Program-made: the position numbers and the translations under genes
Assembly: GCA_965215185.1 (NCBI GenBank)
Contig: OZ244034.1
Span: 341,863 to 405,862 of the forward strand
DNA length: 64,000 nt
Direction: 5' to 3'
DNA from: Acidimicrobiia bacterium
GTDB taxonomy: Bacteria; Actinomycetota; Acidimicrobiia; Spongiisociales; ZC4RG35
In this document: one piece after another, positions 1 to 64,000 of the stretch
Layout: each line of letters starts with the position of its first letter
Numbering within the stretch: position 1 is the first letter of the stretch
Notes under the pieces: model-generated
Seen by the model: the letters and a program-made list of their open reading frames with translations, nothing else
Told to the model about the DNA's origin: nothing
Database searches by the model: none

Positions 1-272
1 CATTCGACGACTACCTCCTTCCCGAGGCGGTGCTGGGATTCCGGCAGGGCGCCGGTCGACTGATCCGCTCCCCCCGTGATCGAGGGGTATTGGTGGTGAT
101 GGACAAACGCCTGGGCTTTGCCCGCTATGCCTCCGCTTTCCTGGACAGCCTCACCGGCTCCCCTCCGGTGTTGAAAGCCGCCCTGCCCAATCAGTGTTAT
201 CAGGCCATTGCCCGACACTTGGGGGCGGAAACGGGTGCGATCAAATCGGACGGCGACGCCGGGAGGAAATGA
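1..272 (+). CDS. C-terminal end of an ATP-dependent DinG/XPD-like helicase (partial; gene starts upstream of window)
   Basis: The translation '...GFRQGAGRLIRSPRDRGVLVVMDKRLGFARYASAFLDSL' matches the helicase motif VI region 'QGxGRLIRxxxDxGvvvilDxR' of DinG-family proteins. The ORF runs open to the window edge. Confidence 0.4.
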   Translation, partial: FDDYLLPEAVLGFRQGAGRLIRSPRDRGVLVVMDKRLGFARYASAFLDSLTGSPPVLKAALPNQCYQAIARHLGAETGAIKSDGDAGRK

Positions 273-744
273 CGCCGGTATTGAAGCCGGCACAGTGCAG
301 TCCGCCGGCGAACCGGGCGTGCTCTATTTTCAGGCAGCGATCCTGCACAACTTGCATTCCTGCCTCTCGGGCGCGCCGGGCGGCTTCCTCGTGGCGAAGC
401 CCCAACTGGAACCAGACCACCTTGGCGCCGACTTCGATAGCCTCCTCCACCACTGCGGGGAGTTGATCCTGGCGGCGGAACACGTCGACGATGTCGGGAG
501 GCTCGGGAAGGTCGGCCAGGCTCGGGAAGGTGGGGATCCCCAGCACTTCGGAGTAGGCGGGGTTGACCGGGCGAACTATGTAGGGGGTGCGGACCAGGTA
601 GGTGGCCACGAAATTAGAAGAGCGAAGCGGATTGGCGGAGACCCCCACCAACGCCACGCTGCGCGCTCGGCGGAGTATGGCTAACCGCTCGGCGGCGGTG
701 GCGTCGTGAGCAAACTCAGACACGGGCGGCCTCCGACAGCGCAC
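241..744 (-). CDS. CoA-binding domain protein (YccU-like)
   Basis: 167 aa with a Rossmann-like 'SVALVGVSANPLRSSNFVATYL' N-terminus typical of CoA-binding (succinyl-CoA-synthetase-like) small proteins. Its start overlaps the metY stop region. Confidence 0.55.
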   Translation of the reverse strand: MRCRRPPVSEFAHDATAAERLAILRRARSVALVGVSANPLRSSNFVATYLVRTPYIVRPVNPAYSEVLGIPTFPSLADLPEPPDIVDVFRRQDQLPAVVEEAIEVGAKVVWFQLGLRHEEAARRAREAGMQVVQDRCLKIEHARFAGGLHCAGFNTGVISSRRRRPI

Positions 745-2125
745 CGTCCAAGTCGGCCAGAATGTCCTCGATGTCTTCCAATCCCACTGAGATGCGGATG
801 GTATCGTCCCCCACGCCTGCCGCGGCTCGGGCTTCGGGAGAGACCTGTTGGTGGGTGGTGGAGGCGGGATGGATCACCAGCGTCTTGGTATCGCCCACAT
901 TGGCCAGGTGACTGGCAAGGCGTACCGACTCGATGAAGCGCACGCCCGCCGCGTAACCCTTGTTGAGCCCGAAGGTGAACACGGCGCCCGGGCCAGCCGG
1001 GGTGTATTTTTCGACGAGTTCCCTCCCCGGACTGTCGGGAAATATCGGATAGCTCACCCACGACACGGCTGGATGCTCAGCCAAGAAGACCGCAACCTCC
1101 CGGGCGTTTTGGACATGACGTTCCATCCGCAGGGACAGGGTCTCCAGCCCCAATAGCAAGAAGAAAGAGTTGAAAGGGGAGATGGCGGCGCCCACGTCGC
1201 GCAGCAACTCGGCGCGTGCCTTGGTGAGGTAGGCGTATTCGCGGAAATTCTCCCAGAAGCGCAGGCCGTGATAGGCGGGGGAAGGGTCGGTCAACACCCC
1301 GAACCGGCCGTTGTCCCACGGGAAAAGGCCCGACTCCACGATCACTCCCGCGATCACCACCCCATGTCCACCGATGAATTTGGTGGCCGAGTGGACCACT
1401 ACGTCCGCTCCCCACTCGAAGGGCCGGCATAGCCAGGGGGAGGCGAAGGTGTTGTCGATCATCAGGGGGATCCCGTGGTGGTGGGCGAGCTCTGCGATCG
1501 GCTCGATGTCCAAGATATCCCCTCGGGGATTGCCGATCGTTTCTCCGTACACCAGCTTGGTTCGATCGGTTATGGCCTCTTCGATGTTCTCCAACCGGGA
1601 GGCGTCCACGAAGGTGGTGTGGATTCCCATGCGCCGAAGCGTGACGTCGAATTGGGTGATGGTGCCGCCATACAGGTTGCGGGCTGCCACGATCTCATCG
1701 CCTTCTTGACAGAGCGTGAGCACCGCCACCAACTGGGCAGCCTGTCCCGAAGCGGTGGCCAGTCCCCCCAAACCGCCTTCGAGCGAGGCTATCCGCTCCT
1801 CAAAGGCGGCGGTGGTGGGGTTGCTGATCCGTGTGTAGATGTCCCCGTAGTTCTGGAGAGCAAACAGGTCGGCAGCCGACTGAGCGTCCTCGAAGACGAA
1901 GGAACTGGTGGCGTAGATGGGCATGGCTCGGGCCCCGGTCTCGGGGTCGGGTCGTTGTCCGGCGTGTATGGAGCGGGTGGCAAAACCCGCCAAGTATTCA
2001 GAAAAGGCCACGGGCCGGAGTTTAGGGACTTTCGCCCACCCCCGACCCGCGGCTGGGGCGGTTGATTGGCTACTGGTCGTTGTGGCTGGCCACCGGGTTC
2101 TTACGAGGCCGGGACGAGGCCGCAA
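716..2125 (-). CDS. metY: O-acetylhomoserine aminocarboxypropyltransferase / sulfhydrylase (PLP-dependent)
   Basis: The 469-aa ORF has 'SIHAGQ...', 'SATKFIGGHG' (PLP-lysine region) and 'DNTFASP' motifs of the Cys/Met-metabolism PLP family. The first ~30 codons are probably an over-extension; the true start is likely near 'VAFSEYLAGFATRSIHAG'. Confidence 0.85.
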   Translation of the reverse strand: MRPRPGLVRTRWPATTTSSQSTAPAAGRGWAKVPKLRPVAFSEYLAGFATRSIHAGQRPDPETGARAMPIYATSSFVFEDAQSAADLFALQNYGDIYTRISNPTTAAFEERIASLEGGLGGLATASGQAAQLVAVLTLCQEGDEIVAARNLYGGTITQFDVTLRRMGIHTTFVDASRLENIEEAITDRTKLVYGETIGNPRGDILDIEPIAELAHHHGIPLMIDNTFASPWLCRPFEWGADVVVHSATKFIGGHGVVIAGVIVESGLFPWDNGRFGVLTDPSPAYHGLRFWENFREYAYLTKARAELLRDVGAAISPFNSFFLLLGLETLSLRMERHVQNAREVAVFLAEHPAVSWVSYPIFPDSPGRELVEKYTPAGPGAVFTFGLNKGYAAGVRFIESVRLASHLANVGDTKTLVIHPASTTHQQVSPEARAAAGVGDDTIRISVGLEDIEDILADLDGALSEAARV

Positions 2126-2351
2126 CCGGGATGTTGAGAATCAGAACGCCGTTTTCATAGCTGCTGGTCGTCTCTGAAATGTCGAGGTCGTTTCCAATTA
2201 CGAACTTGCGGCGAAAGCTCCCACTGGGGCGTTCCACGAAGAAAACGCGAGCGTTCTCCGGGCGGGCGCTGGCGGTGTCCCTATGGGCGGAGACGGTGAG
2301 GGTGTTCTTGGACACCTCCACATCAATCAACTCGGGGTCCATCCCCGGCAT
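2070..2351 (-). CDS. Hsp20/alpha-crystallin small heat-shock protein, N-terminally truncated or with a non-ATG start
   Basis: Alpha-crystallin-domain motifs are present: 'DVEVSKNTLTVSAHRD', 'ERPSGSFRRKFVIGNDLD', 'ENGVLILNIPV'. An in-frame TGA lies only ~21 codons upstream of the first Met, so the N-terminal arm seems to be missing. Confidence 0.5.
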   Translation of the reverse strand: MPGMDPELIDVEVSKNTLTVSAHRDTASARPENARVFFVERPSGSFRRKFVIGNDLDISETTSSYENGVLILNIPVAASSRPRKNPVASHNDQ

Positions 2352-2442
2352 GAACCAGAGAAGTGAGACTTCTCTCTTCCCTGAAATGGATCGATTGAGG
2401 CAGTCGCTGTTGCCTCAGGAAGAAAACAGAAGCAATGTGGGT

Positions 2443-3018
2443 TCAGCGGGGGATGGTGGTGTGTTTGTATTCGTTAAGCCGGTTCCAGGAGAGGAGATCG
2501 AGAGCCCGATCGAGGTCGTCCAGGCGGCCTTGCTCCATGAAGCGGATGAACACGGCCTGATCTTCGGTTATGAAGGTGGGTACCCCGAAGGCCATCCAAT
2601 CTTCAACACTTTTCATGTGTTCCCCGGCGATCTTGCATAGGGGCTCCCCGGTAGCGACCACCCTCGCCACTGCGTCGGGGTCGCATCCGGCGCTGGCCAC
2701 TGCATCTGCCAGCACCGCGGTGTCCTTGAGATCGAGTCCATGGTCGTGTCGGGCCGCGAACAGGGCAAGGTGGGCTTCTCCGAACTGCTGCGGCCAGTGG
2801 TCGCGGATAGCCACCCCCCATTGCAGGGCTTCGAGGCCCGACTGTCCCGCAGGGTTGTACCAGACTGCTGTGTCTTCCTCGCTGGTGTGGGCCTGGGCGA
2901 GGGAGAAGGCCAGGAAGTCGACTTTCCAGGGTCTGCCCTCCTGCAGACCTCTCACCACCGCTTCATGAGCGTTGCGGGCAAAGGGGCAAAGGTAGTCGAA
3001 GGTGATTCCGAATTTCAT
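2443..3018 (-). CDS. DsbA-like thioredoxin-fold protein
   Basis: The N-terminal 'KFGITFDYLCPFA' resembles the DSBA/2-hydroxychromene-2-carboxylate isomerase family active-site region. 191 aa. Confidence 0.45.
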   Translation of the reverse strand: MKFGITFDYLCPFARNAHEAVVRGLQEGRPWKVDFLAFSLAQAHTSEEDTAVWYNPAGQSGLEALQWGVAIRDHWPQQFGEAHLALFAARHDHGLDLKDTAVLADAVASAGCDPDAVARVVATGEPLCKIAGEHMKSVEDWMAFGVPTFITEDQAVFIRFMEQGRLDDLDRALDLLSWNRLNEYKHTTIPR

Positions 3019-3033
3019 CTCTTTGGTTCTCCT

Positions 3034-4272
3034 TCAATCCCACACGTAGGGTTCGGGTACGAATCCGGGGTTGAAACGTCCTATTTCGGCTCTTGCCACC
3101 GCCCGCTTGTGCACTTCGTCAGGTCCGTCGGCCATCTGTAGCCAGCGGCCCATAGCGTAAAATGAGGCGAGAGGGAAATGGTCGGTGAAGCCTGCCCCTC
3201 CGAACACCTGAATGGCCCGGTCGGCCACATAGCAGAGGGTCTCGGGCACCACCACCTTGATGGCTGAGATCTCCACCCGGGCTGCTTTAACTCCCACCTT
3301 GTCGATCATCCACGCGGTCTTCAATACCAGTAGCCTGGCCTGCTCGATCCTCATGCGCGACTCGGCAATCCATTCCCGGACCACACCCTGTTGGGCGACG
3401 GTCTTCCGGAAGGCGGTCCGTGCCTTGGCGCGGCTTACCATCATGGCAAAGCACCGTTCGGCTGCTCCGATGGCCCGCATGCAATGGTGGATACGCCCCG
3501 GTCCCAGTCGGGCTTGGGCTATGGCAAAACCCGATCCCTCCGATCCCAAGAGGTTCTCGGCCGGCACCCGCACCCGGTTGTAGTGGATGGTGACGTGGCC
3601 CCCTCGGTGCTGATATCCGTACACAGTGGGAGTTTCTTCGATTATCACTCCCGGGCTGTCCAGTGGTACCAGGATCATGCTTTGCCGCCGATAGGGATCG
3701 GCGTCGGGATCGGTGACTCCCATCACAATGGCCACCTTGGCCCGCGGAGAGGCGCCGCCCGAGGAGAACCACTTACGTCCCCTGATCACATAGTGATCCC
3801 CATCTCTTTCAATGCGGGTGCGGATATTGCGGGCGTCGCTGGAGGCGACATCGGGCTCGGTCATCGAAAAGATCGAGCGGATCTTTCCGTCCAGCAATGG
3901 GTGTAGCCAGCGTTCCTGCTGATAAGGGGTTCCGAACATGTGGAGTATCTCCATGTTTCCCGTGTCCGGCGCCGAGCAGTTGATGGCCTCGGGAGCGATT
4001 TCGGGGCTGTGTCCGGTTATCTCGGCCAGGGGAGCGTATTCGGAGACGGTAAGCCCTCCACCCAATTCGGAATCGGGCAGGAACAGGTTCCACAGTCCCT
4101 GGGCGCGGGCTGCTGATTTGAGGTCCTCTATGACCTGGGGATGGTGATGAGGATTGCCGGAGTCCTTGATCTGTTGTTCATACAGAGGTTCTGACGGGAT
4201 CACCCGCTCCTCGACAAATGTCGAGAGTTTTTTTCGGAGGGCCTCAACCTTTGGTGTGTAAGCAAAATCCAT
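3034..4272 (-). CDS. acyl-CoA dehydrogenase
   Basis: 412 aa with ACAD middle-domain 'DGDHYVIRGRKWFSSG' and a C-terminal 'QVFGGAGF' FAD/CoA region. Confidence 0.8.
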   Translation of the reverse strand: MDFAYTPKVEALRKKLSTFVEERVIPSEPLYEQQIKDSGNPHHHPQVIEDLKSAARAQGLWNLFLPDSELGGGLTVSEYAPLAEITGHSPEIAPEAINCSAPDTGNMEILHMFGTPYQQERWLHPLLDGKIRSIFSMTEPDVASSDARNIRTRIERDGDHYVIRGRKWFSSGGASPRAKVAIVMGVTDPDADPYRRQSMILVPLDSPGVIIEETPTVYGYQHRGGHVTIHYNRVRVPAENLLGSEGSGFAIAQARLGPGRIHHCMRAIGAAERCFAMMVSRAKARTAFRKTVAQQGVVREWIAESRMRIEQARLLVLKTAWMIDKVGVKAARVEISAIKVVVPETLCYVADRAIQVFGGAGFTDHFPLASFYAMGRWLQMADGPDEVHKRAVARAEIGRFNPGFVPEPYVWD

Positions 4273-4510
4273 ATCCCTGATACATTATCGGGAATTAGGG
4301 GTGACCCGACCCGTCACGGGCCACTGGAGAATGTCAGGAGGAAGCTCTAAAGGGAGGCTTGGAGTGTGGTGTTACCGGGTTTTGGAGGGGGATGCGTATT
4401 TCTACGCGTAAATTGTTGAGGTTCCACCGGCAAAGCTGCTGACCAGCCTGCCCGTGGAACCTTGATGAATCCGCCGGTACTGTCCTCTCAGGGAGGAGAG
4501 GGCCGCGCAG

Positions 4511-5167
4511 TTAGTCCTGCTTGGGAATGATCTTATCCCACCACCTTCGCGCGGCGGGGATACCGCCCACGCCGAAGGCGATGGCAAGGGATACCCCCAC
4601 TGTGCCGACGATGGCGATGAACAGGGTGTTTACGATCTCCTCGGCGATGTTCAGGGTGTTCAGAGCAGCAAGTGCACCGAAGCCGACCACCATCCAGCGC
4701 GCCACTTCGGGCAGCCAGCGTATGCTGTGATCCTGTGACCAAGGAGTCGAAACCTCGGCGATAAAAGCGCCGATGGCCGCGGCCACGATCACAATGATGA
4801 TCGCCACCACTATCAAAGGCAGATAGGAGATAAGCGCAGTCAGCAGGTCGCTCAGGTTATCCACTTCCAGCGTTTGTGCGGCGAGCAGCAGCACCACCAG
4901 CAAGGTGGCCCAGTAGATAACGCGGGCTACCAGATCCGTGGCGGTGATGCCGGCGGCCTTGATCCGCTCAGCGAGCCCCGCACGTTCCAGTATCCGGTCC
5001 AAGCCGACCCCCTGCAGAAGCCGGGCAGCCCCCCGGTGGATGACCCGGGCGGCTATCCAACCAACAAAGAGAATTAAGAGGGCCCCTAAGAACTTGGGGA
5101 CGAATGTGATGACATCTTGCCATGCCTCTTCAAGGCCGTCTGAGATGCCATCAAGAAAGTCACTCAT
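4511..5167 (-). CDS. membrane protein with conserved TM-helix repeats (mechanosensitive-channel-associated family)
   Basis: 218 aa with several hydrophobic helices and repeated 'LxxLLxAL..YLPL/IVxAI' units typical of the PF05552-like TM_helix repeat. Confidence 0.4.
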   Translation of the reverse strand: MSDFLDGISDGLEEAWQDVITFVPKFLGALLILFVGWIAARVIHRGAARLLQGVGLDRILERAGLAERIKAAGITATDLVARVIYWATLLVVLLLAAQTLEVDNLSDLLTALISYLPLIVVAIIIVIVAAAIGAFIAEVSTPWSQDHSIRWLPEVARWMVVGFGALAALNTLNIAEEIVNTLFIAIVGTVGVSLAIAFGVGGIPAARRWWDKIIPKQD

Positions 5168-5442
5168 CAGAGAGCAATCCTTTCGATAGTGGGGAAACGC
5201 CTTACTGGGTTCCCCTGTAACAGATACCTATTCATTGTAGTTGCCAAGGATCCTGTCAGGCGTCGATGTTGCGTTTCCTTGCTGTGGGCCGACCCGCCTC
5301 CCGGAGTGGATGCGATTAGGAGGACCATGACCAACATTTGGAACAATGTGGTCGTGGCTGAGGGATTCCGAGTCGAAACGTCTTGAACCGAAACCGGAAG
5401 AGTCGCGCTTTTGGAAGTTCAAGGTGATCCGTAAGGAAAGGC

Positions 5443-6276
5443 TTATTGGTTCAAATGGTCTGGACGATGGTCGCGACCTGAGGGAGGAGGATGGAGTAGA
5501 AAGTGCTCGGAGGGGGGTGGAGCCATGGGAGGACGGGGCTTCGGCGTGACCGCCAGGAGACGTCGCACTTCCATGATGAGCATGTAGACGGCAAACAAAC
5601 CGGCTATCGGGAAGTCCAGGCGAAAAGCCAGCAGTGCGGCGGCCGTCGACGAACATAGGAAAAACACGTTGGTGATTCTGTCGGAGCGTCTCGGCCACAC
5701 CACATCAATGACTGCTTGAAAGATGTGGCCTCCGTCCAGGAGACGTACGGGTAGCCAATTGATCAGGCCCCAGCCCAGATTCACCCACACTATCCAGCCC
5801 AGGGTGAGAGAGAGCAGGTCTGTGCCGGGTCCTACCAGCTTCCACAGCGGGTAGGCGGCTGCGCCCACCACCAGCCCCAGTGCCGACCCGGCCGCGGCAA
5901 TAGCGGCTCGCCGAATGGGGGTGATCTGCCGGGCGCCGGGCTTCCAGGAGGTGAGACCCCCCAGGGCCCACAACTCCATGGACACCGTCGCTCCGAAACG
6001 CCGGGCCAACAGGGCGTGTCCCAGTTCATGGATGATCACCGACACCACCACCACCGCCACCCAGATTCCCAGCCTTCCGAGCAGCATTAGCGGGTCGACG
6101 GTGACGTTGCGGACCAGCGGCATCCCCAACAGACATATCACTATCACGAAGGAGAGCTTGACCCGAAGCGGGATGCCGAGCAGTCTCACGGTCACTGTGA
6201 TCCCCAATGATGGCTGGACGCTGAGGCTATACCAACCGGTTTGGTATGAGTAATCTTGCCGGTTGTGAGAAGCCAA
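5443..6276 (-). CDS. site-2 protease family (peptidase M50) membrane metalloprotease
   Basis: 'HELGHALLARRFG' HExxH zinc motif embedded in a TM helix, plus multiple other TM segments. The start codon is uncertain and may be downstream of the first Met. Confidence 0.65.
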   Translation of the reverse strand: MASHNRQDYSYQTGWYSLSVQPSLGITVTVRLLGIPLRVKLSFVIVICLLGMPLVRNVTVDPLMLLGRLGIWVAVVVVSVIIHELGHALLARRFGATVSMELWALGGLTSWKPGARQITPIRRAAIAAAGSALGLVVGAAAYPLWKLVGPGTDLLSLTLGWIVWVNLGWGLINWLPVRLLDGGHIFQAVIDVVWPRRSDRITNVFFLCSSTAAALLAFRLDFPIAGLFAVYMLIMEVRRLLAVTPKPRPPMAPPPSEHFLLHPPPSGRDHRPDHLNQ

Positions 6277-6407
6277 GCAATGGGAGGGCGTGGTCCCGGC
6301 CGGCCTGCAGGTGGCTGTCCGACCCGGTCACTCCCCAGCGTCATGAGCTACCGGTGGGTGAGGGAGGAATACTCATTACCGATAGAGATTTCAGGAGTAT
6401 TCCATTA

Positions 6408-7769
6408 ATGAGCCAGGATTTGACGTCACACCAGGATTTGCGGGATGCCGTAGCATCCTTTTTTCCTGATCTGGTTCAGGATCTAGCGGGATTGGTCGCC
6501 ATTCCTTCGATCAGCGCGTCCGGGTTCGACCCCGGTGAGGTGAGACGATCAGCGCAGGAATGTGCCCGTCTTTTGACCGAATCCGGGTACCAGGACGTCC
6601 GGTTGTTGGAGATAGAAGACGCCCATCCCGCCGTTTACGGTCATATTCCCGGCCCCGAAGGCGCCCCTGCCGTTCTCCTCTACGCCCATTATGATGTCCA
6701 GCCGGTCGGCGATCTCCAGGTGTGGGAGACCGATCCGTTCGATCCGGTGGTGAAGGGAGGCCGGATGTACGGTCGAGGGACATCCGACGACAAATGCGGA
6801 GTGATCGTTCATTCGGGTGCCGCCCGGGCCTTCGGCGGATCGCCGCCGGTGGGGATGAAAGTGTTTCTGGAGGGCGAGGAGGAGATCGGCTCGCCCAATC
6901 TGGCTGCCTTTTTGGATCGGTATGGGGATGAGTTGGCGGCCGATGTGGTGGTGATAGCTGACTCCAGCAATTGGGGAGTGGGGATTCCCGCCATCACCAC
7001 CTCGCTTCGGGGATTGGTGGGTTGTGTGGTGGAAGTGCGGACTGCTCGGGTGGGAGGACATTCAGGATCCTTCGGGGGCTTGTTTCCAGACGCATTGATC
7101 ACGCTGGCGCGCCTTCTGTCCACCCTTCACGACGATGAGGGAGCGGTGGCGGTGAAGGGACTGGTCCGAAACGAGGCTCCGGATCTGGAGGTACCGGTGG
7201 AGAAGCTGGCGCAGGAGTTGGGGGCCGTCGACGGTCTTCACACCATAGGAAGCGGTTCGGCCGCCTCTCGGCTGTGGACCAAGCCGGCCATCTCGGTGCT
7301 GGCGGTGGATGCCCCCCGGATGTCGGAGGCTATAAACCTGTTGGTCCCCGTGGCCCGGGCCAAGGTGAGCATGCGCATCGCCCCGGGTCAGGATCCCGCT
7401 TTGGCCAGCCAGGCCCTGCAGCGACATCTGATGCAATACTTGCCGTGGGGTGCGCAGTTGACGGTGAGTTTCGGGGAGGAGGCCGAGGGTTTCCTTCAGG
7501 TCTCCCAGCATGCGGCCATCGATGCCTGGCGTCAGGGTCTGGAGGTCGCCTGGGGTGTTTCTCCTGTTGAAATGGGGCAGGGTGGAACCATCCCTTTCCT
7601 GGCGTTCTTTGCCAAGAAGTTTCCCCAAGCTCCGCTGTTGCTGGCCGGCATCGGGGATCCCACCTCGGCGCATCATGCTCCCAACGAGAGCCAGGATCTG
7701 GGGGAACTGGAGAAAGTGATAGTGGCCGAGGCGGTGGCGCTGAGGATCCTGGGGACGGGTTCCCTCTAA
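6408..7769 (+). CDS. M20/M25/M40 family metallopeptidase (dipeptidase-like)
   Basis: 'YAHYDVQPV', '[10 protein letters not shown]' and 'EGEEEIGS' are M20 metal-binding signature regions. The ORF track starts at 6246, but that part overlaps the M50 gene, so the ATG at 6408 (MSQDLTSH...) is the more plausible start. Confidence 0.75.
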
Positions 7770-7771
7770 CC

Positions 7772-8431
7772 ATGCGGCTGGTGATCGCCGACTGCACGGT
7801 GGACTACCATGGGCGGCTCGACGCTCATCTTCCCCGCTCCCGGCGGCTGATCATGATCAAAGCGGATGGGTGCGTGGCGGTGCATGCCGACGGGGGCGCC
7901 TACAAACCCCTCAATTGGATGGCAGCCCCCAATAACTTGGAGGAAGGGGAAGGTCTTTGGCTGGTAACCAATCCCAAGGGGGAGAGATTGGAGATCACAA
8001 TCCATGAGGTGTGGTCAGATGACACCCATGACCTGGGGATCGACCCCGGCTTGGAGAAGGACGGGGTGGAAATGCATCTACAAGAGCTACTGGCGGAGAA
8101 TCCTGAAGTGATCGAGCAAGGCCTGAAGCTGATCCGCCGGGAATATCCCACCGCTATCGGACCCATCGATCTGCTGTGCGCCGATCCCGAAGGAGGCACG
8201 GTGGCGGTGGAGGTAAAGCGCCGGGGGGAGATATCGGGAGTGGAGCAGTTGACCAGGTACATAACCCAGCTGAGGCTGGATCCGAGGCTGACGCCGGTGC
8301 GTGGAGTGCTGGTGGCCACCTCTGTGACTCCCCAGGCGCGGGTGCTGGCCGAATCCCGTTTGCTGGGGGTGCGGGAAGTGGACTACCAGTTACTTCGCGA
8401 TCCGGATTCGGGAACGCCCCGGCTTTTTTGA
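7772..8431 (+). CDS. nucS: endonuclease NucS (EndoMS, mismatch-specific)
   Basis: 219 aa. '[21 protein letters not shown]...' plus the C-terminal RecB-like nuclease region '[20 protein letters not shown]' match actinobacterial NucS. Confidence 0.85.
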
Positions 8432-8444
8432 CCATTACCATGGA

Positions 8445-8560
8445 GGGAGCAGACACGGGAGCTCGGTGAAATCGGGCTGAGAGGGAGGATTTGATCCTCC
8501 GACCGTTAGCACCTGATCCGGGTAATGCCGGCGAAGGAAGCTTTCGTTGGTCACAAACTT
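8445..8560 (+). ncRNA. TPP (THI-box) riboswitch upstream of the thiamine-type ABC substrate-binding protein
   Basis: Conserved THI-element cores are present: 'gggctgagag' (8474-8483) and 'acctgatccgggtaatgccggcgaaggaag' (8511-8540). The element sits in the leader of the 8606 gene, with an SD 'aaggag' ~15 nt before the ATG. Confidence 0.8.
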
Positions 8561-8605
8561 CGGGTTTCTCGGGGCTCCCCATCAAAGAAGTAAGGAGCGC
8601 CGTTC

Positions 8606-9637
8606 ATGTGCAGAAAACTGACGATTGGGATAATCATGCTCTCGCTGGCCCTGGCGGCCTGTGGCGGAGAGTCAGGTCCGCAGACTTTGACCATCATCAG
8701 TCACGACTCCTTTGCCGGAGGGGTGACCGAGGAGACATTTGCCGCATTCACCGCCGAAACCGGCATTGCGGTGAAGATGGTTCCGGCGGGAGACGCCGGT
8801 TCGCTGGTCAACCAGGCGATCCTGACCAAGGACAATCCCTTGGCGGATGTTCTCGTCGGCGTGGACGACACCTTCCTGTCCAGGGCCCTGGATGCCGACA
8901 TCTTCCGTCCTCACCGTTCCTCCTTGCTGGACAAGACGCCTGAGAACATCCGGCTTGACTCCGAATACCGAGTGACGCCCGTCGATTTCGGGGATGTATG
9001 CCTGAACTACGACCGGGATGTAATCGGGGATGCCGAGGCGCCCCGCAGCTTGGATGATTTGACCACCGCTGCGTTTCGCGGGCAGTTGGTGGTGGAGAGT
9101 CCGGCCACCTCGTCTCCGGGGTTGGCCTTTCTTCTGACCACCATCGCCGTCTACGGGGAAGAGGGCTGGAAGGATTACTGGCAAGCCTTGGTCGACAACG
9201 AAGTGGAAGTGGTGTCTGATTGGGACACGGCCTATTACGCTTCCTTTACCCGATACGGCGGTGACCGGCCCCTGGTGGTCTCCTATGCGTCGTCACCTCC
9301 GGCCGAGGTCATTTACGCCGATCCTCCCACCGATGTGGCGCCCACCGGTGTGGTGGTGGAGGGCTGCTATCGACAGATCGAGTTCGCTGGGATCCTGGAG
9401 GGGACCGATTATCCTACCGCCGCCGGGGAATTGATCGACTTTCTGCTGTCGGTGGAGTTTCAGGAGCAGATCCCTCTTACCTGGTTTGTCTTCCCAGCTA
9501 ACACCGAGGCTTCCCTGCCGCCCGAGTTTGTGGAGCACACCGCCCTGCCTGATCAGCCCTCTTCGCTGGATCCGGCGCTCATCGACGCCAATCGGGAGCG
9601 GTGGATACAGGAATGGACCCAACTGGTGCTGGGATGA
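8606..9637 (+). CDS. ABC transporter substrate-binding protein (thiamine/TbpA- or Fe3+-type family), lipoprotein
   Basis: 343 aa with a signal peptide and lipobox 'LALAAC'. The fold-family call rests on the TPP riboswitch context and SBP-type sequence. Confidence 0.7.
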   Translation: MCRKLTIGIIMLSLALAACGGESGPQTLTIISHDSFAGGVTEETFAAFTAETGIAVKMVPAGDAGSLVNQAILTKDNPLADVLVGVDDTFLSRALDADIFRPHRSSLLDKTPENIRLDSEYRVTPVDFGDVCLNYDRDVIGDAEAPRSLDDLTTAAFRGQLVVESPATSSPGLAFLLTTIAVYGEEGWKDYWQALVDNEVEVVSDWDTAYYASFTRYGGDRPLVVSYASSPPAEVIYADPPTDVAPTGVVVEGCYRQIEFAGILEGTDYPTAAGELIDFLLSVEFQEQIPLTWFVFPANTEASLPPEFVEHTALPDQPSSLDPALIDANRERWIQEWTQLVLG

Positions 9638-9741
9638 GGCGTCGGCGGGTCTTGAGTTTATTGGGTACGGCCAGAGCCGAATAGGACCTAGACGGTGCGA
9701 CGGATGCCGCCCGGTATGGTGACCCTGCGGGTGAGGGACCT

Positions 9742-11304
9742 GTGAGCTATAGGTGGTTAACCGGGGGGGTGGCGGCGGTCTTTTTGGGCTACCTTTTCCT
9801 GTACCCCATGGCCCGAATCTTTGGGTTGTCGCTGGGAGAGGAGGGCGCTTTCGGGGCGTTCGGGCAGGTGCTGGTCAACCCCGGCCTGAGAAGCGCTCTC
9901 TGGTTTTCGATATGGCAGTCGGCCGCTTCGGTGGCCCTCACCCTGGTGATGGCAGCTCCGATCACGTGGGCGATTTCCCGATTCCAGTTCCCGGGTCGCT
10001 CCCTGGCCAGAGCACTGGTAACAGCTCCCTTTGTGCTGCCCACTGTGGTGGTGGGATCGGCCTTCTTGGCGCTGGGTGTCGAGGGGAGCGTCTGGGCGAT
10101 CCTGGCTGCCCATGTCTTCTACAACCTGGCAGTGGTGGTGCGGACCGTGGGAGGGGTGTGGGCTCGGATCGACCGGTCCCTGTTCGAAGCGGCGCGAACG
10201 CTGGGAGCCGGTCCTCGACAGGTCTTCTGGCGACTTACCCTCCCCCTGCTGCGTCCCGCGTTGGCCGCTTCGGCCGCCATCGTCTTTTTGTTCACCTTCA
10301 CCTCTTTTGGGGTGGTGCTGATTCTGGGCGGCCTTCGCTACCGGACGTTGGAGGTGGAGATCTGGCAGCAAACGGTGGTGTTTCTGAATCTTCCCGTCGC
10401 CGCCGCTTTGGCCATTGTCCAACTGGTGGGGGTGACCGCGGTGCTGGCCTGGTATTCCCGATACCAGGAGCGCAAGTCGGTGGGGTTGGAATTGGCCGCA
10501 GAGAGCCGGAACCTTCGCAGGCCCTCCACCTCTGGTGAGAGACTGGGGGTGGCGGCGGCGGTGTTGGGCACGCTGGGGGCCATCTCTATTCCGCTGGTGA
10601 TGCTGGTGGCGCGATCGCTGCGGGGAGGTGGGGCGGGTTGGCGTTTCTTGGCGGATCCGGGTGAGCTGGCAGTCACACCTGGTAGGGCGATGGCCAACTC
10701 GCTGTGGTATGCCCTGGCCACCGGGGTGATTGCGGTGACGGTGGGACTGTGCGCTTCGACGGTAATCGTCTCCGGCAAAGGCCGTCCGGCCCGATGGTTT
10801 GATGTGGTGTTGATGCTGCCGCTGGGCGCCTCGGCCGTGACCGTGGGATTCGGGATGTTGGTGGCCCTGGATTGGCCGGTCGACCTGCGGGCCACGGTAG
10901 TGCTCGTGCCGCTGGCGCACGCTTTGGTGGCCACCCCCTTTGTGGTGCGCACGGTTACCCCGATGCTGCGCTCGGTCGGCGCAGGGCTACGGGAGGCCGC
11001 CTCGGTGTTGGGCGCCTCACCGTGGCGAGTTTTTCGGGAGATTGATCTGCCCATAGCGGCCCGGGCGGCGGCGGTGGGGGCCGGTTTTGCCGCAGCGGTT
11101 TCCCTGGGCGAATTCGGAGCCACCTCCTTTATTGCCCGGCCCGACACGATCACGGTTCCCGCTCTCATCTTCAGGCTGCTGGGACGTCCGGGAGCGGTCA
11201 GCTACACGGGCGCCATGGCCATGGCAGTAGTGCTGGCGGCCATGGTGACGTTTCTGATCATGGCGGTTGATCGGGTCCGGCTGGGAGATCTGGGGAGCTT
11301 TTAA
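9742..11304 (+). CDS. ABC transporter permease with two fused permease domains (ThiP-like)
   Basis: 520 aa with ~12 predicted TM helices and two ABC-permease EAA-like loops ('EAARTLGAGPRQVFWRLTLP', 'EAASVLGASPWRVFREIDLP'). No ATPase gene follows it in the window. Confidence 0.8.
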   Translation: MSYRWLTGGVAAVFLGYLFLYPMARIFGLSLGEEGAFGAFGQVLVNPGLRSALWFSIWQSAASVALTLVMAAPITWAISRFQFPGRSLARALVTAPFVLPTVVVGSAFLALGVEGSVWAILAAHVFYNLAVVVRTVGGVWARIDRSLFEAARTLGAGPRQVFWRLTLPLLRPALAASAAIVFLFTFTSFGVVLILGGLRYRTLEVEIWQQTVVFLNLPVAAALAIVQLVGVTAVLAWYSRYQERKSVGLELAAESRNLRRPSTSGERLGVAAAVLGTLGAISIPLVMLVARSLRGGGAGWRFLADPGELAVTPGRAMANSLWYALATGVIAVTVGLCASTVIVSGKGRPARWFDVVLMLPLGASAVTVGFGMLVALDWPVDLRATVVLVPLAHALVATPFVVRTVTPMLRSVGAGLREAASVLGASPWRVFREIDLPIAARAAAVGAGFAAAVSLGEFGATSFIARPDTITVPALIFRLLGRPGAVSYTGAMAMAVVLAAMVTFLIMAVDRVRLGDLGSF

Positions 11305-11443
11305 ACAGCAGGCCCAGGCCTGCAAGGCCTATTAGGACGCCTTCTTCGGTTTCTCATCCAATCTTCAGGCCTGTTTCAGGAAAGGTTCAGGTTTGATGAA
11401 ACAGATTGTTAGTGCATAGCCCACTGCAGAAAGGAGAAGGTGC

Positions 11444-11899
11444 ATGCGTAAAGCAATCTTTGCGGGGGCGGTGGTTCTGCTGCTCGGCATTGGATCTGTG
11501 GCGTTGGCGCATCCTGGAAATGGTCTGTCCGAAGATGGAGACGCCGCCCATCGAGGCAGCTTCCTGGAAGAGGTCCTGACCGATCTGGTGTCCGACGGCA
11601 CTATCACCCTAGACCAGCTTGACGCCATCACCGCCGCCCTGCAAGAAAAGAGGGAGGTGATAGCGGCGACGAGGCAAGAGGCAAAAGAGCAACTCGAGTC
11701 CTTCTGGGAGGACGACGTGCTGACCGAAGATGAAATCAACCAGCTTGCCTTTGCGGATCGCATTCTCGAAATGGATGGCGTTTCCGACGCTCTTGCGGAT
11801 GGACAGATCACCCGCCAGGAAATGGAGGACCTCCGCCCTGAGGTAAGAAGCGGTCACGGGCGAAGGGGGTTACGAGGTCACGGGGGTGGACGCCGCTAA
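11444..11899 (+). CDS. secreted hypothetical protein, possible LTXXQ-motif (CpxP/Spy-like) periplasmic helical protein
   Basis: Has a signal peptide 'MRKAIFAGAVVLLLGIGSVALA', followed by an acidic helical region with three (I/L)Txx(Q/E)-like units ('ITLDQL', 'LTEDEI', 'ITRQEM'). Weak family call. Confidence 0.3.
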   Translation: MRKAIFAGAVVLLLGIGSVALAHPGNGLSEDGDAAHRGSFLEEVLTDLVSDGTITLDQLDAITAALQEKREVIAATRQEAKEQLESFWEDDVLTEDEINQLAFADRILEMDGVSDALADGQITRQEMEDLRPEVRSGHGRRGLRGHGGGRR

Positions 11900-11932
11900 G
11901 CAATTCAATCCCCTTCCCGCCGCTTGATCGGT

Positions 11933-11975
11933 GAACGGGCCCTGGGACTATCCCCGGGGCCCGTTTCCGCTTTAA
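11933..11975. terminator. GC-rich hairpin with a T-tract between convergent genes (putative bidirectional terminator)
   Basis: The inverted repeat 'gaacgggccctggg...ccccggggcccgttt' is followed by 'ccgcttt'. It lies between the 11444(+) and 12020(-) genes. Confidence 0.4.
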
Positions 11976-12019
11976 GGTCGCAGGAGCGGGAGCAAAAGTC
12001 CGGCTGATCTGGCCGTCCC

Positions 12020-12858
12020 TTATGCTCGCTCGACCGGAAGGCTGAAACCCACTTCGGCGCCAACGCCGGCGCGATTGCGGGCGAAAACCGTTCCCCCGTG
12101 GGCAGTTATCAGATGTTCCACGATCGCCAGTCCCAGACCGGAGCCGGGGGTGGAGTGGGCTTGGCGGGACCGGTAAAAGCGCAGGAAGATGTGGGGAAGG
12201 TCATCCTCGGGAATGCCGGCGCCGTCATCTGAGACCGTCACCCTCCCACCCTCCAGGTTGATCTCCACTGTCGGAGCGGCCCACTTGACGGCGTTCTCGA
12301 CCAGGTTGCCCAAGGCCCTTTCCAGCTGGGACCGCCGTCCCCTCACTGACGAACCCTCTCCGGAAACCTCCACTTCCTTGGCGCCCATCCGGCGGAACCG
12401 GAGGGCCACATCGGAGGCCAGTTCATTGAGATATATGTTGGTGAGATCCTCGTCGTGGTGTTGTACGTCGGTGGCCAGATCTACCAGTTCGGTCGTCAAC
12501 CCCGCCAACTGGTTCGATTGGGTCAGGGCAGCCTCCAGCAATTCGCGGCGTTGAGCGTCGGCGAGCCCCCGGTCTTGGCGGAGCAGAGTCTCCAGGTTGG
12601 TCTTGACAGCGGTGATCGGGGTACGGAATTCATGACCTGCGTCGGCGACAAGTCGCTGCTGTTCCCGTCTTGAGGCCGCCAGTGAGGCGACCATCGAAGA
12701 GAAGGCGCCGGCCAGCCGTCTCCGATTTCCGCAGGCGCCTCCAAGTCGAGATGCTCTCCCGCGTCCAGCCTCTCCGTGGTGGCAATCTGTTCCGCAGCTT
12801 CCGTAAGGTCACTGACCGGTCGGACCGCCCTCGAGGCTAGTACCCAGCCTGTACCCAA
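12020..12858 (-). pseudogene. sensor histidine kinase remnant (HAMP fragment and HisKA+HATPase in different frames; no sensor/TM region, no partner response regulator)
   Basis: ORF 12020-12694 has the H-box 'AGHEFRTPITAV' and the HATPase 'GSGLGLAIVEHLITAHGG' region. ORF 12523-12858, in another frame, carries a HAMP-like 'LASRAVRPVSDLTEAAEQIA'. Upstream of 12858 the sequence becomes repeats and island DNA. Confidence 0.6.
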
Positions 12859-12870
12859 CTGAGACCTACA

Positions 12871-12963
12871 CCCATCGGTTTCCCGTCGTGCCTCCTGAAC
12901 GAGATTGTTTCGATCAAAATGTGACCGGGCCGTCGCCTATCGGTTTCCCGTCGTGCCTCCTGG
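12871..12963. repeat. direct repeat pair (~25 bp, 'c(c/t)atcggtttcccgtcgtgcctcctg') separated by ~40 bp at the left edge of the accessory island
   Basis: Copies read directly at 12871-12897 and 12936-12963. Confidence 0.5.
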
Positions 12964-13144
12964 ATCTCACGCGCCGACGAAGGCAGCAGTGGAGTCCATT
13001 CTTGTGGTGTACGGGGGCCTGGTGGGGTTCAATGGGTTCGATCCTCAACGAAATCCCCTGTGACATGGTGCGGTAGCCAATCTAACTCCTCCCCAGACAA
13101 GATTTACCTTGGCCAGCCTCGACAACGTGAAGCTTCTCCTCCAA

Positions 13145-14128
13145 TCACTGGATATCGCCGGTGAGAGCCTGCCTGGGATTCGTTATAAGAATCGTAGAGA
13201 CAGTTTCATCAGAGACGCCTTGCTTACGCAACTGAGGAACGATTCTGGTCAGAAGATAATCATAACCATTACCGCCTCTAGCCCGCAGAGAGCTCCGAAA
13301 ACAGACATCTTGTGATAGCAGAATATGCCTAGTAAAACCTTTGTCGATCAAGGACACTACATACTCAAGAGCCCTGATATCATCAAACGAAGAAGCCGCG
13401 GTTCCAAAGTGATCAAAGGAGACGAAGGCACCTCGGCGTACCAACGATTCGTGATAGTCAATCACATCATTTGACGACATCCAACCGGCATCTGACACCG
13501 AATCGCAGTGACCGATGATGACGCGACACGGACTCACTCCTTCCTCTTCAAGGAGATCAAGTTGCACATGGCCCACCGGCCAGCGGGCGGCGTGCGTGCT
13601 TATGGTTACCCCGGTTCGACGGTGAGCGCGGGCAGCTGCCCTGAACACGCGTTCTTCATGAGCTGTCAGGAATGCGTCACAACCTATCTCACCAATGATT
13701 CCCGCACGTATTCCTGTACCGTCAATGCCGACCTCTATTTCGTCCACCATCCAGCGAGCGAGCTGATCTACGCTGTTCTGGTCAACCCATTCACTGTCCA
13801 GGTAGGGGTGCCTATAAAGCCCGGTTCCCACAACGATGTTCAAGCCCGTCGCTTCACTGACCTGCTGGACCTGCTGTGGTTGACGGCCCATCCCTCGGAG
13901 AGTGAGATCCACAAGGCTTTGACCCCCGGCACTCTTGAAGCGGCTTAACTCCTCCACAGCTAGAGCACCGTCATTCAGCCAACCATCACCACGATACTCA
14001 GAAATCAAAGTGCAGAACACGTGCTCATGCATCAATGTCACTCCAAGATCGTCTGGTGATATCTCACCGAGCACCGTCGTAATATGCTGCCTGCTATTCA
14101 TGGGTCTGGGGTTACAGCATGAAACCAC
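13145..14128 (-). CDS. phosphotriesterase-family (PTE/PHP, amidohydrolase) protein
   Basis: 327 aa. 'VTLMHEHVF' is the N-terminal metal-binding His pair of the PTE family, and 'IIGHCD' is the later His/Asp ligand region. Confidence 0.7.
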   Translation of the reverse strand: MVSCCNPRPMNSRQHITTVLGEISPDDLGVTLMHEHVFCTLISEYRGDGWLNDGALAVEELSRFKSAGGQSLVDLTLRGMGRQPQQVQQVSEATGLNIVVGTGLYRHPYLDSEWVDQNSVDQLARWMVDEIEVGIDGTGIRAGIIGEIGCDAFLTAHEERVFRAAARAHRRTGVTISTHAARWPVGHVQLDLLEEEGVSPCRVIIGHCDSVSDAGWMSSNDVIDYHESLVRRGAFVSFDHFGTAASSFDDIRALEYVVSLIDKGFTRHILLSQDVCFRSSLRARGGNGYDYLLTRIVPQLRKQGVSDETVSTILITNPRQALTGDIQ

Positions 14129-14233
14129 GGGGTTGAATCACCAGGCACGTGCTTCTCGCTGGATCCAATTTCATTAGGCCAGTCCAAGCTCATTTGCCAT
14201 TGTTGTATACCAAGCACCCAGAATGGTGTATTC

Positions 14234-14274
14234 GTGCTCCAAGGTGAACGCCCTGCGGGTTCACCTTGGAGCAC
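14234..14274. promoter_or_regulatory. perfect 16-bp inverted repeat with a 9-nt spacer, between the amidase 3' end and the PTE gene 5' end
   Basis: 'gtgctccaaggtgaac gccctgcgg gttcaccttggagcac'. It could be the amidase terminator hairpin and/or an operator for the PTE gene. Confidence 0.4.
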
Positions 14275-14342
14275 TGTATCGAGCAGCCTGTTTCTGTGAA
14301 TGGACCTGTCGCTCTGTTGAGATATCATGCCATCGACTTCGT

Positions 14343-15923
14343 TCATACGTCGGCACCAGAAGATCTATCATTAGCAGCCTTTTCTACCTCAAACGCAGCG
14401 TTAAACAACAGATCTTCATCGAAACGCCTACCGATGATTTGTAACCCGATAGGTAAGCCATTGTCACCCGTACCACACGGTACCGTTATTGCAGGATGTC
14501 CCGTCAAGTTCGCAGGACATGTATTGAGATTATTGCGGAACAGGCCACGTTGCTTCGCCTGTCCGACTTCCGACTCCTCCAGGGTAGGAAGCCGAACAGC
14601 CTTCATCGGTGTCGTAGGAGTAACAAGCACATCGTATTCCTTGAACGTATCGTCCAGTTGCTGTGACCAAAAGTGCCGAAGATTCTGGGCCTTCGAAAAG
14701 TAGGTACTGCAATACTCTTGCTGCAGATATTTAGCAAGAATTAGATGTACGATCAGGAGGGGCGATAGAAGACGGCCTGAAGCGCGTCGTGCCTTTCCAA
14801 ACAAGTTCTGCCAACCAGGATCACACATACCAGGCCGGGAATATCCTTCGAGGTCAGAATCGACCATCGCAGCAAGCGAATGAGTCATTATGGTCAGTAT
14901 CACCGATTCGCATTGCTTCCACCACGGAAGGGAGATCTCTTGCACCTCCGCACCTTGATCCCTCAGTCCCTCCACAGCATCTCGGACGCTCGAGTTGACG
15001 TCCGATTCCCCGTCTAGCCAATCCATCGATTCCTTTAGAACGCCAATCCGAAGATTTCCGACGCCCTTCTCCCCAAGGCCCTGACTGTATGCCTGAGATT
15101 GGTATGGAACCCGAACAGACACTGGGCTTCGGGGATCTTCACCAGCCAACACCTCAAGTGCTAAAGCAGCATCCTTCACAGTTGACGCTATGGGACAAAC
15201 ATGGTCAAGCGTGTGGTCCACATAAGCGATGCCGAAGCTTGGCACCAAGCCATGTGTCGCCTTGATCGACACGACACCGCACCAAGCGGCCGGAATACGG
15301 GCGCTACCCCCCTGGTCTACTCCAAGCGCGATGTCAACTTCCCCGGCCGCAACCGCTGCCGCGCTCCCGGACGAAGATCCTCCCGCGGAATACGCTGGAT
15401 CATGAGGATTCCTCGCTGGACCAAATTCGCTGGACTCTCCTCCCGCGCCGAAGCTGAAACTATCCATGTTCAGTTTGCCCACGATTGTCCCGCCCGCATC
15501 AAGAATCCTCTCAACGACAGTCGCGTCCATGGATGGCACATACCCGTCCATCAGCCGTGAACCGTTGGTCATCGGGACACCAGCGAGCTTAATGTTGTCT
15601 TTTAAACCAACTCGTTTCCCTAACAGCTTGCCCGATTCTGAGCCTCTCACTAAACAGCGCCGAATGTATACGTTGAACGGATCGCTCTCGTTATCGGACG
15701 GCTCGCCTATCTCACGTTCAGGATATCTGACTGGAACTGAAGGAATGTCTAGGTCATTAATTTGGTCGATTTGCGACAGTATGTTCCAGATCTGATCCAT
15801 ATAGGACTCGGCCTCGTTAGCGGACAAGCGAATATACTGAGAGGCCGCAAGTTCCTGTACCTCGGACAGCTCTGGACACCGCAGCCGCCCATGCAATCTA
15901 TCACGATGCTCCATCTGTGTCAT
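14343..15923 (-). CDS. amidase (amidase-signature family)
   Basis: 526 aa with the AS-family signature 'GGSSSGSAAAVAAGEVDIALGVDQGGSARIPAAWCGVVSIKATHGLV' (Ser-cisSer-Lys triad region). Confidence 0.8.
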   Translation of the reverse strand: MTQMEHRDRLHGRLRCPELSEVQELAASQYIRLSANEAESYMDQIWNILSQIDQINDLDIPSVPVRYPEREIGEPSDNESDPFNVYIRRCLVRGSESGKLLGKRVGLKDNIKLAGVPMTNGSRLMDGYVPSMDATVVERILDAGGTIVGKLNMDSFSFGAGGESSEFGPARNPHDPAYSAGGSSSGSAAAVAAGEVDIALGVDQGGSARIPAAWCGVVSIKATHGLVPSFGIAYVDHTLDHVCPIASTVKDAALALEVLAGEDPRSPVSVRVPYQSQAYSQGLGEKGVGNLRIGVLKESMDWLDGESDVNSSVRDAVEGLRDQGAEVQEISLPWWKQCESVILTIMTHSLAAMVDSDLEGYSRPGMCDPGWQNLFGKARRASGRLLSPLLIVHLILAKYLQQEYCSTYFSKAQNLRHFWSQQLDDTFKEYDVLVTPTTPMKAVRLPTLEESEVGQAKQRGLFRNNLNTCPANLTGHPAITVPCGTGDNGLPIGLQIIGRRFDEDLLFNAAFEVEKAANDRSSGADV

Positions 15924-16025
15924 CCGACTCCTTTACAGGCGAGCTCGATAGCTAGCCGTCTTTCCGATCTTATGCTATTCACTTGTGCAACGCTGGCATG
16001 CATTTCATTATCCTTACAGCACGAA

Positions 16026-16853
16026 TCATTCGCGGTTGTCTTGCAGAGTCTCTCCAGTCTCTATGAGACCGGTTCTTTTTGGCACGTTGACTACACTAGA
16101 AAGAAGAGCTTTTGTGTAATTGGATTGTGGATTAGATATGACGTCTCTTGTGGCTCCAGTTTCTAATATTGTCCCTCGTTGCATCACCGCTATCCGATCA
16201 CTTATGAAACTGACAACGCCTATGTCATGTGCAACAAACAAATAGGTCAAACCGAGCTCCTCTTGGAGATCCATAAGCAGATTCAAAACCTGTGCTTGGA
16301 TCGAGACATCTAGAGACGAAACGGGCTCATCCAGGAAAACAAACCGCGGCTCGATTACAAGGGCTCTAGCAATGCAGATTCTCTGGGCTTGCCCGCCGCT
16401 GAACTCATGAGGGTATCGGTCTGCGTCTGCGCTTTTGAGGCCAACTAGGTTCAAGACTTCGGCAACACGTTTCCGGCGATGTAGCCGGGAAAAGCCGAAG
16501 TTGATCAGTGGTAACTCGATTGACTGCCCAACGGTCTTGACGGGATTCAACGCCTCCAATGGATTCTGCGAAACCATCTGAATCTCTCTTCGGAGTGGCC
16601 TCAATGCCTTTTCAGAGACTCCCGTGATCGACTGGCCTCTGTATCTGATCTCGCCGGAGGTTGGTCTGACTAGTCCCATGATCATCAGTCCTAAGGTGGT
16701 CTTCCCGCCACCCGACTGCCCGACGAGACCGAACGTTTCGCCTCGCAGTATTTGAAGATTGGCGTTCTCGACTGCGACAAATGTGCGGCCTTTGTACCCT
16801 TGGAACTCCTTCGATACGTCAATTACCTGAAGGAGAAACGAGTGCTCACTCAT
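16026..16853 (-). CDS. peptide/nickel-type ABC transporter ATP-binding protein (DppF/OppF-like)
   Basis: Walker A 'GQSGGGKTT', signature 'FSGGQAQRICIARAL', Walker B 'VFLDEPVSSLD'. Confidence 0.85.
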   Translation of the reverse strand: MSEHSFLLQVIDVSKEFQGYKGRTFVAVENANLQILRGETFGLVGQSGGGKTTLGLMIMGLVRPTSGEIRYRGQSITGVSEKALRPLRREIQMVSQNPLEALNPVKTVGQSIELPLINFGFSRLHRRKRVAEVLNLVGLKSADADRYPHEFSGGQAQRICIARALVIEPRFVFLDEPVSSLDVSIQAQVLNLLMDLQEELGLTYLFVAHDIGVVSFISDRIAVMQRGTILETGATRDVISNPQSNYTKALLSSVVNVPKRTGLIETGETLQDNRE

Positions 16854-17902
16854 GTCGGTGAACCCGTTTCAAAGAGCCAACACTTCACTAGTGTGTCATC
16901 GGCTAGTCTAAATTCTGGAGGCGAGGATTGAAAACATCTCTCCATGGCATGTGGGCATCTCGGAGCGAATCTGCAACCTCGAGGGAGATTCTGAGGATCG
17001 GGTAGGCTTCCCTGAATTTGAGGGAGCCGCTTTCCCTTAGTTTCTAGGTCAGGAACGGAATCTCTAAGTCCGATTGTGTATGGGTGTTTCGGAGAGGTGA
17101 GAATCTCGCCAGTTGATGCCTGTTCCACTCGCTGGCCCATGTACATCACGACCACTCGATCAGATACCTGAGCTACGACACCGAGATCATGGCTTATTAG
17201 AAGAACCGACATTCCCGTTTCACGCTGTACCTGATCAATGAGCTCGAGTATCTCGACTTGAGTGAGAGAATCAAGCATCGTCGTTGGCTCGTCAGCTATC
17301 AATAGTTGCGGCTCACCTATCAATGCAAGCGCGAGCATGATGCGTTGATTGATACCTCCGCTTACCTGAAAAGGGCGCAAACTAACAATCCGCTCCGGGT
17401 CCTCAAGATCAAGGTACGATAGTAGTTCAAGGCTCAACTCCCGACCCTCGTCTTTAGTCACTGCTCGGTGCTTCCTAGCTGTCTCGATGAGCTGATCTCC
17501 AAGGCGAATTACCGGATTTAATGCGGCGTAAGGATTTTGAAAGATCATCGCGATCTGTTTGCCTCGAATCTCTTGCATCTCTTTATTGCTCTTTTTCATC
17601 AGGTCATGTCCTTTGAACATCAGCCGACCGTCGACTATTCGACCCTGATGCTGCGGAAGGAGCCTAAGAATGGACAATGCGGTTACGCTCTTGCCTGATC
17701 CTGACTCCCCGACAACAGCAACCACTTCGCCGCGCTCAACCTCCAAACTCATCCCGTCAACCGCCTTCAAGACACCATTTGGTAAGAAGAAGTGCGTGTG
17801 AAGATCGTCGACCTTGAGAAGGGCCCCGCCCCCATTGTCTTCGAGCATTGATGACCTGCTCAATACGACAGAGTCCGTTGTTTCGCTTATCCGGTTGTCC
17901 AC
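16850..17902 (-). CDS. peptide/nickel-type ABC transporter ATP-binding protein (DppD/OppD-like)
   Basis: Walker A 'GESGSGKSV', signature 'VSGGINQRIMLALAL', Walker B 'LIADEPTTMLD', and a C-terminal oligopeptide-ABC extension with 'CRFAPRCP' cysteines. There is a 4-bp overlap with the downstream ATPase gene. Confidence 0.85.
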   Translation of the reverse strand: MDNRISETTDSVVLSRSSMLEDNGGGALLKVDDLHTHFFLPNGVLKAVDGMSLEVERGEVVAVVGESGSGKSVTALSILRLLPQHQGRIVDGRLMFKGHDLMKKSNKEMQEIRGKQIAMIFQNPYAALNPVIRLGDQLIETARKHRAVTKDEGRELSLELLSYLDLEDPERIVSLRPFQVSGGINQRIMLALALIGEPQLLIADEPTTMLDSLTQVEILELIDQVQRETGMSVLLISHDLGVVAQVSDRVVVMYMGQRVEQASTGEILTSPKHPYTIGLRDSVPDLETKGKRLPQIQGSLPDPQNLPRGCRFAPRCPHAMERCFQSSPPEFRLADDTLVKCWLFETGSPT

Positions 17903-18834
17903 GTCCTCGTCCTATGTCTCGGATCGAGAGCGTCCCTGAGGCCGTCTCCTACAACGTTGAAAGCGAGTGCTACGACAATGATCAAGAATCCTGGAACGGT
18001 TGCGATATGGGGCAGTTCCTGCAGAACCACTCGTCCGCCAGCGGTCATGATTCCCCAGTCGGGAGTCGGAGGTTGAACACCAACCCCAAGAAAGCTGAGT
18101 CCAGCCGCCATGACGATCATCCCTCCCACTCCCGTCGATGCGTAAATGATGACAGGAGGAATCACATTGGGAAGCACCTCCCGCAGTAGCTTCCTCCTTT
18201 GAGGGGTGCCAGCTACCTGCGCTGCTCTCAAGTAGTCACTCCCGCGAACTGAAACCGCCTCGACAAACACCACGCGGGTCAAATATGGGATGGATACCAC
18301 GCCGATTGCAAGCATCAGGTTCATCATGCCTGGTCTCAAGATTGTCGCTACTGCTATGGCCAGTAGCACAGGAGGGAACGCGAACATCACGTCCAGGATC
18401 CTCATCGCCAGACCACCAATCCAGCCTGCCGAAAAAGCTGCCATCAGCCCTATCGCGAGCGAGGCTGCTAACGCGCCGAGAACAGGTAGGACTGCTACTG
18501 GAATTGAAACCCGTCCCCCCCAGAGAAGCCTTGTGAACACATCCCGTGCCTGTCCGTCGGTTCCTAAGAAATGGCCCGGGGTTCCCAAAGGGGCATAACG
18601 CCCGACTTCTCTATGAGCTTCATTTGGGCCGTAGGGGGTTAGGAGATCGGCCCCGAACGAAGCAGCCACAACAACAACAATGAGGATTAGGCCGGTAAGT
18701 GCAAGCCGGTCACGAGCGAACGTCCGGATAATGAGTCTGAACTGTCCGGTTTGCGTTGTCGTGAGCGGATCAGTCTGCCGGGTCCCTTTGTCTCGAGCTA
18801 CCGCTCCTTCCAGCACATCTCCCTCTTTTCTCAT
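17887..18834 (-). CDS. ABC transporter permease (DppC/OppC-like)
   Basis: 315 aa, about 6 TM helices, with a BPD_transp_1 region 'YLRAAQVAGTPQRRKLLREVLPNV'. Confidence 0.8.
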   Translation of the reverse strand: MRKEGDVLEGAVARDKGTRQTDPLTTTQTGQFRLIIRTFARDRLALTGLILIVVVVAASFGADLLTPYGPNEAHREVGRYAPLGTPGHFLGTDGQARDVFTRLLWGGRVSIPVAVLPVLGALAASLAIGLMAAFSAGWIGGLAMRILDVMFAFPPVLLAIAVATILRPGMMNLMLAIGVVSIPYLTRVVFVEAVSVRGSDYLRAAQVAGTPQRRKLLREVLPNVIPPVIIYASTGVGGMIVMAAGLSFLGVGVQPPTPDWGIMTAGGRVVLQELPHIATVPGFLIIVVALAFNVVGDGLRDALDPRHRTRTWTTG

Positions 18835-18880
18835 TGCTCTTGGCCGAATTCAGGCTCAACGGGTTCTGAAACTGATAGCT

Positions 18881-19849
18881 TCACGTTCCAGCACCGACCG
18901 AAGCCATCGTTCGCGGGTCGACTAGTCCTTGAATAACGTCGCTGACGAGACTGATCGCGACGAACAAGAGACCGGTGAACAATACGACAGTCTGGATGAC
19001 GGGTATGTCTCGCGCCGCAATCGCCTGAAAGACGAGAAAGCCCACACCCGGCCATGCAAAGACGACCTCAACAAACAAAGTGGCCGTGAATATAAACCCA
19101 AGCTGTAAACCGCTCACGTTTGCGATGGGGGCCACGATGTTTCTAACACCGTGACGAAACACGATAGAGGCTTCGGTTATACCTCTTGCTCTCGCTGCCT
19201 GAATGTACGGTTGATCCAATGCATGAGCTAGCTCGGACCTCGTCAAACGGAAGATCACTGCCATCGGAATTAGGGCAGCCGTCACTGATGGAAGAGCGGC
19301 GTGATGGAGCAAGTCCACTACGTCTGACTCGGCTCCCACCGTGCCAATCCCTGACACAGGGAAGATTCCCAGCCTTACACTGAAGATCCACACAAGAACC
19401 AAGCCGAGCCAGTACACCGGGGCACTCGCCAGTACGACAGCGAATGTAGTCATGATTCTGTCAACCGGAGAAAAGCGCTTCACTGCTGCCAGGATCCCAC
19501 CAAAGAAGCCGAGAACGAACGCTATGGCAAAACTCAAGGCAACCAAGATCGCGCTGTTTACAACTGCTTGTCCGAAGATCTCTGAGACGGGTGTCTGGTA
19601 TCTAACGGACGTACCAAAATCACCTTGAACGAAGAGACCGAGCCATTTCACATACTGTACCGGCCAAGGCTGGTCCCATCCCAGACTCCTTAGCAGCGCT
19701 TCACGAGCCTCTGGTCCAGCGAAGGGACCAAGAAGGAAGGAACTTGGATCCCCTGGCACAAGCTTCATAAGAAGGAACCCAACAACCGAGATACCGACCA
19801 GCATCGGCAAGATAGCAAGCGCCCGCCTGCCTATCATTGGTACTATCAC
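18881..19849 (-). CDS. ABC transporter permease (DppB/OppB-like)
   Basis: 322 aa with 'YIQAARARGITEASIVFRHGVRN' and a typical OppB TM layout. Confidence 0.8.
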   Translation of the reverse strand: MIVPMIGRRALAILPMLVGISVVGFLLMKLVPGDPSSFLLGPFAGPEAREALLRSLGWDQPWPVQYVKWLGLFVQGDFGTSVRYQTPVSEIFGQAVVNSAILVALSFAIAFVLGFFGGILAAVKRFSPVDRIMTTFAVVLASAPVYWLGLVLVWIFSVRLGIFPVSGIGTVGAESDVVDLLHHAALPSVTAALIPMAVIFRLTRSELAHALDQPYIQAARARGITEASIVFRHGVRNIVAPIANVSGLQLGFIFTATLFVEVVFAWPGVGFLVFQAIAARDIPVIQTVVLFTGLLFVAISLVSDVIQGLVDPRTMASVGAGT

Positions 19850-20034
19850 GCTGATAACTTAATCGTTTCCTCAAGACTGCCACAGAACGTGGAGATCTGG
19901 TTTAGCTGAGAGGACCCCGGTTCATCAAGTGCCCGCTGGGGCTGAACTGGAACCACCTGCACCCTCTTTCATCGGACGATTGCCACCATGCTCCGGTCTC
20001 CTGAGCAACTGTGGATGACCGCTCTCGCATGGGA

Positions 20035-20066
20035 TGGGGCCGAGACCCCATCCCATGCGATTACGA
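20035..20066. other. 13-bp-arm GC-rich stem-loop in the SBP-permease intergenic region of the peptide ABC operon
   Basis: 'gcatgggatgggg ccgaga ccccatcccatgc'. The position fits an intra-operon mRNA-stabilising or attenuating hairpin downstream of the SBP gene. Confidence 0.35.
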
Positions 20067-20085
20067 GACAGACTTGAGTCAACTA

Positions 20086-21813
20086 TCAACGGTCAAGCCA
20101 CACAATGGAGTAGTCCACAACCCAGTCCCCGGTTCGAATGAAGCCATTGACATCCGCCGCCATCGCGAGAGGGAAAGTATCTGACACGATGGGGGCATGG
20201 AAGGCCAGTTCGTGACCTCTACGAGCGGCTGCTTCGATGAACTCACTGGCTTCTTCTTGACTTGCAGCTTCATTGGCAGCTATCAAGAGCGAGTCATATT
20301 CTCCATCAATCAGCCCTCCCGAGTTGATACCTGCAGACGGTGACGTGGACTCATACAGCCAGTAGTCGGAGTTGTCCCCCCACGATATCTGGTTCATATC
20401 GACGTCATCCGGCATACCTGTGTACCACCGGCCAACGTACGTATTCCATTCGTAAGTACGAAGCTCCAGATCTATTCCGATTTCGGCCAGGTCTCGCTGA
20501 ATCCATTCAGCCATCTGTACAGGCAAGATCTGCCCGGATCCCGATGTCGACGTCTCAAACACCGCGTCAAACCCACCCTCATAGCCTGCTTCGGCAAGGA
20601 GCTCGCGCGCTCGCTCTGGGTCGTACTCATACCCCGCCCAATCTGGTACAGGGTTGAATGTCGCCGACGTAGACGAGCAGAAGCAGATAGCCGCCTCAAC
20701 TGTACCGACAAGCAGTTCCGCCGCCATGCCATCTCTGTCGATCGCCAGATTGACGGCTTGTCGAACTCTCGGATCGTCAAAGGGTGGCCGCCTGTGCTGG
20801 AATTCTATATACCAAAGATGCGGAGTCGGGCCCGATGCAATCTTGAAACCGTCGTCTTCAAGCTCAAGTATCTGATCCGGAGGCACGACACGGATCATGT
20901 CGACTTCGCCGGCCCTCAGGGCGTTGACGCGACCAGACTCATCTTCAATCGGTCGGAATATCAGTTCATCCACGTAGGGATGGGGAGTCCTCCAATAGTC
21001 CCGGTTTGCCTCCAGAGTCAAATGCTGTCCTCTTACCCACTCGACGAACTTGAAGGGACCGGTGCCAATGGGATGATCCGCGACCTCTTCGCCATACTCA
21101 ATAACAGCTGCGGGGCTAATCATCCATGGATGACCCAGACCTGTTGTGGTGGCGAGCTTCTCAATGAAGAACCCAAAGGGTGCTGACAGGACGAACTGAA
21201 CCGTGAATTCATCAACGACTTCAACAGCCTCGAGATTCTGGAATACTGTCGCGGCAAGCCCTGACAGTCCTTCTCCGATGTAATGATCGAAGCTTGGATC
21301 CCACACCCTGCGCACATTGAACTCGACAGCTCCCGCATCAAAGGGCGTCCCATCATGGAAGGTCACACCCTCGCGCAGTGAGAATGTGTGGATCAAGCCA
21401 TCCGGACTCGATTCCCACTCGGTGGCTAGCCGTGGCACGATCTCGGGCGGGCTGCCATCGTTTGGAACGGTGTAATCGGCAGTAATGAGCTTCTCAAAGA
21501 TCTGCTCGTTGACTTCATGCGTCTGTCCTCCCGAACTCCGATGTGGATCGAGAGTGCTGATCGTTGCTTCCAGCGCTACTATGAGAGTCCCTCCCTGCTG
21601 AGCCTCTGAATCGGCGCTTGTCTCAGCGGGCGCCGTCGTCTCAGGGGGCGCCGTCGTCTCAGGGGGCGCCGTCGTCTCAGGGGGTGCCGTCGTCTCAGCG
21701 GGCGCCGTCGTCTCAGCAGCAGCATCTGCCGCTTCGTCCCCGTCGTCGCCGCAGGCCGCAGCCAGCAACGCCAAGACAGCCATAAGGGCAATGGCTACTT
21801 TGAATTTCTTCAT
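20086..21813 (-). CDS. ABC transporter substrate-binding lipoprotein, family 5 (DppA/OppA-like), with a low-complexity ETTAPP linker
   Basis: 575 aa with a signal peptide and lipobox 'LLAAC', then '(A/P)ETTAP' x5, then an SBP_bac_5-type body. Confidence 0.85.
   Translation of the reverse strand: MKKFKVAIALMAVLALLAAACGDDGDEAADAAAETTAPAETTAPPETTAPPETTAPPETTAPAETSADSEAQQGGTLIVALEATISTLDPHRSSGGQTHEVNEQIFEKLITADYTVPNDGSPPEIVPRLATEWESSPDGLIHTFSLREGVTFHDGTPFDAGAVEFNVRRVWDPSFDHYIGEGLSGLAATVFQNLEAVEVVDEFTVQFVLSAPFGFFIEKLATTTGLGHPWMISPAAVIEYGEEVADHPIGTGPFKFVEWVRGQHLTLEANRDYWRTPHPYVDELIFRPIEDESGRVNALRAGEVDMIRVVPPDQILELEDDGFKIASGPTPHLWYIEFQHRRPPFDDPRVRQAVNLAIDRDGMAAELLVGTVEAAICFCSSTSATFNPVPDWAGYEYDPERARELLAEAGYEGGFDAVFETSTSGSGQILPVQMAEWIQRDLAEIGIDLELRTYEWNTYVGRWYTGMPDDVDMNQISWGDNSDYWLYESTSPSAGINSGGLIDGEYDSLLIAANEAASQEEASEFIEAAARRGHELAFHAPIVSDTFPLAMAADVNGFIRTGDWVVDYSIVWLDR
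21613..21716. repeat. tandem 18-bp repeat (about 5 units of 'gcgccgtcgtctcagggg') encoding the ETTAPP linker
   Basis: Read directly in the sequence. Confidence 0.6.
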
Positions 21814-21924
21814 TGCTTATTCCTTCCTGCCGGGTGCTCGTCGGGCCAACGGCACTCGACTAAAAAAAGTGACCTGGGTCGGCAGATCAGCCGACCTCCA
21901 GTTCTAAATATATAGCTGGGTCTA

Positions 21925-22330
21925 TCAATTCTTCCCTCGCAGGGGCATTATTTCTTGGGCACATCTCAAAAATTGAGTGTTGTTGGGGTTGGTGAATCCG
22001 TGAGCGACGCGTCGTGGGACCTGGAGGAGGTTGTTGATCCCTTCGATGGGTCCGTTCGATGCTCGTCTGCTGGTGTGGTAGGCCAAGATCTCTTCTCCCC
22101 ACGCGATGATCGTGTCCACGATGTCGCGGTATTCGCGGATCTGGCCTGTGGCGTAGAGATCAGCGAACCGTCCCAGAGCCTCGTTGGCCTGATCGAGGTC
22201 GCCGGCTTCGTAGAGTTGGTAGAGTTCCTGGAGCGCGTCCCACGCGGTACGGAGACGTGGATGAGCGTCGACCAGCCGGTCGAGGTGCGCCTGGTGGGCG
22301 TCGCTGAGATGATCCAGTACACTACATCAG
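21925..22330 (-). mobile_element. ISL3-family transposase 3'-end fragment (C-terminal ~130 codons only), left copy
   Basis: Encodes '...DTIIAWGEEILAYHTSRRASNGPIEGINNLLQV..RRVAHGFTNPNN', the conserved ISL3 C-terminal motif. About 355 bp are near-identical in inverse orientation to 26657-26992. Confidence 0.6.
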
Positions 22331-22368
22331 TTACAATCGTCTGGAGAGTCAAAGTGATTGATCTTGAT

Positions 22369-24099
22369 ATGAGGCTAGACCCGATTCAGTTTGAGGTGAT
22401 TCGAAATGCTCTGCTTGAGATCACCGAAGAAATGAGCGCCACCGTTAGGCGTAGCGCGTATTCCACGAACATCAAGACGAGAGCCGATTTCTCATGTGCC
22501 CTGTATGACGAGCACCTTCGCGTCGTCGCTCAGTCGTTCGCCCAGCCGACCCACCTTGGATCGGCCGTCGAAGTGGTGCCCAACGCCATCCGCGAATACG
22601 GTGCTGACAACATTGGACCTGGCGATAGCATCGTCCTGAATCACCCTTACATCGGTGGAGGACACCTAAACGATGTGACCCTCATCTCTCCGGTGTGGTA
22701 CAAGAATCGTCGACTCGGATATGTAGCCAACATCGCCCATCACGTTGACGTCGGCGGGGGAGCTCCATCCAGTATCGGAGCATTTACGGAGGTATTCCAG
22801 GAGGGGGTGATCATCCCGCCTCTGAAATTGGTGCGTAGCGGAGAGGTCGTTGACGAGATCTTCCAACTCATTCTGTCTCAGATACGCTCGAAGCGGGAGT
22901 TCGCGGGCGACTTTCGTGCCCAGATCGCCTCAAATCAAGCTGGAATCCATAGGCTAACGGCATTACTAGACCGTTTCGGCCCTGAAGTAGTCGAGACTGG
23001 GATCGAACAGATTCTGTCCTACACGGAACAGCGTATTCGAGTCGAGGTGGGAGCTCTTCCGCGTGGCGTTTTCACGGCAGAGGGCTACGTGGATACTGAC
23101 GGGTACACGGCTGATCCTGTTCGACTTGCTGTCAAGGTTGTCGTCGATGACGACGGTGTGCTATTTGATTTCGATGGCTCGGATCGTCAGCGGAAAGCGC
23201 CAGTGAACGCTACGTTCGCGATGACGTTCGCGACGTGTGCGTACGTCCTCAAGGCATTGACCGATCCCGATGTGCCAGTGAATGCGGGATTCTACGGCGC
23301 AGTACGCATAAACGCACCCGCAGGGTCCGTCGTGAATTGCGTGTATCCTGCTCCCGTAGTGGGGGGATGGGAAACTCAGATGAGACTCACAGACATCATT
23401 TTCAAGGCGTTGTCCCCCGCACTGCCTGAGATGATTCCCGCAGGTACAGAGGGGATGATCTGCCACGCTGGTTTTGGCGGAGAGGACCCTCGTACTGGCG
23501 AGTATTACTGCTTCCTTGAGACGCTCGCTGGCGGTTATGGGGGTAGGGCTAAGAGTGACGGTCCCGACGCAGTCCAATGCCATGGGAAGAACACTGAGAA
23601 CGCTCCAATCGAGGAGACCGAATCGAGTTACCCCGTCAGGATCGTTCGTTATGAGTTGGTAGAGAACTCAGAAGGTGCGGGAAGACACAGGGGGGGACTT
23701 GGGCTACGACGTGACTATCTTTTTCCCGATCATGAAGTGTCCTTCACAGTCCTCGCTGACCGGGATCGCTGGGGCCCACACGGGCTGTTCGGAGGACTTC
23801 CGGGAACTAAGGCTGAGTACGTACTCGTCTCGAAAGGCGAGACCAGCAAGGTCGGCGCTAAGTCAACCTTGCAGTTGAAGCCAGGGGACCTCGTCAGTTA
23901 CCGAACCTGTGGCGGTGGGGGCTTTGGCCCGCCAAGTGAGAGGGATCCGGTCAGTGTTCTTGCCGACGTAAGAGATGGAAAAGTCAGTGCCGAGAGAGCA
24001 CGAGAGGTCTACCGCGTGATGATTGATCCCAAGGATCTGGTCATAGACGAAGAGCAAACCAGTGTTCTTAGGGGTTCCAATAGCGTGGATAAGCAGTGA
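22369..24099 (+). CDS. hyuB: hydantoinase B / oxoprolinase / caprolactamase beta-type subunit (HyuB family)
   Basis: 'MRLDPIQFEVIRNALLEITEEMSATVRRSAYSTNIKTRADFSCALYD' is the canonical HyuB N-terminus. The ORF track extends to 21955 only because the antisense of the IS fragment is open. Confidence 0.85.
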   Translation: MRLDPIQFEVIRNALLEITEEMSATVRRSAYSTNIKTRADFSCALYDEHLRVVAQSFAQPTHLGSAVEVVPNAIREYGADNIGPGDSIVLNHPYIGGGHLNDVTLISPVWYKNRRLGYVANIAHHVDVGGGAPSSIGAFTEVFQEGVIIPPLKLVRSGEVVDEIFQLILSQIRSKREFAGDFRAQIASNQAGIHRLTALLDRFGPEVVETGIEQILSYTEQRIRVEVGALPRGVFTAEGYVDTDGYTADPVRLAVKVVVDDDGVLFDFDGSDRQRKAPVNATFAMTFATCAYVLKALTDPDVPVNAGFYGAVRINAPAGSVVNCVYPAPVVGGWETQMRLTDIIFKALSPALPEMIPAGTEGMICHAGFGGEDPRTGEYYCFLETLAGGYGGRAKSDGPDAVQCHGKNTENAPIEETESSYPVRIVRYELVENSEGAGRHRGGLGLRRDYLFPDHEVSFTVLADRDRWGPHGLFGGLPGTKAEYVLVSKGETSKVGAKSTLQLKPGDLVSYRTCGGGGFGPPSERDPVSVLADVRDGKVSAERAREVYRVMIDPKDLVIDEEQTSVLRGSNSVDKQ

Positions 24100-24121
24100 A
24101 GACGCGCCCTTCACGACCTGA

Positions 24122-26239
24122 TTGAATGGGAGCAAGGCGAGCATGACAAGCCGGATTGGAATTGACATTGGTGGCACGTTCACAGATGCAATTGTGATTA
24201 ACGAAGCAACTGGCGAGATTTTCATCGACAAGGTCACTTCCACTCCTCGTGATCCATCGATTGGTTTTCTACAGGCGACCAATCGGATATTGGAACGCAA
24301 TGAGCTGGACCCAAGCTCTATAGCATATCTAGTTCATGGTACGACTGTTGCTACCAATGCAATTATTGAGAATAGTCTGGCGAAATCTGCGTTTATCACG
24401 ACGGATGGATTCAGGGATATGCTTGAGATTGGACGGCAGAATCGCCCCGTACTGTATGACCTTGGGTTTGAGAAACTTCGACCGCTGGTACCGCGCTATT
24501 TGTGTTTTGAGATACGAGAGCGGCTCGATGCCTCGGGCAATGTTGTCGTTCCAATTCATGTGGAAGATGTCAAATCAGTGGCCCGAAAGATAAAGGAGGA
24601 GGAAGTTGAGTCAATCGCTGTGTGTCTTCTGCATGCACATATCAATCCAGTTCATGAGGTAACCGTTGGCGAAATACTACGGTCCATGCTTCCAGAGACG
24701 GCCGTTTCGCTTTCGAGCGAGGTGGCACCAGAATTTCGGGAGTATTTCCGCGCCAGCACCACAACGATCAATGCTGGAATTCGCCCAATCGTTTCGCGAT
24801 ATCTTGAGAGTATCGAGAGTCGCCTTCGAGCTGAAAGCATGACAGGTGAGCTTCTTGTGATGCAAAGCAATGGGGGACTGCAGACGTTCGAGGTAGCGGC
24901 CGAGAAGCCAGTATTCATGGTGGAGTCGGGGCCGGCCGCCGGAGTCATGGCGGCGACCTACCTCGGAGAATCGCTCGGGTTCAGCAACATGATCTCGCTG
25001 GATATGGGCGGGACCACGGCAAAAGTCGGCCTGATTCTGGATGGCGTACCGAACGTGACAAAGGATTACGAGGTGGGCGCAACCGCCCGACCAGGAATGG
25101 GGAGTGGTCGCGGTTCGGGCTATCCGATTCGTACTCCTGTCATTGACCTGGTTGAGATCGGAGCCGGAGGTGGATCAATCGCTTGGGTGGATTCAGGCGG
25201 TGCACTAAGGGTGGGGCCAAGAAGTGCTGGCGCTGATCCGGGCCCAGCGTGCTACGGCTGGGGCGGCCTGGAGCCGACGGTGACTGATGCCAACCTCGTC
25301 CTCGGACGGCTGAACCCCGAGTACTTCCTCGGCGGCGAGATAAAGCTCGACGTCGAGAGGGCTTCGGAGGCGATCGAAGGATTGGCATCCCAGTTAGGCA
25401 TGGATCTAATCGATGCAGCTTACGGAATCTTGGAGATTGCCAATGCCGCAATGGTGAATGCCCTGAGGTTGATCTCCATACAACGTGGATATGACCCGCG
25501 CGAATTCGCTCTTGTCGCCTTCGGTGGAGCCGGTCCTTTGCACAGTGGAAGAATCGCCATCGAACTCGGATTCTCTCACACCATCGTGCCGCTTAGCCCT
25601 GGCATCTTCTCGGCATTGGGACTTCTCGTGACTGATCTGAAGCACGACTTCTCGAGAACGGTTCTGCAGAACGTCGAAAGACTTGATCTGACGATCATCG
25701 AAGGGCTTTTTCAAGAGCTGGAAAAAGAGGGCCGTGACCTACTTGGGCGTGAAGGCGTCAAGGAGGAGGATGTTCAAGTTCGACGTTACGCTGAAATGCG
25801 CTACGTCGGTCAGAGCTATGAGCTCTCCCTCGACCTTCCAGATGGCGTTCTCACTCATAGCGACTTGGATCAGATCCTCGACCAGTTCGCCAAAGAGCAT
25901 GATCGGGTCTACGGGTTCAGCGTCCCAGGTGAACCCGTAGAGATCGTCAACATACGTTTGAGTACCCTCGGCGACATTCGCAAGCCTAGACTGAGAGAAA
26001 TCGGGAACAGTGGAACTGGGTTGGAATCTGCACACAAGGGAGCCCGATCTGTCTATTTCGACGAGAGCGGCGGATACATTGAGTGCCCCATATTCGACCG
26101 TTACAAGCTTGCTCAGGGCATTTCACTGATCGGTCCAGCCATAATCGAAGAACCGGATTCTACGACGGTTGTGCATCCCGGCTACAGCGTGAACATCGAT
26201 CAATATGGAAACCTGTTGTTGACCTCGGATGACGGATAG
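24122..26239 (+). CDS. hyuA: hydantoinase A / N-methylhydantoinase A-type ATP-dependent subunit (HyuA family)
   Basis: The N-terminal 'IGIDIGGTFTDAIV' (ASKHA fold) and the internal 'ISLDMGGTTAKVGLI' second sugar-kinase-like motif are both present. 705 aa. Confidence 0.85.
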   Translation: MNGSKASMTSRIGIDIGGTFTDAIVINEATGEIFIDKVTSTPRDPSIGFLQATNRILERNELDPSSIAYLVHGTTVATNAIIENSLAKSAFITTDGFRDMLEIGRQNRPVLYDLGFEKLRPLVPRYLCFEIRERLDASGNVVVPIHVEDVKSVARKIKEEEVESIAVCLLHAHINPVHEVTVGEILRSMLPETAVSLSSEVAPEFREYFRASTTTINAGIRPIVSRYLESIESRLRAESMTGELLVMQSNGGLQTFEVAAEKPVFMVESGPAAGVMAATYLGESLGFSNMISLDMGGTTAKVGLILDGVPNVTKDYEVGATARPGMGSGRGSGYPIRTPVIDLVEIGAGGGSIAWVDSGGALRVGPRSAGADPGPACYGWGGLEPTVTDANLVLGRLNPEYFLGGEIKLDVERASEAIEGLASQLGMDLIDAAYGILEIANAAMVNALRLISIQRGYDPREFALVAFGGAGPLHSGRIAIELGFSHTIVPLSPGIFSALGLLVTDLKHDFSRTVLQNVERLDLTIIEGLFQELEKEGRDLLGREGVKEEDVQVRRYAEMRYVGQSYELSLDLPDGVLTHSDLDQILDQFAKEHDRVYGFSVPGEPVEIVNIRLSTLGDIRKPRLREIGNSGTGLESAHKGARSVYFDESGGYIECPIFDRYKLAQGISLIGPAIIEEPDSTTVVHPGYSVNIDQYGNLLLTSDDG

Positions 26240-26439
26240 CCGGAGAGGCTCGTCACGCCGAACAGAGAGCTGACTGCTTCGCCAAGGTTGCTCTAACGCA
26301 AATCACGCGCACGCCGGAAACCAGTTGGCCCTGCGCGGAAATGTGGGGTTGGGTGGGTTGAAATCCTTGGATTGGGGGTGAGGCCTCGCTGGAATCGGTA
26401 AAGTACCAACTCGCCGATTCGAGGAGGCCTCGATGTCTG

Positions 26440-27050
26440 ATGTTATGTCTGTTCGTCTGCACTTGTCGGGTTCGCGTTAGGAGCGATCGCGCAGTATCTA
26501 CCGGACGGTCTTCACGTACTCGATCGTTTTCACGTGGCGCGCTGGTTCACCGAAGGCCTCACCCTGGTACGACGCGAGATACAACGCCGCCCCCTGATCA
26601 GCGTCCGCCGACCTACGAACCGGATCTGTTCCGGGCCCGCTTCACGCTCCTGCGGCGCGCGGATCATCTCAGCGACGCCCACCAGGCGCACCTCGACCGG
26701 CTGGTCGACGCTCATCCACGTCTCCGTACCGCGTGGGACGCGCTCCAGGAACTCTACCAACTCTACGAAGCCGGCGACCTCGATCAGGCCAACGAGGCTC
26801 TGGGACGGTTCGCTGATCTCTACGCCACAGGCCAGATCCGCGAATACCGCGACATCGTGGACACGATCATCGCGTGGGGAGAAGAGATCTTGGCCTACCA
26901 CACCAGCAGACGAGCATCGAACGGACCCATCGAAGGGATCAACAACCTCCTCCAAGTCCTATGACGCGTCGCTCACGGGTTCACCAACCCCAACAACTAC
27001 GCAGCCCGAGCGATCCTCGTAACATGACCTCAACACCGAGCACAGCATGC
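26440..27050 (+). mobile_element. ISL3-family transposase 3' fragment (longer remnant), right copy, inverted relative to 21925-22330
   Basis: Encodes '...LYATGQIREYRDIVDTIIAWGEEILAYHTSRRASNGPIEGINNLLQVL' and then continues in another frame. The N-terminal two-thirds of the transposase are absent. Confidence 0.6.
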
Positions 27051-27351
27051 CAAAACCCACGATTTCGCGCAGCCTCATCCGTTCCACTACTGGCTAGAGA
27101 CCCTCTGAGTCATGATGGCTGGCAGGACTGAGTGGTATCACGACACTCACATAGAATGTAGCTCAGACCGGCTACGCACACCCGCATCCCAAGCAGAGGA
27201 GAAACAGCAACACCGTGTCGACGAATCAGACCGGGCGAGCCTACGAGGAAGTGAAGGATCCGTTGCGGCTGGCAGGCGGAATATCGATCAGCATTCCAAG
27301 GCTGAGAACGTGGATTCGGGATCGGAGTAGAAACCTGTTGCTGTCCGGTGC

Positions 27352-27690
27352 CTAATCAGTAGTTATCTTAACTCCGAGGAGTGGAGCGTGCTGCTGACAA
27401 CCGTACACGTCCCGATCCCTGGGGCTACCAGAAACCGCTGGTCGTACGATTGTGATCTTGAGGCCTCGAGCTGAATCGTGCCATGCAAGGTTGATTACAT
27501 CGCTCTTGTCGATTCCGTAGCACCGCGAAACCAAAGAATCGGTAATGATGCCCGACATCTTCACTTGACTAAACGCCTCGGCGCTATCAAAAAATACATC
27601 AAAAGTCAGCAAATACGGCCCAGCATTCTTGCTTCTGAGGATGCTTGCGACCTCGCCCAGGGTCGTGTTCATATCAGCTATAGCTCCCAA
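27352..27690 (-). CDS. DUF4387-domain protein (partner of AtuA-like DUF1446 proteins)
   Basis: 112 aa, translationally overlapping the upstream DUF1446 gene. This pairing is a known conserved two-gene module. Confidence 0.55.
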   Translation of the reverse strand: MGAIADMNTTLGEVASILRSKNAGPYLLTFDVFFDSAEAFSQVKMSGIITDSLVSRCYGIDKSDVINLAWHDSARGLKITIVRPAVSGSPRDRDVYGCQQHAPLLGVKITTD

Positions 27691-29038
27691 CAGCTACTTC
27701 AAAACATTCATCTGGCGAGTCGAGAGTCATCAAGTGATGCACGCTGAACTCATAGACCGGCCCGCACGATAGGGTTCCCGGCGCAAGAGGGTATGCCAAG
27801 TTAGCCGCAGTTGCCTTGATACCAGGATACTTGAAGTGATCGATCGATGACCGGACGAAGGCAACGATGGTATCTGCCAGCGTTTGCGACTCAGCGACAA
27901 CCCTGATTAGGAGGCCTACTTCGTGAGCGGGGATTGGGGTGGGTTCTAGATGTCCCATCACTCCATCTCGTCCATACACTACAAAATCGAGATCAAAGTC
28001 GTCACTAAACCGCTGGGCGGTAGCCTCGTGGACGGCGTCGACGATCAAATCAATATTGGATATGAAATACGGATCTCGTGCGCCAGCAATAGTGATCGAA
28101 CGATATCCACGCTGGGTGGCACCCTCGATGAGCACTTCATACCGATCACTCTCGCACCATTCACTCCCGGAGATGTTGACCCACCCATCCTGGGCTTGCT
28201 CGAATTCACTGTTTCCCATCCAGACGTGCCCACCGGGCAAGTACAATCTGGCTGGGTCTGATTCCTCATAAAAGCTTTGGGCGGCGACAGAACGGGGTGA
28301 GCAGACGATGGAGTGTTTGGGCGAGCCGACCGTGAAATGGTCTTCCCTGATTATTCCCGTCATGGACTCGGCGGCACCATGGTCTGCCTCAGAACACATG
28401 GCACCACATTCGAGAATCTGACCCATGTGCCAAGCTAGGCCCTTGGGATAGCCTTCCCTAATCGCCAAAGCAGCAAAAATTGCGGCATCGCAGCTTCGGC
28501 CAGCGATCACGAGATCTGGTTCGAGATCGAGTGCCTCCACTATTTGTTCGACACCCATTAGGCCGACTATGTGAGTCGTTTCTTCGATCGTTTGGACGGA
28601 AAGTTGCTCCTCTGGCCCCAGACTTCTTATCTTGCCGGCACGGAGTTTTCGCTTGATGTAATCCTTGTGCAGCTCTGAACGAACGGTTGCGATGCGGAGG
28701 CTCCATCCACACTCACGAGCAATTTCGTGGGCGATGTCAAGCATCCATTCGATCCCAAAGTCAGACCCGGACGTTCCAGCGGAGCCGATAACCACGGGAA
28801 TGCGCCGTGAGCGGCTGGCAGTCAGAATCCTGCCTAGGTCGTCGGCCGTTGTGGATCGTGCTGCCTCCACAATGCCCCCACCCAGATTGTGTGGACCAGA
28901 GTCTGTTGAGCCTGCATCAATTCCTATGACGTGCGGGTTCAGAGCTAAGTTCATTTCGAAGCTGTCATCAGGGAATCCGAAACCCAGCATGCCCGTAGGG
29001 ACTAGAGTCCGTAGCTCTCGACTTGCCCTGTGGACCAT
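27674..29038 (-). CDS. acyclic-terpene-utilisation AtuA-like protein (DUF1446)
   Basis: 454 aa, about the right length. It has an N-terminal 'LGFGFP' region and is partnered with DUF4387 immediately downstream. Confidence 0.6.
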   Translation of the reverse strand: MVHRASRELRTLVPTGMLGFGFPDDSFEMNLALNPHVIGIDAGSTDSGPHNLGGGIVEAARSTTADDLGRILTASRSRRIPVVIGSAGTSGSDFGIEWMLDIAHEIARECGWSLRIATVRSELHKDYIKRKLRAGKIRSLGPEEQLSVQTIEETTHIVGLMGVEQIVEALDLEPDLVIAGRSCDAAIFAALAIREGYPKGLAWHMGQILECGAMCSEADHGAAESMTGIIREDHFTVGSPKHSIVCSPRSVAAQSFYEESDPARLYLPGGHVWMGNSEFEQAQDGWVNISGSEWCESDRYEVLIEGATQRGYRSITIAGARDPYFISNIDLIVDAVHEATAQRFSDDFDLDFVVYGRDGVMGHLEPTPIPAHEVGLLIRVVAESQTLADTIVAFVRSSIDHFKYPGIKATAANLAYPLAPGTLSCGPVYEFSVHHLMTLDSPDECFEVAVGSYS

Positions 29039-29096
29039 TTCTCTCCTCTGCCGATCCGCACTCCGTCTTTGGTGTGCCAGTTACTATAGCGGCTCT

Positions 29097-29853
29097 TCGA
29101 TGCTCCTATGGTTGTCAAATCGATGCTTCTATGTTTGCCAAATCGAGTTTTTGGGGTCGGGGTTTAGTTTGGCCGGTTTAGGGGGTTTGGGGTGTTGGTG
29201 GTGGGTTTTGGAGGAGTCGATGCTCCTATGTTTTGCAAATCGGGTTCTGGTGGGTGAGCCAGTGGTGGTATCGGGTGGCGAGTTGATGGTTGTGGTATAG
29301 GCCTCGTTCGAGTTGTGAGAGGCGTGTTGGCTGGGTGTGGAGGGCTGTGGCGGCGTGAGTGAGCGATGTTTGGGTGTTTTGGCGTAGGCAGCGGAGATGG
29401 GCGCCGTTGGGTGTTTGGGGCGGGTTGGTCAACAGTTGGTAGACCTGGCGGGCAATGTAGATGCTCCTATGGTTGTCAAATCGAGTTTTGGTGGGGTGTG
29501 AGGGCGGTGAGCCATTGGTGGTATTGGGTGGCGAGTTGGTGGTTGTGGTATAGGCCTCGTTCGAGTTGTGAGATGCGGTTGGGGTGGGTTTGTAGGGCGG
29601 TGGCGGCGTGGGTGAGGGTTGTTAGCGCGTTTTTGCGTAGACAGCGAAGATGGGCGCCGTTGGGGGTTTCGGGTGGGTTGGTGAGCAGGTGGTAGATCTC
29701 CCGGGCGATGTGGCGTTTTAGGCAGCGGATGATCTCCCGGCGGTTTTTGCCTTCTGTTTGTCTTTTTTGGGCGTAGGCGATGGTGGTCTGGTCGTAGCGC
29801 ATGCGGGTGATGGCGATCCGCCACAGGGATGCTTCTATGATTTCCAAATCGAG
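29097..29853. repeat. five dispersed copies of a ~26-nt motif GATGCT(C/T)CTATG(G/T/A)TT(G/T)(T/C)CAAATCG(A/G)G that mark the junctions of truncated IS110 3'-end copies
   Basis: Copies at 29099-29123, 29124-29150, 29219-29246, 29460-29486 and 29828-29853, each followed by G/T-rich sequence. Confidence 0.6.
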
Positions 29854-29900
29854 TTTTTGGGGTCGGGGTGACCAACAGGGCAGCGGCTTGTTTGGCGGGT

Positions 29901-31021
29901 TTAGGGGGTTCGGGGTGTTGGTGGTGGGTTTTCGAGTAGTCGGTAGAGGTGGCGGGCGATGTACCGTTTGAGGCAGCGGCGGGTTTCGCGGGTGGTTTTT
30001 CCTTGGGCGGTGCGTTTGGCGATGTAGGCCCGGGTTTTGGGACAGTGTCGGGTGCGGGTGATGGCGATGGTGTGGAGGGCTCGGTTTAGTTGGCGGTCAC
30101 CGCGTCGGTTTAGTCGGTGGCGGGTTTGTTGTCCTGAGGAGGCTTGGAGGGGGGCTACGCCGGCCAGGCGAGCGAAGGCGGCTTCGTTGCGGTATCGGCC
30201 TGGGTGGGACCAGGCGATGTAGATTTGTGCGGCGGTGATGGGGCCTATCCCGGGTTGGTCGAGCAGCTGGGGAGCGACGGTTTCGACCAGTTTGGCGATG
30301 GGTGTTTGCAGTTCTGCTATTTCGGTGGTGAGCGTGCGGATACGCCGGGCTACAGATCGCATGGCCATTTTGGTGGCGGTGTGTTCGTTTCGGGAACCAG
30401 GGGTTGGTTGACTCGGTCGGAACTTGTGGCACTTGGTGATCAAAGCGGTGGTGGTGAGACTTCGGAGTTGGTCTCTGAGATCGACCGGCGCGGTTACTAC
30501 CAGGGCTTTGAGCGCGTTATGGCTGCTATCCGGGCGGTTTGGGCGCCTTGGCGGGTGGTTTCCAGTACTCGGAGGGCTTCTCGGTCTCCCCGAGCGCGGG
30601 GTACCGAAGGCCGGCGTCCCAGCGCCTGGCGGGCGGCTCGTCGAGCGTCCAGCGCGTCGGTTTTGGCGCCGTCGCGGGTCGGGTAGGGATGGTTGAACTC
30701 TATTACCCACTCGCCAGCAGCGCCAAGATAGGTGGCGGCCCCTGTTCCGTAGCTGTCGGCGCCTTCCACCGCCCACGCCCGTTCTGCGGATGTGTGCTGG
30801 TTTGCCCACTCCAACATCTGGGCATATCCGCCGCTGGTTGTCCCAAACCGTGCGGACGCCAACTCTGCGGTGGTGGAAGCGTCCACCACCGACGCGGTTA
30901 CCCAATCACGATCAGGATCGATCCCGATCACATGGTCTACCATTGTGGCCAACATAAGAAAACCTTCTCTTTCTTGTGAAACTGGGCTGTTCGCCTCACG
31001 AGGCGCAAACCGTGACGGCAA
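29901..31021 (-). CDS. IS110-family transposase, copy c (complete C-terminus; DEDD N-domain and C-domain in different frames, so frameshifted or pseudogene)
   Basis: ORF 30497-31021 = 'MLATMVDHVIGIDPDRDWVTASVVD...' (N-domain). ORF 29901-30905 carries '...LKALVVTAPVDLRDQLR...AARLAGVAPLQASSGQQTRHRLNRRGDRQLNRALHTIAITR...' in another frame. Confidence 0.75.
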
Positions 31022-31136
31022 GACTGTGATGGGTCACACCAATTTTGGTGGACAAGCTTCTGATCAGGCCAGCAACGCAAACGCCCAGAAGGCGCAGTGG
31101 GCGGTATCGGACATATCCCTATAAAAGACACAACGG

Positions 31137-32171
31137 TCATGGTTGTTGTGGGTCACGACACCGCCTACTGACGCCTATCCTGGCAACCTCTAAGGAGGCT
31201 CCCCTAATACTCACAGCGTTGTTGGCTTGGCGGTCGCCGCCCCGGTTGAGCCGGTGGCGTATGGTCCGTCCCGACGACGCCTGGACGGGACTGGCGCCGC
31301 ACAATGCTGCGAAGGACGCTTCCGATTGCATGCGTTCGGGGTTGTCACCAGCGGTGACCAACAGGGCAGCGGCGGTGTCGGCGCCGACTCTGGAGGCGGC
31401 TAACAGCGCCGGGTTGACCTGGGCGCAGAGATGGTTGATCTGGGTGGTGAGTTCTTCGATCTCGGCGGTGAGCGCCTGATATCGGCGGGCCAGGGAACGC
31501 AGCGCCTTTTTGGCGTAGGTGACGGTGATGGTGGCTGTTCGGGGACGGAAACCGGCGCAGGCCTTGACGCGGGCTTTGGCCGGCAGTCTCTCTAGCTGGT
31601 GTTTGACCTGGTCGGGGGCGGTTACCACCAAAGCGTGCAGCTGGTTTATGGCCTGGGTGCGGGCTTTGGTCGCCGAACGGCGGGCCACCGAAAGCATCCG
31701 TATTGCTTCCACCCGACCGTTGCCGCTTTTGGGCACTGCGGTGGCCTGTCCGTTGAGAACCGCCCGTGCCGCTCCTTGGGCGTCGGTGGCGTCGGTCTTG
31801 CCCAACCGGCGGCGCAGCTGCCGGTTGGGACGGTTCACCTCTGTCACCTCGACACCGGCCTCGGTTAGATAACGGGCCAGGCCGGCGCCGTAACTGCCGG
31901 TGCCCTCTATACCGACCCGGACCACTCGACCGTGTGACCCCAACCAGTCGCCCAGTTGCTGATAACCGGCCGTGTCGGCCACGAAGGAGGCTGTTCCCAG
32001 GACCCGACCGGTGCTGTCCACCACCGCCGCCATGTGAACATCCCGGTGGGTGTCCACCCCACCGCACACATCTACCTGCTGACCTACTGACATGAACAAT
32101 CCTCCTTGGATAGAATTCTGGCTAATCACCCAGACCCGGTGGCGGGTGGACAGATCAAGCCAAAGGCACAA
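31137..32171 (-). CDS. IS110-family transposase, copy b (divergent paralogue; C-terminus cut after 'RLNRGGDRQAN' by copy c)
   Basis: 'MSVGQQVDVCGGVDTHRDVHMAAVVD...SFAALCGASPVQASSGRTIRHRLNRGGDRQAN'. The final ~60 residues of a normal IS110 transposase are missing, and the next copy's left end starts there. Confidence 0.8.
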   Translation of the reverse strand: MCLWLDLSTRHRVWVISQNSIQGGLFMSVGQQVDVCGGVDTHRDVHMAAVVDSTGRVLGTASFVADTAGYQQLGDWLGSHGRVVRVGIEGTGSYGAGLARYLTEAGVEVTEVNRPNRQLRRRLGKTDATDAQGAARAVLNGQATAVPKSGNGRVEAIRMLSVARRSATKARTQAINQLHALVVTAPDQVKHQLERLPAKARVKACAGFRPRTATITVTYAKKALRSLARRYQALTAEIEELTTQINHLCAQVNPALLAASRVGADTAAALLVTAGDNPERMQSEASFAALCGASPVQASSGRTIRHRLNRGGDRQANNAVSIRGASLEVARIGVSRRCRDPQQP

Positions 32172-32216
32172 CGGCCAGGTTGAGTTTGGGTCAGACCTGC
32201 CCCGGCCTAGGGGCCC

Positions 32217-33101
32217 TTACAAGTATGAGTGGTTGAGTTGGCGGTCGCCTCGTCGGTTGAGTCGGTGGCGGGTGTGTTGCCCCGAAGACGCTTGGAGAGG
32301 GGCTACGCCGGCCAGGCGAGCGAAGGCGGCTTCGTTGCGGCAGCGGCCTGGGTGGGACCAGGCGATGAGCACTTGGGCGGCGGTGATGGGACCTACCCCG
32401 CGCTGGTTCAGCAGTTGCGGAGCTGCGGCTGTGATCATTTCGGCGATGGGCGTTTTCAGCTCTGCTATTTCATTGTTGAGGTTGCGGATGCGTCTGGCTG
32501 TAGAACGTAGGGCTTGTTTGGTGGCGGTGAGTTCGTTGACGGGTGCGGGTGGGATTCGAAACACCGAGCATTTGGCCACCAGAGCAGTTGTGCTCAGACC
32601 TCGGAGTTGGTCCCGAAGATCGACCGGAGCGGTTACTACCAGGGCTTTTAGCTGGTTGATCGCCGATACTCTGGCCCCTTGGGCGCCCTGGCGGGTGGTT
32701 TCCAACACTCGCAAGGCTTCGCGGTCTCCCCTGGCCCGCGGTACGGATGGCCACGGGCGGCCCAGCACTTGGCGGGCGGCCCGGCGGGCGTCCAGTGCGT
32801 CGGGTTTGGCGCCGTCGCGGGTCGGGGCGGGATCGTTGAACTCTTTCACCAGTTCCCCTCGGGCGATAAGGTAACCGGTCACGCCGGCTCCGTAACTGCC
32901 CGAGCCTTCCACCGACCACACTCGACCGGCGGCCTGGGTGTGCTGGTCGGCCCATTTCAACAACCGGTCATACCCTGACCGGGTGGTTCCGAACACTCCG
33001 GATGCTTGTTCTCCGGTAGTGGCGGTGTCAACTACTGAGGCGGTGACTCGGTCCCGATCAGGATCGATCCCGATCACATGCTTTACCATTGTGGCCAACA
33101 T
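32217..33101 (-). CDS. IS110-family transposase, copy a (C-terminus cut after 'RLNRRGDRQLN' by copy b)
   Basis: 294 aa from 'MLATMVKHVIGIDPDRDRVTASVVD' to '...HRLNRRGDRQLNHSYL*'. In the ORF track it is read through from the upstream host gene as one 685-aa ORF. Confidence 0.8.
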   Translation of the reverse strand: MLATMVKHVIGIDPDRDRVTASVVDTATTGEQASGVFGTTRSGYDRLLKWADQHTQAAGRVWSVEGSGSYGAGVTGYLIARGELVKEFNDPAPTRDGAKPDALDARRAARQVLGRPWPSVPRARGDREALRVLETTRQGAQGARVSAINQLKALVVTAPVDLRDQLRGLSTTALVAKCSVFRIPPAPVNELTATKQALRSTARRIRNLNNEIAELKTPIAEMITAAAPQLLNQRGVGPITAAQVLIAWSHPGRCRNEAAFARLAGVAPLQASSGQHTRHRLNRRGDRQLNHSYL

Positions 33102-33365
33102 AAGAAACCTTCTCTTTCTTGTGCGAACTGGGCTGGTGCCTCGCAAGGCGCAAACCGTGACGGCAGGACTGTGACGGGTCACACCCTGTGGGTGGACAGG
33201 CTTCTGATCAGGCCAGCAACGGAACGCCCAGGGGCGTCGCGGCGGTGTCGGACATATCAAGTCAAAGAAACAAAGGTCAGAGTGGCCTCGGGTCACGACA
33301 CCACCGCTGACGCCAATCCTGGCAGCCTCTACAAGGCCCCCCAATACCCACAGAGCGGCCTGTGA

Positions 33366-34274
33366 CTCCAGCTCCAGCAGGGTTTTTTGGTGTGGTGTGG
33401 CGGCAATCTCCCTTGCCGAGCGATTGGCCAGGGCTTGTGGAAGATCAGCCAGAAGATCCGGCTGCTGGCCGGCTGCCGGTGGGGAATAGCCACCCAACAG
33501 CCTTAACACGGTTCCAAGTTCCATGTACTCCCCATCGCCCAAAGCGATGTTTCTTTCCCCACACAGAGCTACCCCTCCTGCTCCTATGACGCTTAGTTCT
33601 CCTTTTCCGAAGTCGATCACCGCCACGGTGTGTTCATCCACTCCGATTATGCCCAAACCGGCGGGAAGCATGGCTTTCAGCAGTTCAAATCGCCGGCGCC
33701 CCATGTAGCACCGGCTCGTGTCGAAGCCCTGGCCCTCGGTGTTGTTCCAGTGTGGAATGAACACCGCCTCCAGGCCCAGATGGGAGGTGAGGTCCAATCC
33801 TTCCAGCCACCCCAGCCCGGAGCCCACTTTGTAGATCTCGTAGACGGGAAGAGTCTTCACTCCGGCCGTGAGGGCGGCGGCCGACGCCACTGTCACGGTG
33901 GCGCCAGTCGAGAGAAGATCTCGCAGCGCCGAGGCCAGCGGCGTCTCTTTCCACACTCCCAAGGCATAGGTAGGCGATCCCGGTCCGGCGAAGACGTAAC
34001 GGGCGCGGCGGACGGCGGCCAGCATCTCTTCGCAGGCGAGGGCGCCCGCTTCGGCAGAGCGGTAGGAGACCACCCCCGCCTCTATGGACAGGCTGGTGGT
34101 GAAAAAGGTAGCCAGCTTTTCGGAATTGAGGGTGGCGTTCTCCTGGAATCCGTAGGGGGTGTCGAGCACCAGCACTTGATGGGCCTTGGCCGCTTCGATC
34201 CCCAGCCGATGGGCAGCTAGCAGCCGATTGGAGGTCTCTCCAGATCCCATGAGAATCAGGCGTCCCGCTCTCAA
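33366..34274 (-). CDS. GATase1-like/peptidase S51 (cyanophycinase-like) family protein, 3' end disrupted by IS110 copy a
   Basis: N-terminal ~300 aa 'MRAGRLILMGSGETSNRLL...VLVLDTPYGFQ...' reads with no stop into the IS110 left end. The family call is weak. Confidence 0.3.
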
Positions 34275-35129
34275 AAGGACGACTCCTCGGCCAGTCCCTC
34301 AAGCCAACCGGCGGTCAGCCGTGGATATTGGGCATGCAGGTCATGATGGGCGTCCAGCCAGATAACCCGGCCTCTGGGAAGGAGGTCTACAAAGCGGGAG
34401 ACGCTTTCTCGCTTGGCGGCTCTCCTGGCAACGGTCTGGGCAGTAGCCACTACCAAGACCGGGCATCGGAGGTGAGGTGCGATCATGCAGGGCTGGTGCT
34501 TCCACATCTCATGTAGCAGTCGAAAATGGTTTTCTCTCTTCAGGTGTGGACCAGCCGTTCCGTCTGGCGCCACTACGAAGTTGGCTAGTTGTCCCCGTAC
34601 ACCGCTTTCAGGCCAACCCGAGAAGTGTTTCCGAAGTTTTCGCTCCAGATCGGAGTGGAGGACTCCGTCAAAGGAAGGGGGGGCAAGTTCCCGGGCGGTG
34701 GTCTCCCAGTCGGGAAGGGATCTGCTCAAAGTAATGAACCCCCCGTCTATGCAGGCAAAGGGCGGCAATGCGACGCCGGTAGCGGTGGGCAAGCTCCAGC
34801 ACCACGTTCCCTCCCAAGGACTGCCCTGCCGCGATAACCGGCAACTCGGGTTGAAATGTTTTCTCGATCACCTCAACCAGATCTTCGGCCAAAGTGGCGA
34901 AGTCGAAGGGTCCGTCCACCTTGTCTGACCGTCCGTGGGAGCGCTGATCCACAGCCACCGAGAAGTAGCCTCTCGCCGCCAGGTACTCGGCGACCCCATC
35001 CCATAGGCGTGCGTTGGAGGCCAGTCCATGCACCAGCAAGAAGGCCATCGGTCGAGAACCCGAGCGGACCACTGTGCTGAGACCAACCCCCTTTTTGGTA
35101 ATGATGCGCCTCCGCAGGGGCTCTTTCAT
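34271..35129 (-). pseudogene. alpha/beta-hydrolase split by a frameshift
   Basis: ORF 34668-35129 = 'FLLVHGLASNARLWDGVAEYLAARGYFSVAVDQRSHGRSD...AAGQSLGGNVV' (nucleophile elbow GxSxG). ORF 34271-34792, in another frame, carries the C-terminal 'VIWLDAHHDLHAQYP' (catalytic His region). Confidence 0.55.
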
Positions 35130-35214
35130 AGGTTGGTTCCGCCTTTTGTCCCTTCATTCACCCCGGCAACTATGAGTACCAAACATGAGAGAACCATGAG
35201 ATTTACCCTACCCG

Positions 35215-36510
35215 GTGGGTGGGGTAAGATATGTGCCTGTGACAGCCACCATCGTGTTAGGCGCACAGTGGGGCGACGAGGGGAAGGGCCGGGTAACCGA
35301 TTTTTTCGCGAAGTCCGCTGATTTTGTCGTCCGCTATCAGGGAGGGAACAATGCCGGCCATACCATCACCATTGGCGACCGCGTCTATGCACTCTCGGTG
35401 GTCCCTTCCGGGGTGATGTACCCAGGGTGCGTGCCGGTGATTGCCTCGGGCTGTGTGCTGGACCCGGTGGTCCTACTGGAAGAATTGGACATGCTTACCC
35501 ATGAAGGGATCAGCCCCGAGCGCCTCCGCATCTCTTCCAATGCTCATCTGATCATGCCCTATCACCGGGTGCTGGATGGGATAATGGAGCGTTACCTGGG
35601 ACGCAACCGAATCGGCACCACCAAACGGGGAATAGGTCCCGCTTACACCGACAAGTACTCCCGAGTGGGAATCCGCGTTCAGGACCTTTTTGATCCCCGG
35701 ATCTTCCGGGAGAAAGTGGAAGCGGCCCTGGTAGACAAGAACAAGATACTCACCCGGGTTTACAACCGTCTTCCCATGGGCCCCGAGGAAATAGCCACCC
35801 AGTATCTGGAGATGGCCGAGCGCCTCCTACCCTATGTCACCGACACTTCGCTTCTCCTGTGGAATGCGATTGCCGAGGGGCGACAGGTGCTATTCGAAGG
35901 CGCCCAGGGGACGCTATTGGATATCGATCACGGCACCTATCCCTTTGTCACTTCGTCCAATCCCACGGCTGGGGGAGCGTTGATCGGCGCTGGACTAGGT
36001 CCCACAGCGATAGACGCGGTAGTCGGGGTGGCCAAGGCCTATATCTCCCGGGTGGGCAGCGGGCCGTTTCCTACCGAGTTGTCTGACGGGGTGGGGGATT
36101 GGCTGGTGGACCAAGGTCGGGAGTACGGCACGGTAACCGGCCGCCGGAGACGCTGTGGGTGGCTCGACCTGGTGGCCCTCCGCTACGCGGCCAGGATCAA
36201 TGGGTTGACTCAGCTGTTCATCACCAAGCTGGATATTCTCTCCGGTCTGGATACTTTGCGGGTGGCAGTGGGCTATGAGGGTGAGGGACAAAGCTATTCG
36301 GAGTTTCCCCGCCAGCAGCGGGTCCTGTACAAGTGCACCCCGGTGTATGAAGAGCTTGAAGGGTGGTCGCAAGACATAACCGGGGCAAGACGTTTCGAAG
36401 ACTTCCCTGCGGCCGCTCGTCGCTATATAAGGTTCATCGAGGAGGCAGTGGGAGTCCCGGTGGCATGGGTCTCGGTCGGTCCCGAGCGCAGCCAACTGGT
36501 CATTCGATAG
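35215..36510 (+). CDS. purA: adenylosuccinate synthetase
   Basis: 'GAQWGDEGKGR' P-loop, 'GNNAGHT', and C-terminal 'GWLDLVALRYAARINGLTQLFITKLDIL'. The true start may be the GTG near 35233. Confidence 0.9.
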   Translation: MGGVRYVPVTATIVLGAQWGDEGKGRVTDFFAKSADFVVRYQGGNNAGHTITIGDRVYALSVVPSGVMYPGCVPVIASGCVLDPVVLLEELDMLTHEGISPERLRISSNAHLIMPYHRVLDGIMERYLGRNRIGTTKRGIGPAYTDKYSRVGIRVQDLFDPRIFREKVEAALVDKNKILTRVYNRLPMGPEEIATQYLEMAERLLPYVTDTSLLLWNAIAEGRQVLFEGAQGTLLDIDHGTYPFVTSSNPTAGGALIGAGLGPTAIDAVVGVAKAYISRVGSGPFPTELSDGVGDWLVDQGREYGTVTGRRRRCGWLDLVALRYAARINGLTQLFITKLDILSGLDTLRVAVGYEGEGQSYSEFPRQQRVLYKCTPVYEELEGWSQDITGARRFEDFPAAARRYIRFIEEAVGVPVAWVSVGPERSQLVIR

Positions 36511-36530
36511 TTCTGATCGAAAGAGCCTTT

Positions 36531-37769
36531 TTAGAGGTGACGGGAGAGGGGTGAAGCAAGGTCGCCATTGGGAGACACAGTTACTTTCTTCGCACCAAGC
36601 CATTGCGCCATCTCAGAGAGTTCTTCGGCCAGATTCCGGCCCACCCTGTCCACGTCAATGTCGACCTCGCCAAAACTGCCCAACACCCGCAGGCACCTGG
36701 CCTTCCGATCCAGCTTGAGGTCCACGCGGGCGACCATTCTGTCTTCGAGCAGGAAGGGCAGCACGTAGTAGCCGTGAATCCGCTTAGGGCGAGGAACGTA
36801 GATCTCAATCCGGTACCGGAAGTCGAACAGCCTTTCCAGCCTCGGTCGGAACCAGACCAGGGGATCGAAGGGGGAAAGAAGCGCCCGTCCCTCCACCCGG
36901 CGGGGACAAACGGCATCCGGATCCAGATAGGCCGGCTCCGACCAGCCCTCCACCTCCATCTCCCGGATCTCACCGGAGGCGACCAGGTCAGCGAGGGCGG
37001 CGCGGGCTGGCGAAATTCCTATGCGGTAGTAGTCGGCGAGATCGGCGGCGGTTCCCACGCCGCATTGCGCAATCGCCAGCCGCAGTAGCCGACGGTGGGC
37101 CTCCGGCGCCTCGGTCGGCGGCTGGGCCATCGCCCCCGGGGAATGGACCCGCTCGGGAAGGTCATACCATCGGATGAAACGTTGCCGGTCAGCGACGGTG
37201 ACCGCGCCTCTCCAGAACAGCCACTCCAAAGCGCGCTTTCCCACCGAATGTCCCCACCACGATCCGCCGGATTCCCCCGGTTCGCTCAGGTCGGCAGAGC
37301 GCAGTGGCCCCTTTGCCATCACCTCCCGGTACACCTGCTGCACATACTCTGGGTTGTCGTAGTTGACAGACTCGATCCATCCCCGCAGCGGTTGGCGCAT
37401 GCGGTGGACGAAGAGGGGACGATGGGCGATCGGGATCAGGGATCGTTCGTGCCCCCAGTACTCGAACAGTTCCCGCGATGTCCACAGCCATTGATCGAGA
37501 CGATGGCGGGGATAGGAGCCCAGCCTCGAAAAGAACGGGAGGTAGTGGGCTCTGGCCAGCACATTCACTGAATCCAGTTGGATGAGGCCGGTGCTTCGGA
37601 CGACCTTACGATAGTGGCGCACATCCAACTTTCCGGACGGTCGCATGGCCCCCAGTCCGGCTGCGGATATGGCTAACCGGCGGGCCTGGGGGGTGGTGAG
37701 TCGAGTCATGGTTCCAATAGGAGGAGGCCATTTGCGCCGCCGGTGGAAAGAGTCGACGAATCCATTCAA
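36531..37769 (-). CDS. winged-helix DNA-binding protein of the YcaQ/AlkZ (HTH_42) DNA-glycosylase-like family
   Basis: 412 aa. The N-terminal 'TPQARRLAISAAGL' and the overall length are consistent with crosslink-repair glycosylase homologues. Call made from memory of family features. Confidence 0.5.
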   Translation of the reverse strand: MNGFVDSFHRRRKWPPPIGTMTRLTTPQARRLAISAAGLGAMRPSGKLDVRHYRKVVRSTGLIQLDSVNVLARAHYLPFFSRLGSYPRHRLDQWLWTSRELFEYWGHERSLIPIAHRPLFVHRMRQPLRGWIESVNYDNPEYVQQVYREVMAKGPLRSADLSEPGESGGSWWGHSVGKRALEWLFWRGAVTVADRQRFIRWYDLPERVHSPGAMAQPPTEAPEAHRRLLRLAIAQCGVGTAADLADYYRIGISPARAALADLVASGEIREMEVEGWSEPAYLDPDAVCPRRVEGRALLSPFDPLVWFRPRLERLFDFRYRIEIYVPRPKRIHGYYVLPFLLEDRMVARVDLKLDRKARCLRVLGSFGEVDIDVDRVGRNLAEELSEMAQWLGAKKVTVSPNGDLASPLSRHL

Positions 37770-37954
37770 AGGGAGCCTATATGGGCCGACATTCGAGCAA
37801 GGACAGCCCGATCCCCGCAGTGGCTCTTAGGCCAATAGCTATCTGCGGTGTGGAGTGCCCGGGTTCGGGCGCTACCAGGGTTCCGGACAGCGGAACATGG
37901 GGACGATCGTTTACCCATGCAAGCACTTCTGGCAGTGGTGTTTCCATAGACTGA

Positions 37955-38987
37955 GTGTTGAAGTCTTGTTTTTCCCGTGCATCTGGAGGTGCAACGATGA
38001 CTGGTCTTAACGCCGAACAACTGGCCAGTTTTGAAAAGGACGGCTATCTCATTGTTGAGAATGTGCTTTCTGAGGAAGACCTTGCGGGATTGGAGTCCGA
38101 GTATCGGGAGATTGTGGACCGCGTAGCCAAGGATCCTGTGAAAACAAGGGAAGATGGAGGCTTTGACGGGTGACAACTTCTCGGAGCGCTACATCCAGGC
38201 ATTGCAGCAGGTCGATGACATGTGCACCCTTTACCTGCATCTCGATATCTCACTGCGGCTGCTCAACCAACTCGACTTTTCTCACACTATGAACGCCGGG
38301 CCGCAGGTATTTCGTCTGCTGACCAACCCTCGACTGCTCGACATCGTGGAGTCGGTGATAGGGACCGAGATCTATTCCAACCCGGTGCAGCACACCCGCA
38401 TCAAGCCTCCGGCCAACCGTCTGCCCAAATCCATAGTGGACTCCAATGTGGCTGCGACGATGTGGCATCAGGACTCGGCGGTAATTACCTCCGACGCCGA
38501 CGAAACCGACATGCTGACCGTATGGCTGGCGGTAACGGACGCCACGGTCGAGAACGGGTGCCTGATCGCCGAACGGGGAAGCCATCGTGAGGACCTGACT
38601 CTTCATTGCCCGGGTCGGGGCTTCGCCGCAGATATATATCCCGGAGTCGATCATTGAATGGTGAGCAGGTTGTGCCCCCTTGAAGTCGGGGCAGGTGGCG
38701 CCGTCTTGCTTCACCGACTGACCGAGCACGGTTCGTTCGACAATCTCAGTGATGATATCCGGTGGAGCTTTGACTTTCGCTACCAACCGATCGGTCAGCC
38801 CACCGGCCGCTCGGTCTTCCCCGGTTTCGTGGCCCGAAGCACTGCTAATCGCGAGCAGGTGCTCACTGACCACGCCCAGTGGGCTCACTTCTGGTGGGAA
38901 GCTCGGGATGGGATCGCCAACCGCGAAGTGGCGATGAACCTCAACTCCAGGTGGGAGGCAAACGCCCTTCAACCCATTTGTGCCTGA
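37955..38987 (+). pseudogene. phytanoyl-CoA dioxygenase (PhyH)-family Fe(II)/2OG oxygenase broken into three ORFs (one frameshift near 38160 and one in-frame TGA at 38655-38657)
   Basis: ORF1 'LNAEQLASFEKDGYLIVENVL' (PhyH N-terminus); ORF2 '...HQDSAV...' (HxD); ORF3 continues in the same frame directly after TGA: '...GVDH*MVSRL...'. Confidence 0.6.
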
Positions 38988-39051
38988 CGCACCTGTTGCT
39001 GGCAGGTAGTCTCAGGTGGGCAGTGGGAGTAGTTGAGCCCAGCCAAAAGAG

Positions 39052-40362
39052 ATGATTGATCGCTACACGCTTCCGGAGATGAACAGGCTCTGGTCGCCGG
39101 AACGGCGCCTAGCAGCCTGGAAACAGGTGGAAGAATTGGCCTTGGAGGCTTGGTCTAAATTGGGAGTCGTTCCTGCTGAGGCGGCGGAAGAGATTCGGAG
39201 AACTCCGGTTCCCACCCCCGCCCAAGTGGCGGAGAGGGAGGCGGTAACAGACCATGATCTTGCCGCTTTCGTCGATGTGCTTGCTGCTTCTATGGGGCAG
39301 GGAGGGGAGTGGGTTCACTACGGGTTGACTTCTTCCGATGTGATAGACACCGCCTCCGGGGTGGTTATGGGCGAGGCGGCTCGACTTCTCACCGGTGAGG
39401 TGGAGAAGCTATTCGCGGTGGTTAAGGAGGCGGGCCTGGAGCACCAGGAGACCCTGATTCTGGGTCGAACCCACGGGATGTGGGCTGAACCAACCTCATG
39501 GGGTCTCAAGCTGGCCAGCTGGACGTTCCAACTGGCAAGAGATTATGAACGGCTGCAGGCGGCGGGCGAAGCGGTGGCGGTGGGGAAGGTGAGCGGAGCG
39601 GTGGGAACCTATGCGCAGTGCCCTCCCGCCATCGAGGAGATAGTGTGCCGACGGTTGGGAATCGGCTCCGAGCCGGCTTCCACCCAGGTCACCGCCCGAG
39701 ATCGCCACGCCCAGTTGCTGGGAGCGATCGCCCTGGCCGGAGCTTCCCTGGAACGGTTCGCCACCGAGATACGGCTGCTCCAGCGAAGCGAAGTGCGGGA
39801 AGTGTCGGAAGGTTTTCGCCCGGGCCAGAAGGGTTCATCAGCCATGCCTCACAAACGAAATCCCATCGTCTCTGAGAGAATGGCCGGCATGGCCCGGCTG
39901 CTTAGGGGTTACTCGATGACCGCCTTGGAGAACGTGGCGTTGTGGCATGAGAGGGACATCAGTCATTCATCGGTGGAGAGGATCATCATTCCCGATGCCT
40001 GCACGATCCTCCATTACATGTTGGTGACCTTCACCGGGGTGATGCAACGGTTGGAAGTGGACGCCGTGCGGATGCGGGCCAACCTGGATGCGACCGGCGG
40101 GCTGGTGGTGAGTGGCGCATTGTTGTCCGAACTGATCAGCCAGCAGAGATTGAGCCGCAACGGGGCATACCGGATTGTGCAGCGCCACGCCGCGGCGGTG
40201 CTGGAAAGTGGGGGCAATCTCTGGGAGAAGCTGGCCTCCGACCCCGAGGTGACCATCACGGCCGCTCGGTTGGAAGAGCTTTCCGACCCCAAACGTTTCC
40301 TGATGGAGACACGGGTGGTTTTCGACCGACTACGTAATCTGAACCTCCCGTCTGAGAGCTAG
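39052..40362 (+). CDS. purB: adenylosuccinate lyase
   Basis: 436 aa. 'MIDRYTLPEMNRLWSPE' N-terminus and the fumarate-lyase signature 'GSSAMPHKRNP'. Confidence 0.9.
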   Translation: MIDRYTLPEMNRLWSPERRLAAWKQVEELALEAWSKLGVVPAEAAEEIRRTPVPTPAQVAEREAVTDHDLAAFVDVLAASMGQGGEWVHYGLTSSDVIDTASGVVMGEAARLLTGEVEKLFAVVKEAGLEHQETLILGRTHGMWAEPTSWGLKLASWTFQLARDYERLQAAGEAVAVGKVSGAVGTYAQCPPAIEEIVCRRLGIGSEPASTQVTARDRHAQLLGAIALAGASLERFATEIRLLQRSEVREVSEGFRPGQKGSSAMPHKRNPIVSERMAGMARLLRGYSMTALENVALWHERDISHSSVERIIIPDACTILHYMLVTFTGVMQRLEVDAVRMRANLDATGGLVVSGALLSELISQQRLSRNGAYRIVQRHAAAVLESGGNLWEKLASDPEVTITAARLEELSDPKRFLMETRVVFDRLRNLNLPSES

Positions 40363-40730
40363 CCGGCAAGGGGTCAACGTTGACAGCAGACCCGAGGTTG
40401 GTCGGCAAAGTGGGAAAAGACGGCCCGGTCTGAGTTTGACTCGGCCGCATCTTTGGTCACATGATGTGGGTAGCTGCAAAACCCCTTCGGTGCGGGCATC
40501 GGGCTCACCCGGACCGAAAAGCCCGAAGGCACGCATGCGAGAATATCCACAAGCAGGCGCGGCCCTTCTCGCATCCAATCGGTGGTGGCGGCGGGTCACT
40601 GCCAAGGGCAGTGGGCTTGCCTTATGGCCTGCTAGGGGACTGGCGAGTGTTCAATGCGGGTTCTGCGAAGGCTTCGCGACATTACCGGGTGACTTAGCCC
40701 ATATCCCTGCCAAACCTACCAAGAAGCAGT

Positions 40731-40770
40731 GGTTGGGTTTGGTCGGCGGGAGCGCCGACCAAACCCAACC
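40731..40770 (-). terminator. intrinsic terminator hairpin (18-bp perfect stem, GGAG loop) immediately downstream of the minus-strand OpuAC gene
   Basis: 'ggttgggtttggtcggcg ggag cgccgaccaaacccaacc', 13 nt after the stop of the 40783-41712 gene. The minus-strand tail 'actgcttcttgg' is only moderately U-rich. Confidence 0.55.
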
Positions 40771-40782
40771 TGATAGTGAAAG

Positions 40783-41712
40783 TTATCCTCGTGCTGTTGC
40801 CAGCCAGCTGTCGACTTTGTCGCGGTTGGCGGCGATCCAGGCTTGGGCGTCAGCTTCGATGTCAGCCTCGGTGTAAGCTCCGGCGGCCATTTTGGTGTTT
40901 TGAGCTGCGATGTCACTCAACGGAATTGCCATCACCTCGAGGAGACGGCGGATATCCGGGTTGTCATCCAGGAAGTCGGTGTTGGCCACCGCCCGGATGT
41001 CATTCACGGAGGACTGCAGCCATACCGCATTCTCGCCTGCCACCAAAACGGTGTTTGTCCAGTTGGGCGTCCAAGCGTAGAACAGCGCCGGTTCACCAGC
41101 GGCTACCGTCGCCACAACGCCTCGGGCCAAGTCGTCGTAATCACCAGAGACCTGCTCGACGTTGGCGCCCCAACTGAGATCGGCGATCTGTTGGTTGATG
41201 GAGGTTTCGCATCCCCATCCGACGTTGCATCCGAACAGGTCGGCCTTGCCGTCACCGTCGGTGTCGAAGAGGCCGGCGTTGGCGGCCACGCCATCCATCG
41301 AGGTGATTCCCATTCTGTCAGCCGTGGCCTTGTCGACCATCAAGCCGTCGGTAGCCCCATCATCCACCTGCCAGCCGACAGGTTCGATGGGCAACTCGAC
41401 CGCCTGGCCGGTTACATTTTCTCCTTCCAAGTATATGTCGTGGATGGGGAACCAGCCATTGGCCCACAGGTCGTACTGGCCGGTGGCCAGGGCGGGATAG
41501 AACGAGTAGGGGCTCAGTTCGGCGGCGGCCGGATCGGTCACCTCGTGTCCAAGCTCCTCGATTAGCGCGGCGTAGATGGCGGCCTGCATGTAGCCCGAAC
41601 TCCAGTTGGCCCGAGCGATCTTCACCGGCCCGGCAACTTCGTCGGTGGCGCAAGCCGAAAGCATCAGCACGAAAGCCGCAAGAGCGGCCGTCAATACGTT
41701 CGTTTTCTTCAT
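40783..41712 (-). CDS. glycine betaine/choline-type substrate-binding lipoprotein (OpuAC/ProX family)
   Basis: Signal peptide and lipobox 'LMLSAC'; 'VKIARANWSSGYMQAAIYAALIEELGHEV' and 'DLWANGWFP' are typical OpuAC motifs. Its start overlaps the stop of the BCCT gene by 4 bp. Confidence 0.8.
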   Translation of the reverse strand: MKKTNVLTAALAAFVLMLSACATDEVAGPVKIARANWSSGYMQAAIYAALIEELGHEVTDPAAAELSPYSFYPALATGQYDLWANGWFPIHDIYLEGENVTGQAVELPIEPVGWQVDDGATDGLMVDKATADRMGITSMDGVAANAGLFDTDGDGKADLFGCNVGWGCETSINQQIADLSWGANVEQVSGDYDDLARGVVATVAAGEPALFYAWTPNWTNTVLVAGENAVWLQSSVNDIRAVANTDFLDDNPDIRRLLEVMAIPLSDIAAQNTKMAAGAYTEADIEADAQAWIAANRDKVDSWLATARG

Positions 41713-43481
41713 GACTCTTCACCTCCTACTCCCAGTCTCTCGATCAAGCCGCTGTGCTGGGATTGGAAGATGGCTGCGTCGTAGTGACTCTCTAGGAGGT
41801 CGAGCTCTTCATCGAAGGCCTTCTTGAGGCTATACAACATGATCAAAAGCACGAACAGGAATGGCAGTCCGGTAGCCACAGCCGCCGTTTGGAGCGCCGA
41901 CAGGCCACCTCCTATCAGCAACACGACCGCTACCAGGCCTTCCATCAACGCCCAGGCCACTCTCTGGGGCTTGGGCGAGTCGAGTTTTCCTCCTGAGGTG
42001 AGGTGGTCCACCACCAGAGATCCCGAGTCCGAAGAGGTAACGAAGAACGAAACCAACAGTAAAACGCCGACTATCGAGATGAAGTTGGTCCATGGGAAGG
42101 CCTCCAACATCACGAACAGGGCGGTAGCAACGTTTTCGTTGACCGCAGTAGCAACGTCCAGTTCGCCACGCATTTGCAGATCCATGGCCGCTCCGCCGAA
42201 GACCGCAAACCACAAGAAGCACAGTAGGCAGGGAAGGACCATCACACCGAGGATCATTTCCCGCACCGAGCGCCCCTTAGAGATTCGAGCGATAAACATA
42301 CCGACGAAGGGAGACCAAGAGATCCACCATCCCCAGTAGAAGATGGTCCACCACTGTTGCCATTGGGTATCGACCAAGGCGGCGTTCCAGAACGAAAACT
42401 CCGGGAGCACCTGGATGTAGACACCGATGCTTTCAACATACAGCGAGAGAATCAACAAAGTGGGACCCACCGCGAGCACAAAGACCAAGAACGCCCCGGC
42501 CAGCCACACGTTGATCTGGCTCAGCCTCTTGACCCCGGCGTCCAGGCCCGCCACAACCGAGATGGTTGCCAACCCGGTGATAACGGCGATAAGAACGATC
42601 TGAAAACCGGTGCCCGAAGGGAGACCGAAGAGCTTGTTCAACCCCGCGGCCGCCTGTCCGGCGCCGAACCCCAGTGAGGTGGCAAGACCGAAAAGGGTGG
42701 CCACCACGGTGAGGACGTCGATCGCGTTGCCCCATCCACCGTAGATCCTCTTACCGAGAATCGGATAGAAGACCGAACGGAAAGTCAGTGGCAAGCCTCG
42801 GTTGTAGGCAAAGAACCCCAAAGCCAGTGCTACCAGTCCATACAGCGCCCATCCATGGACCCCCCAATGGAGGTAGGAGGTCGCCAGTGCGGCTCTGGCC
42901 GCGCCAGATGACAAGGGTTCCACGTCGAACAAGGGAGGCGGCGCTGTGAGGTGGAAGATTGGCTCTGCCACACCCCAGAACATCAACCCGATGCCAATAC
43001 CGGCGGAGATCAACATTGCGTACCAAGCGCCCGAGGAAAACTCCGGAAGAGCTCTTGGCCCACCTAATCGAATCTTGCCGTACCTGCCAAACGCAAAGTA
43101 GAGCGCGGCACCGATGAAGATGTTGAATGAGATGATGTACAGCCAACCCACCTTCTCGTTGATGAAGTTGAGAATGGTGCCGAAGACACCACTGGCCTGA
43201 TCTGGGTAGAACAAAGTGGCCAGGATGAAGACCAACATGAATCCGGCAGCGGAGAACGTCACCTGCGGATGAATGTCGAATCCATACTTGACGATGTTCC
43301 TGTCACCGGGCTCGCGATCCGCAACATCTGGATAGAAATCGATGTCGGGGTCGATTTGGAGGCCTTCGAACTGGGCTCGATTACGGATCGCCGCCTCGCG
43401 ACGGCTTTCCTCTTTTTCCTCCCAGTCTTCGTAGGCTTCCGCAACCGTGGTGAGATCAAGATCTTGGTCTTTGTCAGCCAT
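41709..43481 (-). CDS. BCCT-family betaine/carnitine/choline transporter
   Basis: 590 aa with ~12 TM helices. The BCCT signature region 'WTIFYWGWWISWSPFVGMFIARIS' is diagnostic. Confidence 0.85.
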   Translation of the reverse strand: MADKDQDLDLTTVAEAYEDWEEKEESRREAAIRNRAQFEGLQIDPDIDFYPDVADREPGDRNIVKYGFDIHPQVTFSAAGFMLVFILATLFYPDQASGVFGTILNFINEKVGWLYIISFNIFIGAALYFAFGRYGKIRLGGPRALPEFSSGAWYAMLISAGIGIGLMFWGVAEPIFHLTAPPPLFDVEPLSSGAARAALATSYLHWGVHGWALYGLVALALGFFAYNRGLPLTFRSVFYPILGKRIYGGWGNAIDVLTVVATLFGLATSLGFGAGQAAAGLNKLFGLPSGTGFQIVLIAVITGLATISVVAGLDAGVKRLSQINVWLAGAFLVFVLAVGPTLLILSLYVESIGVYIQVLPEFSFWNAALVDTQWQQWWTIFYWGWWISWSPFVGMFIARISKGRSVREMILGVMVLPCLLCFLWFAVFGGAAMDLQMRGELDVATAVNENVATALFVMLEAFPWTNFISIVGVLLLVSFFVTSSDSGSLVVDHLTSGGKLDSPKPQRVAWALMEGLVAVVLLIGGGLSALQTAAVATGLPFLFVLLIMLYSLKKAFDEELDLLESHYDAAIFQSQHSGLIERLGVGGEES

Positions 43482-43663
43482 CGCGGCTCCCTTCTAATCG
43501 CAAATCCATCATCGGCGTCTCCTTTCAGTAGCCCAACAACGGCTGACCGCACTGTTCAGGGGCGGCTTGAGAAAGACCATAGCCAATGACGGCCCGCCGA
43601 ATTGCAAAAACCGCACAAAGTTTCTAACCTTCTCCGGTTTTCTTTTTCCTCCCCCTTCCCATA

Positions 43664-45793
43664 TTGGTTGCTAATCTTCGGTCTACCCCTTACCTCTGGA
43701 TGCCGTCCATGCGCCGAATCGTCTTCACAGCCTTGGGAACACTGACGGTCTCTTGGGCACTGCTCCTGGGGGCTGGCATGGCGATAGGCCAGCCCGAGGA
43801 GGACTCATCCGCAGAACCCACCGTGCGGATAGCGCGCGCCACATGGGACACCGGTTGGTTTCAAGCCGAGGTTTACCGGCTGCTCATCCAACGGCTTGGC
43901 TATCGGGTGGAGGGCCCGTTCACCATGGACAATGACGAGTTCTATGAGGCTTTGGCAGCCGGCGAGGTGGATCTTTGGGCCAACGGGTGGTTCCCAACCC
44001 ACGACTCTCACATTCGGGTGGGAGTGGTGGAAACGGTGGGTACTCAGGTCGATGACGGCGCGCTGCAGGGATACTTTGTCGATAAGGCCACTGCCGAGAC
44101 TCATGGCATCACCAGCCTGGGTGACCTGGCCGCTCCGGAGATTGCCGCCCTGTTCGATCGGGACGCCGACGGCTTGGCCGATCTGATCGGGTGTGAAGTT
44201 TCCTGGGGATGTGCGGCGATCATCGAGCATCACCTTGAGGCATATGGGTTGAAGGAGACCGTCGAACAGGTGCAAGGCGCCTACTCGCCTCTGATAACCG
44301 AGACCATAGACCGCTACCACGCCGGTCAACCGGTCCTCTTCTATACCTGGACCCCTAACTGGACGGTGGGGGAGTTGGAGCCGGGTCGGGAGGTTATCTG
44401 GTTGGAGACGCCGTTCCCTTCCCTTCCCGCCGACCAGATCGCCTTCTTGGACCGGACGGCCATTGCCGGGATTCCCGGATGCGCCAATGATCCGTGTCAG
44501 GTGGGCTGGCCTCCCAATGACATCCGGGTGGTGGCCAACTCCGGTTTTCTGGAGAACAACCCTTCGATTCGGAGGCTGCTGGAACAAGTGGTCATTTCCC
44601 TCCACGACATCTCCGCCCAGAACGCGCTGATGGTTGCCGATGAGGGCGATCCTGAGGACATTCGCCGCCATGCTGAGGAGTGGGTGGCGGCCAATGAAGT
44701 AGTGGTTACTCGCTGGATCGAGACTGCCGACCCCAACGCGGTCGGTTTGCAAAACCTCCAAGGGGACGAGTCGGCGTCGGGAGGGACGTTGAGAGTGGCG
44801 GCGCGCGCCCTCCCGCCTTTCGTTATTTATGAGAATCGGGCGTACAACGGCTTTGAGGTGGAATTGGTGCGCCTTCTTGCTGCCCGGTTGGGCATGGAAG
44901 CCGAGATATATGCGGTGGACACTGTCGCCAAGCAAATTGACGACGTTAACCGCGGTGTAGCCCGAGTGGCGTTGGGAGGGGTGGCCATCACGGAGTCGCG
45001 CGAGCAGGTGGTGGACTTTTCTATGCCGGTTCTCGATACGGGTCTGACCATCTTGGCCCCCACTCACGCCTCACGCGGTCTCGGAGACCGGATCGGGACA
45101 TTCTTCACGGCCATCGTCTCCTCGGACCTGCCCTGGTTGCTAGTGCTCTTCGGGGTGGCAGTCCTGATCTCCGCCCATGTGATCTGGTGGTTGGAACGTA
45201 ACCACAACACCGATTTCGCCGTGCCCTACCGGCAGGGTATCTGGGACTCGTTCTATTGGTCGGTCGTGACCATGAGCACGGTCGGATATGGTGACAAGGT
45301 GGCTCGGGGAAGCATGGGGAGAGTATTCGCCCTAGTATGGATCGCCCTGGGGACGCTGGTGTTCGCCAGCTTCACCGCCTCGATAGCCTCCTCGCTGGCG
45401 GTCAACGAGTTGCGCAGTGAGATCTCCGGACCCCAGGACCTGCCTGGTCACCGAGTGGCGACGGTGACGCGCTCTGCCGGGGAGACCTATCTGTCCACCA
45501 TAGGGGTGGGTTCGGTTCCGGTGGATGATATTGAGCAAGCCTATGGTCTCTTGGCGGAGGGCGATGTTGATGCCATCGTGTTTGATGCTCCGGTTCTCCG
45601 TTTTCACGCCGCTCGGGAGGGGCAAGGTGAAGTGGCCACATTCGGGCCGGCGTTCGAGAAGGTGCAATACGGGCTGGCGGTCAGTGAGGATGACGCCGAG
45701 TTCCGAGAACGGCTCAATCTTGCTCTGTTGGATCTGATCGAAAGTGGCGTCTACGGACAACTCCATGACCGGTGGTTCGGCGCTTTGGGCTGA
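43664..45793 (+). CDS. GluR0-type ionotropic-glutamate-receptor-like ligand-gated K+ channel with an extra N-terminal OpuAC (betaine-binding-like) domain
   Basis: aa ~50-355 are paralogous to the adjacent OpuAC protein ('VRIARATWDTGWFQAEVYRLLIQRLGYRV', 'DLWANGWFP'). aa ~370-470 form SBP_bac_3 lobe 1. Next come M1 'LPWLLVLFGVAVLISAHVIWWL', pore helix + filter 'FYWSVVTMSTVGYGD' (TVGYGD = nt 45278-45295), and M2 'VFALVWIALGTLVFASFTASIASSLAV'. aa ~575-709 form SBP lobe 2. Confidence 0.75.
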   Translation: MVANLRSTPYLWMPSMRRIVFTALGTLTVSWALLLGAGMAIGQPEEDSSAEPTVRIARATWDTGWFQAEVYRLLIQRLGYRVEGPFTMDNDEFYEALAAGEVDLWANGWFPTHDSHIRVGVVETVGTQVDDGALQGYFVDKATAETHGITSLGDLAAPEIAALFDRDADGLADLIGCEVSWGCAAIIEHHLEAYGLKETVEQVQGAYSPLITETIDRYHAGQPVLFYTWTPNWTVGELEPGREVIWLETPFPSLPADQIAFLDRTAIAGIPGCANDPCQVGWPPNDIRVVANSGFLENNPSIRRLLEQVVISLHDISAQNALMVADEGDPEDIRRHAEEWVAANEVVVTRWIETADPNAVGLQNLQGDESASGGTLRVAARALPPFVIYENRAYNGFEVELVRLLAARLGMEAEIYAVDTVAKQIDDVNRGVARVALGGVAITESREQVVDFSMPVLDTGLTILAPTHASRGLGDRIGTFFTAIVSSDLPWLLVLFGVAVLISAHVIWWLERNHNTDFAVPYRQGIWDSFYWSVVTMSTVGYGDKVARGSMGRVFALVWIALGTLVFASFTASIASSLAVNELRSEISGPQDLPGHRVATVTRSAGETYLSTIGVGSVPVDDIEQAYGLLAEGDVDAIVFDAPVLRFHAAREGQGEVATFGPAFEKVQYGLAVSEDDAEFRERLNLALLDLIESGVYGQLHDRWFGALG

Positions 45794-45817
45794 GCCGGTC
45801 ACCGTGGGTCAACGCGG

Positions 45818-46516
45818 TTGCCCCTGACGCGGGCAACTGGTAGCCTTCCCCCTATGTCATGGCGCAAGAAGCCCAAAACTGTTCCCGATAAGAATCAGGC
45901 TCTCCCCGGCAGGCAGACTCCCCTTGCGGTATCCGAATTGCACCATGTCTCCGGAGCGCGGATCGTCGCTCCCTTCCCCGAGGACACCGAAGTCATCTGG
46001 TTCGGCATGGGTTGCTTTTGGGGGGCGGAGCGGATGTTTTGGCAGACCGAGGGGGTGTATTCGACCGCAGCCGGCTACCAAGGGGGGTTGACGCCCAATC
46101 CCACCTATGAAGAGGTTTGTTCGGGCATGACCGGACACACCGAGGTGGTGCAGGTGGTGTTCAGGCCCCTTGATGTCAGTCTCGATCAACTCATGCGGGT
46201 CTTTTGGGAGGGACATGATCCCACCCAGGGGATGAAGCAGGGCAATGATTACGGAACCCAGTATCGCTCCGCGGTTTATGTCAGTAGGGAAGAGCACCTG
46301 CCGGTGGTCTGGGCAAGCCTGGAGGCCTATCAGGCAGAGCTTTATCGCAGCGGCTATGACCAGATAACCACCGAAATCGGTGTGGACAAGCCCTTTTACT
46401 ACGCCGAGGACTACCACCAGCAGTATCTATCCAAGAACCCGTGGGGATACTGCGGAATTGGTGGGACCGGCGTTTCCTACTGCACTCCGGCTCAGGCCCA
46501 GCAACCTACCGGATAA
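45818..46516 (+). CDS. msrA: peptide methionine-S-sulfoxide reductase
   Basis: Active site 'GMGCFWGAE'; the rest matches the MsrA fold. The start may be an internal Met. Confidence 0.85.
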
Positions 46517-46528
46517 ACCGGGCGAGCG

Positions 46529-47674
46529 GTGAAGGAGTCTCTCCGCTCCCAAGTTCCTCCGTTCTACGTGATGGAGGTGATGAAGGCTGCCGCCCGCCGA
46601 GAAGTTGCGGGCGGCGACGTGCTTCATTTGGAGGTGGGCCAGCCTATGACGCCTGCTCCGGCACGGGTATTGGAGGCGGCCCGGAGAGGTTTGACGCACG
46701 ATCGTCTCGGCTACACGGCGGCTACCGGGCTAGTGGCTCTCCGGGAGAGGATCGGGCGTTTTTATGGGGAGCGTTACGGATTGGATGTGTCACACGAACG
46801 GGTGGTGATGACAATTGGCGCCTCCGCCGGTTTTGTCCTGGCTTGCTTGGCGCTGTTCGATCCCGGTGATCGGGTGGCCATGACCGTCCCCGGCTATTCG
46901 GCCTATCGCAATGTTCTCACCGCGTTGGGCCTGGAATTGGTGGAAGTCAGGGTGGATGCCGAAACCCGTTTCGTTCCATCGGTAGATTGCCTGGAGATGG
47001 CCGGTCCCTTGGACGGGTTGGTGGTGGCTAGTCCCTCGAATCCCACCGGAGTAACCTTGACGGGCGCCGAAATGAGGACGGTTGCCGACTTCTGCTCGAA
47101 AACGGGAACGGCATTGATTTGCGATGAGATATATCACGGGATCGAATACGGGGAGAGAGCTGTCAGCGCCCTCGAGTTCAGCGATTCGGCGGTGGTGGTG
47201 CAGAGCTTTTCCAAGTACTTCTCCATGACCGGTTGGCGGTTGGGATGGTTGGTAGTGCCTCCCGAGATGTTCCGATCCCTGGAGCGCCTGGCTCAGAACC
47301 TGTTCATCGCTCCCCCCACCATCTCTCAGTTGGGAGCTTTGGAGGCGTTCGATTGCTCAGAGGAGTTGGATGCCAATGTCGCCGCCTACGGGGAGAGCCG
47401 GAATGTTCTGGTGAAGGGGCTGGCAGAGGCGGGTATCGACCGGATCGCTCCACCGGATGGAGCTTTCTATGTGTATGCCGACATCTCCCACCTGGGCATG
47501 GACTCTCCCACCCTGTGCGCCCGTTGGCTGGAAGAGTTGGGGGTGGCCGCCACCCCCGGCATCGATTTCGACCCCGAATATGGCGATAGCTGGATACGGT
47601 TCTCCTACTCCGAATCCACCGCCGATATAGCCGAGGCGGTTCGTCGCCTGAAGAACTGGGCGGTCGGGCGATAG
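46529..47674 (+). CDS. PLP-dependent aminotransferase, class I/II (aspartate aminotransferase-like)
   Basis: 381 aa. 'SFSKYFSMTGWRLGW' is the PLP-lysine motif (SxSK..G.R.G). Confidence 0.75.
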   Translation: MKESLRSQVPPFYVMEVMKAAARREVAGGDVLHLEVGQPMTPAPARVLEAARRGLTHDRLGYTAATGLVALRERIGRFYGERYGLDVSHERVVMTIGASAGFVLACLALFDPGDRVAMTVPGYSAYRNVLTALGLELVEVRVDAETRFVPSVDCLEMAGPLDGLVVASPSNPTGVTLTGAEMRTVADFCSKTGTALICDEIYHGIEYGERAVSALEFSDSAVVVQSFSKYFSMTGWRLGWLVVPPEMFRSLERLAQNLFIAPPTISQLGALEAFDCSEELDANVAAYGESRNVLVKGLAEAGIDRIAPPDGAFYVYADISHLGMDSPTLCARWLEELGVAATPGIDFDPEYGDSWIRFSYSESTADIAEAVRRLKNWAVGR

Positions 47675-47690
47675 CCGGACGCCGGTAGAG

Positions 47691-48110
47691 TTGGCGGTCG
47701 TGTTGGACCCTGCTGTGTTAGGTATCGGCGGTGGATTTGCCGAGATGGTGGGCTTGGTGCTCGACGAGTTCTCCTCCTCGAGGGTGAGAGGGCATGTTGA
47801 AGTGGGGAAGGAGCATCATCAACCCTTCGGGATGGTGAATGCCGGACTGCACGCCACCATGGTGGAGACCCTTGCTTCAGTTGGCGCTTTCATATGGGCG
47901 CAGGAGCAGGGGATGGCGGCCGCAGTGGGAGTGAACAACGCCACCGATTTCTTCCGTTCTCATCGTTTCGGTCGTCTGGACGGCGAGGCAATACCTGTCC
48001 ATCAGGGTCGCAGCCAACAGATCTGGCAGGTAACCATCACCCGGGCCTCTGATGGGAAAATGGTGGCCCAAGGTCGGCTTCGCCTTCAGAACCTGGGTCA
48101 GGTCCGCTGA
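47691..48110 (+). CDS. PaaI/YdiI-type hotdog-fold thioesterase
   Basis: 139 aa. 'HQPFGMVNAGLHATMVETLASVGA' matches the PaaI-family core 'GxxHGG...E' region. Confidence 0.6.
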   Translation: MAVVLDPAVLGIGGGFAEMVGLVLDEFSSSRVRGHVEVGKEHHQPFGMVNAGLHATMVETLASVGAFIWAQEQGMAAAVGVNNATDFFRSHRFGRLDGEAIPVHQGRSQQIWQVTITRASDGKMVAQGRLRLQNLGQVR

Positions 48111-48439
48111 GTAACACCGCTTTCGTTCAAACGAAGGCGCAGAGAATTAGTTTTGGTTTTTTCGCTGATATGGTGGTCTGCCTTTCGGGGGGAGTGATTT
48201 GGAGGGTGCGTTCGGGGGAATCGCAAATAATTACTTCCGGTTTTCCCCAATTGGGCGAGTGTTGGCTATTACTGTCCGTATATCGGAATGTAATTCCGCT
48301 AATTGGACATTTCGAGCAGAGTGCCCCGGTTGAGCGATATCAGTTGGAGTGTTCTGTTCAATGTTTACAGGGAACTAGAGAAGGTAGTAGCACCCGAGCG
48401 ACCGGCATGGTCGCATGGGTCTGGAAGGAGAAATAATCG
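48111..48439 (+). promoter_or_regulatory. unusually AT-rich ~330-bp leader/intergenic region upstream of the LivJ-like SBP gene
   Basis: Base composition is clearly lower in G+C than the surroundings (e.g. 'aattagttttggttttttcgctgatatgg', 'gtatatcggaatgtaattccgctaattggacatttcg'). An SD 'ggaggag' precedes the ATG at 48440. Confidence 0.4.
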
Positions 48440-49675
48440 ATGAGTAAACGCAGATCTTGGGTACGTGCCTTTGTGGTGTTGTCCGTTCTGGCCTTGGTCG
48501 CCGCCTCCTGTGGCGACGGATCAGATGAGGTGGCGCCCACCACGGCCGCGCCCACCACAGCGGCGCCCACCACGGCCGCTCCCGAGCCCATCATGTTGGG
48601 AACCATTTGGTTCAACTCAGGTGTGGCTGTTGGGCTGGGCGACATTATGCGCAATGGGTTCGACCTAGCCGTGAAGCAGCAGAATGAGGCCGGTGGTGTC
48701 TTGGGACGTCAAGTCGAGGTGGTCGACTACGACGAGGGCTATTCGGCTGATGAGTCGGTTGCCTCAGCCCGCAAGGCGATCGCCGATGGTGTGGCTGGCA
48801 TTGCCGGGGGCAACGACGCCACCACTTGTGTGGCGATGAAGGATGTCGCGGCCGAGGCGGGGATCCCCTTGGTGGTGACCGCCTGCGGTTCGGAACTGAT
48901 TACGGCCGAGGGCTATGAGGGAGTGGTGCACGTCCGGGCTCCGGTGAAGCAGAGCCAGTCCGACAGCAACGCCCTATCCGTGTTGGCCCGGTGGATGATT
49001 CAGCAGGGCTACAACCGCGTGCAGGGCGTAGGTGTCGACTCTGACTGGGTGCGACTCACCCATGACGAGTTCACCCGCATCTTCGCGGAGGAAGCTCCCT
49101 CCGACTTTGAGTACACCGGTATGGTGTACTTCCCCTATGGAACGGCTGAAGCCCGGATTGAAGTGACCAAGGGCGTCGGCAATGATCCCGATCTTCTGTA
49201 TCTCGGGCTGTGGGGCAAGGACGTGGTAGTCAACGCCGTGCAAGCCGCCCGCGAGATCGGCTATGAGGGTGACATCATGATCAACGAGGTCGTGTTCACT
49301 CCGCCTGAAGTGGAAGCCTTGGGCGATCTTGCCGAGGGTGTTTACAGTTCGACCGGGTGGATTCTGGATGAGTCCATTCCGGAGGCGGCGGCCTTCTCCG
49401 CGGCGTACGAGGCCGAATACGGGTCGGCCCCGGATTGGTGGTCCGAACTGGGGTATACGGCTGCCCAGCAGTTGATGGCGGCTATCGAAGCAGCCGGCAC
49501 CACCGACTACGCGGCGGTCGCTCCGCTGATGAATGATGAGCATGGATTTATCACCCCTCGTGGTAAGCCGTTGCGTTTCAACGACAAGGGCCTGCGACTG
49601 GTCGACGACTGGATCATCATCCAATCCCAGGGCGGCGTCCTGCTGCCGGTGGATGCCGTTCCTCTCGCTGGCTAG
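48440..49675 (+). CDS. branched-chain-amino-acid/amide-type ABC substrate-binding lipoprotein (LivJ/Peripla_BP_6 family)
   Basis: Signal peptide and lipobox 'LVAASC', an 'APTTAAPTTAAPTTAAP' linker, and a type-I periplasmic-binding-fold body. It lies upstream of a LivHMGF set. Confidence 0.8.
   Translation: MSKRRSWVRAFVVLSVLALVAASCGDGSDEVAPTTAAPTTAAPTTAAPEPIMLGTIWFNSGVAVGLGDIMRNGFDLAVKQQNEAGGVLGRQVEVVDYDEGYSADESVASARKAIADGVAGIAGGNDATTCVAMKDVAAEAGIPLVVTACGSELITAEGYEGVVHVRAPVKQSQSDSNALSVLARWMIQQGYNRVQGVGVDSDWVRLTHDEFTRIFAEEAPSDFEYTGMVYFPYGTAEARIEVTKGVGNDPDLLYLGLWGKDVVVNAVQAAREIGYEGDIMINEVVFTPPEVEALGDLAEGVYSSTGWILDESIPEAAAFSAAYEAEYGSAPDWWSELGYTAAQQLMAAIEAAGTTDYAAVAPLMNDEHGFITPRGKPLRFNDKGLRLVDDWIIIQSQGGVLLPVDAVPLAG
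48533..48580. repeat. tandem 15-bp repeat x3 (gcgcccaccacggcc) encoding the APTTA linker
   Basis: Read directly. Confidence 0.5.
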
Positions 49676-49770
49676 TTAGATCCTTCCATAAATAGTGATG
49701 TATCGGTCTGCGCCCATCTATCTGGGCCAGACCGATACACCCTACGGATAACCAAGGAGGCTGGGCCAAA

Positions 49771-50169
49771 GTGAAGAGAGTTTACGTACCAGTCGAAGAG
49801 GCGCTGTTCAAGGCCATCGGGTCAAAGAGCCGTTGGAACGATGTGGTCCGAGTAGGTAATACCATGTGGGTCACCGGGCAACTGGGCTGGGATCGCAGCA
49901 CCGGAGTGCTGGCGGATACCTTGGAGGAGCAGACGGAACTGGCTCTCCAAAACCTCGAGAATGCCTTGAGCCGCGCAGGGGCCGCCTTGAGTGATGTGGT
50001 GCTGACCAGGATCTATCTGACCGATCATGACCACTACCACCGCTACGAGGTCATCTACAACCGCTATTTCCCCAGCCAGCAGCCCGCTCGGGTCTCGGTG
50101 GTGGTGGCGGAGCTGATCCACCACTCACTGATTGACATCGAAGCCGTAGCAGTGGTGGATGAGGAGTGA
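49771..50169 (+). CDS. RidA/YjgF-family reactive-intermediate (enamine/imine) deaminase
   Basis: 132 aa. 'VVRVGNTMWVTGQLGWD' and 'ARVSVVVAELIHHSLIDIEAVAVV' match the chorismate-mutase-like RidA fold. Confidence 0.8.
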   Translation: MKRVYVPVEEALFKAIGSKSRWNDVVRVGNTMWVTGQLGWDRSTGVLADTLEEQTELALQNLENALSRAGAALSDVVLTRIYLTDHDHYHRYEVIYNRYFPSQQPARVSVVVAELIHHSLIDIEAVAVVDEE

Positions 50170-50226
50170 CTGGTTCCCGACGCATTGGACCTTCTTGGTG
50201 TCGCTCTCTAATCCAATGAGAAGAAC

Positions 50227-50556
50227 ATGATCAAGACGGTGACTTTGCTGAACAGGAGGCCCGACCTGACCAGCGAGCAGTTTCATGAGCATTGGAAGAC
50301 TGTCCATGCTGCTCTGGTGCTGGCCATGCCCAGGGTGCGGCGTTATGTTCAATGTCGACCCTTGGAGGTTCCCGGTCGCGAGGCGCCCTGCGACGGTGTT
50401 GCCGAGGTGTGGTACGAAAGCGTCGAGGATTTTCTGGCCACGGCCGCTTCCGAAGAATACGTCCGGCTCTTAGCCGACGAGAAGAACTTCATGGGCGCCA
50501 AAACTCAGGACTCGGTGTTCGTGATAGTGGAAGAGGACGAGTTTCCTGTTGAATAG
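50227..50556 (+). CDS. EthD-domain / Dabb-like small alpha+beta-barrel protein
   Basis: 109 aa. 'FHEHWKTVHAALV' and the length fit the EthD family. Weak. Confidence 0.45.
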   Translation: MIKTVTLLNRRPDLTSEQFHEHWKTVHAALVLAMPRVRRYVQCRPLEVPGREAPCDGVAEVWYESVEDFLATAASEEYVRLLADEKNFMGAKTQDSVFVIVEEDEFPVE

Positions 50557-50571
50557 ACTCACCGGCCACAG

Positions 50572-51381
50572 ATGACTGCTGCTCCTGACAACCAGCGTGG
50601 ATCTCTATCCAAGGGATTGCGCATCCTGGCCTCTTTCGACGAGAAGTCCCCTGCTCTGACCATCGCCGACATCTCGCGGCGCACCGAGATCAGCCGGGCC
50701 AGCGTCTACCGACTCACCGGCGTCCTGGAGGAATTGGGATACATACAGAGGGATGAACGATTCTTCCGTCCCTCCAGTAAGGTGCTGAAACTGGGAGTGG
50801 CGGCCGTCGAATCCCGGGAGTTCGTTGAGCACATTCGACCCTATCTGGATCAGATAAGCGCATTGCTTCCCCAGGCCACCGCCATCAACTATGGGGTGCT
50901 CGAAGGGACCGACATCATTTACCTAGCCCGTCGGCATCAAGACGACATCATCACCATCAACCTACGGGTGGGGAGTCGCCTTCCCGCTTATCTCAGTTCG
51001 CTGGGCAAAGCAATCCTTTCCGCCATGCCCCCCGCAGATGTGGAGGAGGTGGTGGCGCAAATGAGTTTCGAGCGACGGACCTCCACCACCATCACCAGCG
51101 CAGATCGCTATCGGGCGGAGGTGGAGCAGGCTCGCGTGAAAGGGATCGCGGTTAATGACCAGGAACTAACCATGGGGCTGCGCTCGGTTGCCGCTCCGGT
51201 CTTCCATGGATCGGAAGTGATAGGGGCGGTAGGAGTGGCCACGCTGGTCATAAGAGCGGATCTTGAGACTTTGGAGAACGATTACGGCCCGGTTCTGCAG
51301 TCCTTCACGAAAAAGATCAGCGAGGAGATATCCGCCATAAGGCTCGACAACCGGGTCCCAATCTACGCTAGCCATGAGTGA
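50572..51381 (+). CDS. IclR-family transcriptional regulator
   Basis: N-terminal wHTH 'LTIADISRRTEISRASVYRLTGVLEELGY' and a C-terminal IclR effector domain 'GIAVNDQELTMGLRSVAAPV'. Confidence 0.8.
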   Translation: MTAAPDNQRGSLSKGLRILASFDEKSPALTIADISRRTEISRASVYRLTGVLEELGYIQRDERFFRPSSKVLKLGVAAVESREFVEHIRPYLDQISALLPQATAINYGVLEGTDIIYLARRHQDDIITINLRVGSRLPAYLSSLGKAILSAMPPADVEEVVAQMSFERRTSTTITSADRYRAEVEQARVKGIAVNDQELTMGLRSVAAPVFHGSEVIGAVGVATLVIRADLETLENDYGPVLQSFTKKISEEISAIRLDNRVPIYASHE

Positions 51382-51429
51382 GACAGGTCCGTATAGGTCG
51401 GGTGTTTCAGGCAAGGGGAGGTCTGGACG

Positions 51430-52293
51430 ATGAACTGGGACATCATCGGCCAGCAGCTTTGGAACGGCCTTCTCAACGGCTCCATTTACGTGATTTTCGC
51501 GGCCGGATTGAGCTTGGTGTTCGGAGTGATGCGGGTGATCAACATGGCGCACGGGGAACTAACCATGCTCGGCGCCATGATCTTGTACACGGTGACCAAG
51601 CTGGTGGGTTTGGGGTACTTTGTCGGCGCGGGCGTGGTGGTGGTGATAATGGGCCTGGCCGGTTTCCTAGTCAACCGGGTGGCGGTCCGACCTTTCTTGG
51701 GTCAGTCGGAACTGGTGGTGATCCTCTCCACGGTCGCGCTCAGTTTCATGTTGTTGCATGGCAGTTTTGTGGTGTGGGGGTCGGAGCCGAAGGGTGTGGA
51801 CGAGCCGTTCAATGAAATCCTCAAGGTGGGGGGCGTCTACATCACTACCGCCGGTTTGCTTTTGGTGGGCGTGTGTTTCACTGCGGTGCTGGCTTTGTAC
51901 CTGATACTCACCCACACCAAGCTCGGGAAAATGACCCGCGCCACCGGCCAGAACCTGCTTGGGGCTCGCCTGATCGGCATCAATACAACGGCAATCTACG
52001 ATGCGACTTTGATCATTGCCTCCGGTTTGGCGGCGCTGGCCGGAGTGCTAATAGTCCTTGTGTCGACCGCGTCTCCCAACCTGGGCCAGCCCCTTCTTAT
52101 CACCGGTTTCGCGGTTGTAATTGTGGCCGGAATGGGCAATGTTGGGGGTGCGGTGGCGGTGGGACTGTTCCTGGGTGTCACCGAAGCATTATTCGGCCAG
52201 TTCATCTCCACTTACTATCGGCAGGGTTACCTGTACGTGGTGATGATCATTGTCCTGCTGCTGCGGCCGCAGGGTTTGTTCGGGAGAAGGTGA
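51430..52293 (+). CDS. branched-chain amino acid-type ABC permease (LivH-like)
   Basis: 287 aa with 8 TM helices and LivH-type topology. Confidence 0.85.
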   Translation: MNWDIIGQQLWNGLLNGSIYVIFAAGLSLVFGVMRVINMAHGELTMLGAMILYTVTKLVGLGYFVGAGVVVVIMGLAGFLVNRVAVRPFLGQSELVVILSTVALSFMLLHGSFVVWGSEPKGVDEPFNEILKVGGVYITTAGLLLVGVCFTAVLALYLILTHTKLGKMTRATGQNLLGARLIGINTTAIYDATLIIASGLAALAGVLIVLVSTASPNLGQPLLITGFAVVIVAGMGNVGGAVAVGLFLGVTEALFGQFISTYYRQGYLYVVMIIVLLLRPQGLFGRR

Positions 52294-52294
52294 G

Positions 52295-53317
52295 ATGCGT
52301 TTGAGACTGGGTCCGGGGTTCTGGATCGGGATTCCGACGCTGGTGATTGCGCTGTTGGTGCCGCTCACCCTCTTTACGAACCCCTACAACCGCGGGTTGC
52401 TGGTGTTGATTGTGATCTACGCCATAGCCGGTCTGAGCCTCGACTACATCATGGGGGAGATGGGGCAATTCTCGTTCGGACATGCCGCCTTCTGGGGTTT
52501 CGGTGCTTATGTTTCCGCCAAACTCGCCCTCGACCTGGGCATTTCACCATGGCTCGGTTTTGTGGCCGCCCCTTTGGCGGCCGGCTTGGTGGGTCTATTG
52601 ATCGGCTATGTGGCTTTGCGCAGGACCCGCGGGTTGGAGTTGGCGATCGTCACCCTCGGGTTCGGGGTGCTGGCGTGGACGGTGGCTTTGCGGTGGAGGT
52701 CGGTTACCGGCGGCCCGTCAGGACTGCGCCAGATTCCTCCGCCCAGCCTCTTTGGTTGGGAGATACGTTCGGAATTGGCCTACTTCTATTTCGCCCTCTT
52801 GTTGCTTCTGGGGGTGATCTTCATCTTGGGGAGGTTGCGGAAGTCGCGTTTCGGAAGAGGAGTGCGCAGCATTCACGAAAATGAGGATCTTGCCAGATCC
52901 ATCGGTGTTGCGGCCACCAAATACTACGTATTTGCCTTCGCATTTGCATGCGGGTTGGTGGGGTTTTCCGGAGCGTTGTACGCCCACCATTTCAGATTTG
53001 TCAACCCCAACCTTCTCGGTCTGCAGCCCATGTTCATCTTTTTGATAATTGTCTTGGTAGGCGGAACGGGGACCTTGTGGGGCCCGGTGTTCGGTGCGGC
53101 GATCTTTGTACTGGTGAGTGAGTGGTTGCGAGCTCTTCAGGAGTACCGGTTTTTGATTTTCGGGGTGGTCTTGCTGCTGGTGGTGCTATTCATGCCCAGC
53201 GGCGTGTACCCGGCGCTCCGGAACGCCCTGACGCGGCGTGGGGCGCGACACGGCCCTCAAGCTACCTCCGTATCTGCGGTTGAGGCCCCCGGGCCGGATG
53301 AGTCTGAGGTGAGATAG
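52295..53317 (+). CDS. branched-chain amino acid-type ABC permease (LivM-like)
   Basis: The ATG at 52295 lies 1 nt after the LivH stop; the upstream part of the ORF is an over-extension. TM-rich 340 aa. Confidence 0.8.
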   Translation: MRLRLGPGFWIGIPTLVIALLVPLTLFTNPYNRGLLVLIVIYAIAGLSLDYIMGEMGQFSFGHAAFWGFGAYVSAKLALDLGISPWLGFVAAPLAAGLVGLLIGYVALRRTRGLELAIVTLGFGVLAWTVALRWRSVTGGPSGLRQIPPPSLFGWEIRSELAYFYFALLLLLGVIFILGRLRKSRFGRGVRSIHENEDLARSIGVAATKYYVFAFAFACGLVGFSGALYAHHFRFVNPNLLGLQPMFIFLIIVLVGGTGTLWGPVFGAAIFVLVSEWLRALQEYRFLIFGVVLLLVVLFMPSGVYPALRNALTRRGARHGPQATSVSAVEAPGPDESEVR

Positions 53318-54084
53318 TGCCGATACTGCAAACCACGGGGCTCACCAAGCTGTTCGGTGGCCTGTCGGCGGTCGACGATTTGGATCTTCGTGTGGAGGAG
53401 GGCGAGATCATGGGTTTGATCGGTCCCAACGGCTCCGGGAAAACCACCGCTCTGAACCTGATAACCGGTTTCATCAAACCCACCCGCGGCGGGGTGACTT
53501 ATCAGGGAAACGACATAACCGGCGCTCAGCCTCAAGATCTCGCCCGCGTGGGATTGGTTCGTACTTTCCAGATAACCACGCTCTTTGAGAATCTCAGGGT
53601 TCGGGACAACGTGCTCCACGGCAGCCATCTTGCCAACCCGACATCCTTGGTGGGAGCTTTGACCCGTTCCCGCAAGTACCGGGAGCAGCAGGCCACCATG
53701 GAAGAACGAGTATGGGAATTGCTCGAATTCGTGGGTCTTCAGGGCCGCATCGACGCGATGGCCCGTGACCTCTCGGCGGGTGAGCACCGCTACCTGGAGA
53801 TTGCTATCGCCCTGGCGGCCAACCCCAAGATGCTGCTGCTCGACGAACCGGCGACCGGACTGAACCCGGAAGAGGCCGGCTTTTTGATGAGTCTGATCAG
53901 GACGTTGAGAGATCGGGGGGTGACGGTGCTGCTCATCGAGCACAATATGCGACTGATCATCAACATTTGCACCCGGATCACGGTGCTGAATTTCGGCGCC
54001 AAGATCGCCGAAGGCTCGCCTGAGGAGATCGTGGGCGATGAAGCCGTTGTGGCGGCCTATTTGGGGAAGAGGCGCGGTGCTTGA
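53317..54084 (+). CDS. ABC ATP-binding protein (LivG-like)
   Basis: Walker A 'GPNGSGKTT', signature 'LSAGEHRYLEIAIAL', Walker B 'LLLDEPATGL'. Confidence 0.85.
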   Translation: MPILQTTGLTKLFGGLSAVDDLDLRVEEGEIMGLIGPNGSGKTTALNLITGFIKPTRGGVTYQGNDITGAQPQDLARVGLVRTFQITTLFENLRVRDNVLHGSHLANPTSLVGALTRSRKYREQQATMEERVWELLEFVGLQGRIDAMARDLSAGEHRYLEIAIALAANPKMLLLDEPATGLNPEEAGFLMSLIRTLRDRGVTVLLIEHNMRLIINICTRITVLNFGAKIAEGSPEEIVGDEAVVAAYLGKRRGA

Positions 54085-54781
54085 GGTCAATTCCCTCAAT
54101 GTGGCCTACGGGCGGGTACAGGTGCTATTCGATGTCTCGATCAGCGTCGGAGAAGGCGAATTGGTGACCGTGATCGGGGCCAACGGAGCCGGCAAAACCA
54201 CCCTGCTTCTGACCATCTCTGGGGTGCTCAAGCCCATGGACGGAAGTATCTCATTTGCTGGTGAGGGAATCGACGACCGCCAACCGCATGAGATTTTTAG
54301 TATGGGGCTGGGTCATGTCCCACAGGGCAAAGAACTCTTCCCGGCCATGACCGTCCTGGATAACTTAGAGATGGGCGCCCACTTGGTGAAGGATCGGGTC
54401 GAGTACCAGGAGCGACTGGCTCGGGCTTTCGAGTTCTTTCCTCGTCTCTCCGAACGGGCCCGCCAGCGGGCCGGCACCCTGAGCGGTGGGGAGCAGCAGA
54501 TGCTGGCCATCGCCCGGGCGCTGATGGGCAAGCCCGATTTGCTGCTCTTGGACGAGCCTTCGGCGGGACTGGCGCCGATCATCGTTGATCACCTGGCCGA
54601 GATCATCCTTGACTTGAACGAACAAGGCCTGACGGTGCTCCTGGTTGAGCAGAACGCGTACTTGGCGCTGGAGATCGCCAAGAAGGCCTACGTCATGGAG
54701 TCGGGCCTGGTTGTGGAAAGCGGTGACACAGCAGCGGTGCTCGAAAGTGACCTGGTGCGGCGCGCCTACATGGGGATCTGA
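54038..54781 (+). CDS. ABC ATP-binding protein (LivF-like)
   Basis: Walker A 'GANGAGKTT', signature 'LSGGEQQMLAIARAL', Walker B 'LLLDEPSAGL'. The true start is probably ~54080, overlapping the LivG stop. Confidence 0.85.
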   Translation: MKPLWRPIWGRGAVLEVNSLNVAYGRVQVLFDVSISVGEGELVTVIGANGAGKTTLLLTISGVLKPMDGSISFAGEGIDDRQPHEIFSMGLGHVPQGKELFPAMTVLDNLEMGAHLVKDRVEYQERLARAFEFFPRLSERARQRAGTLSGGEQQMLAIARALMGKPDLLLLDEPSAGLAPIIVDHLAEIILDLNEQGLTVLLVEQNAYLALEIAKKAYVMESGLVVESGDTAAVLESDLVRRAYMGI

Positions 54782-54783
54782 CA

Positions 54784-56841
54784 ATGGGTCTGCGAATCGG
54801 GGTTGACATCGGGGGGACCTTTACCGATTGGGTGATGGTCGATCAACAGGGAAGAGTGGAGGTTATCAAAACACCTACCACCCCGGATGGGTTCAGTGGG
54901 GTGTTCAATGCCATGGACGAGGCCGAGGTGAATGGCCAAAAGTTCAATTTCTTTGCTCACGGAACCACGCTGGGTACCAACGCGCTTATCCAAAGGCGAC
55001 TCCCCCGGGTGGCCATGGTCACCACCAGGGGAGTCACCGCCGTGTTGACCCAGGCTGCCCGGGGCTCCAAGGAGGACATTTGGGACATTTATGACGAATC
55101 TCCCCGACCTTCGATCGTTAAGCCCCGCGATCGTCTGGAGGTCACCGAGAGGACGCTTAGTTCCGGGGAGATCCGCATTCTGTTGGACGAGAAAGAAGCA
55201 AGGAAAGTGGCGCGGGTCCTGCGTGGTCGGGGTATCCGGACCATCGCGATCTGCTTTCTCCACTCCTACACCAACGGTCGGAACGAGCAGAGAATGAAAG
55301 AGATCATCCTGGAGGAGTACCCGGAGGCGCTGGTTCGTACCTCCAATGAAACCATTCCCCGGATTCTCGAATACGAGCGTTTCACCACCACCATCCTCAA
55401 TGTGGCGCTCATCCCGGTGATGATCGATTACCTGCAAGCCCTGGAACAGGGCCTTAGAGCCCGGCATTATGAGGGTGATGTGCTGATTGTGCAGTCGGCA
55501 GGTGGGCTGATGGGAGTCGAGGCCACTGCCAACATCCCGGTGAGGACTGCCAACTCCGGCCCCTCGGCGGGGGCGATCGCCGCCCGGGAAATAGGCTCAC
55601 TGGCCGGCTTCGACAATGTCATCGGACTTGATATCGGGGGCACCAGCACTGATGTCTCGGTAACTCTGGACGGCCAGGTTCGGACCACCGGAGCCTGGGA
55701 GGTGGAGTGGGGTCATCCGATCATGTTCCCCGCAGTGGACATAATCACGGTGGGGGCCGGGGGAGGGTCGGTGGCGTGGTTCGATCCGGGCGGCAAGCTT
55801 CGATCCGGACCTCACAGCATGGGAGCGGTTCCCGGTCCTGCATGCTATAGCAAAGGAGGAGATCACCCCACCAACACCGATGCCCATGTGGTGCTGGGAA
55901 ACCTGAGACCGGGCGCCATGTTGGGCGGAGCGATGGAGATCTCAGCCGCCTTGGCGGGGAAGGTAATCAATGACAAGATCGGTCAGAGGCTCGGCGCTGA
56001 CGCAGTATCCGCCGCGGCGGCGGTGATAGCTGTGGCCGAAGCGAACATGGCCAACGCCATCAGGCTGGCGACCATGAGGCGGGGCCTCGACCCTCGTGAC
56101 TTCGCCATGGTGGCATTCGGTGGGGCCGGCCCCTTTCACGGAGCCAGGGTGGCGGCCGAGTTGCGGATTCCGACGGTGGTGGTGCCTCCCAGTCCGGGAC
56201 TCACTTCGGCCCTGGGGTGTCTGATGGCCGACATTCGTCACGACCTGGGGGCCAGCATGTTCTATGGGGATGCGGCTGCGGTCGACCTCGAGGAGATGAA
56301 TGCCCGGTTTGATGAATTCGATGCCTATGTGAGGGCTGCCCTGGACCGCGAGGGCATTCCCCACGATCGCCAGTTCGTGGAGCGGACCATCGACATGTGC
56401 TACGCAGGGCAGTGGAGGGTTTTCGCAATACCGGTCACCGGCATGATGACCACCGAACGCCTTTCTGAGAGCGTGGAACTCTTCAAGAAGCTGTACCTGC
56501 AGAGGTTCTCCTTCGATCTGGGTGCGCGGGAGGTGGAGATCCATGGGATCAATGTGACTGGAACGGGAATCTCCGATAAGTACCGTCCTCGGCGGGGGAG
56601 AGCCATGCCCACTGCCAGTCCTGTCTCCGACTCCCGTCCGGTGTACTGGAGAGAGGCAGGAGGGTGGGTGGATACACCGGTATGGTCTCGATCTTCTCTA
56701 CCGGCGGGTTTCCGGACAGTGGGTCCGGCAGTCGTGGAGCAAATGGATTCCACCACCCTGGCGCCACCCGGTGTGAGTCTCTACGTAGACGAGTATCTCA
56801 ATCTGGTCTTGGACATCACCGGGAGTGGGGGGACCTTGTGA
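54784..56841 (+). CDS. hyuA: hydantoinase A-type ATP-dependent subunit (HyuA family), second copy
   Basis: 'IGVDIGGTFTDWVMV', 'IGLDIGGTSTDVSV'. 685 aa. Its start lies 3 nt after the LivF stop. Confidence 0.85.
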   Translation: MGLRIGVDIGGTFTDWVMVDQQGRVEVIKTPTTPDGFSGVFNAMDEAEVNGQKFNFFAHGTTLGTNALIQRRLPRVAMVTTRGVTAVLTQAARGSKEDIWDIYDESPRPSIVKPRDRLEVTERTLSSGEIRILLDEKEARKVARVLRGRGIRTIAICFLHSYTNGRNEQRMKEIILEEYPEALVRTSNETIPRILEYERFTTTILNVALIPVMIDYLQALEQGLRARHYEGDVLIVQSAGGLMGVEATANIPVRTANSGPSAGAIAAREIGSLAGFDNVIGLDIGGTSTDVSVTLDGQVRTTGAWEVEWGHPIMFPAVDIITVGAGGGSVAWFDPGGKLRSGPHSMGAVPGPACYSKGGDHPTNTDAHVVLGNLRPGAMLGGAMEISAALAGKVINDKIGQRLGADAVSAAAAVIAVAEANMANAIRLATMRRGLDPRDFAMVAFGGAGPFHGARVAAELRIPTVVVPPSPGLTSALGCLMADIRHDLGASMFYGDAAAVDLEEMNARFDEFDAYVRAALDREGIPHDRQFVERTIDMCYAGQWRVFAIPVTGMMTTERLSESVELFKKLYLQRFSFDLGAREVEIHGINVTGTGISDKYRPRRGRAMPTASPVSDSRPVYWREAGGWVDTPVWSRSSLPAGFRTVGPAVVEQMDSTTLAPPGVSLYVDEYLNLVLDITGSGGTL

Positions 56842-58685
56842 ACCCGCAAGCGCCGAATCCGAACATCGTGCCGGGTGTGGACCCGGTGACCTTTTCCATA
56901 CTCTCCAGCGCATTCGTAAGTCTGGTGGACGAGATGGTGGGCGCGTTGCAGGATGCCTGCCTGTCATTCGTGATCTATGTGGGGGATGTCAGCGGGGGAC
57001 TGCTCAATGCCAGGGGCGAGCTGGTCGCCCAAGGGACACGCGATGTGGCGGTTCACGTGGGGGCGCTGCAACCGAGCACCAAGGCGGTGATCGAGGACTT
57101 CATCGAGGTGGAGGGCGGTATCGAAGAGGGTGACGTGTACGCCTTCAACGAGCCTTATCGGGGTGGAACCCATCTTCCGGATATGACCTTTATCAGTCCG
57201 ATCTTCTGGCAGGACGAACTGATCGCGTTCACGGCCACCAAGGGCCACTGGTCGGATGTTGGCGGCGCCACGCCCGGCTCCATGAATGCCCTGGCTGCGG
57301 ATATTTATGCTGAAGGCCTGGTCGTCCCACCACTCAAAGTGGTCTCCCGGGGTGTTATTCGCCACGATGTCCGCAACCTGATAATGGCCAACATCCGCAT
57401 ACCCATCAACGCCACCGGTGACCTCATTGCCCACATAGAAGCCGCCCGGGTGGGGGAGAGGCGCCTGCATGGTCTCGTAGAGAAATACGGGATCGACACC
57501 GTCCTGGCGTCCATGGAAGGAACCCTCGATCATTCCGAGCGGGAACTGGCCGCCGAGATCCTCCAATGCCCGGAAGGGACCTGGGAGACCGAGGACTTCA
57601 TCGACTACGATCCTCAGGCACCCGAGGATGGCCCGGTCCGCGTCTCATTGAAGATGACCATCGAACACGACCCGCCGCGGGTCATCTATGACATGAGAGG
57701 GTCGGGGCCGCCGGTTCAATCCGGTATGAACGGCACGCGCGGTTCCACCTTCGGCGCCTTGGTGGCCGGGACCCACTACATCTTTCCCAAGCCTCTCATG
57801 AATGCCGGATGGCTTCGCATCATCAAAGCGATCTTTCCCGAGACAAGCGTGGTTAACGCGGTCCGGCCCTACGCGGTCTGCGGGGAGGTGTCGGGGGCCT
57901 ACGAGAAGACCACTGCTTGCATCCAACGGGTGTGGGCCGAAGTCTTGCCCCGAAAGTCCTTTGCCGGCAACTTCAACCTCGAGTACGTGGTGGCAGGGGG
58001 CATAGACGATCGGCCCGGTCGAAACAACAACTACTTCGTCTACTACCACTGGCACACCGGTGGCTGGGGAGGAAAGTACGGCGCAGACGGAAGAGACTGC
58101 GGAGCGGCGATCTTCGGGCTGGGCATCCTGAACCAGTCGAGCGAGGTCATTGAGAGGATGTGGCCGGTCACCTTCGAACGCCTGGCGCCGGTCACCGACT
58201 CCATGGGGGCGGGGAAGTGGAGAGGAGGGGCCGGGCTGGAGTCAGTGCTTAGAGTCGAGAACGCCGGTGGAGTCCGCCTTTCGTACATAGCCGACCGGGG
58301 GGAAGATGGGCCCGGCGGTCCCCGGGGCCTCTTCGGAGGCAGAGACGGCATCCCGATCCGGGTGGTAAAGAACATCAACACGGATGAAGAGGAGAACCTC
58401 CCGATCTATTTTGCCGACGAATTCGTCGGGCAGCACGGAAACTTCTATCACGTCTCCTCGGGAGGCGGAGGATACGGTGATCCCCTCCAACGGGATCCGG
58501 AGGCAGTCTTGGAAGACGTAATGGACAGATATGTTTCGCTCGAGTCCGCCCGTGCCGACTATGGGGTGGTTATCGAGGTTCGAGACGCCGACCTTCTCGA
58601 CTACCGAATCGATATCGAAGCCACAAGAACTTTGCGGGCCAAGCGGCGCCGCGCCCGATCAGACACAGGAGAGAAAAAGCCATGA
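56838..58685 (+). CDS. hyuB: hydantoinase B-type subunit (HyuB family), second copy
   Basis: The GTG start overlaps the hyuA stop ('cttGTGAac'). 'VDPVTFSILSSAFVSLVDEMVGAL' is a HyuB N-terminus. ORF-track 56664 is an over-extension. Confidence 0.85.
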   Translation: MNPQAPNPNIVPGVDPVTFSILSSAFVSLVDEMVGALQDACLSFVIYVGDVSGGLLNARGELVAQGTRDVAVHVGALQPSTKAVIEDFIEVEGGIEEGDVYAFNEPYRGGTHLPDMTFISPIFWQDELIAFTATKGHWSDVGGATPGSMNALAADIYAEGLVVPPLKVVSRGVIRHDVRNLIMANIRIPINATGDLIAHIEAARVGERRLHGLVEKYGIDTVLASMEGTLDHSERELAAEILQCPEGTWETEDFIDYDPQAPEDGPVRVSLKMTIEHDPPRVIYDMRGSGPPVQSGMNGTRGSTFGALVAGTHYIFPKPLMNAGWLRIIKAIFPETSVVNAVRPYAVCGEVSGAYEKTTACIQRVWAEVLPRKSFAGNFNLEYVVAGGIDDRPGRNNNYFVYYHWHTGGWGGKYGADGRDCGAAIFGLGILNQSSEVIERMWPVTFERLAPVTDSMGAGKWRGGAGLESVLRVENAGGVRLSYIADRGEDGPGGPRGLFGGRDGIPIRVVKNINTDEEENLPIYFADEFVGQHGNFYHVSSGGGGYGDPLQRDPEAVLEDVMDRYVSLESARADYGVVIEVRDADLLDYRIDIEATRTLRAKRRRARSDTGEKKP

Positions 58686-60037
58686 ACGACATCCGAGCCC
58701 AATTTGTGGAGCGCTACCGGCAGCGCACCCCCCGATCCCGCCGACTATACGAGCAGGCAAAAGAACATCTCCCGGGTGGAGTTCCCGGTAACGCCGGATA
58801 CCGGCCGCCCCACCCGCTGTATGTGGACCGCGCCAGCGGACCCTTTCTCTGGGATATCGACGGTAACCGGTACATCGACTCTCTGATCGGCGGCGGCCCT
58901 CATATCCTGGGCCATTCTCCACCGGCGGTGATGAATGCGGTGGCGGAACAACTCTCGGCGGGTACCAGCACCATCGCCCCCCCGCCCACCGCCGTGGCTT
59001 TGGCCAGGCGGATCAAAAAGCACATGCCACACATGGAGATGGTGCGTTTCGTGCATACCGGCTCGGAGGCGGTCCACATGTCAATGCGGGTGGCCCGCGC
59101 TTTCACCGGGAGACCGAAGATCGGAAAATTCGAGGGCAACTTCCACGGCGGCTACGACAACCTGCTCGTCAGCGGAACGTCGTTCGGTGGACCCGAGGAG
59201 CGGCCGCTGTCTGTCCCGGAGGGGGCAGGAATCCCTCAGAGTGTTCTTGACGATACGGTGGTGTTGCCGTTCAACAACACCGACGCTACGGTGGCTCTCA
59301 TCGAGCGGCACGCCAGTGAACTGGCCGCGGTGATGGTCGAGGCGGTGGGCGGAACCTGGCTGGGAGGTATTGTGGCCGAACAGGGGTTTTTGGAGGCGCT
59401 TCGGGAGGTAACCGCCCGCCACGGGATCCTGCTGATCTTCGATGAGGTGATCACCGGCTTCCGAGTGGCCCTGGGCGGAAGCGCCGCCGTCACCGGAATT
59501 ACTCCCGATCTGACCGCCTTGGCCAAGACAATCGGAGGAGGGTTCCCGATGGGAGCGTTCGGTGGTCGACGCGATGTTATGGACCAGGTGGTCACTCCCA
59601 AACGGGATGCAAGCGATGACCGCGTCACCATTTTCCAGTCGGGGACTTTTCAGAGCAATCTGGTGTCCTTGACGGCAGGGCTGGCAATGCTCTCGGAACT
59701 GGAGAAACCGGGCGTTTATGAAAAGCTGAACGATCATGGTGATCAAGTGCGCCAGGGGATGGAAAAGATCGGCGCCAATTTGGGCCTCCCCATCCAGGCC
59801 ATCGGGCAGGGATCCATCTTTGGGGTTTATTTTGCCGAGGAACCGGTCCGCAATATCCGGGATGTGGTGCGAAGCGACCGAGAACTGGCCGGGATCTTTT
59901 ATCTGGGACTATTGGCCCATGGAGTGTTTATCACCCCCTATCACCTGGGATTCACCAACGCCGCGCAGACTCAGTCGGAGATTGATGGGATACTCGACAT
60001 CTGTCAAGCCGTGCTGGAAACCATCATGGAGGGCTGA
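58682..60037 (+). CDS. class-III (omega) PLP aminotransferase (GSA-aminomutase / omega-transaminase fold)
   Basis: 451 aa. 'GGGPHILGHSPPAV', 'LIFDEVITGFR' and 'LAKTIGGGFPMGAFGG' (PLP-lysine) are class-III motifs. There is a 4-bp overlap with the hyuB stop. Confidence 0.8.
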   Translation: MNDIRAQFVERYRQRTPRSRRLYEQAKEHLPGGVPGNAGYRPPHPLYVDRASGPFLWDIDGNRYIDSLIGGGPHILGHSPPAVMNAVAEQLSAGTSTIAPPPTAVALARRIKKHMPHMEMVRFVHTGSEAVHMSMRVARAFTGRPKIGKFEGNFHGGYDNLLVSGTSFGGPEERPLSVPEGAGIPQSVLDDTVVLPFNNTDATVALIERHASELAAVMVEAVGGTWLGGIVAEQGFLEALREVTARHGILLIFDEVITGFRVALGGSAAVTGITPDLTALAKTIGGGFPMGAFGGRRDVMDQVVTPKRDASDDRVTIFQSGTFQSNLVSLTAGLAMLSELEKPGVYEKLNDHGDQVRQGMEKIGANLGLPIQAIGQGSIFGVYFAEEPVRNIRDVVRSDRELAGIFYLGLLAHGVFITPYHLGFTNAAQTQSEIDGILDICQAVLETIMEG

Positions 60038-60079
60038 TTGTTTGACTGGCGCGCAGTTGGGTAGGAGACCGGAGTCGGT

Positions 60080-61294
60080 ATGACGGGAATGCTCTCGGGA
60101 GTGACGGTCCTGGAACTGGGCCAAGTGATCGCTGGCACCTATGGCGGCATGATCCTGGCCGATCTGGGCGCCGAGGTGATCAAGATCGAACCTCCCTGGG
60201 GCGACGCGGCCCGGAACCCGACGATTACTCCGGTGGGAGGGGAGAGCGCCATTCATTTGCAGATGAATCGAGGGAAAAAGAGCATGGTGCTCGACCTGAA
60301 GAGCGACGCGGGGCGGGAGATCTTCTATGGTCTGGTCGCCAAATCGGATGTGGTGATCGACAACTTCCGTCCCGGGGTTATGGCACGCCTGCGGATTGGC
60401 CACGAAAGTCTTCGTCGACACAACCCGCGGCTCATCACGGTTTCCATCACTGGGTTCGGCGCCACCGGACCTGCCCGAGACCGGCCGGCTTTCGATCTGG
60501 TGGTGCAGGCTTACAGTGGTCTTCTCAGCATGACCGGACCGGCCGACGGACCGCCCGCTCGAGTGGGGATTCCCATCGCTGACATCTCCGGTGGAATTTT
60601 TGCCTGTCTGGCGGTGCTGGGAGCTCTGGTAGGTCTGCAGCTGCATGGAGAGCCCAAACACGTTGATGTCTCGATGCTCGACGCGCTGGTCTCCATGTTG
60701 TCTTATGACGCCTTCGATCATTTGAACACCGGTGCCCGAATCGAGCGGCGGGGAACCGCCCACGCTCACATCGTCCCGTGGCAGGCCTTGGCGGTCAAGG
60801 ATGGCTACGTGGTGGTGGCCGTCCGCGGTGAGAAGTTCTGGGGAAACCTCTGTGACGCGATCGGTCGTCCCGACCTCAAGGAAGACCCGCGCACCAGGGA
60901 CAACGCCGCTCGTTTGGAGAATCGTTCCTACGTGGAGAAGATCCTGTCCGAAGCATTTGCTAAGCGGACCAAGGACGAGTGGACCGCAATGATGGAGGAG
61001 TACGATCTTCCTGTCGCCCCGGTCAACGACATAGCGGAGGTATTCACCGACCCGCAGGTCCGGGCCAGGGGGATGGTGCAGCAGTACGGGCATCCTTTTT
61101 TGGGGGATCTCTCATACCCGCCCAGCCCCATGAAGATAAGTGAGTGGAGCTATCCCAACCAGCCCGCTCCCATCCTGGGTCAGCACACCGCCGAGGTGCT
61201 CCTGGAAAAGTTGGCCTACTCGACCGAGGCAATTGAGGAGTTGGTGGCTCGCCGAATCGTGCAGACCGGACCAAGTCAAGGCGAGGGGTTATAG
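60080..61294 (+). CDS. CoA-transferase family III (CaiB/BaiF/Frc-like)
   Basis: 404 aa. 'VLELGQVIAGTYGGMILADLGAEVIKIE' N-terminus and the 'DNFRPG' motif, typical of family III CoA transferases. Confidence 0.8.
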   Translation: MTGMLSGVTVLELGQVIAGTYGGMILADLGAEVIKIEPPWGDAARNPTITPVGGESAIHLQMNRGKKSMVLDLKSDAGREIFYGLVAKSDVVIDNFRPGVMARLRIGHESLRRHNPRLITVSITGFGATGPARDRPAFDLVVQAYSGLLSMTGPADGPPARVGIPIADISGGIFACLAVLGALVGLQLHGEPKHVDVSMLDALVSMLSYDAFDHLNTGARIERRGTAHAHIVPWQALAVKDGYVVVAVRGEKFWGNLCDAIGRPDLKEDPRTRDNAARLENRSYVEKILSEAFAKRTKDEWTAMMEEYDLPVAPVNDIAEVFTDPQVRARGMVQQYGHPFLGDLSYPPSPMKISEWSYPNQPAPILGQHTAEVLLEKLAYSTEAIEELVARRIVQTGPSQGEGL

Positions 61295-61370
61295 GAGTTA
61301 TGGACACTGTGTCTGATATACGGACACTTCCCGAGGGATTAACGATCGGCTCGGCAAGGCGTAGGGTGGA

Positions 61371-62420
61371 ATGATGAGCAACGGCACAGGAATCATCCCT
61401 TCAGTCGTCTCCCATCCCGCCGATCCGGGTTCCACCGACCGTCCGGAAACAGGGGAGGCAGTGTTGCACGGTTGGAGCGATGCCCAACTTCACGACATCT
61501 TCCGATCCATGTACACGATCCGACGGTTTGAAGTAACCATGGAGCGGGCCCACCTCGCCGGTGAACTGTATGGTCCCTTTCACTCCTCAATGGGGCAGGA
61601 GGCCATTTCGGTGGGAGTTTGCGCGGCTCTCCGTAGTGATGATGTGGTCACTTCGACTCACCGGGGGCATGGACACGCCATCGCCAAGGGCGCGCAACTC
61701 GGCCCGGTCTGTGCGGAGCTGTGGGGGAGGGCCACCGGTTACTGTGGAGGCAAAGGCGGATCGATGCACATCGTGAGCACCGAGCACGGGTTTATCGGCC
61801 AGAGTCCGATCATCGGGGGAAGCAGCCTGCTGGCCACCGGCGCCGCTCTTTCTTTTGATCTGACCGGGGACTCGCGGGTGGCCGTGGCGTTCTTGGGAGA
61901 TGGCGCGGTGGGACAAGGCGTCTTCCATGAGACGCTCAATCTGGCGGCCATTTGGCATCTTCCGGTGGTATTTGTGGTGGAGAACAACGGATACGCCCAT
62001 TCATTCCGGGCGGATCAGATGCAGTTGAACCCCGACGTAGCCTCCCGGGCGGAAGGCTACGGGATAGCGGGGGTGGTCGTCGACGGTATTGATGTTTTTG
62101 CGGTTTACGCGGCTACCAGGAATGCGGTGGCTCGGGCGCGGGCGGGCAATGGTCCCACGCTGATAGAAGCCAAGTGCTACCGGTGGCGGGGACACAACCT
62201 AGGGGACGCCGAGCATCTGTACCGGGAGCGAGGAGAAGTGGAGGAGGCGCGAAGGAACGATCCGCTGGAAAGATTCCGTCGCGCCGCATCCGAGCGGGTG
62301 CCGTCCGCTATCTGGGCCGAAATCGAGGCGGCGGTGGACAAAGAGATAGATGAGGCGGCCAGATTCGCCGCCGAATCCCCTTTTCCCGATCCGCAAACCG
62401 CGTTGGAGGGAAGTCTCTGA
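61371..62420 (+). CDS. TPP-dependent 2-oxoacid/acetoin dehydrogenase E1 alpha subunit
   Basis: TPP-binding 'GDGAVGQGVFHETLNLAAIWHLPVVFVVENNGYA' motif (GDG...NN). Confidence 0.8.
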   Translation: MMSNGTGIIPSVVSHPADPGSTDRPETGEAVLHGWSDAQLHDIFRSMYTIRRFEVTMERAHLAGELYGPFHSSMGQEAISVGVCAALRSDDVVTSTHRGHGHAIAKGAQLGPVCAELWGRATGYCGGKGGSMHIVSTEHGFIGQSPIIGGSSLLATGAALSFDLTGDSRVAVAFLGDGAVGQGVFHETLNLAAIWHLPVVFVVENNGYAHSFRADQMQLNPDVASRAEGYGIAGVVVDGIDVFAVYAATRNAVARARAGNGPTLIEAKCYRWRGHNLGDAEHLYRERGEVEEARRNDPLERFRRAASERVPSAIWAEIEAAVDKEIDEAARFAAESPFPDPQTALEGSL

Positions 62421-63412
62421 TGCGGGAGATCATGTTCATCGAAGCAGTGCGGGAGGCACAGGCCGAAGCCTTGGTGGCTGATGACCGGGTGTTCGTGATG
62501 GGACAGGAGATCGGTTCCTACGGAGGGGTATTTCGGGCTACGCAGGATTTCGTCCGCCGGTTCGGTGATAAGCGGGTGCGGGACATGCCGATCGCCGAGC
62601 AGTCGATGCTGGGCGCGGGGGTGGGAGCGGCGGTGATGGGGATGCGTCCCATCGTTGAGGTCATGTTCATGGACTTTGTCGCCTGCGGGATGGACGCCAT
62701 CGTCAACCACGCCGCCAAGATGCGTTACATGTCCGGTGACCAGTTGCGGGTGCCGATGGTCATCCGCACCCAGGGGGGCTCCGGCACCCATCACGGGTCA
62801 CAACACTCGCAGACTCTGGAGAGTTGGTTCCTGCACGTTCCTGGTTTGGCGGTGGTGGTGCCCTCCACTCCCCAGGATGTGAAGGGCCTTTTCAAGAGCT
62901 CGATAGATCTTGACCATCCGGTACTGTTTGTCGAACACCGAGCTCTGTACCGGACCAAGGGAATGGTCACGGATCCGGTGGCGCCGATCCCGCTGGGAAG
63001 AGGGGTGATCCGACGCAATGGGCAGGACGTCACGGTGGCCACCATCGGAAAGTCTGTCCGGCAGGCGCTGACCGCGGCCCGGCAAATGGAAGAGGAAGGA
63101 ATCTCGGTGGAGGTTATCGACCTTCGGACCCTGGTGCCCATGGATGTCGAGATCGTGTTGGAGTCGTTGTCCCGCACCCATCGGCTGGTAGTAGCCCACG
63201 AGGCTGTGGAGAGGGGAGGATGGGCCGGTGAGTTGGTCAGCCGGGTGGTCGCGGAGGGATTCGACGAACTCGACGCGCCTCCCCTGCGGGCGGGCAGCCG
63301 GGCGACGCCCATCCCGTTCGCCCGGGAGTTGGAGGCAGCCATGATATGCGATGAGAGACTGATCGCAAAGCGCATACGACAAAGCCTGGGAATGATGGAG
63401 TACTCAACATGA
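62420..63412 (+). CDS. 2-oxoacid/acetoin dehydrogenase E1 beta subunit (transketolase-like)
   Basis: 'VFVMGQEIGSYGGVFRAT', 'EQSMLGAGVGAAVMGMRPIVEVMF'. Its start overlaps the E1 alpha stop. Confidence 0.8.
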   Translation: MREIMFIEAVREAQAEALVADDRVFVMGQEIGSYGGVFRATQDFVRRFGDKRVRDMPIAEQSMLGAGVGAAVMGMRPIVEVMFMDFVACGMDAIVNHAAKMRYMSGDQLRVPMVIRTQGGSGTHHGSQHSQTLESWFLHVPGLAVVVPSTPQDVKGLFKSSIDLDHPVLFVEHRALYRTKGMVTDPVAPIPLGRGVIRRNGQDVTVATIGKSVRQALTAARQMEEEGISVEVIDLRTLVPMDVEIVLESLSRTHRLVVAHEAVERGGWAGELVSRVVAEGFDELDAPPLRAGSRATPIPFARELEAAMICDERLIAKRIRQSLGMMEYST

Positions 63413-64000
63413 GCAGGGCGGCGGTCGATATCGGGGGGACCTTCACCGACGTGGTCACGGTGAACGAGTCCACTGGTGAACTGATTCAGGCCAAAGCCCT
63501 GACCACCTACCCCGATCCCACGCCAGGCTTTCTGACTGCGCTTGCCAAAGCCACCGATCGAGCCGACCTCGATACGGTCGGGTACGGGACCACCCTGGCC
63601 ACCAACGCGGTATTGACCAAATCAGGCGCCAAGACGGCGTTGTTGACCACCGAGGGGTTCCGTGACGTCCTGGAGATCCGGCGCACCCACCGGTCCACCC
63701 TATTCGACATCTATGAAAAGATCCCCCCTCCCATCGTCCCTCGACCATTGCGGTTCGAGATCCCCGAAAGAACTGCTGCGGATGGCAGTGAGGTGACAGC
63801 GCTCGACGAGCGGGCGGTGCGGGCTGCGGCGGTGCGTATGCGCCGGGCCGGGGTGGAGTCGATCGCGGTCTCCTACCTCTTTTCCTTCATGAACCCCGAT
63901 CACGAGCTTCGCACCCGGGAGATACTGAGAGAAGAGTTGCCGGATCTGCGCGATGACATAACCATCTCATCGGAGGCGCTTCCCCTCCACCGCGAATACG
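63409..64000 (+). CDS. hyuA: hydantoinase A-type subunit, third copy (5' partial; continues beyond window)
   Basis: 'MSRAAVDIGGTFTDVVTVNESTGELIQAKALTTYPD...GTTLATNAVLTK...TTEGFRDVLEIRR'. It is open to the window edge and overlaps the E1 beta stop by 4 bp. Confidence 0.75.
   Translation, partial: MSRAAVDIGGTFTDVVTVNESTGELIQAKALTTYPDPTPGFLTALAKATDRADLDTVGYGTTLATNAVLTKSGAKTALLTTEGFRDVLEIRRTHRSTLFDIYEKIPPPIVPRPLRFEIPERTAADGSEVTALDERAVRAAAVRMRRAGVESIAVSYLFSFMNPDHELRTREILREELPDLRDDITISSEALPLHREY

Follow-up and report, generated by a model that had tools for sequence, protein, structure and literature searches.

Which compound would be served by a run of + strand genes that combines an ABC importer, HyuAB-type enzymes, an aminotransferase and a thiamine-dependent E1, and how far does this run extend? 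An earlier note on the window (the whole stretch of 64,000 nucleotides that was analysed) had proposed a co-regulated operon in which an ABC importer and a class-III aminotransferase accompany a HyuAB-type hydrolase that opens cyclic amides at the expense of ATP. This combination is supported, and the coordinates assigned to it, 50572-64000, turn out to be too narrow at both ends. Most likely, the window ends inside an IclR-controlled composite catabolic operon of about 24 kb, the stretch seen being its first two-thirds. The operon, whose hosts are sponge- and coral-associated Acidimicrobiia, consists of two paralogous "lactamase plus transaminase" modules, the first at 48.27-61.29 kb and the second starting at 61.31 kb and continuing for about 10 kb beyond the window. 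We give the overall reading, namely two modules for cyclic-amide catabolism under the control of their own IclR, a somewhat better than even chance (roughly 0.55).

Extent and composition of the operon

The gene families listed in the earlier note are all present, in the order given and on the + strand, as judged by Pfam and NCBIfam. The unit starts, however, not with the IclR gene but at a conserved double-dyad operator-like block (48273-48309) upstream of a gene for a LivJ-type periplasmic substrate-binding protein (SBP; 48440-49675; Peripla_BP_6, 184 bits), which has no close relative among solved structures and is 50% identical to the SBP adjoining module-2 locus L129. Next comes the RidA enamine/imine deaminase (49771-50169; Ribonuc_L-PSP, 103.6 bits), syntenic in orthologues; both the SBP and RidA had been recognised upstream of IclR, and Pfam confirms them. 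A candidate hairpin with an 11-bp stem, GTATCGGTCTG...CAGACCGATAC, read from the + strand after the SBP gene (approximately 49700-49740), may act as an mRNA stabiliser or a transcription attenuator. The likewise syntenic gene of an EthD-domain protein (50227-50556; 70 bits), which had gone unmentioned, lies between RidA and the IclR-family regulator (50572-51381). The importer is completed by the LivH-type (51430-52293) and LivM-type (52295-53317) permeases, both matching BPD_transp_2, and by the LivG-type (53317-54084; ABC_tran and BCA_ABC_TP_C) and LivF-type (54077-54781; ABC_tran) ATPases; the start of LivM was re-placed at an ATG two bases past the LivH stop, and that of LivF at the GTG at 54077, giving 234 residues that match the calls in relatives. 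HyuA1 (54784-56841), HyuB1 (56838-58685), the aminotransferase AT3a (58682-60037) and a family-III (CaiB/BaiF) CoA-transferase (60080-61294) close module 1.

Module 2 opens with E1alpha (61371-62420) and E1beta (62420-63412), followed by HyuA2, of which only the N-terminal 197 codons (63409-64000) precede the window end. This fragment and the complete HyuA2 of L125 share 90% identity, and in relatives, where the partner sought for the truncated HyuA is indeed found, the order continues with HyuB2, a second aminotransferase (AT3b), two short-chain dehydrogenases (SDRs), E2 and an M24 hydrolase. The E1 subunits, previously attached to the first HyuAB pair upstream, belong to a separate conserved module together with HyuA2B2, AT3b, both SDRs and E2. 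The description of the genes as having overlapping stops and starts is right for most junctions, which overlap (LivM/LivG, LivG/LivF, HyuA1/HyuB1, HyuB1/AT3a, E1alpha/E1beta and E1beta/HyuA2, as read from the sequence) or nearly touch, but not for three, with true gaps of 48 bp after IclR, 42 bp after AT3a and 76 bp after the CoA-transferase.

From SBP to HyuB2, about 22 species-level Acidimicrobiia genomes share the complete gene order, with amino-acid identities of 72-95%, which argues that the arrangement is not due to chance. Moreover, module 2 together with an orthologous IclR recurs as a unit of its own in unrelated bacteria: two uncultured genomes carry it with Opp-type transporters and one with a LivJ-type transporter, and the cultured Conexibacter sp. 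CPCC 206217 (L130) has a rearranged version at 42-59% identity. In L127-L129, identities are 55-59% for E1alpha, which there precedes HyuA2-type genes (44% in Conexibacter, where it follows HyuB), 58-71% for E1beta (42% in Conexibacter), 54-65% for HyuA2, 62-76% for HyuB2, 59-64% for AT3b and 45-52% for the SDRs, with 46% for E2 in L128. The core of module 1, SBP-LivHMGF-HyuAB-AT3a, recurs at 40-60% in a Dehalococcoidia MAG, beside a different TPP enzyme.

The IclR regulator and its candidate operators

The regulator carries HTH_IclR and IclR_C domains, resembles the PcaR/PcaU/PobR subgroup (TIGR02431, 217 bits, under the cut-off of 284.75) and shares 46-48% identity with its counterparts in L127 and L128. 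Its operator had been expected in the gaps at 50.5 kb and 51.38-51.43 kb, but these show no conservation; conserved dyads are found instead at 48.27-48.31 kb and 61.31 kb. At the first site, two dyads in tandem, GTCCGTATATCGGAA and TTCCGCTAATTGGAC, are spaced by 20 bp and precede the SBP start by 130-165 bp; together they form the only conserved block (cons85 GTCCG.ATA.CGGAT.....TTCCG.TAA..GGGCA) of a 329-bp gap across 20 orthologous loci. The second candidate (61309-61327), TGTGTCTGATATACGGACA or GTCCGTATATCAGAC on the reverse strand, lies about 46 bp before E1alpha and departs from a palindrome by one mismatch. It is kept as TGTCYG-N5-CGGACA in the window and in L001, L002, L006, L007 and L021, is degenerate in L008 and L013, and is absent from relatives whose gap there measures only 11 bp; these counts come from the same sites from which the dyad pattern had been derived. 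Analogous lineage-specific dyads occur in relatives too; Conexibacter has four, distributed over three promoter regions. Most likely, then, the operon's own IclR acts via putative GTCCG-N5-CGGAC dyads ahead of the SBP gene and of E1alpha.

Enzymes of the two modules

HyuA1 is the predicted ATP-binding subunit of an ATP-dependent cyclic-amide hydrolase (Hydant_A_N, Hydantoinase_A, Hydant_A_C) and HyuB1 its predicted metal-dependent hydrolytic subunit (Hydantoinase_B, 446 bits). The HyuA motifs DIGGTFTD (also present in the HyuA2 fragment), DIGGT and GxxPGP are intact, as is the Asp-His-Asp-His metal tetrad of HyuB, and the same ATP motifs, metal site and two-subunit organization characterise the caprolactamase CapAB of Pseudomonas jessenii (PDB 6YRA; PMC8453981). 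Judged by eye from alignments, identity to structurally characterised enzymes of the family, CapAB included, is about 35-40%. The top solved-structure match is a fused "N-methylhydantoinase" of 1288 aa (PDB 7HK5/9H03), with 436 bits for HyuA1, 228 for HyuB1 and 431 for HyuA2, although the subunits of the cluster are separate; HyuA1 scores 312 bits against caprolactamase and 191 against acetone carboxylase. This score order, a HyuB of 589-615 aa, like CapB and unlike carboxylase subunits of 684-776 aa, and the absence of a gamma subunit from the cluster argue for the hydrolase type, not the carboxylase type. Grouping with acetone carboxylase, which the earlier note had regarded as incompatible with its proposal, is seen for neither pair, nor is grouping with acetophenone carboxylase. 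Two assignments were rejected for either pair: that of a carboxylase, given the higher bit scores to caprolactamase and the fused hydantoinase, and that of a caprolactamase equivalog, since the best NCBIfam matches of HyuA and HyuB, CapA and CapB, reach 448/259 and 537/330 bits, far under the cut-offs of 1000. Neither HyuAB clade has, to our knowledge, a characterised member.

The earlier assignment of an omega-transaminase does not hold, as both aminotransferases are like glutamate-1-semialdehyde aminomutase (GSAM) rather than GabT-type or omega-type: AT3a (Aminotran_3) reaches 393.5 bits with the HemL subfamily (cut-off 398), against 115-135 bits with GABA/omega-transaminase models. Fold and subgroup are common to AT3a/AT3b, GSAM (HemL) and GSAM-like transaminases such as Sphaerobacter omega-TA 6K8H and the beta-phenylalanine and D-phenylglycine aminotransferases; against GSAM and 6K8H, AT3a reaches 300 and 295 bits, respectively, and computed identity of the aminotransferases to GSAM is 35-39%. 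The equivalents of the PLP lysine Lys273 and of Asp245 are retained. In contrast, both clades have His in place of Glu406; Arg32 is displaced in AT3a and is Lys in AT3b, an insertion of 7 residues occupies the gating-loop region, and the genes stand in a catabolic operon, whereas GSAM serves the haem pathway. Typical class-III transaminases carry Arg at the Glu406 position; the His would leave the amino acceptor of both enzymes, and even transaminase versus aminomutase chemistry, uncertain. The nearest characterised members of the subgroup, which includes 6K8H, take as substrates either D-phenylglycine or beta/gamma-amino acids whose amine carbon is substituted (PMC10589169).

The CoA-transferase (CoA_transf_3, 421 bits) best matches dicarboxylate enzymes (succinate-glutarate at the top, mesaconate, hydroxymethylglutarate), all far under equivalog cut-offs. 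E1alpha, the TPP-binding subunit (E1_dh, 256 bits; GDG...NN motif intact), and E1beta (Transket_pyr and Transketolase_C) form a heterotetramer-type E1 as in AcoABC and pyruvate dehydrogenase-type complexes; the E2 of relatives has the lipoyl lysine, E3-binding domain and DHRxxDG catalytic motif of those complexes, SDR genes adjoin the set as in aco/but operons, and the closest annotated E1alpha relatives are found within acetoin-dehydrogenase-like sets with an SDR. Unlike those systems, the cluster lacks an E3 gene and has the complex flanked by a CoA-transferase and a HyuAB pair; all pyruvate dehydrogenase scores lie under equivalog cut-offs, E1beta passing a subfamily model only, and some relatives have a free lipoyl protein and an alpha/beta hydrolase in place of E2. 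The M24 protein may not be pathway-specific, since homologues 64-67% identical stand alone in haloarchaea.

Substrate and competing explanations

Most likely, the operon imports one or more stable cyclic amides, opens them with ATP, deaminates the products and trims them to acyl-CoA; the order of reactions, ring opening instead of carboxylation and the class of substrate are what we infer. In module 1, the importer would take up a polar cyclic amide, which HyuA1B1 would open at the cost of ATP, HyuA phosphorylating the lactim and the HyuB metal site hydrolysing it by analogy with caprolactamase; AT3a would turn the freed amine into a carbonyl, the CoA-transferase would activate one of the product's carboxylates, and RidA would clear reactive enamine/imine by-products. 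In module 2, HyuA2B2 would open a second or related cyclic amide, AT3b would deaminate the product, the two SDRs would adjust adjacent hydroxyl/keto groups, and the acetoin/pyruvate-dehydrogenase-like E1/E2, with the cell's E3, would cleave a 2-oxo acid or alpha-hydroxy/diketone oxidatively to acyl-CoA.

The simple lactams suggested previously, pyrrolidone, valerolactam and caprolactam, would be opened to GABA, 5-aminovalerate or 6-aminohexanoate, transaminated to semialdehydes and passed as acids to the CoA-transferase and E1. Such a route has in its favour the common logic of caprolactam/valerolactam degradation, where a class-III aminotransferase after HyuAB leads from ring opening via an amino acid to a carbonyl (PMC8453981), as well as the top CapA/CapB and succinate-glutarate matches. 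It is nevertheless unlikely. The CapA/CapB scores are low, catalytic Tyr136 of CapB is Met in HyuB1 (as in the fused hydantoinase), the aminotransferase is of another subgroup, and the second HyuAB pair, CoA-transferase, E1/E2 and SDRs set the cluster apart from the caprolactam pathway, neither E1/E2 nor SDRs being needed to process succinate, glutarate or adipate. Furthermore, no Aldedh-family gene, and hence no semialdehyde or 6-oxohexanoate dehydrogenase, occurs in the seven contexts read (the window cluster and six annotated relatives, L125-L130), although an aldehyde dehydrogenase encoded at another genomic locus could handle simple omega-lactams. This absence points to lactams whose opening leaves the amine on a substituted carbon, so that a keto acid or an acyloin results as the substrate of TPP/lipoyl cleavage. 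A lactam with its N-bearing carbon substituted or alpha to a carboxylate is favoured over unsubstituted omega-lactams, for instance a 5-oxoproline-, 6-oxopipecolate- or alkyl-lactam-like compound, possibly N-substituted or peptidic.

Equally unlikely is that HyuAB opens cyclic dipeptides (diketopiperazines) or opine-like N-substituted pyroglutamates, M24 or an alpha/beta-hydrolase peptidase then splitting the product and the transaminase and a BCKDH-like E1/E2 degrading the amino acid. Module-2 relatives do have Opp/Dpp-type peptide/opine transporters, an M24 Xaa-Pro-peptidase-like or Peptidase_S15/S33-like gene travels with the module, and Ti/Ri opine regions such as that of pRi1724 are catabolic islands for a specific substrate in which a HyuAB pair, which we take to be an opine-lactam hydrolase, has dedicated ABC importers as neighbours. 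The pRi1724 protein is about 42% identical to HyuA2, but its region, in proteobacterial hosts, has hut genes and neither E1/E2 nor a GSAM-like aminotransferase. A literature search found no HyuAB enzyme for diketopiperazine opening, the alpha/beta hydrolase may just work with the lipoyl protein as its AcoC-type acyltransferase, M24 proteins occur widely, and this reading does not account for the two SDRs.

Slightly less probable still is a ketone hub. Here sec-amines and sec-alcohols would be turned into ketones by the transaminases and SDRs, at least one of the HyuAB pairs would work like acetone/acetophenone carboxylases and convert the ketones to beta-keto acids, and the CoA-transferase would activate the latter. 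HyuAB and these carboxylases do belong to one superfamily and caprolactamase itself is bicarbonate-dependent (PMC8453981), the accessory enzymes all converge on carbonyl chemistry, and beta-keto acids from GSAM-like beta-transaminases are unstable and give methyl ketones; against this stand the scores and HyuB length described above, the lack of a gamma or epsilon subunit in the cluster, and the fact that ketones need no dedicated amino-acid- or peptide-type ABC importers. Finally, creatinine degradation via N-methylhydantoin, with HyuAB as N-methylhydantoinase and M24 as creatinase, is the default reading of hyuA/hyuB in sponge metagenomics (PMC6742649) and agrees with JGI labels ("N-methylhydantoinase A") of homologues, the deposited name of the top PDB match and a weak Creatinase_N match of the M24 protein that ends the operon, but it is very improbable, as creatinine/cytosine deaminase, N-carbamoylsarcosine amidase and sarcosine oxidase are all absent from the cluster, N-carbamoylsarcosine and sarcosine offer two transaminases no primary amine and give E1/E2, SDRs and CoA-transferase no use, and M24 keeps 4/5 metal ligands and matches creatinase at only 24-33 bits.

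In the two-module cyclic-amide operon that we favour, the component enzyme families are ordinary; it is their combination, and its substrate, that were previously undescribed.

Gene content and extent of the cluster

An ORF listing together with profile searches bears out the gene order read on the plus strand in the earlier note. The cluster opens with a LivJ-type binding protein (SBP, 48440-49675), RidA (49771-50169) and an EthD-domain protein (50227-50556), continues with IclR (50572-51381), LivH (51430-52293), LivM (52295-53317), LivG (53317-54084) and LivF (54077-54781), and proceeds to HyuA1 (54784-56841), HyuB1 (56838-58685), the class-III aminotransferase AT3a (58682-60037), a family-III CoA-transferase (60080-61294), E1alpha (61371-62420), E1beta (62420-63412) and HyuA2, which starts at 63409 and is truncated by the window end. 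The gene junctions are mainly overlapping or near-touching, with three true gaps of 48, 42 and 76 bp, and the GC content is uniform (0.58-0.62). Operon membership was also weighed for three genes at 45.8-48.1 kb, which encode MsrA, a 4HBT thioesterase and a class-I/II aminotransferase. They were excluded, since they lie upstream of the candidate operator and are missing from this position in six lineages. Immediately 3' of the SBP gene (window about 49700-49740) there is a hairpin with an 11-bp perfect stem (GTATCGGTCTG...CAGACCGATAC); a hairpin after a binding-protein gene is a typical means of raising SBP mRNA above the rest of an operon.

The nearest genomes are Acidimicrobiia MAGs, two of them named Candidatus Spongiisocius, and several of the closest presumably come from sponges or a coral, judging by isolate names. 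The order from SBP to HyuB2 is intact in about 22 species-level genomes, at 72-95% amino-acid identity. An exact-sequence look-up of HyuA1 gave no match, and a metagenome scan seeded with the HyuA2 fragment returned only relatives at 50% identity or less, dominated by the generic DIGGTFTD motif, and no downstream extension. The continuation past the window was obtained by finding homologues of a relative's full-length HyuA2 and then reading their contigs. In one close relative (L125, on a 615-kb contig), the genes after E1beta encode HyuA2 (676 aa) and HyuB2 (589 aa), then AT3b (458 aa), the second aminotransferase resembling glutamate-1-semialdehyde 2,1-aminomutase (GSAM, or HemL). They continue with a pair of SDRs, an E2 in which a lipoyl, an E3-binding and a catalytic domain are combined, and finally an M24 hydrolase. 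Beyond M24 the genes lie on the opposite strand, and the unit thus spans about 24 kb.

Some lineages depart from this arrangement. AT3b is absent from the lineage of loci L013 and L126, where HyuB2 is directly followed by the SDRs (junction at 13797 of L126) and where AT3a may serve both modules. Two further relatives carry lesions: in L022 (8973-10339) hyuB1 has an internal deletion of roughly residues 254-466, and in L021 (10001-12026) a frameshift breaks hyuA1 in two near residue 285; these lesions could reflect decay of the first module in some lineages or assembly errors. In L125, the stretch directly 3' of the operon (19170-21700) encodes a PIN/MazE toxin-antitoxin pair, a phosphotriesterase-family protein and, on the minus strand, an acyl-CoA lyase of the CitE/RipC-like kind. 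This lyase would be a good pairing for the family-III CoA-transferase, but the neighbourhood is not retained in L126.

Enzymes of the cluster

ATP-dependent amidohydrolases of the HyuAB type are very common in genomes, and to our knowledge only a handful of their substrates are known: 5-oxoproline, N-methylhydantoin, caprolactam, valerolactam and N-methylpyrrolidone. HyuA1 scores above the Pfam gathering thresholds for Hydant_A_N, Hydantoinase_A and Hydant_A_C (141, 278 and 48 bits, respectively) and HyuB1 reaches 446 bits with Hydantoinase_B; the second pair, HyuA2/HyuB2, likewise has the domains of the superfamily. The motifs DIGGTFTD, DIGGT and GxxPGP are intact in HyuA1 and HyuA2, and the corresponding ASKHA ATP motifs (DxGGTxTD, DxGGT, GxxPGP) are also present in HyuA3, a further homologue in the window. 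In HyuB1, an Asp-His-Asp-His metal tetrad aligns with D41/H99/D102/H124 of the caprolactamase subunit CapB, a site that mutagenesis has shown to be essential in that enzyme (PMC8453981).

Similarity of the subunits was judged from bit-score rankings against PDB chains and NCBIfam models. The best PDB match is a fused chain deposited as N-methylhydantoinase (HyuA1 436, HyuB1 228, HyuA2 431 bits), followed by caprolactamase (312, 214 and 406 bits; the 6YRA chain labelled '5-oxoprolinase') and, well below, by acetone carboxylase (191, 82 and 263 bits). Against the CapA/CapB equivalogs NF050156/NF050157, with a cut-off of 1000 bits, pair 1 attains 448.5/258.9 and pair 2 537.1/329.6 bits. Acetone (Acx, 191-263 bits) and acetophenone (Apc, 280-328 bits) carboxylases rank lower than the hydrolases (312-537 bits), the HyuB subunits measure 589-615 aa versus 684-776 aa for the carboxylase-type subunit, and no gene for a gamma/epsilon small subunit occurs in the window cluster or its L125 continuation. 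By this ranking, both pairs belong, at the level of sequence, to uncharacterised clades of the hydrolase type and are not carboxylases or equivalogs of caprolactamase. The best plasmid-borne relatives of HyuA2 (about 42%) are found in Sagittula, in Haladaptatus and on pRi1724, in unrelated contexts.

HyuA3, 43% identical to HyuA2, belongs to a third pair elsewhere in the window, in B-then-A order (ORFs 21955-24099 and 24122-26239; tblastn matches 22372-24126 and 24143-26221, the true start of HyuB3 lying nearer 22.36 kb). It is divergent from an Opp/Dpp-type ABC transporter (16026-21813, minus), next to which are an amidase-signature enzyme (14343-15923, minus) and a phosphotriesterase-family protein (13145-14128, minus). 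GC content falls to 0.50-0.57 here, and transposase genes lie on the 3' side of the pair (26440-26964, 29901-30905 and 31137-34274). The region 13145-26239 may have been acquired as an island that serves a different cyclic amide or a lactone.

AT3a is a class-III (fold type I) PLP aminotransferase: it gives 194 bits with Aminotran_3 and conserves the equivalents of the Schiff-base Lys273 and of Asp245, which contacts PLP-N1. It falls short of HemL itself, with 393.5 bits in the subfamily model (cut-off 398) and 370 bits in TIGR00713 (cut-off 527), and is 39% identical to Synechococcus GSAM. A further relative is the Sphaerobacter transaminase 6K8H (295 bits), whose substrates are beta- and gamma-amino acids (PMC10589169). 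The models for GABA and omega-transaminases give AT3a only 115-135 bits, against the score of the HemL subfamily, so that the omega-type transaminase proposed in the earlier note is not borne out; both AT3a and AT3b are, by these comparisons, GSAM-like. The position of Glu406 in GSAM is occupied by His in AT3a, AT3b and four relatives, and that of Arg32 by a shifted Arg in AT3a and by Lys in AT3b. In GSAM, Glu406 probably excludes alpha-keto acids.

E1alpha and E1beta lie within the window, the former with an intact TPP motif (GDG...NN); the E2, with its motifs ETDKA and DHRVFDG, lies beyond it and is seen only in relatives. An E3 gene is not found in the cluster. The E1 and E2 proteins score below the PDH equivalog cut-offs, and the closest annotated relatives of E1alpha (43-48%) occur in acetoin-dehydrogenase-like sets with SDRs. 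The CoA-transferase matches CoA_transf_3 over its full length (421 bits, residues 5-370), as expected of family III, and is closest to the dicarboxylate enzymes acting on succinate-glutarate, mesaconate and hydroxymethylglutarate, the best score being 295 bits against a cut-off of 750. The M24 hydrolase (L125 17869-19140; L126 16535-17806 and 19567-20805; 17004-18278 in the Conexibacter locus L130) retains four of five metal ligands, with a conserved Cys in place of the second Asp (D-C-H-E-E), and its best profile match, DddP, reaches only 102 bits. Homologues 64-67% identical stand alone in many haloarchaea, in unrelated contexts, and the gene therefore identifies neither pathway nor substrate; such conservation across domains is unusually high for an uncharacterised enzyme. 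Comparison of the SBP with solved structures was uninformative, with at most 59 bits. Upstream of the operon, three elements are fused in a 709-aa protein (43664-45793, plus): a betaine-binding OpuAC domain, a ligand-binding domain of the SBP_bac_3/glutamate-receptor type and a pore resembling that of potassium channels (Ion_trans_2, Lig_chan). The protein resembles a ligand-gated channel of the GluR0 type to which a betaine-type sensor has been added; it adjoins a BCCT transporter (41709-43481, minus) and an OpuAC protein (40783-41712, minus).

Two separable modules and their candidate operators

HyuA1 and HyuA2 are only 36-37% identical, and AT3a and AT3b 42%. Outside the clade, orthologous proteins form a recurrent set of E1alpha, E1beta, HyuA2, HyuB2, AT3b, two SDRs, E2 and IclR, seen in three uncultured genomes (L127-L129) and in the cultured Conexibacter sp. 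CPCC 206217 (L130). Two of the uncultured genomes (L127, L128) combine it with a divergent Opp/Dpp-type transporter, and their IclR is 46-48% identical to that of the window; the third (L129) has a LivJ-type transporter, with an SBP 50% identical to that of the window, and substitutes a free lipoyl protein and an alpha/beta hydrolase for E2. In Conexibacter the set is reordered, with the M24 gene after E2. This recurrence assigns E1alpha/beta to HyuA2B2 (module 2), and not, as had been supposed, to HyuA1B1 (module 1). Module 1 is found in part in a Dehalococcoidia MAG (L019), where SBP, LivHMGF, HyuA1B1 and AT3a (40-60% identity) occur without the CoA-transferase and divergent from a 792-aa transketolase/PDH-E1-like TPP enzyme of the homodimer type (1792-4170, minus). 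This is a second, independent association of HyuAB and aminotransferase with a TPP enzyme; two class-IV aminotransferases lie downstream in the same MAG.

When the 329-bp gap 5' of the SBP gene was aligned across 20 orthologues, the sole conserved block besides the ribosome-binding site was GTCCG.ATA.CGGAT.....TTCCG.TAA..GGGCA, two dyads 20 bp apart (window 48273-48309). A copy of the dyad with one mismatch lies at 61309-61327, 46 bp before E1alpha, and is conserved as TGTCYG-N5-CGGACA where the gap is 70 bp, being absent where the gap is 11 bp. These are the only two matches with at most one mismatch in the 64 kb, compared with none in 100 shuffles, for a pattern derived from the same sites. 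The IclR protein has HTH_IclR and IclR_C domains, which together with the conserved dyads point to an IclR regulon with predicted operators. They do not lie where the earlier note had suggested looking, at 50.5 kb or 51.38-51.43 kb, as both gaps are unconserved; an operator-like half-site in the IclR-LivH gap was dropped for the same reason. The three uncultured genomes have an analogous, lineage-specific dyad (GTTCG-N5-CGAAC). In Conexibacter (JAUTDO010000007.1), four copies of TATCGCT-N3-GCGATA, a likely IclR operator from its sequence, occupy three intergenic promoter regions (727-861, 3268-3583 and 9941-10000), and its presence in all three would unite the dispersed genes of this culturable organism in a single regulon. 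Scans for consensus sigma-70 promoters and for terminators gave no more hits than shuffled sequence.

Proposed pathway and substrate class

In the proposed scheme, a polar cyclic amide would be imported and its ring opened by HyuAB at the expense of ATP, the freed amine would be transaminated, the SDRs would adjust the redox state, TPP/lipoyl-dependent oxidative cleavage would yield an acyl-CoA, and CoA would be transferred to a carboxylate. All parts come from known families, and the logic extends that of the caprolactam-type scheme; the combination of a GabT/omega-TA transaminase with a semialdehyde dehydrogenase, typical of caprolactam and valerolactam pathways, is not present in the window cluster or in L125-L130. 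No Aldedh domain is encoded in the window cluster or in these six annotated relatives, one elsewhere in the genome being possible, and a TPP enzyme is associated with every HyuAB-aminotransferase pair. Taken together, this favours ring-opened products in which an alpha or otherwise substituted carbon bears the amine, so that a keto acid, acyloin or diketone results, and counts against terminal omega-amines, whose products are semialdehydes. The earlier reading of lactam catabolism is thereby supported in part: as substrates, the unsubstituted lactams pyrrolidone, valerolactam and caprolactam would be less likely than 5-oxoproline-, 6-oxopipecolate- or alkyl/hydroxy-lactam-like, N-substituted or peptidic rings. 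More specifically, the lactamase of module 2, with or without the Cys-variant M24 as part of that module, might open a host-derived peptidic cyclic amide such as an N-substituted pyroglutamate or a diketopiperazine that contains proline, its product passing through transamination and lipoyl/TPP cleavage in a so-far undescribed pathway, a joint reading to which we assign a probability of roughly 0.1.

Among the alternatives, a dedicated diketopiperazine or opine-lactam pathway would agree with the Opp-type transporters and peptidase-like genes of the relatives and with the location of a HyuAB pair among the opine genes of pRi1724, but has no direct support and is unlikely. Carboxylation of ketones as the hub of the cluster, although chemically coherent, is rather improbable: the hydrolases rank above the carboxylases in similarity, the HyuB subunits are shorter, small subunits are missing, and the importers are of an amino-acid or peptide type. 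Creatinine degradation via N-methylhydantoin, to which hyuAB is usually assigned in sponge metagenomics (PMC6742649) and after which JGI automatically names the homologues, is very improbable, because its products are unsuited as transaminase substrates and no domain of creatinine (cytosine) deaminase, N-carbamoylsarcosine amidase or sarcosine oxidase/dehydrogenase occurs between 45.8 and 64 kb or, in relatives, over the next 10 kb.

A literature search found no paper describing this gene combination, and searches on sponge Acidimicrobiia hydantoinases, Spongiisocius, the 9H03 structure and a link between diketopiperazines and oxoprolinase returned nothing relevant. The cluster defines two uncharacterised HyuAB clades, each tightly coupled to a GSAM-like aminotransferase and one also to E1/E2; conservation of the latter module reaches from sponge Acidimicrobiia to the cultured Conexibacter. 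It thus supplies a proxy organism that can be cultured, a candidate operator and a delimited group of enzymes, a testable entry through which a new cyclic-amide route could be found. In biocatalysis, the pairing of new ATP-driven lactamases with transaminases of the beta/gamma type is of interest for opening stable lactams. It also advises caution against taking every hyuAB of sponge and coral metagenomes as creatinine degradation (PMC6742649): if the peptidic-amide reading of module 2 is true, the sponge hyuAB genes counted under that heading would partly mark a different nutrient link between host and symbiont.
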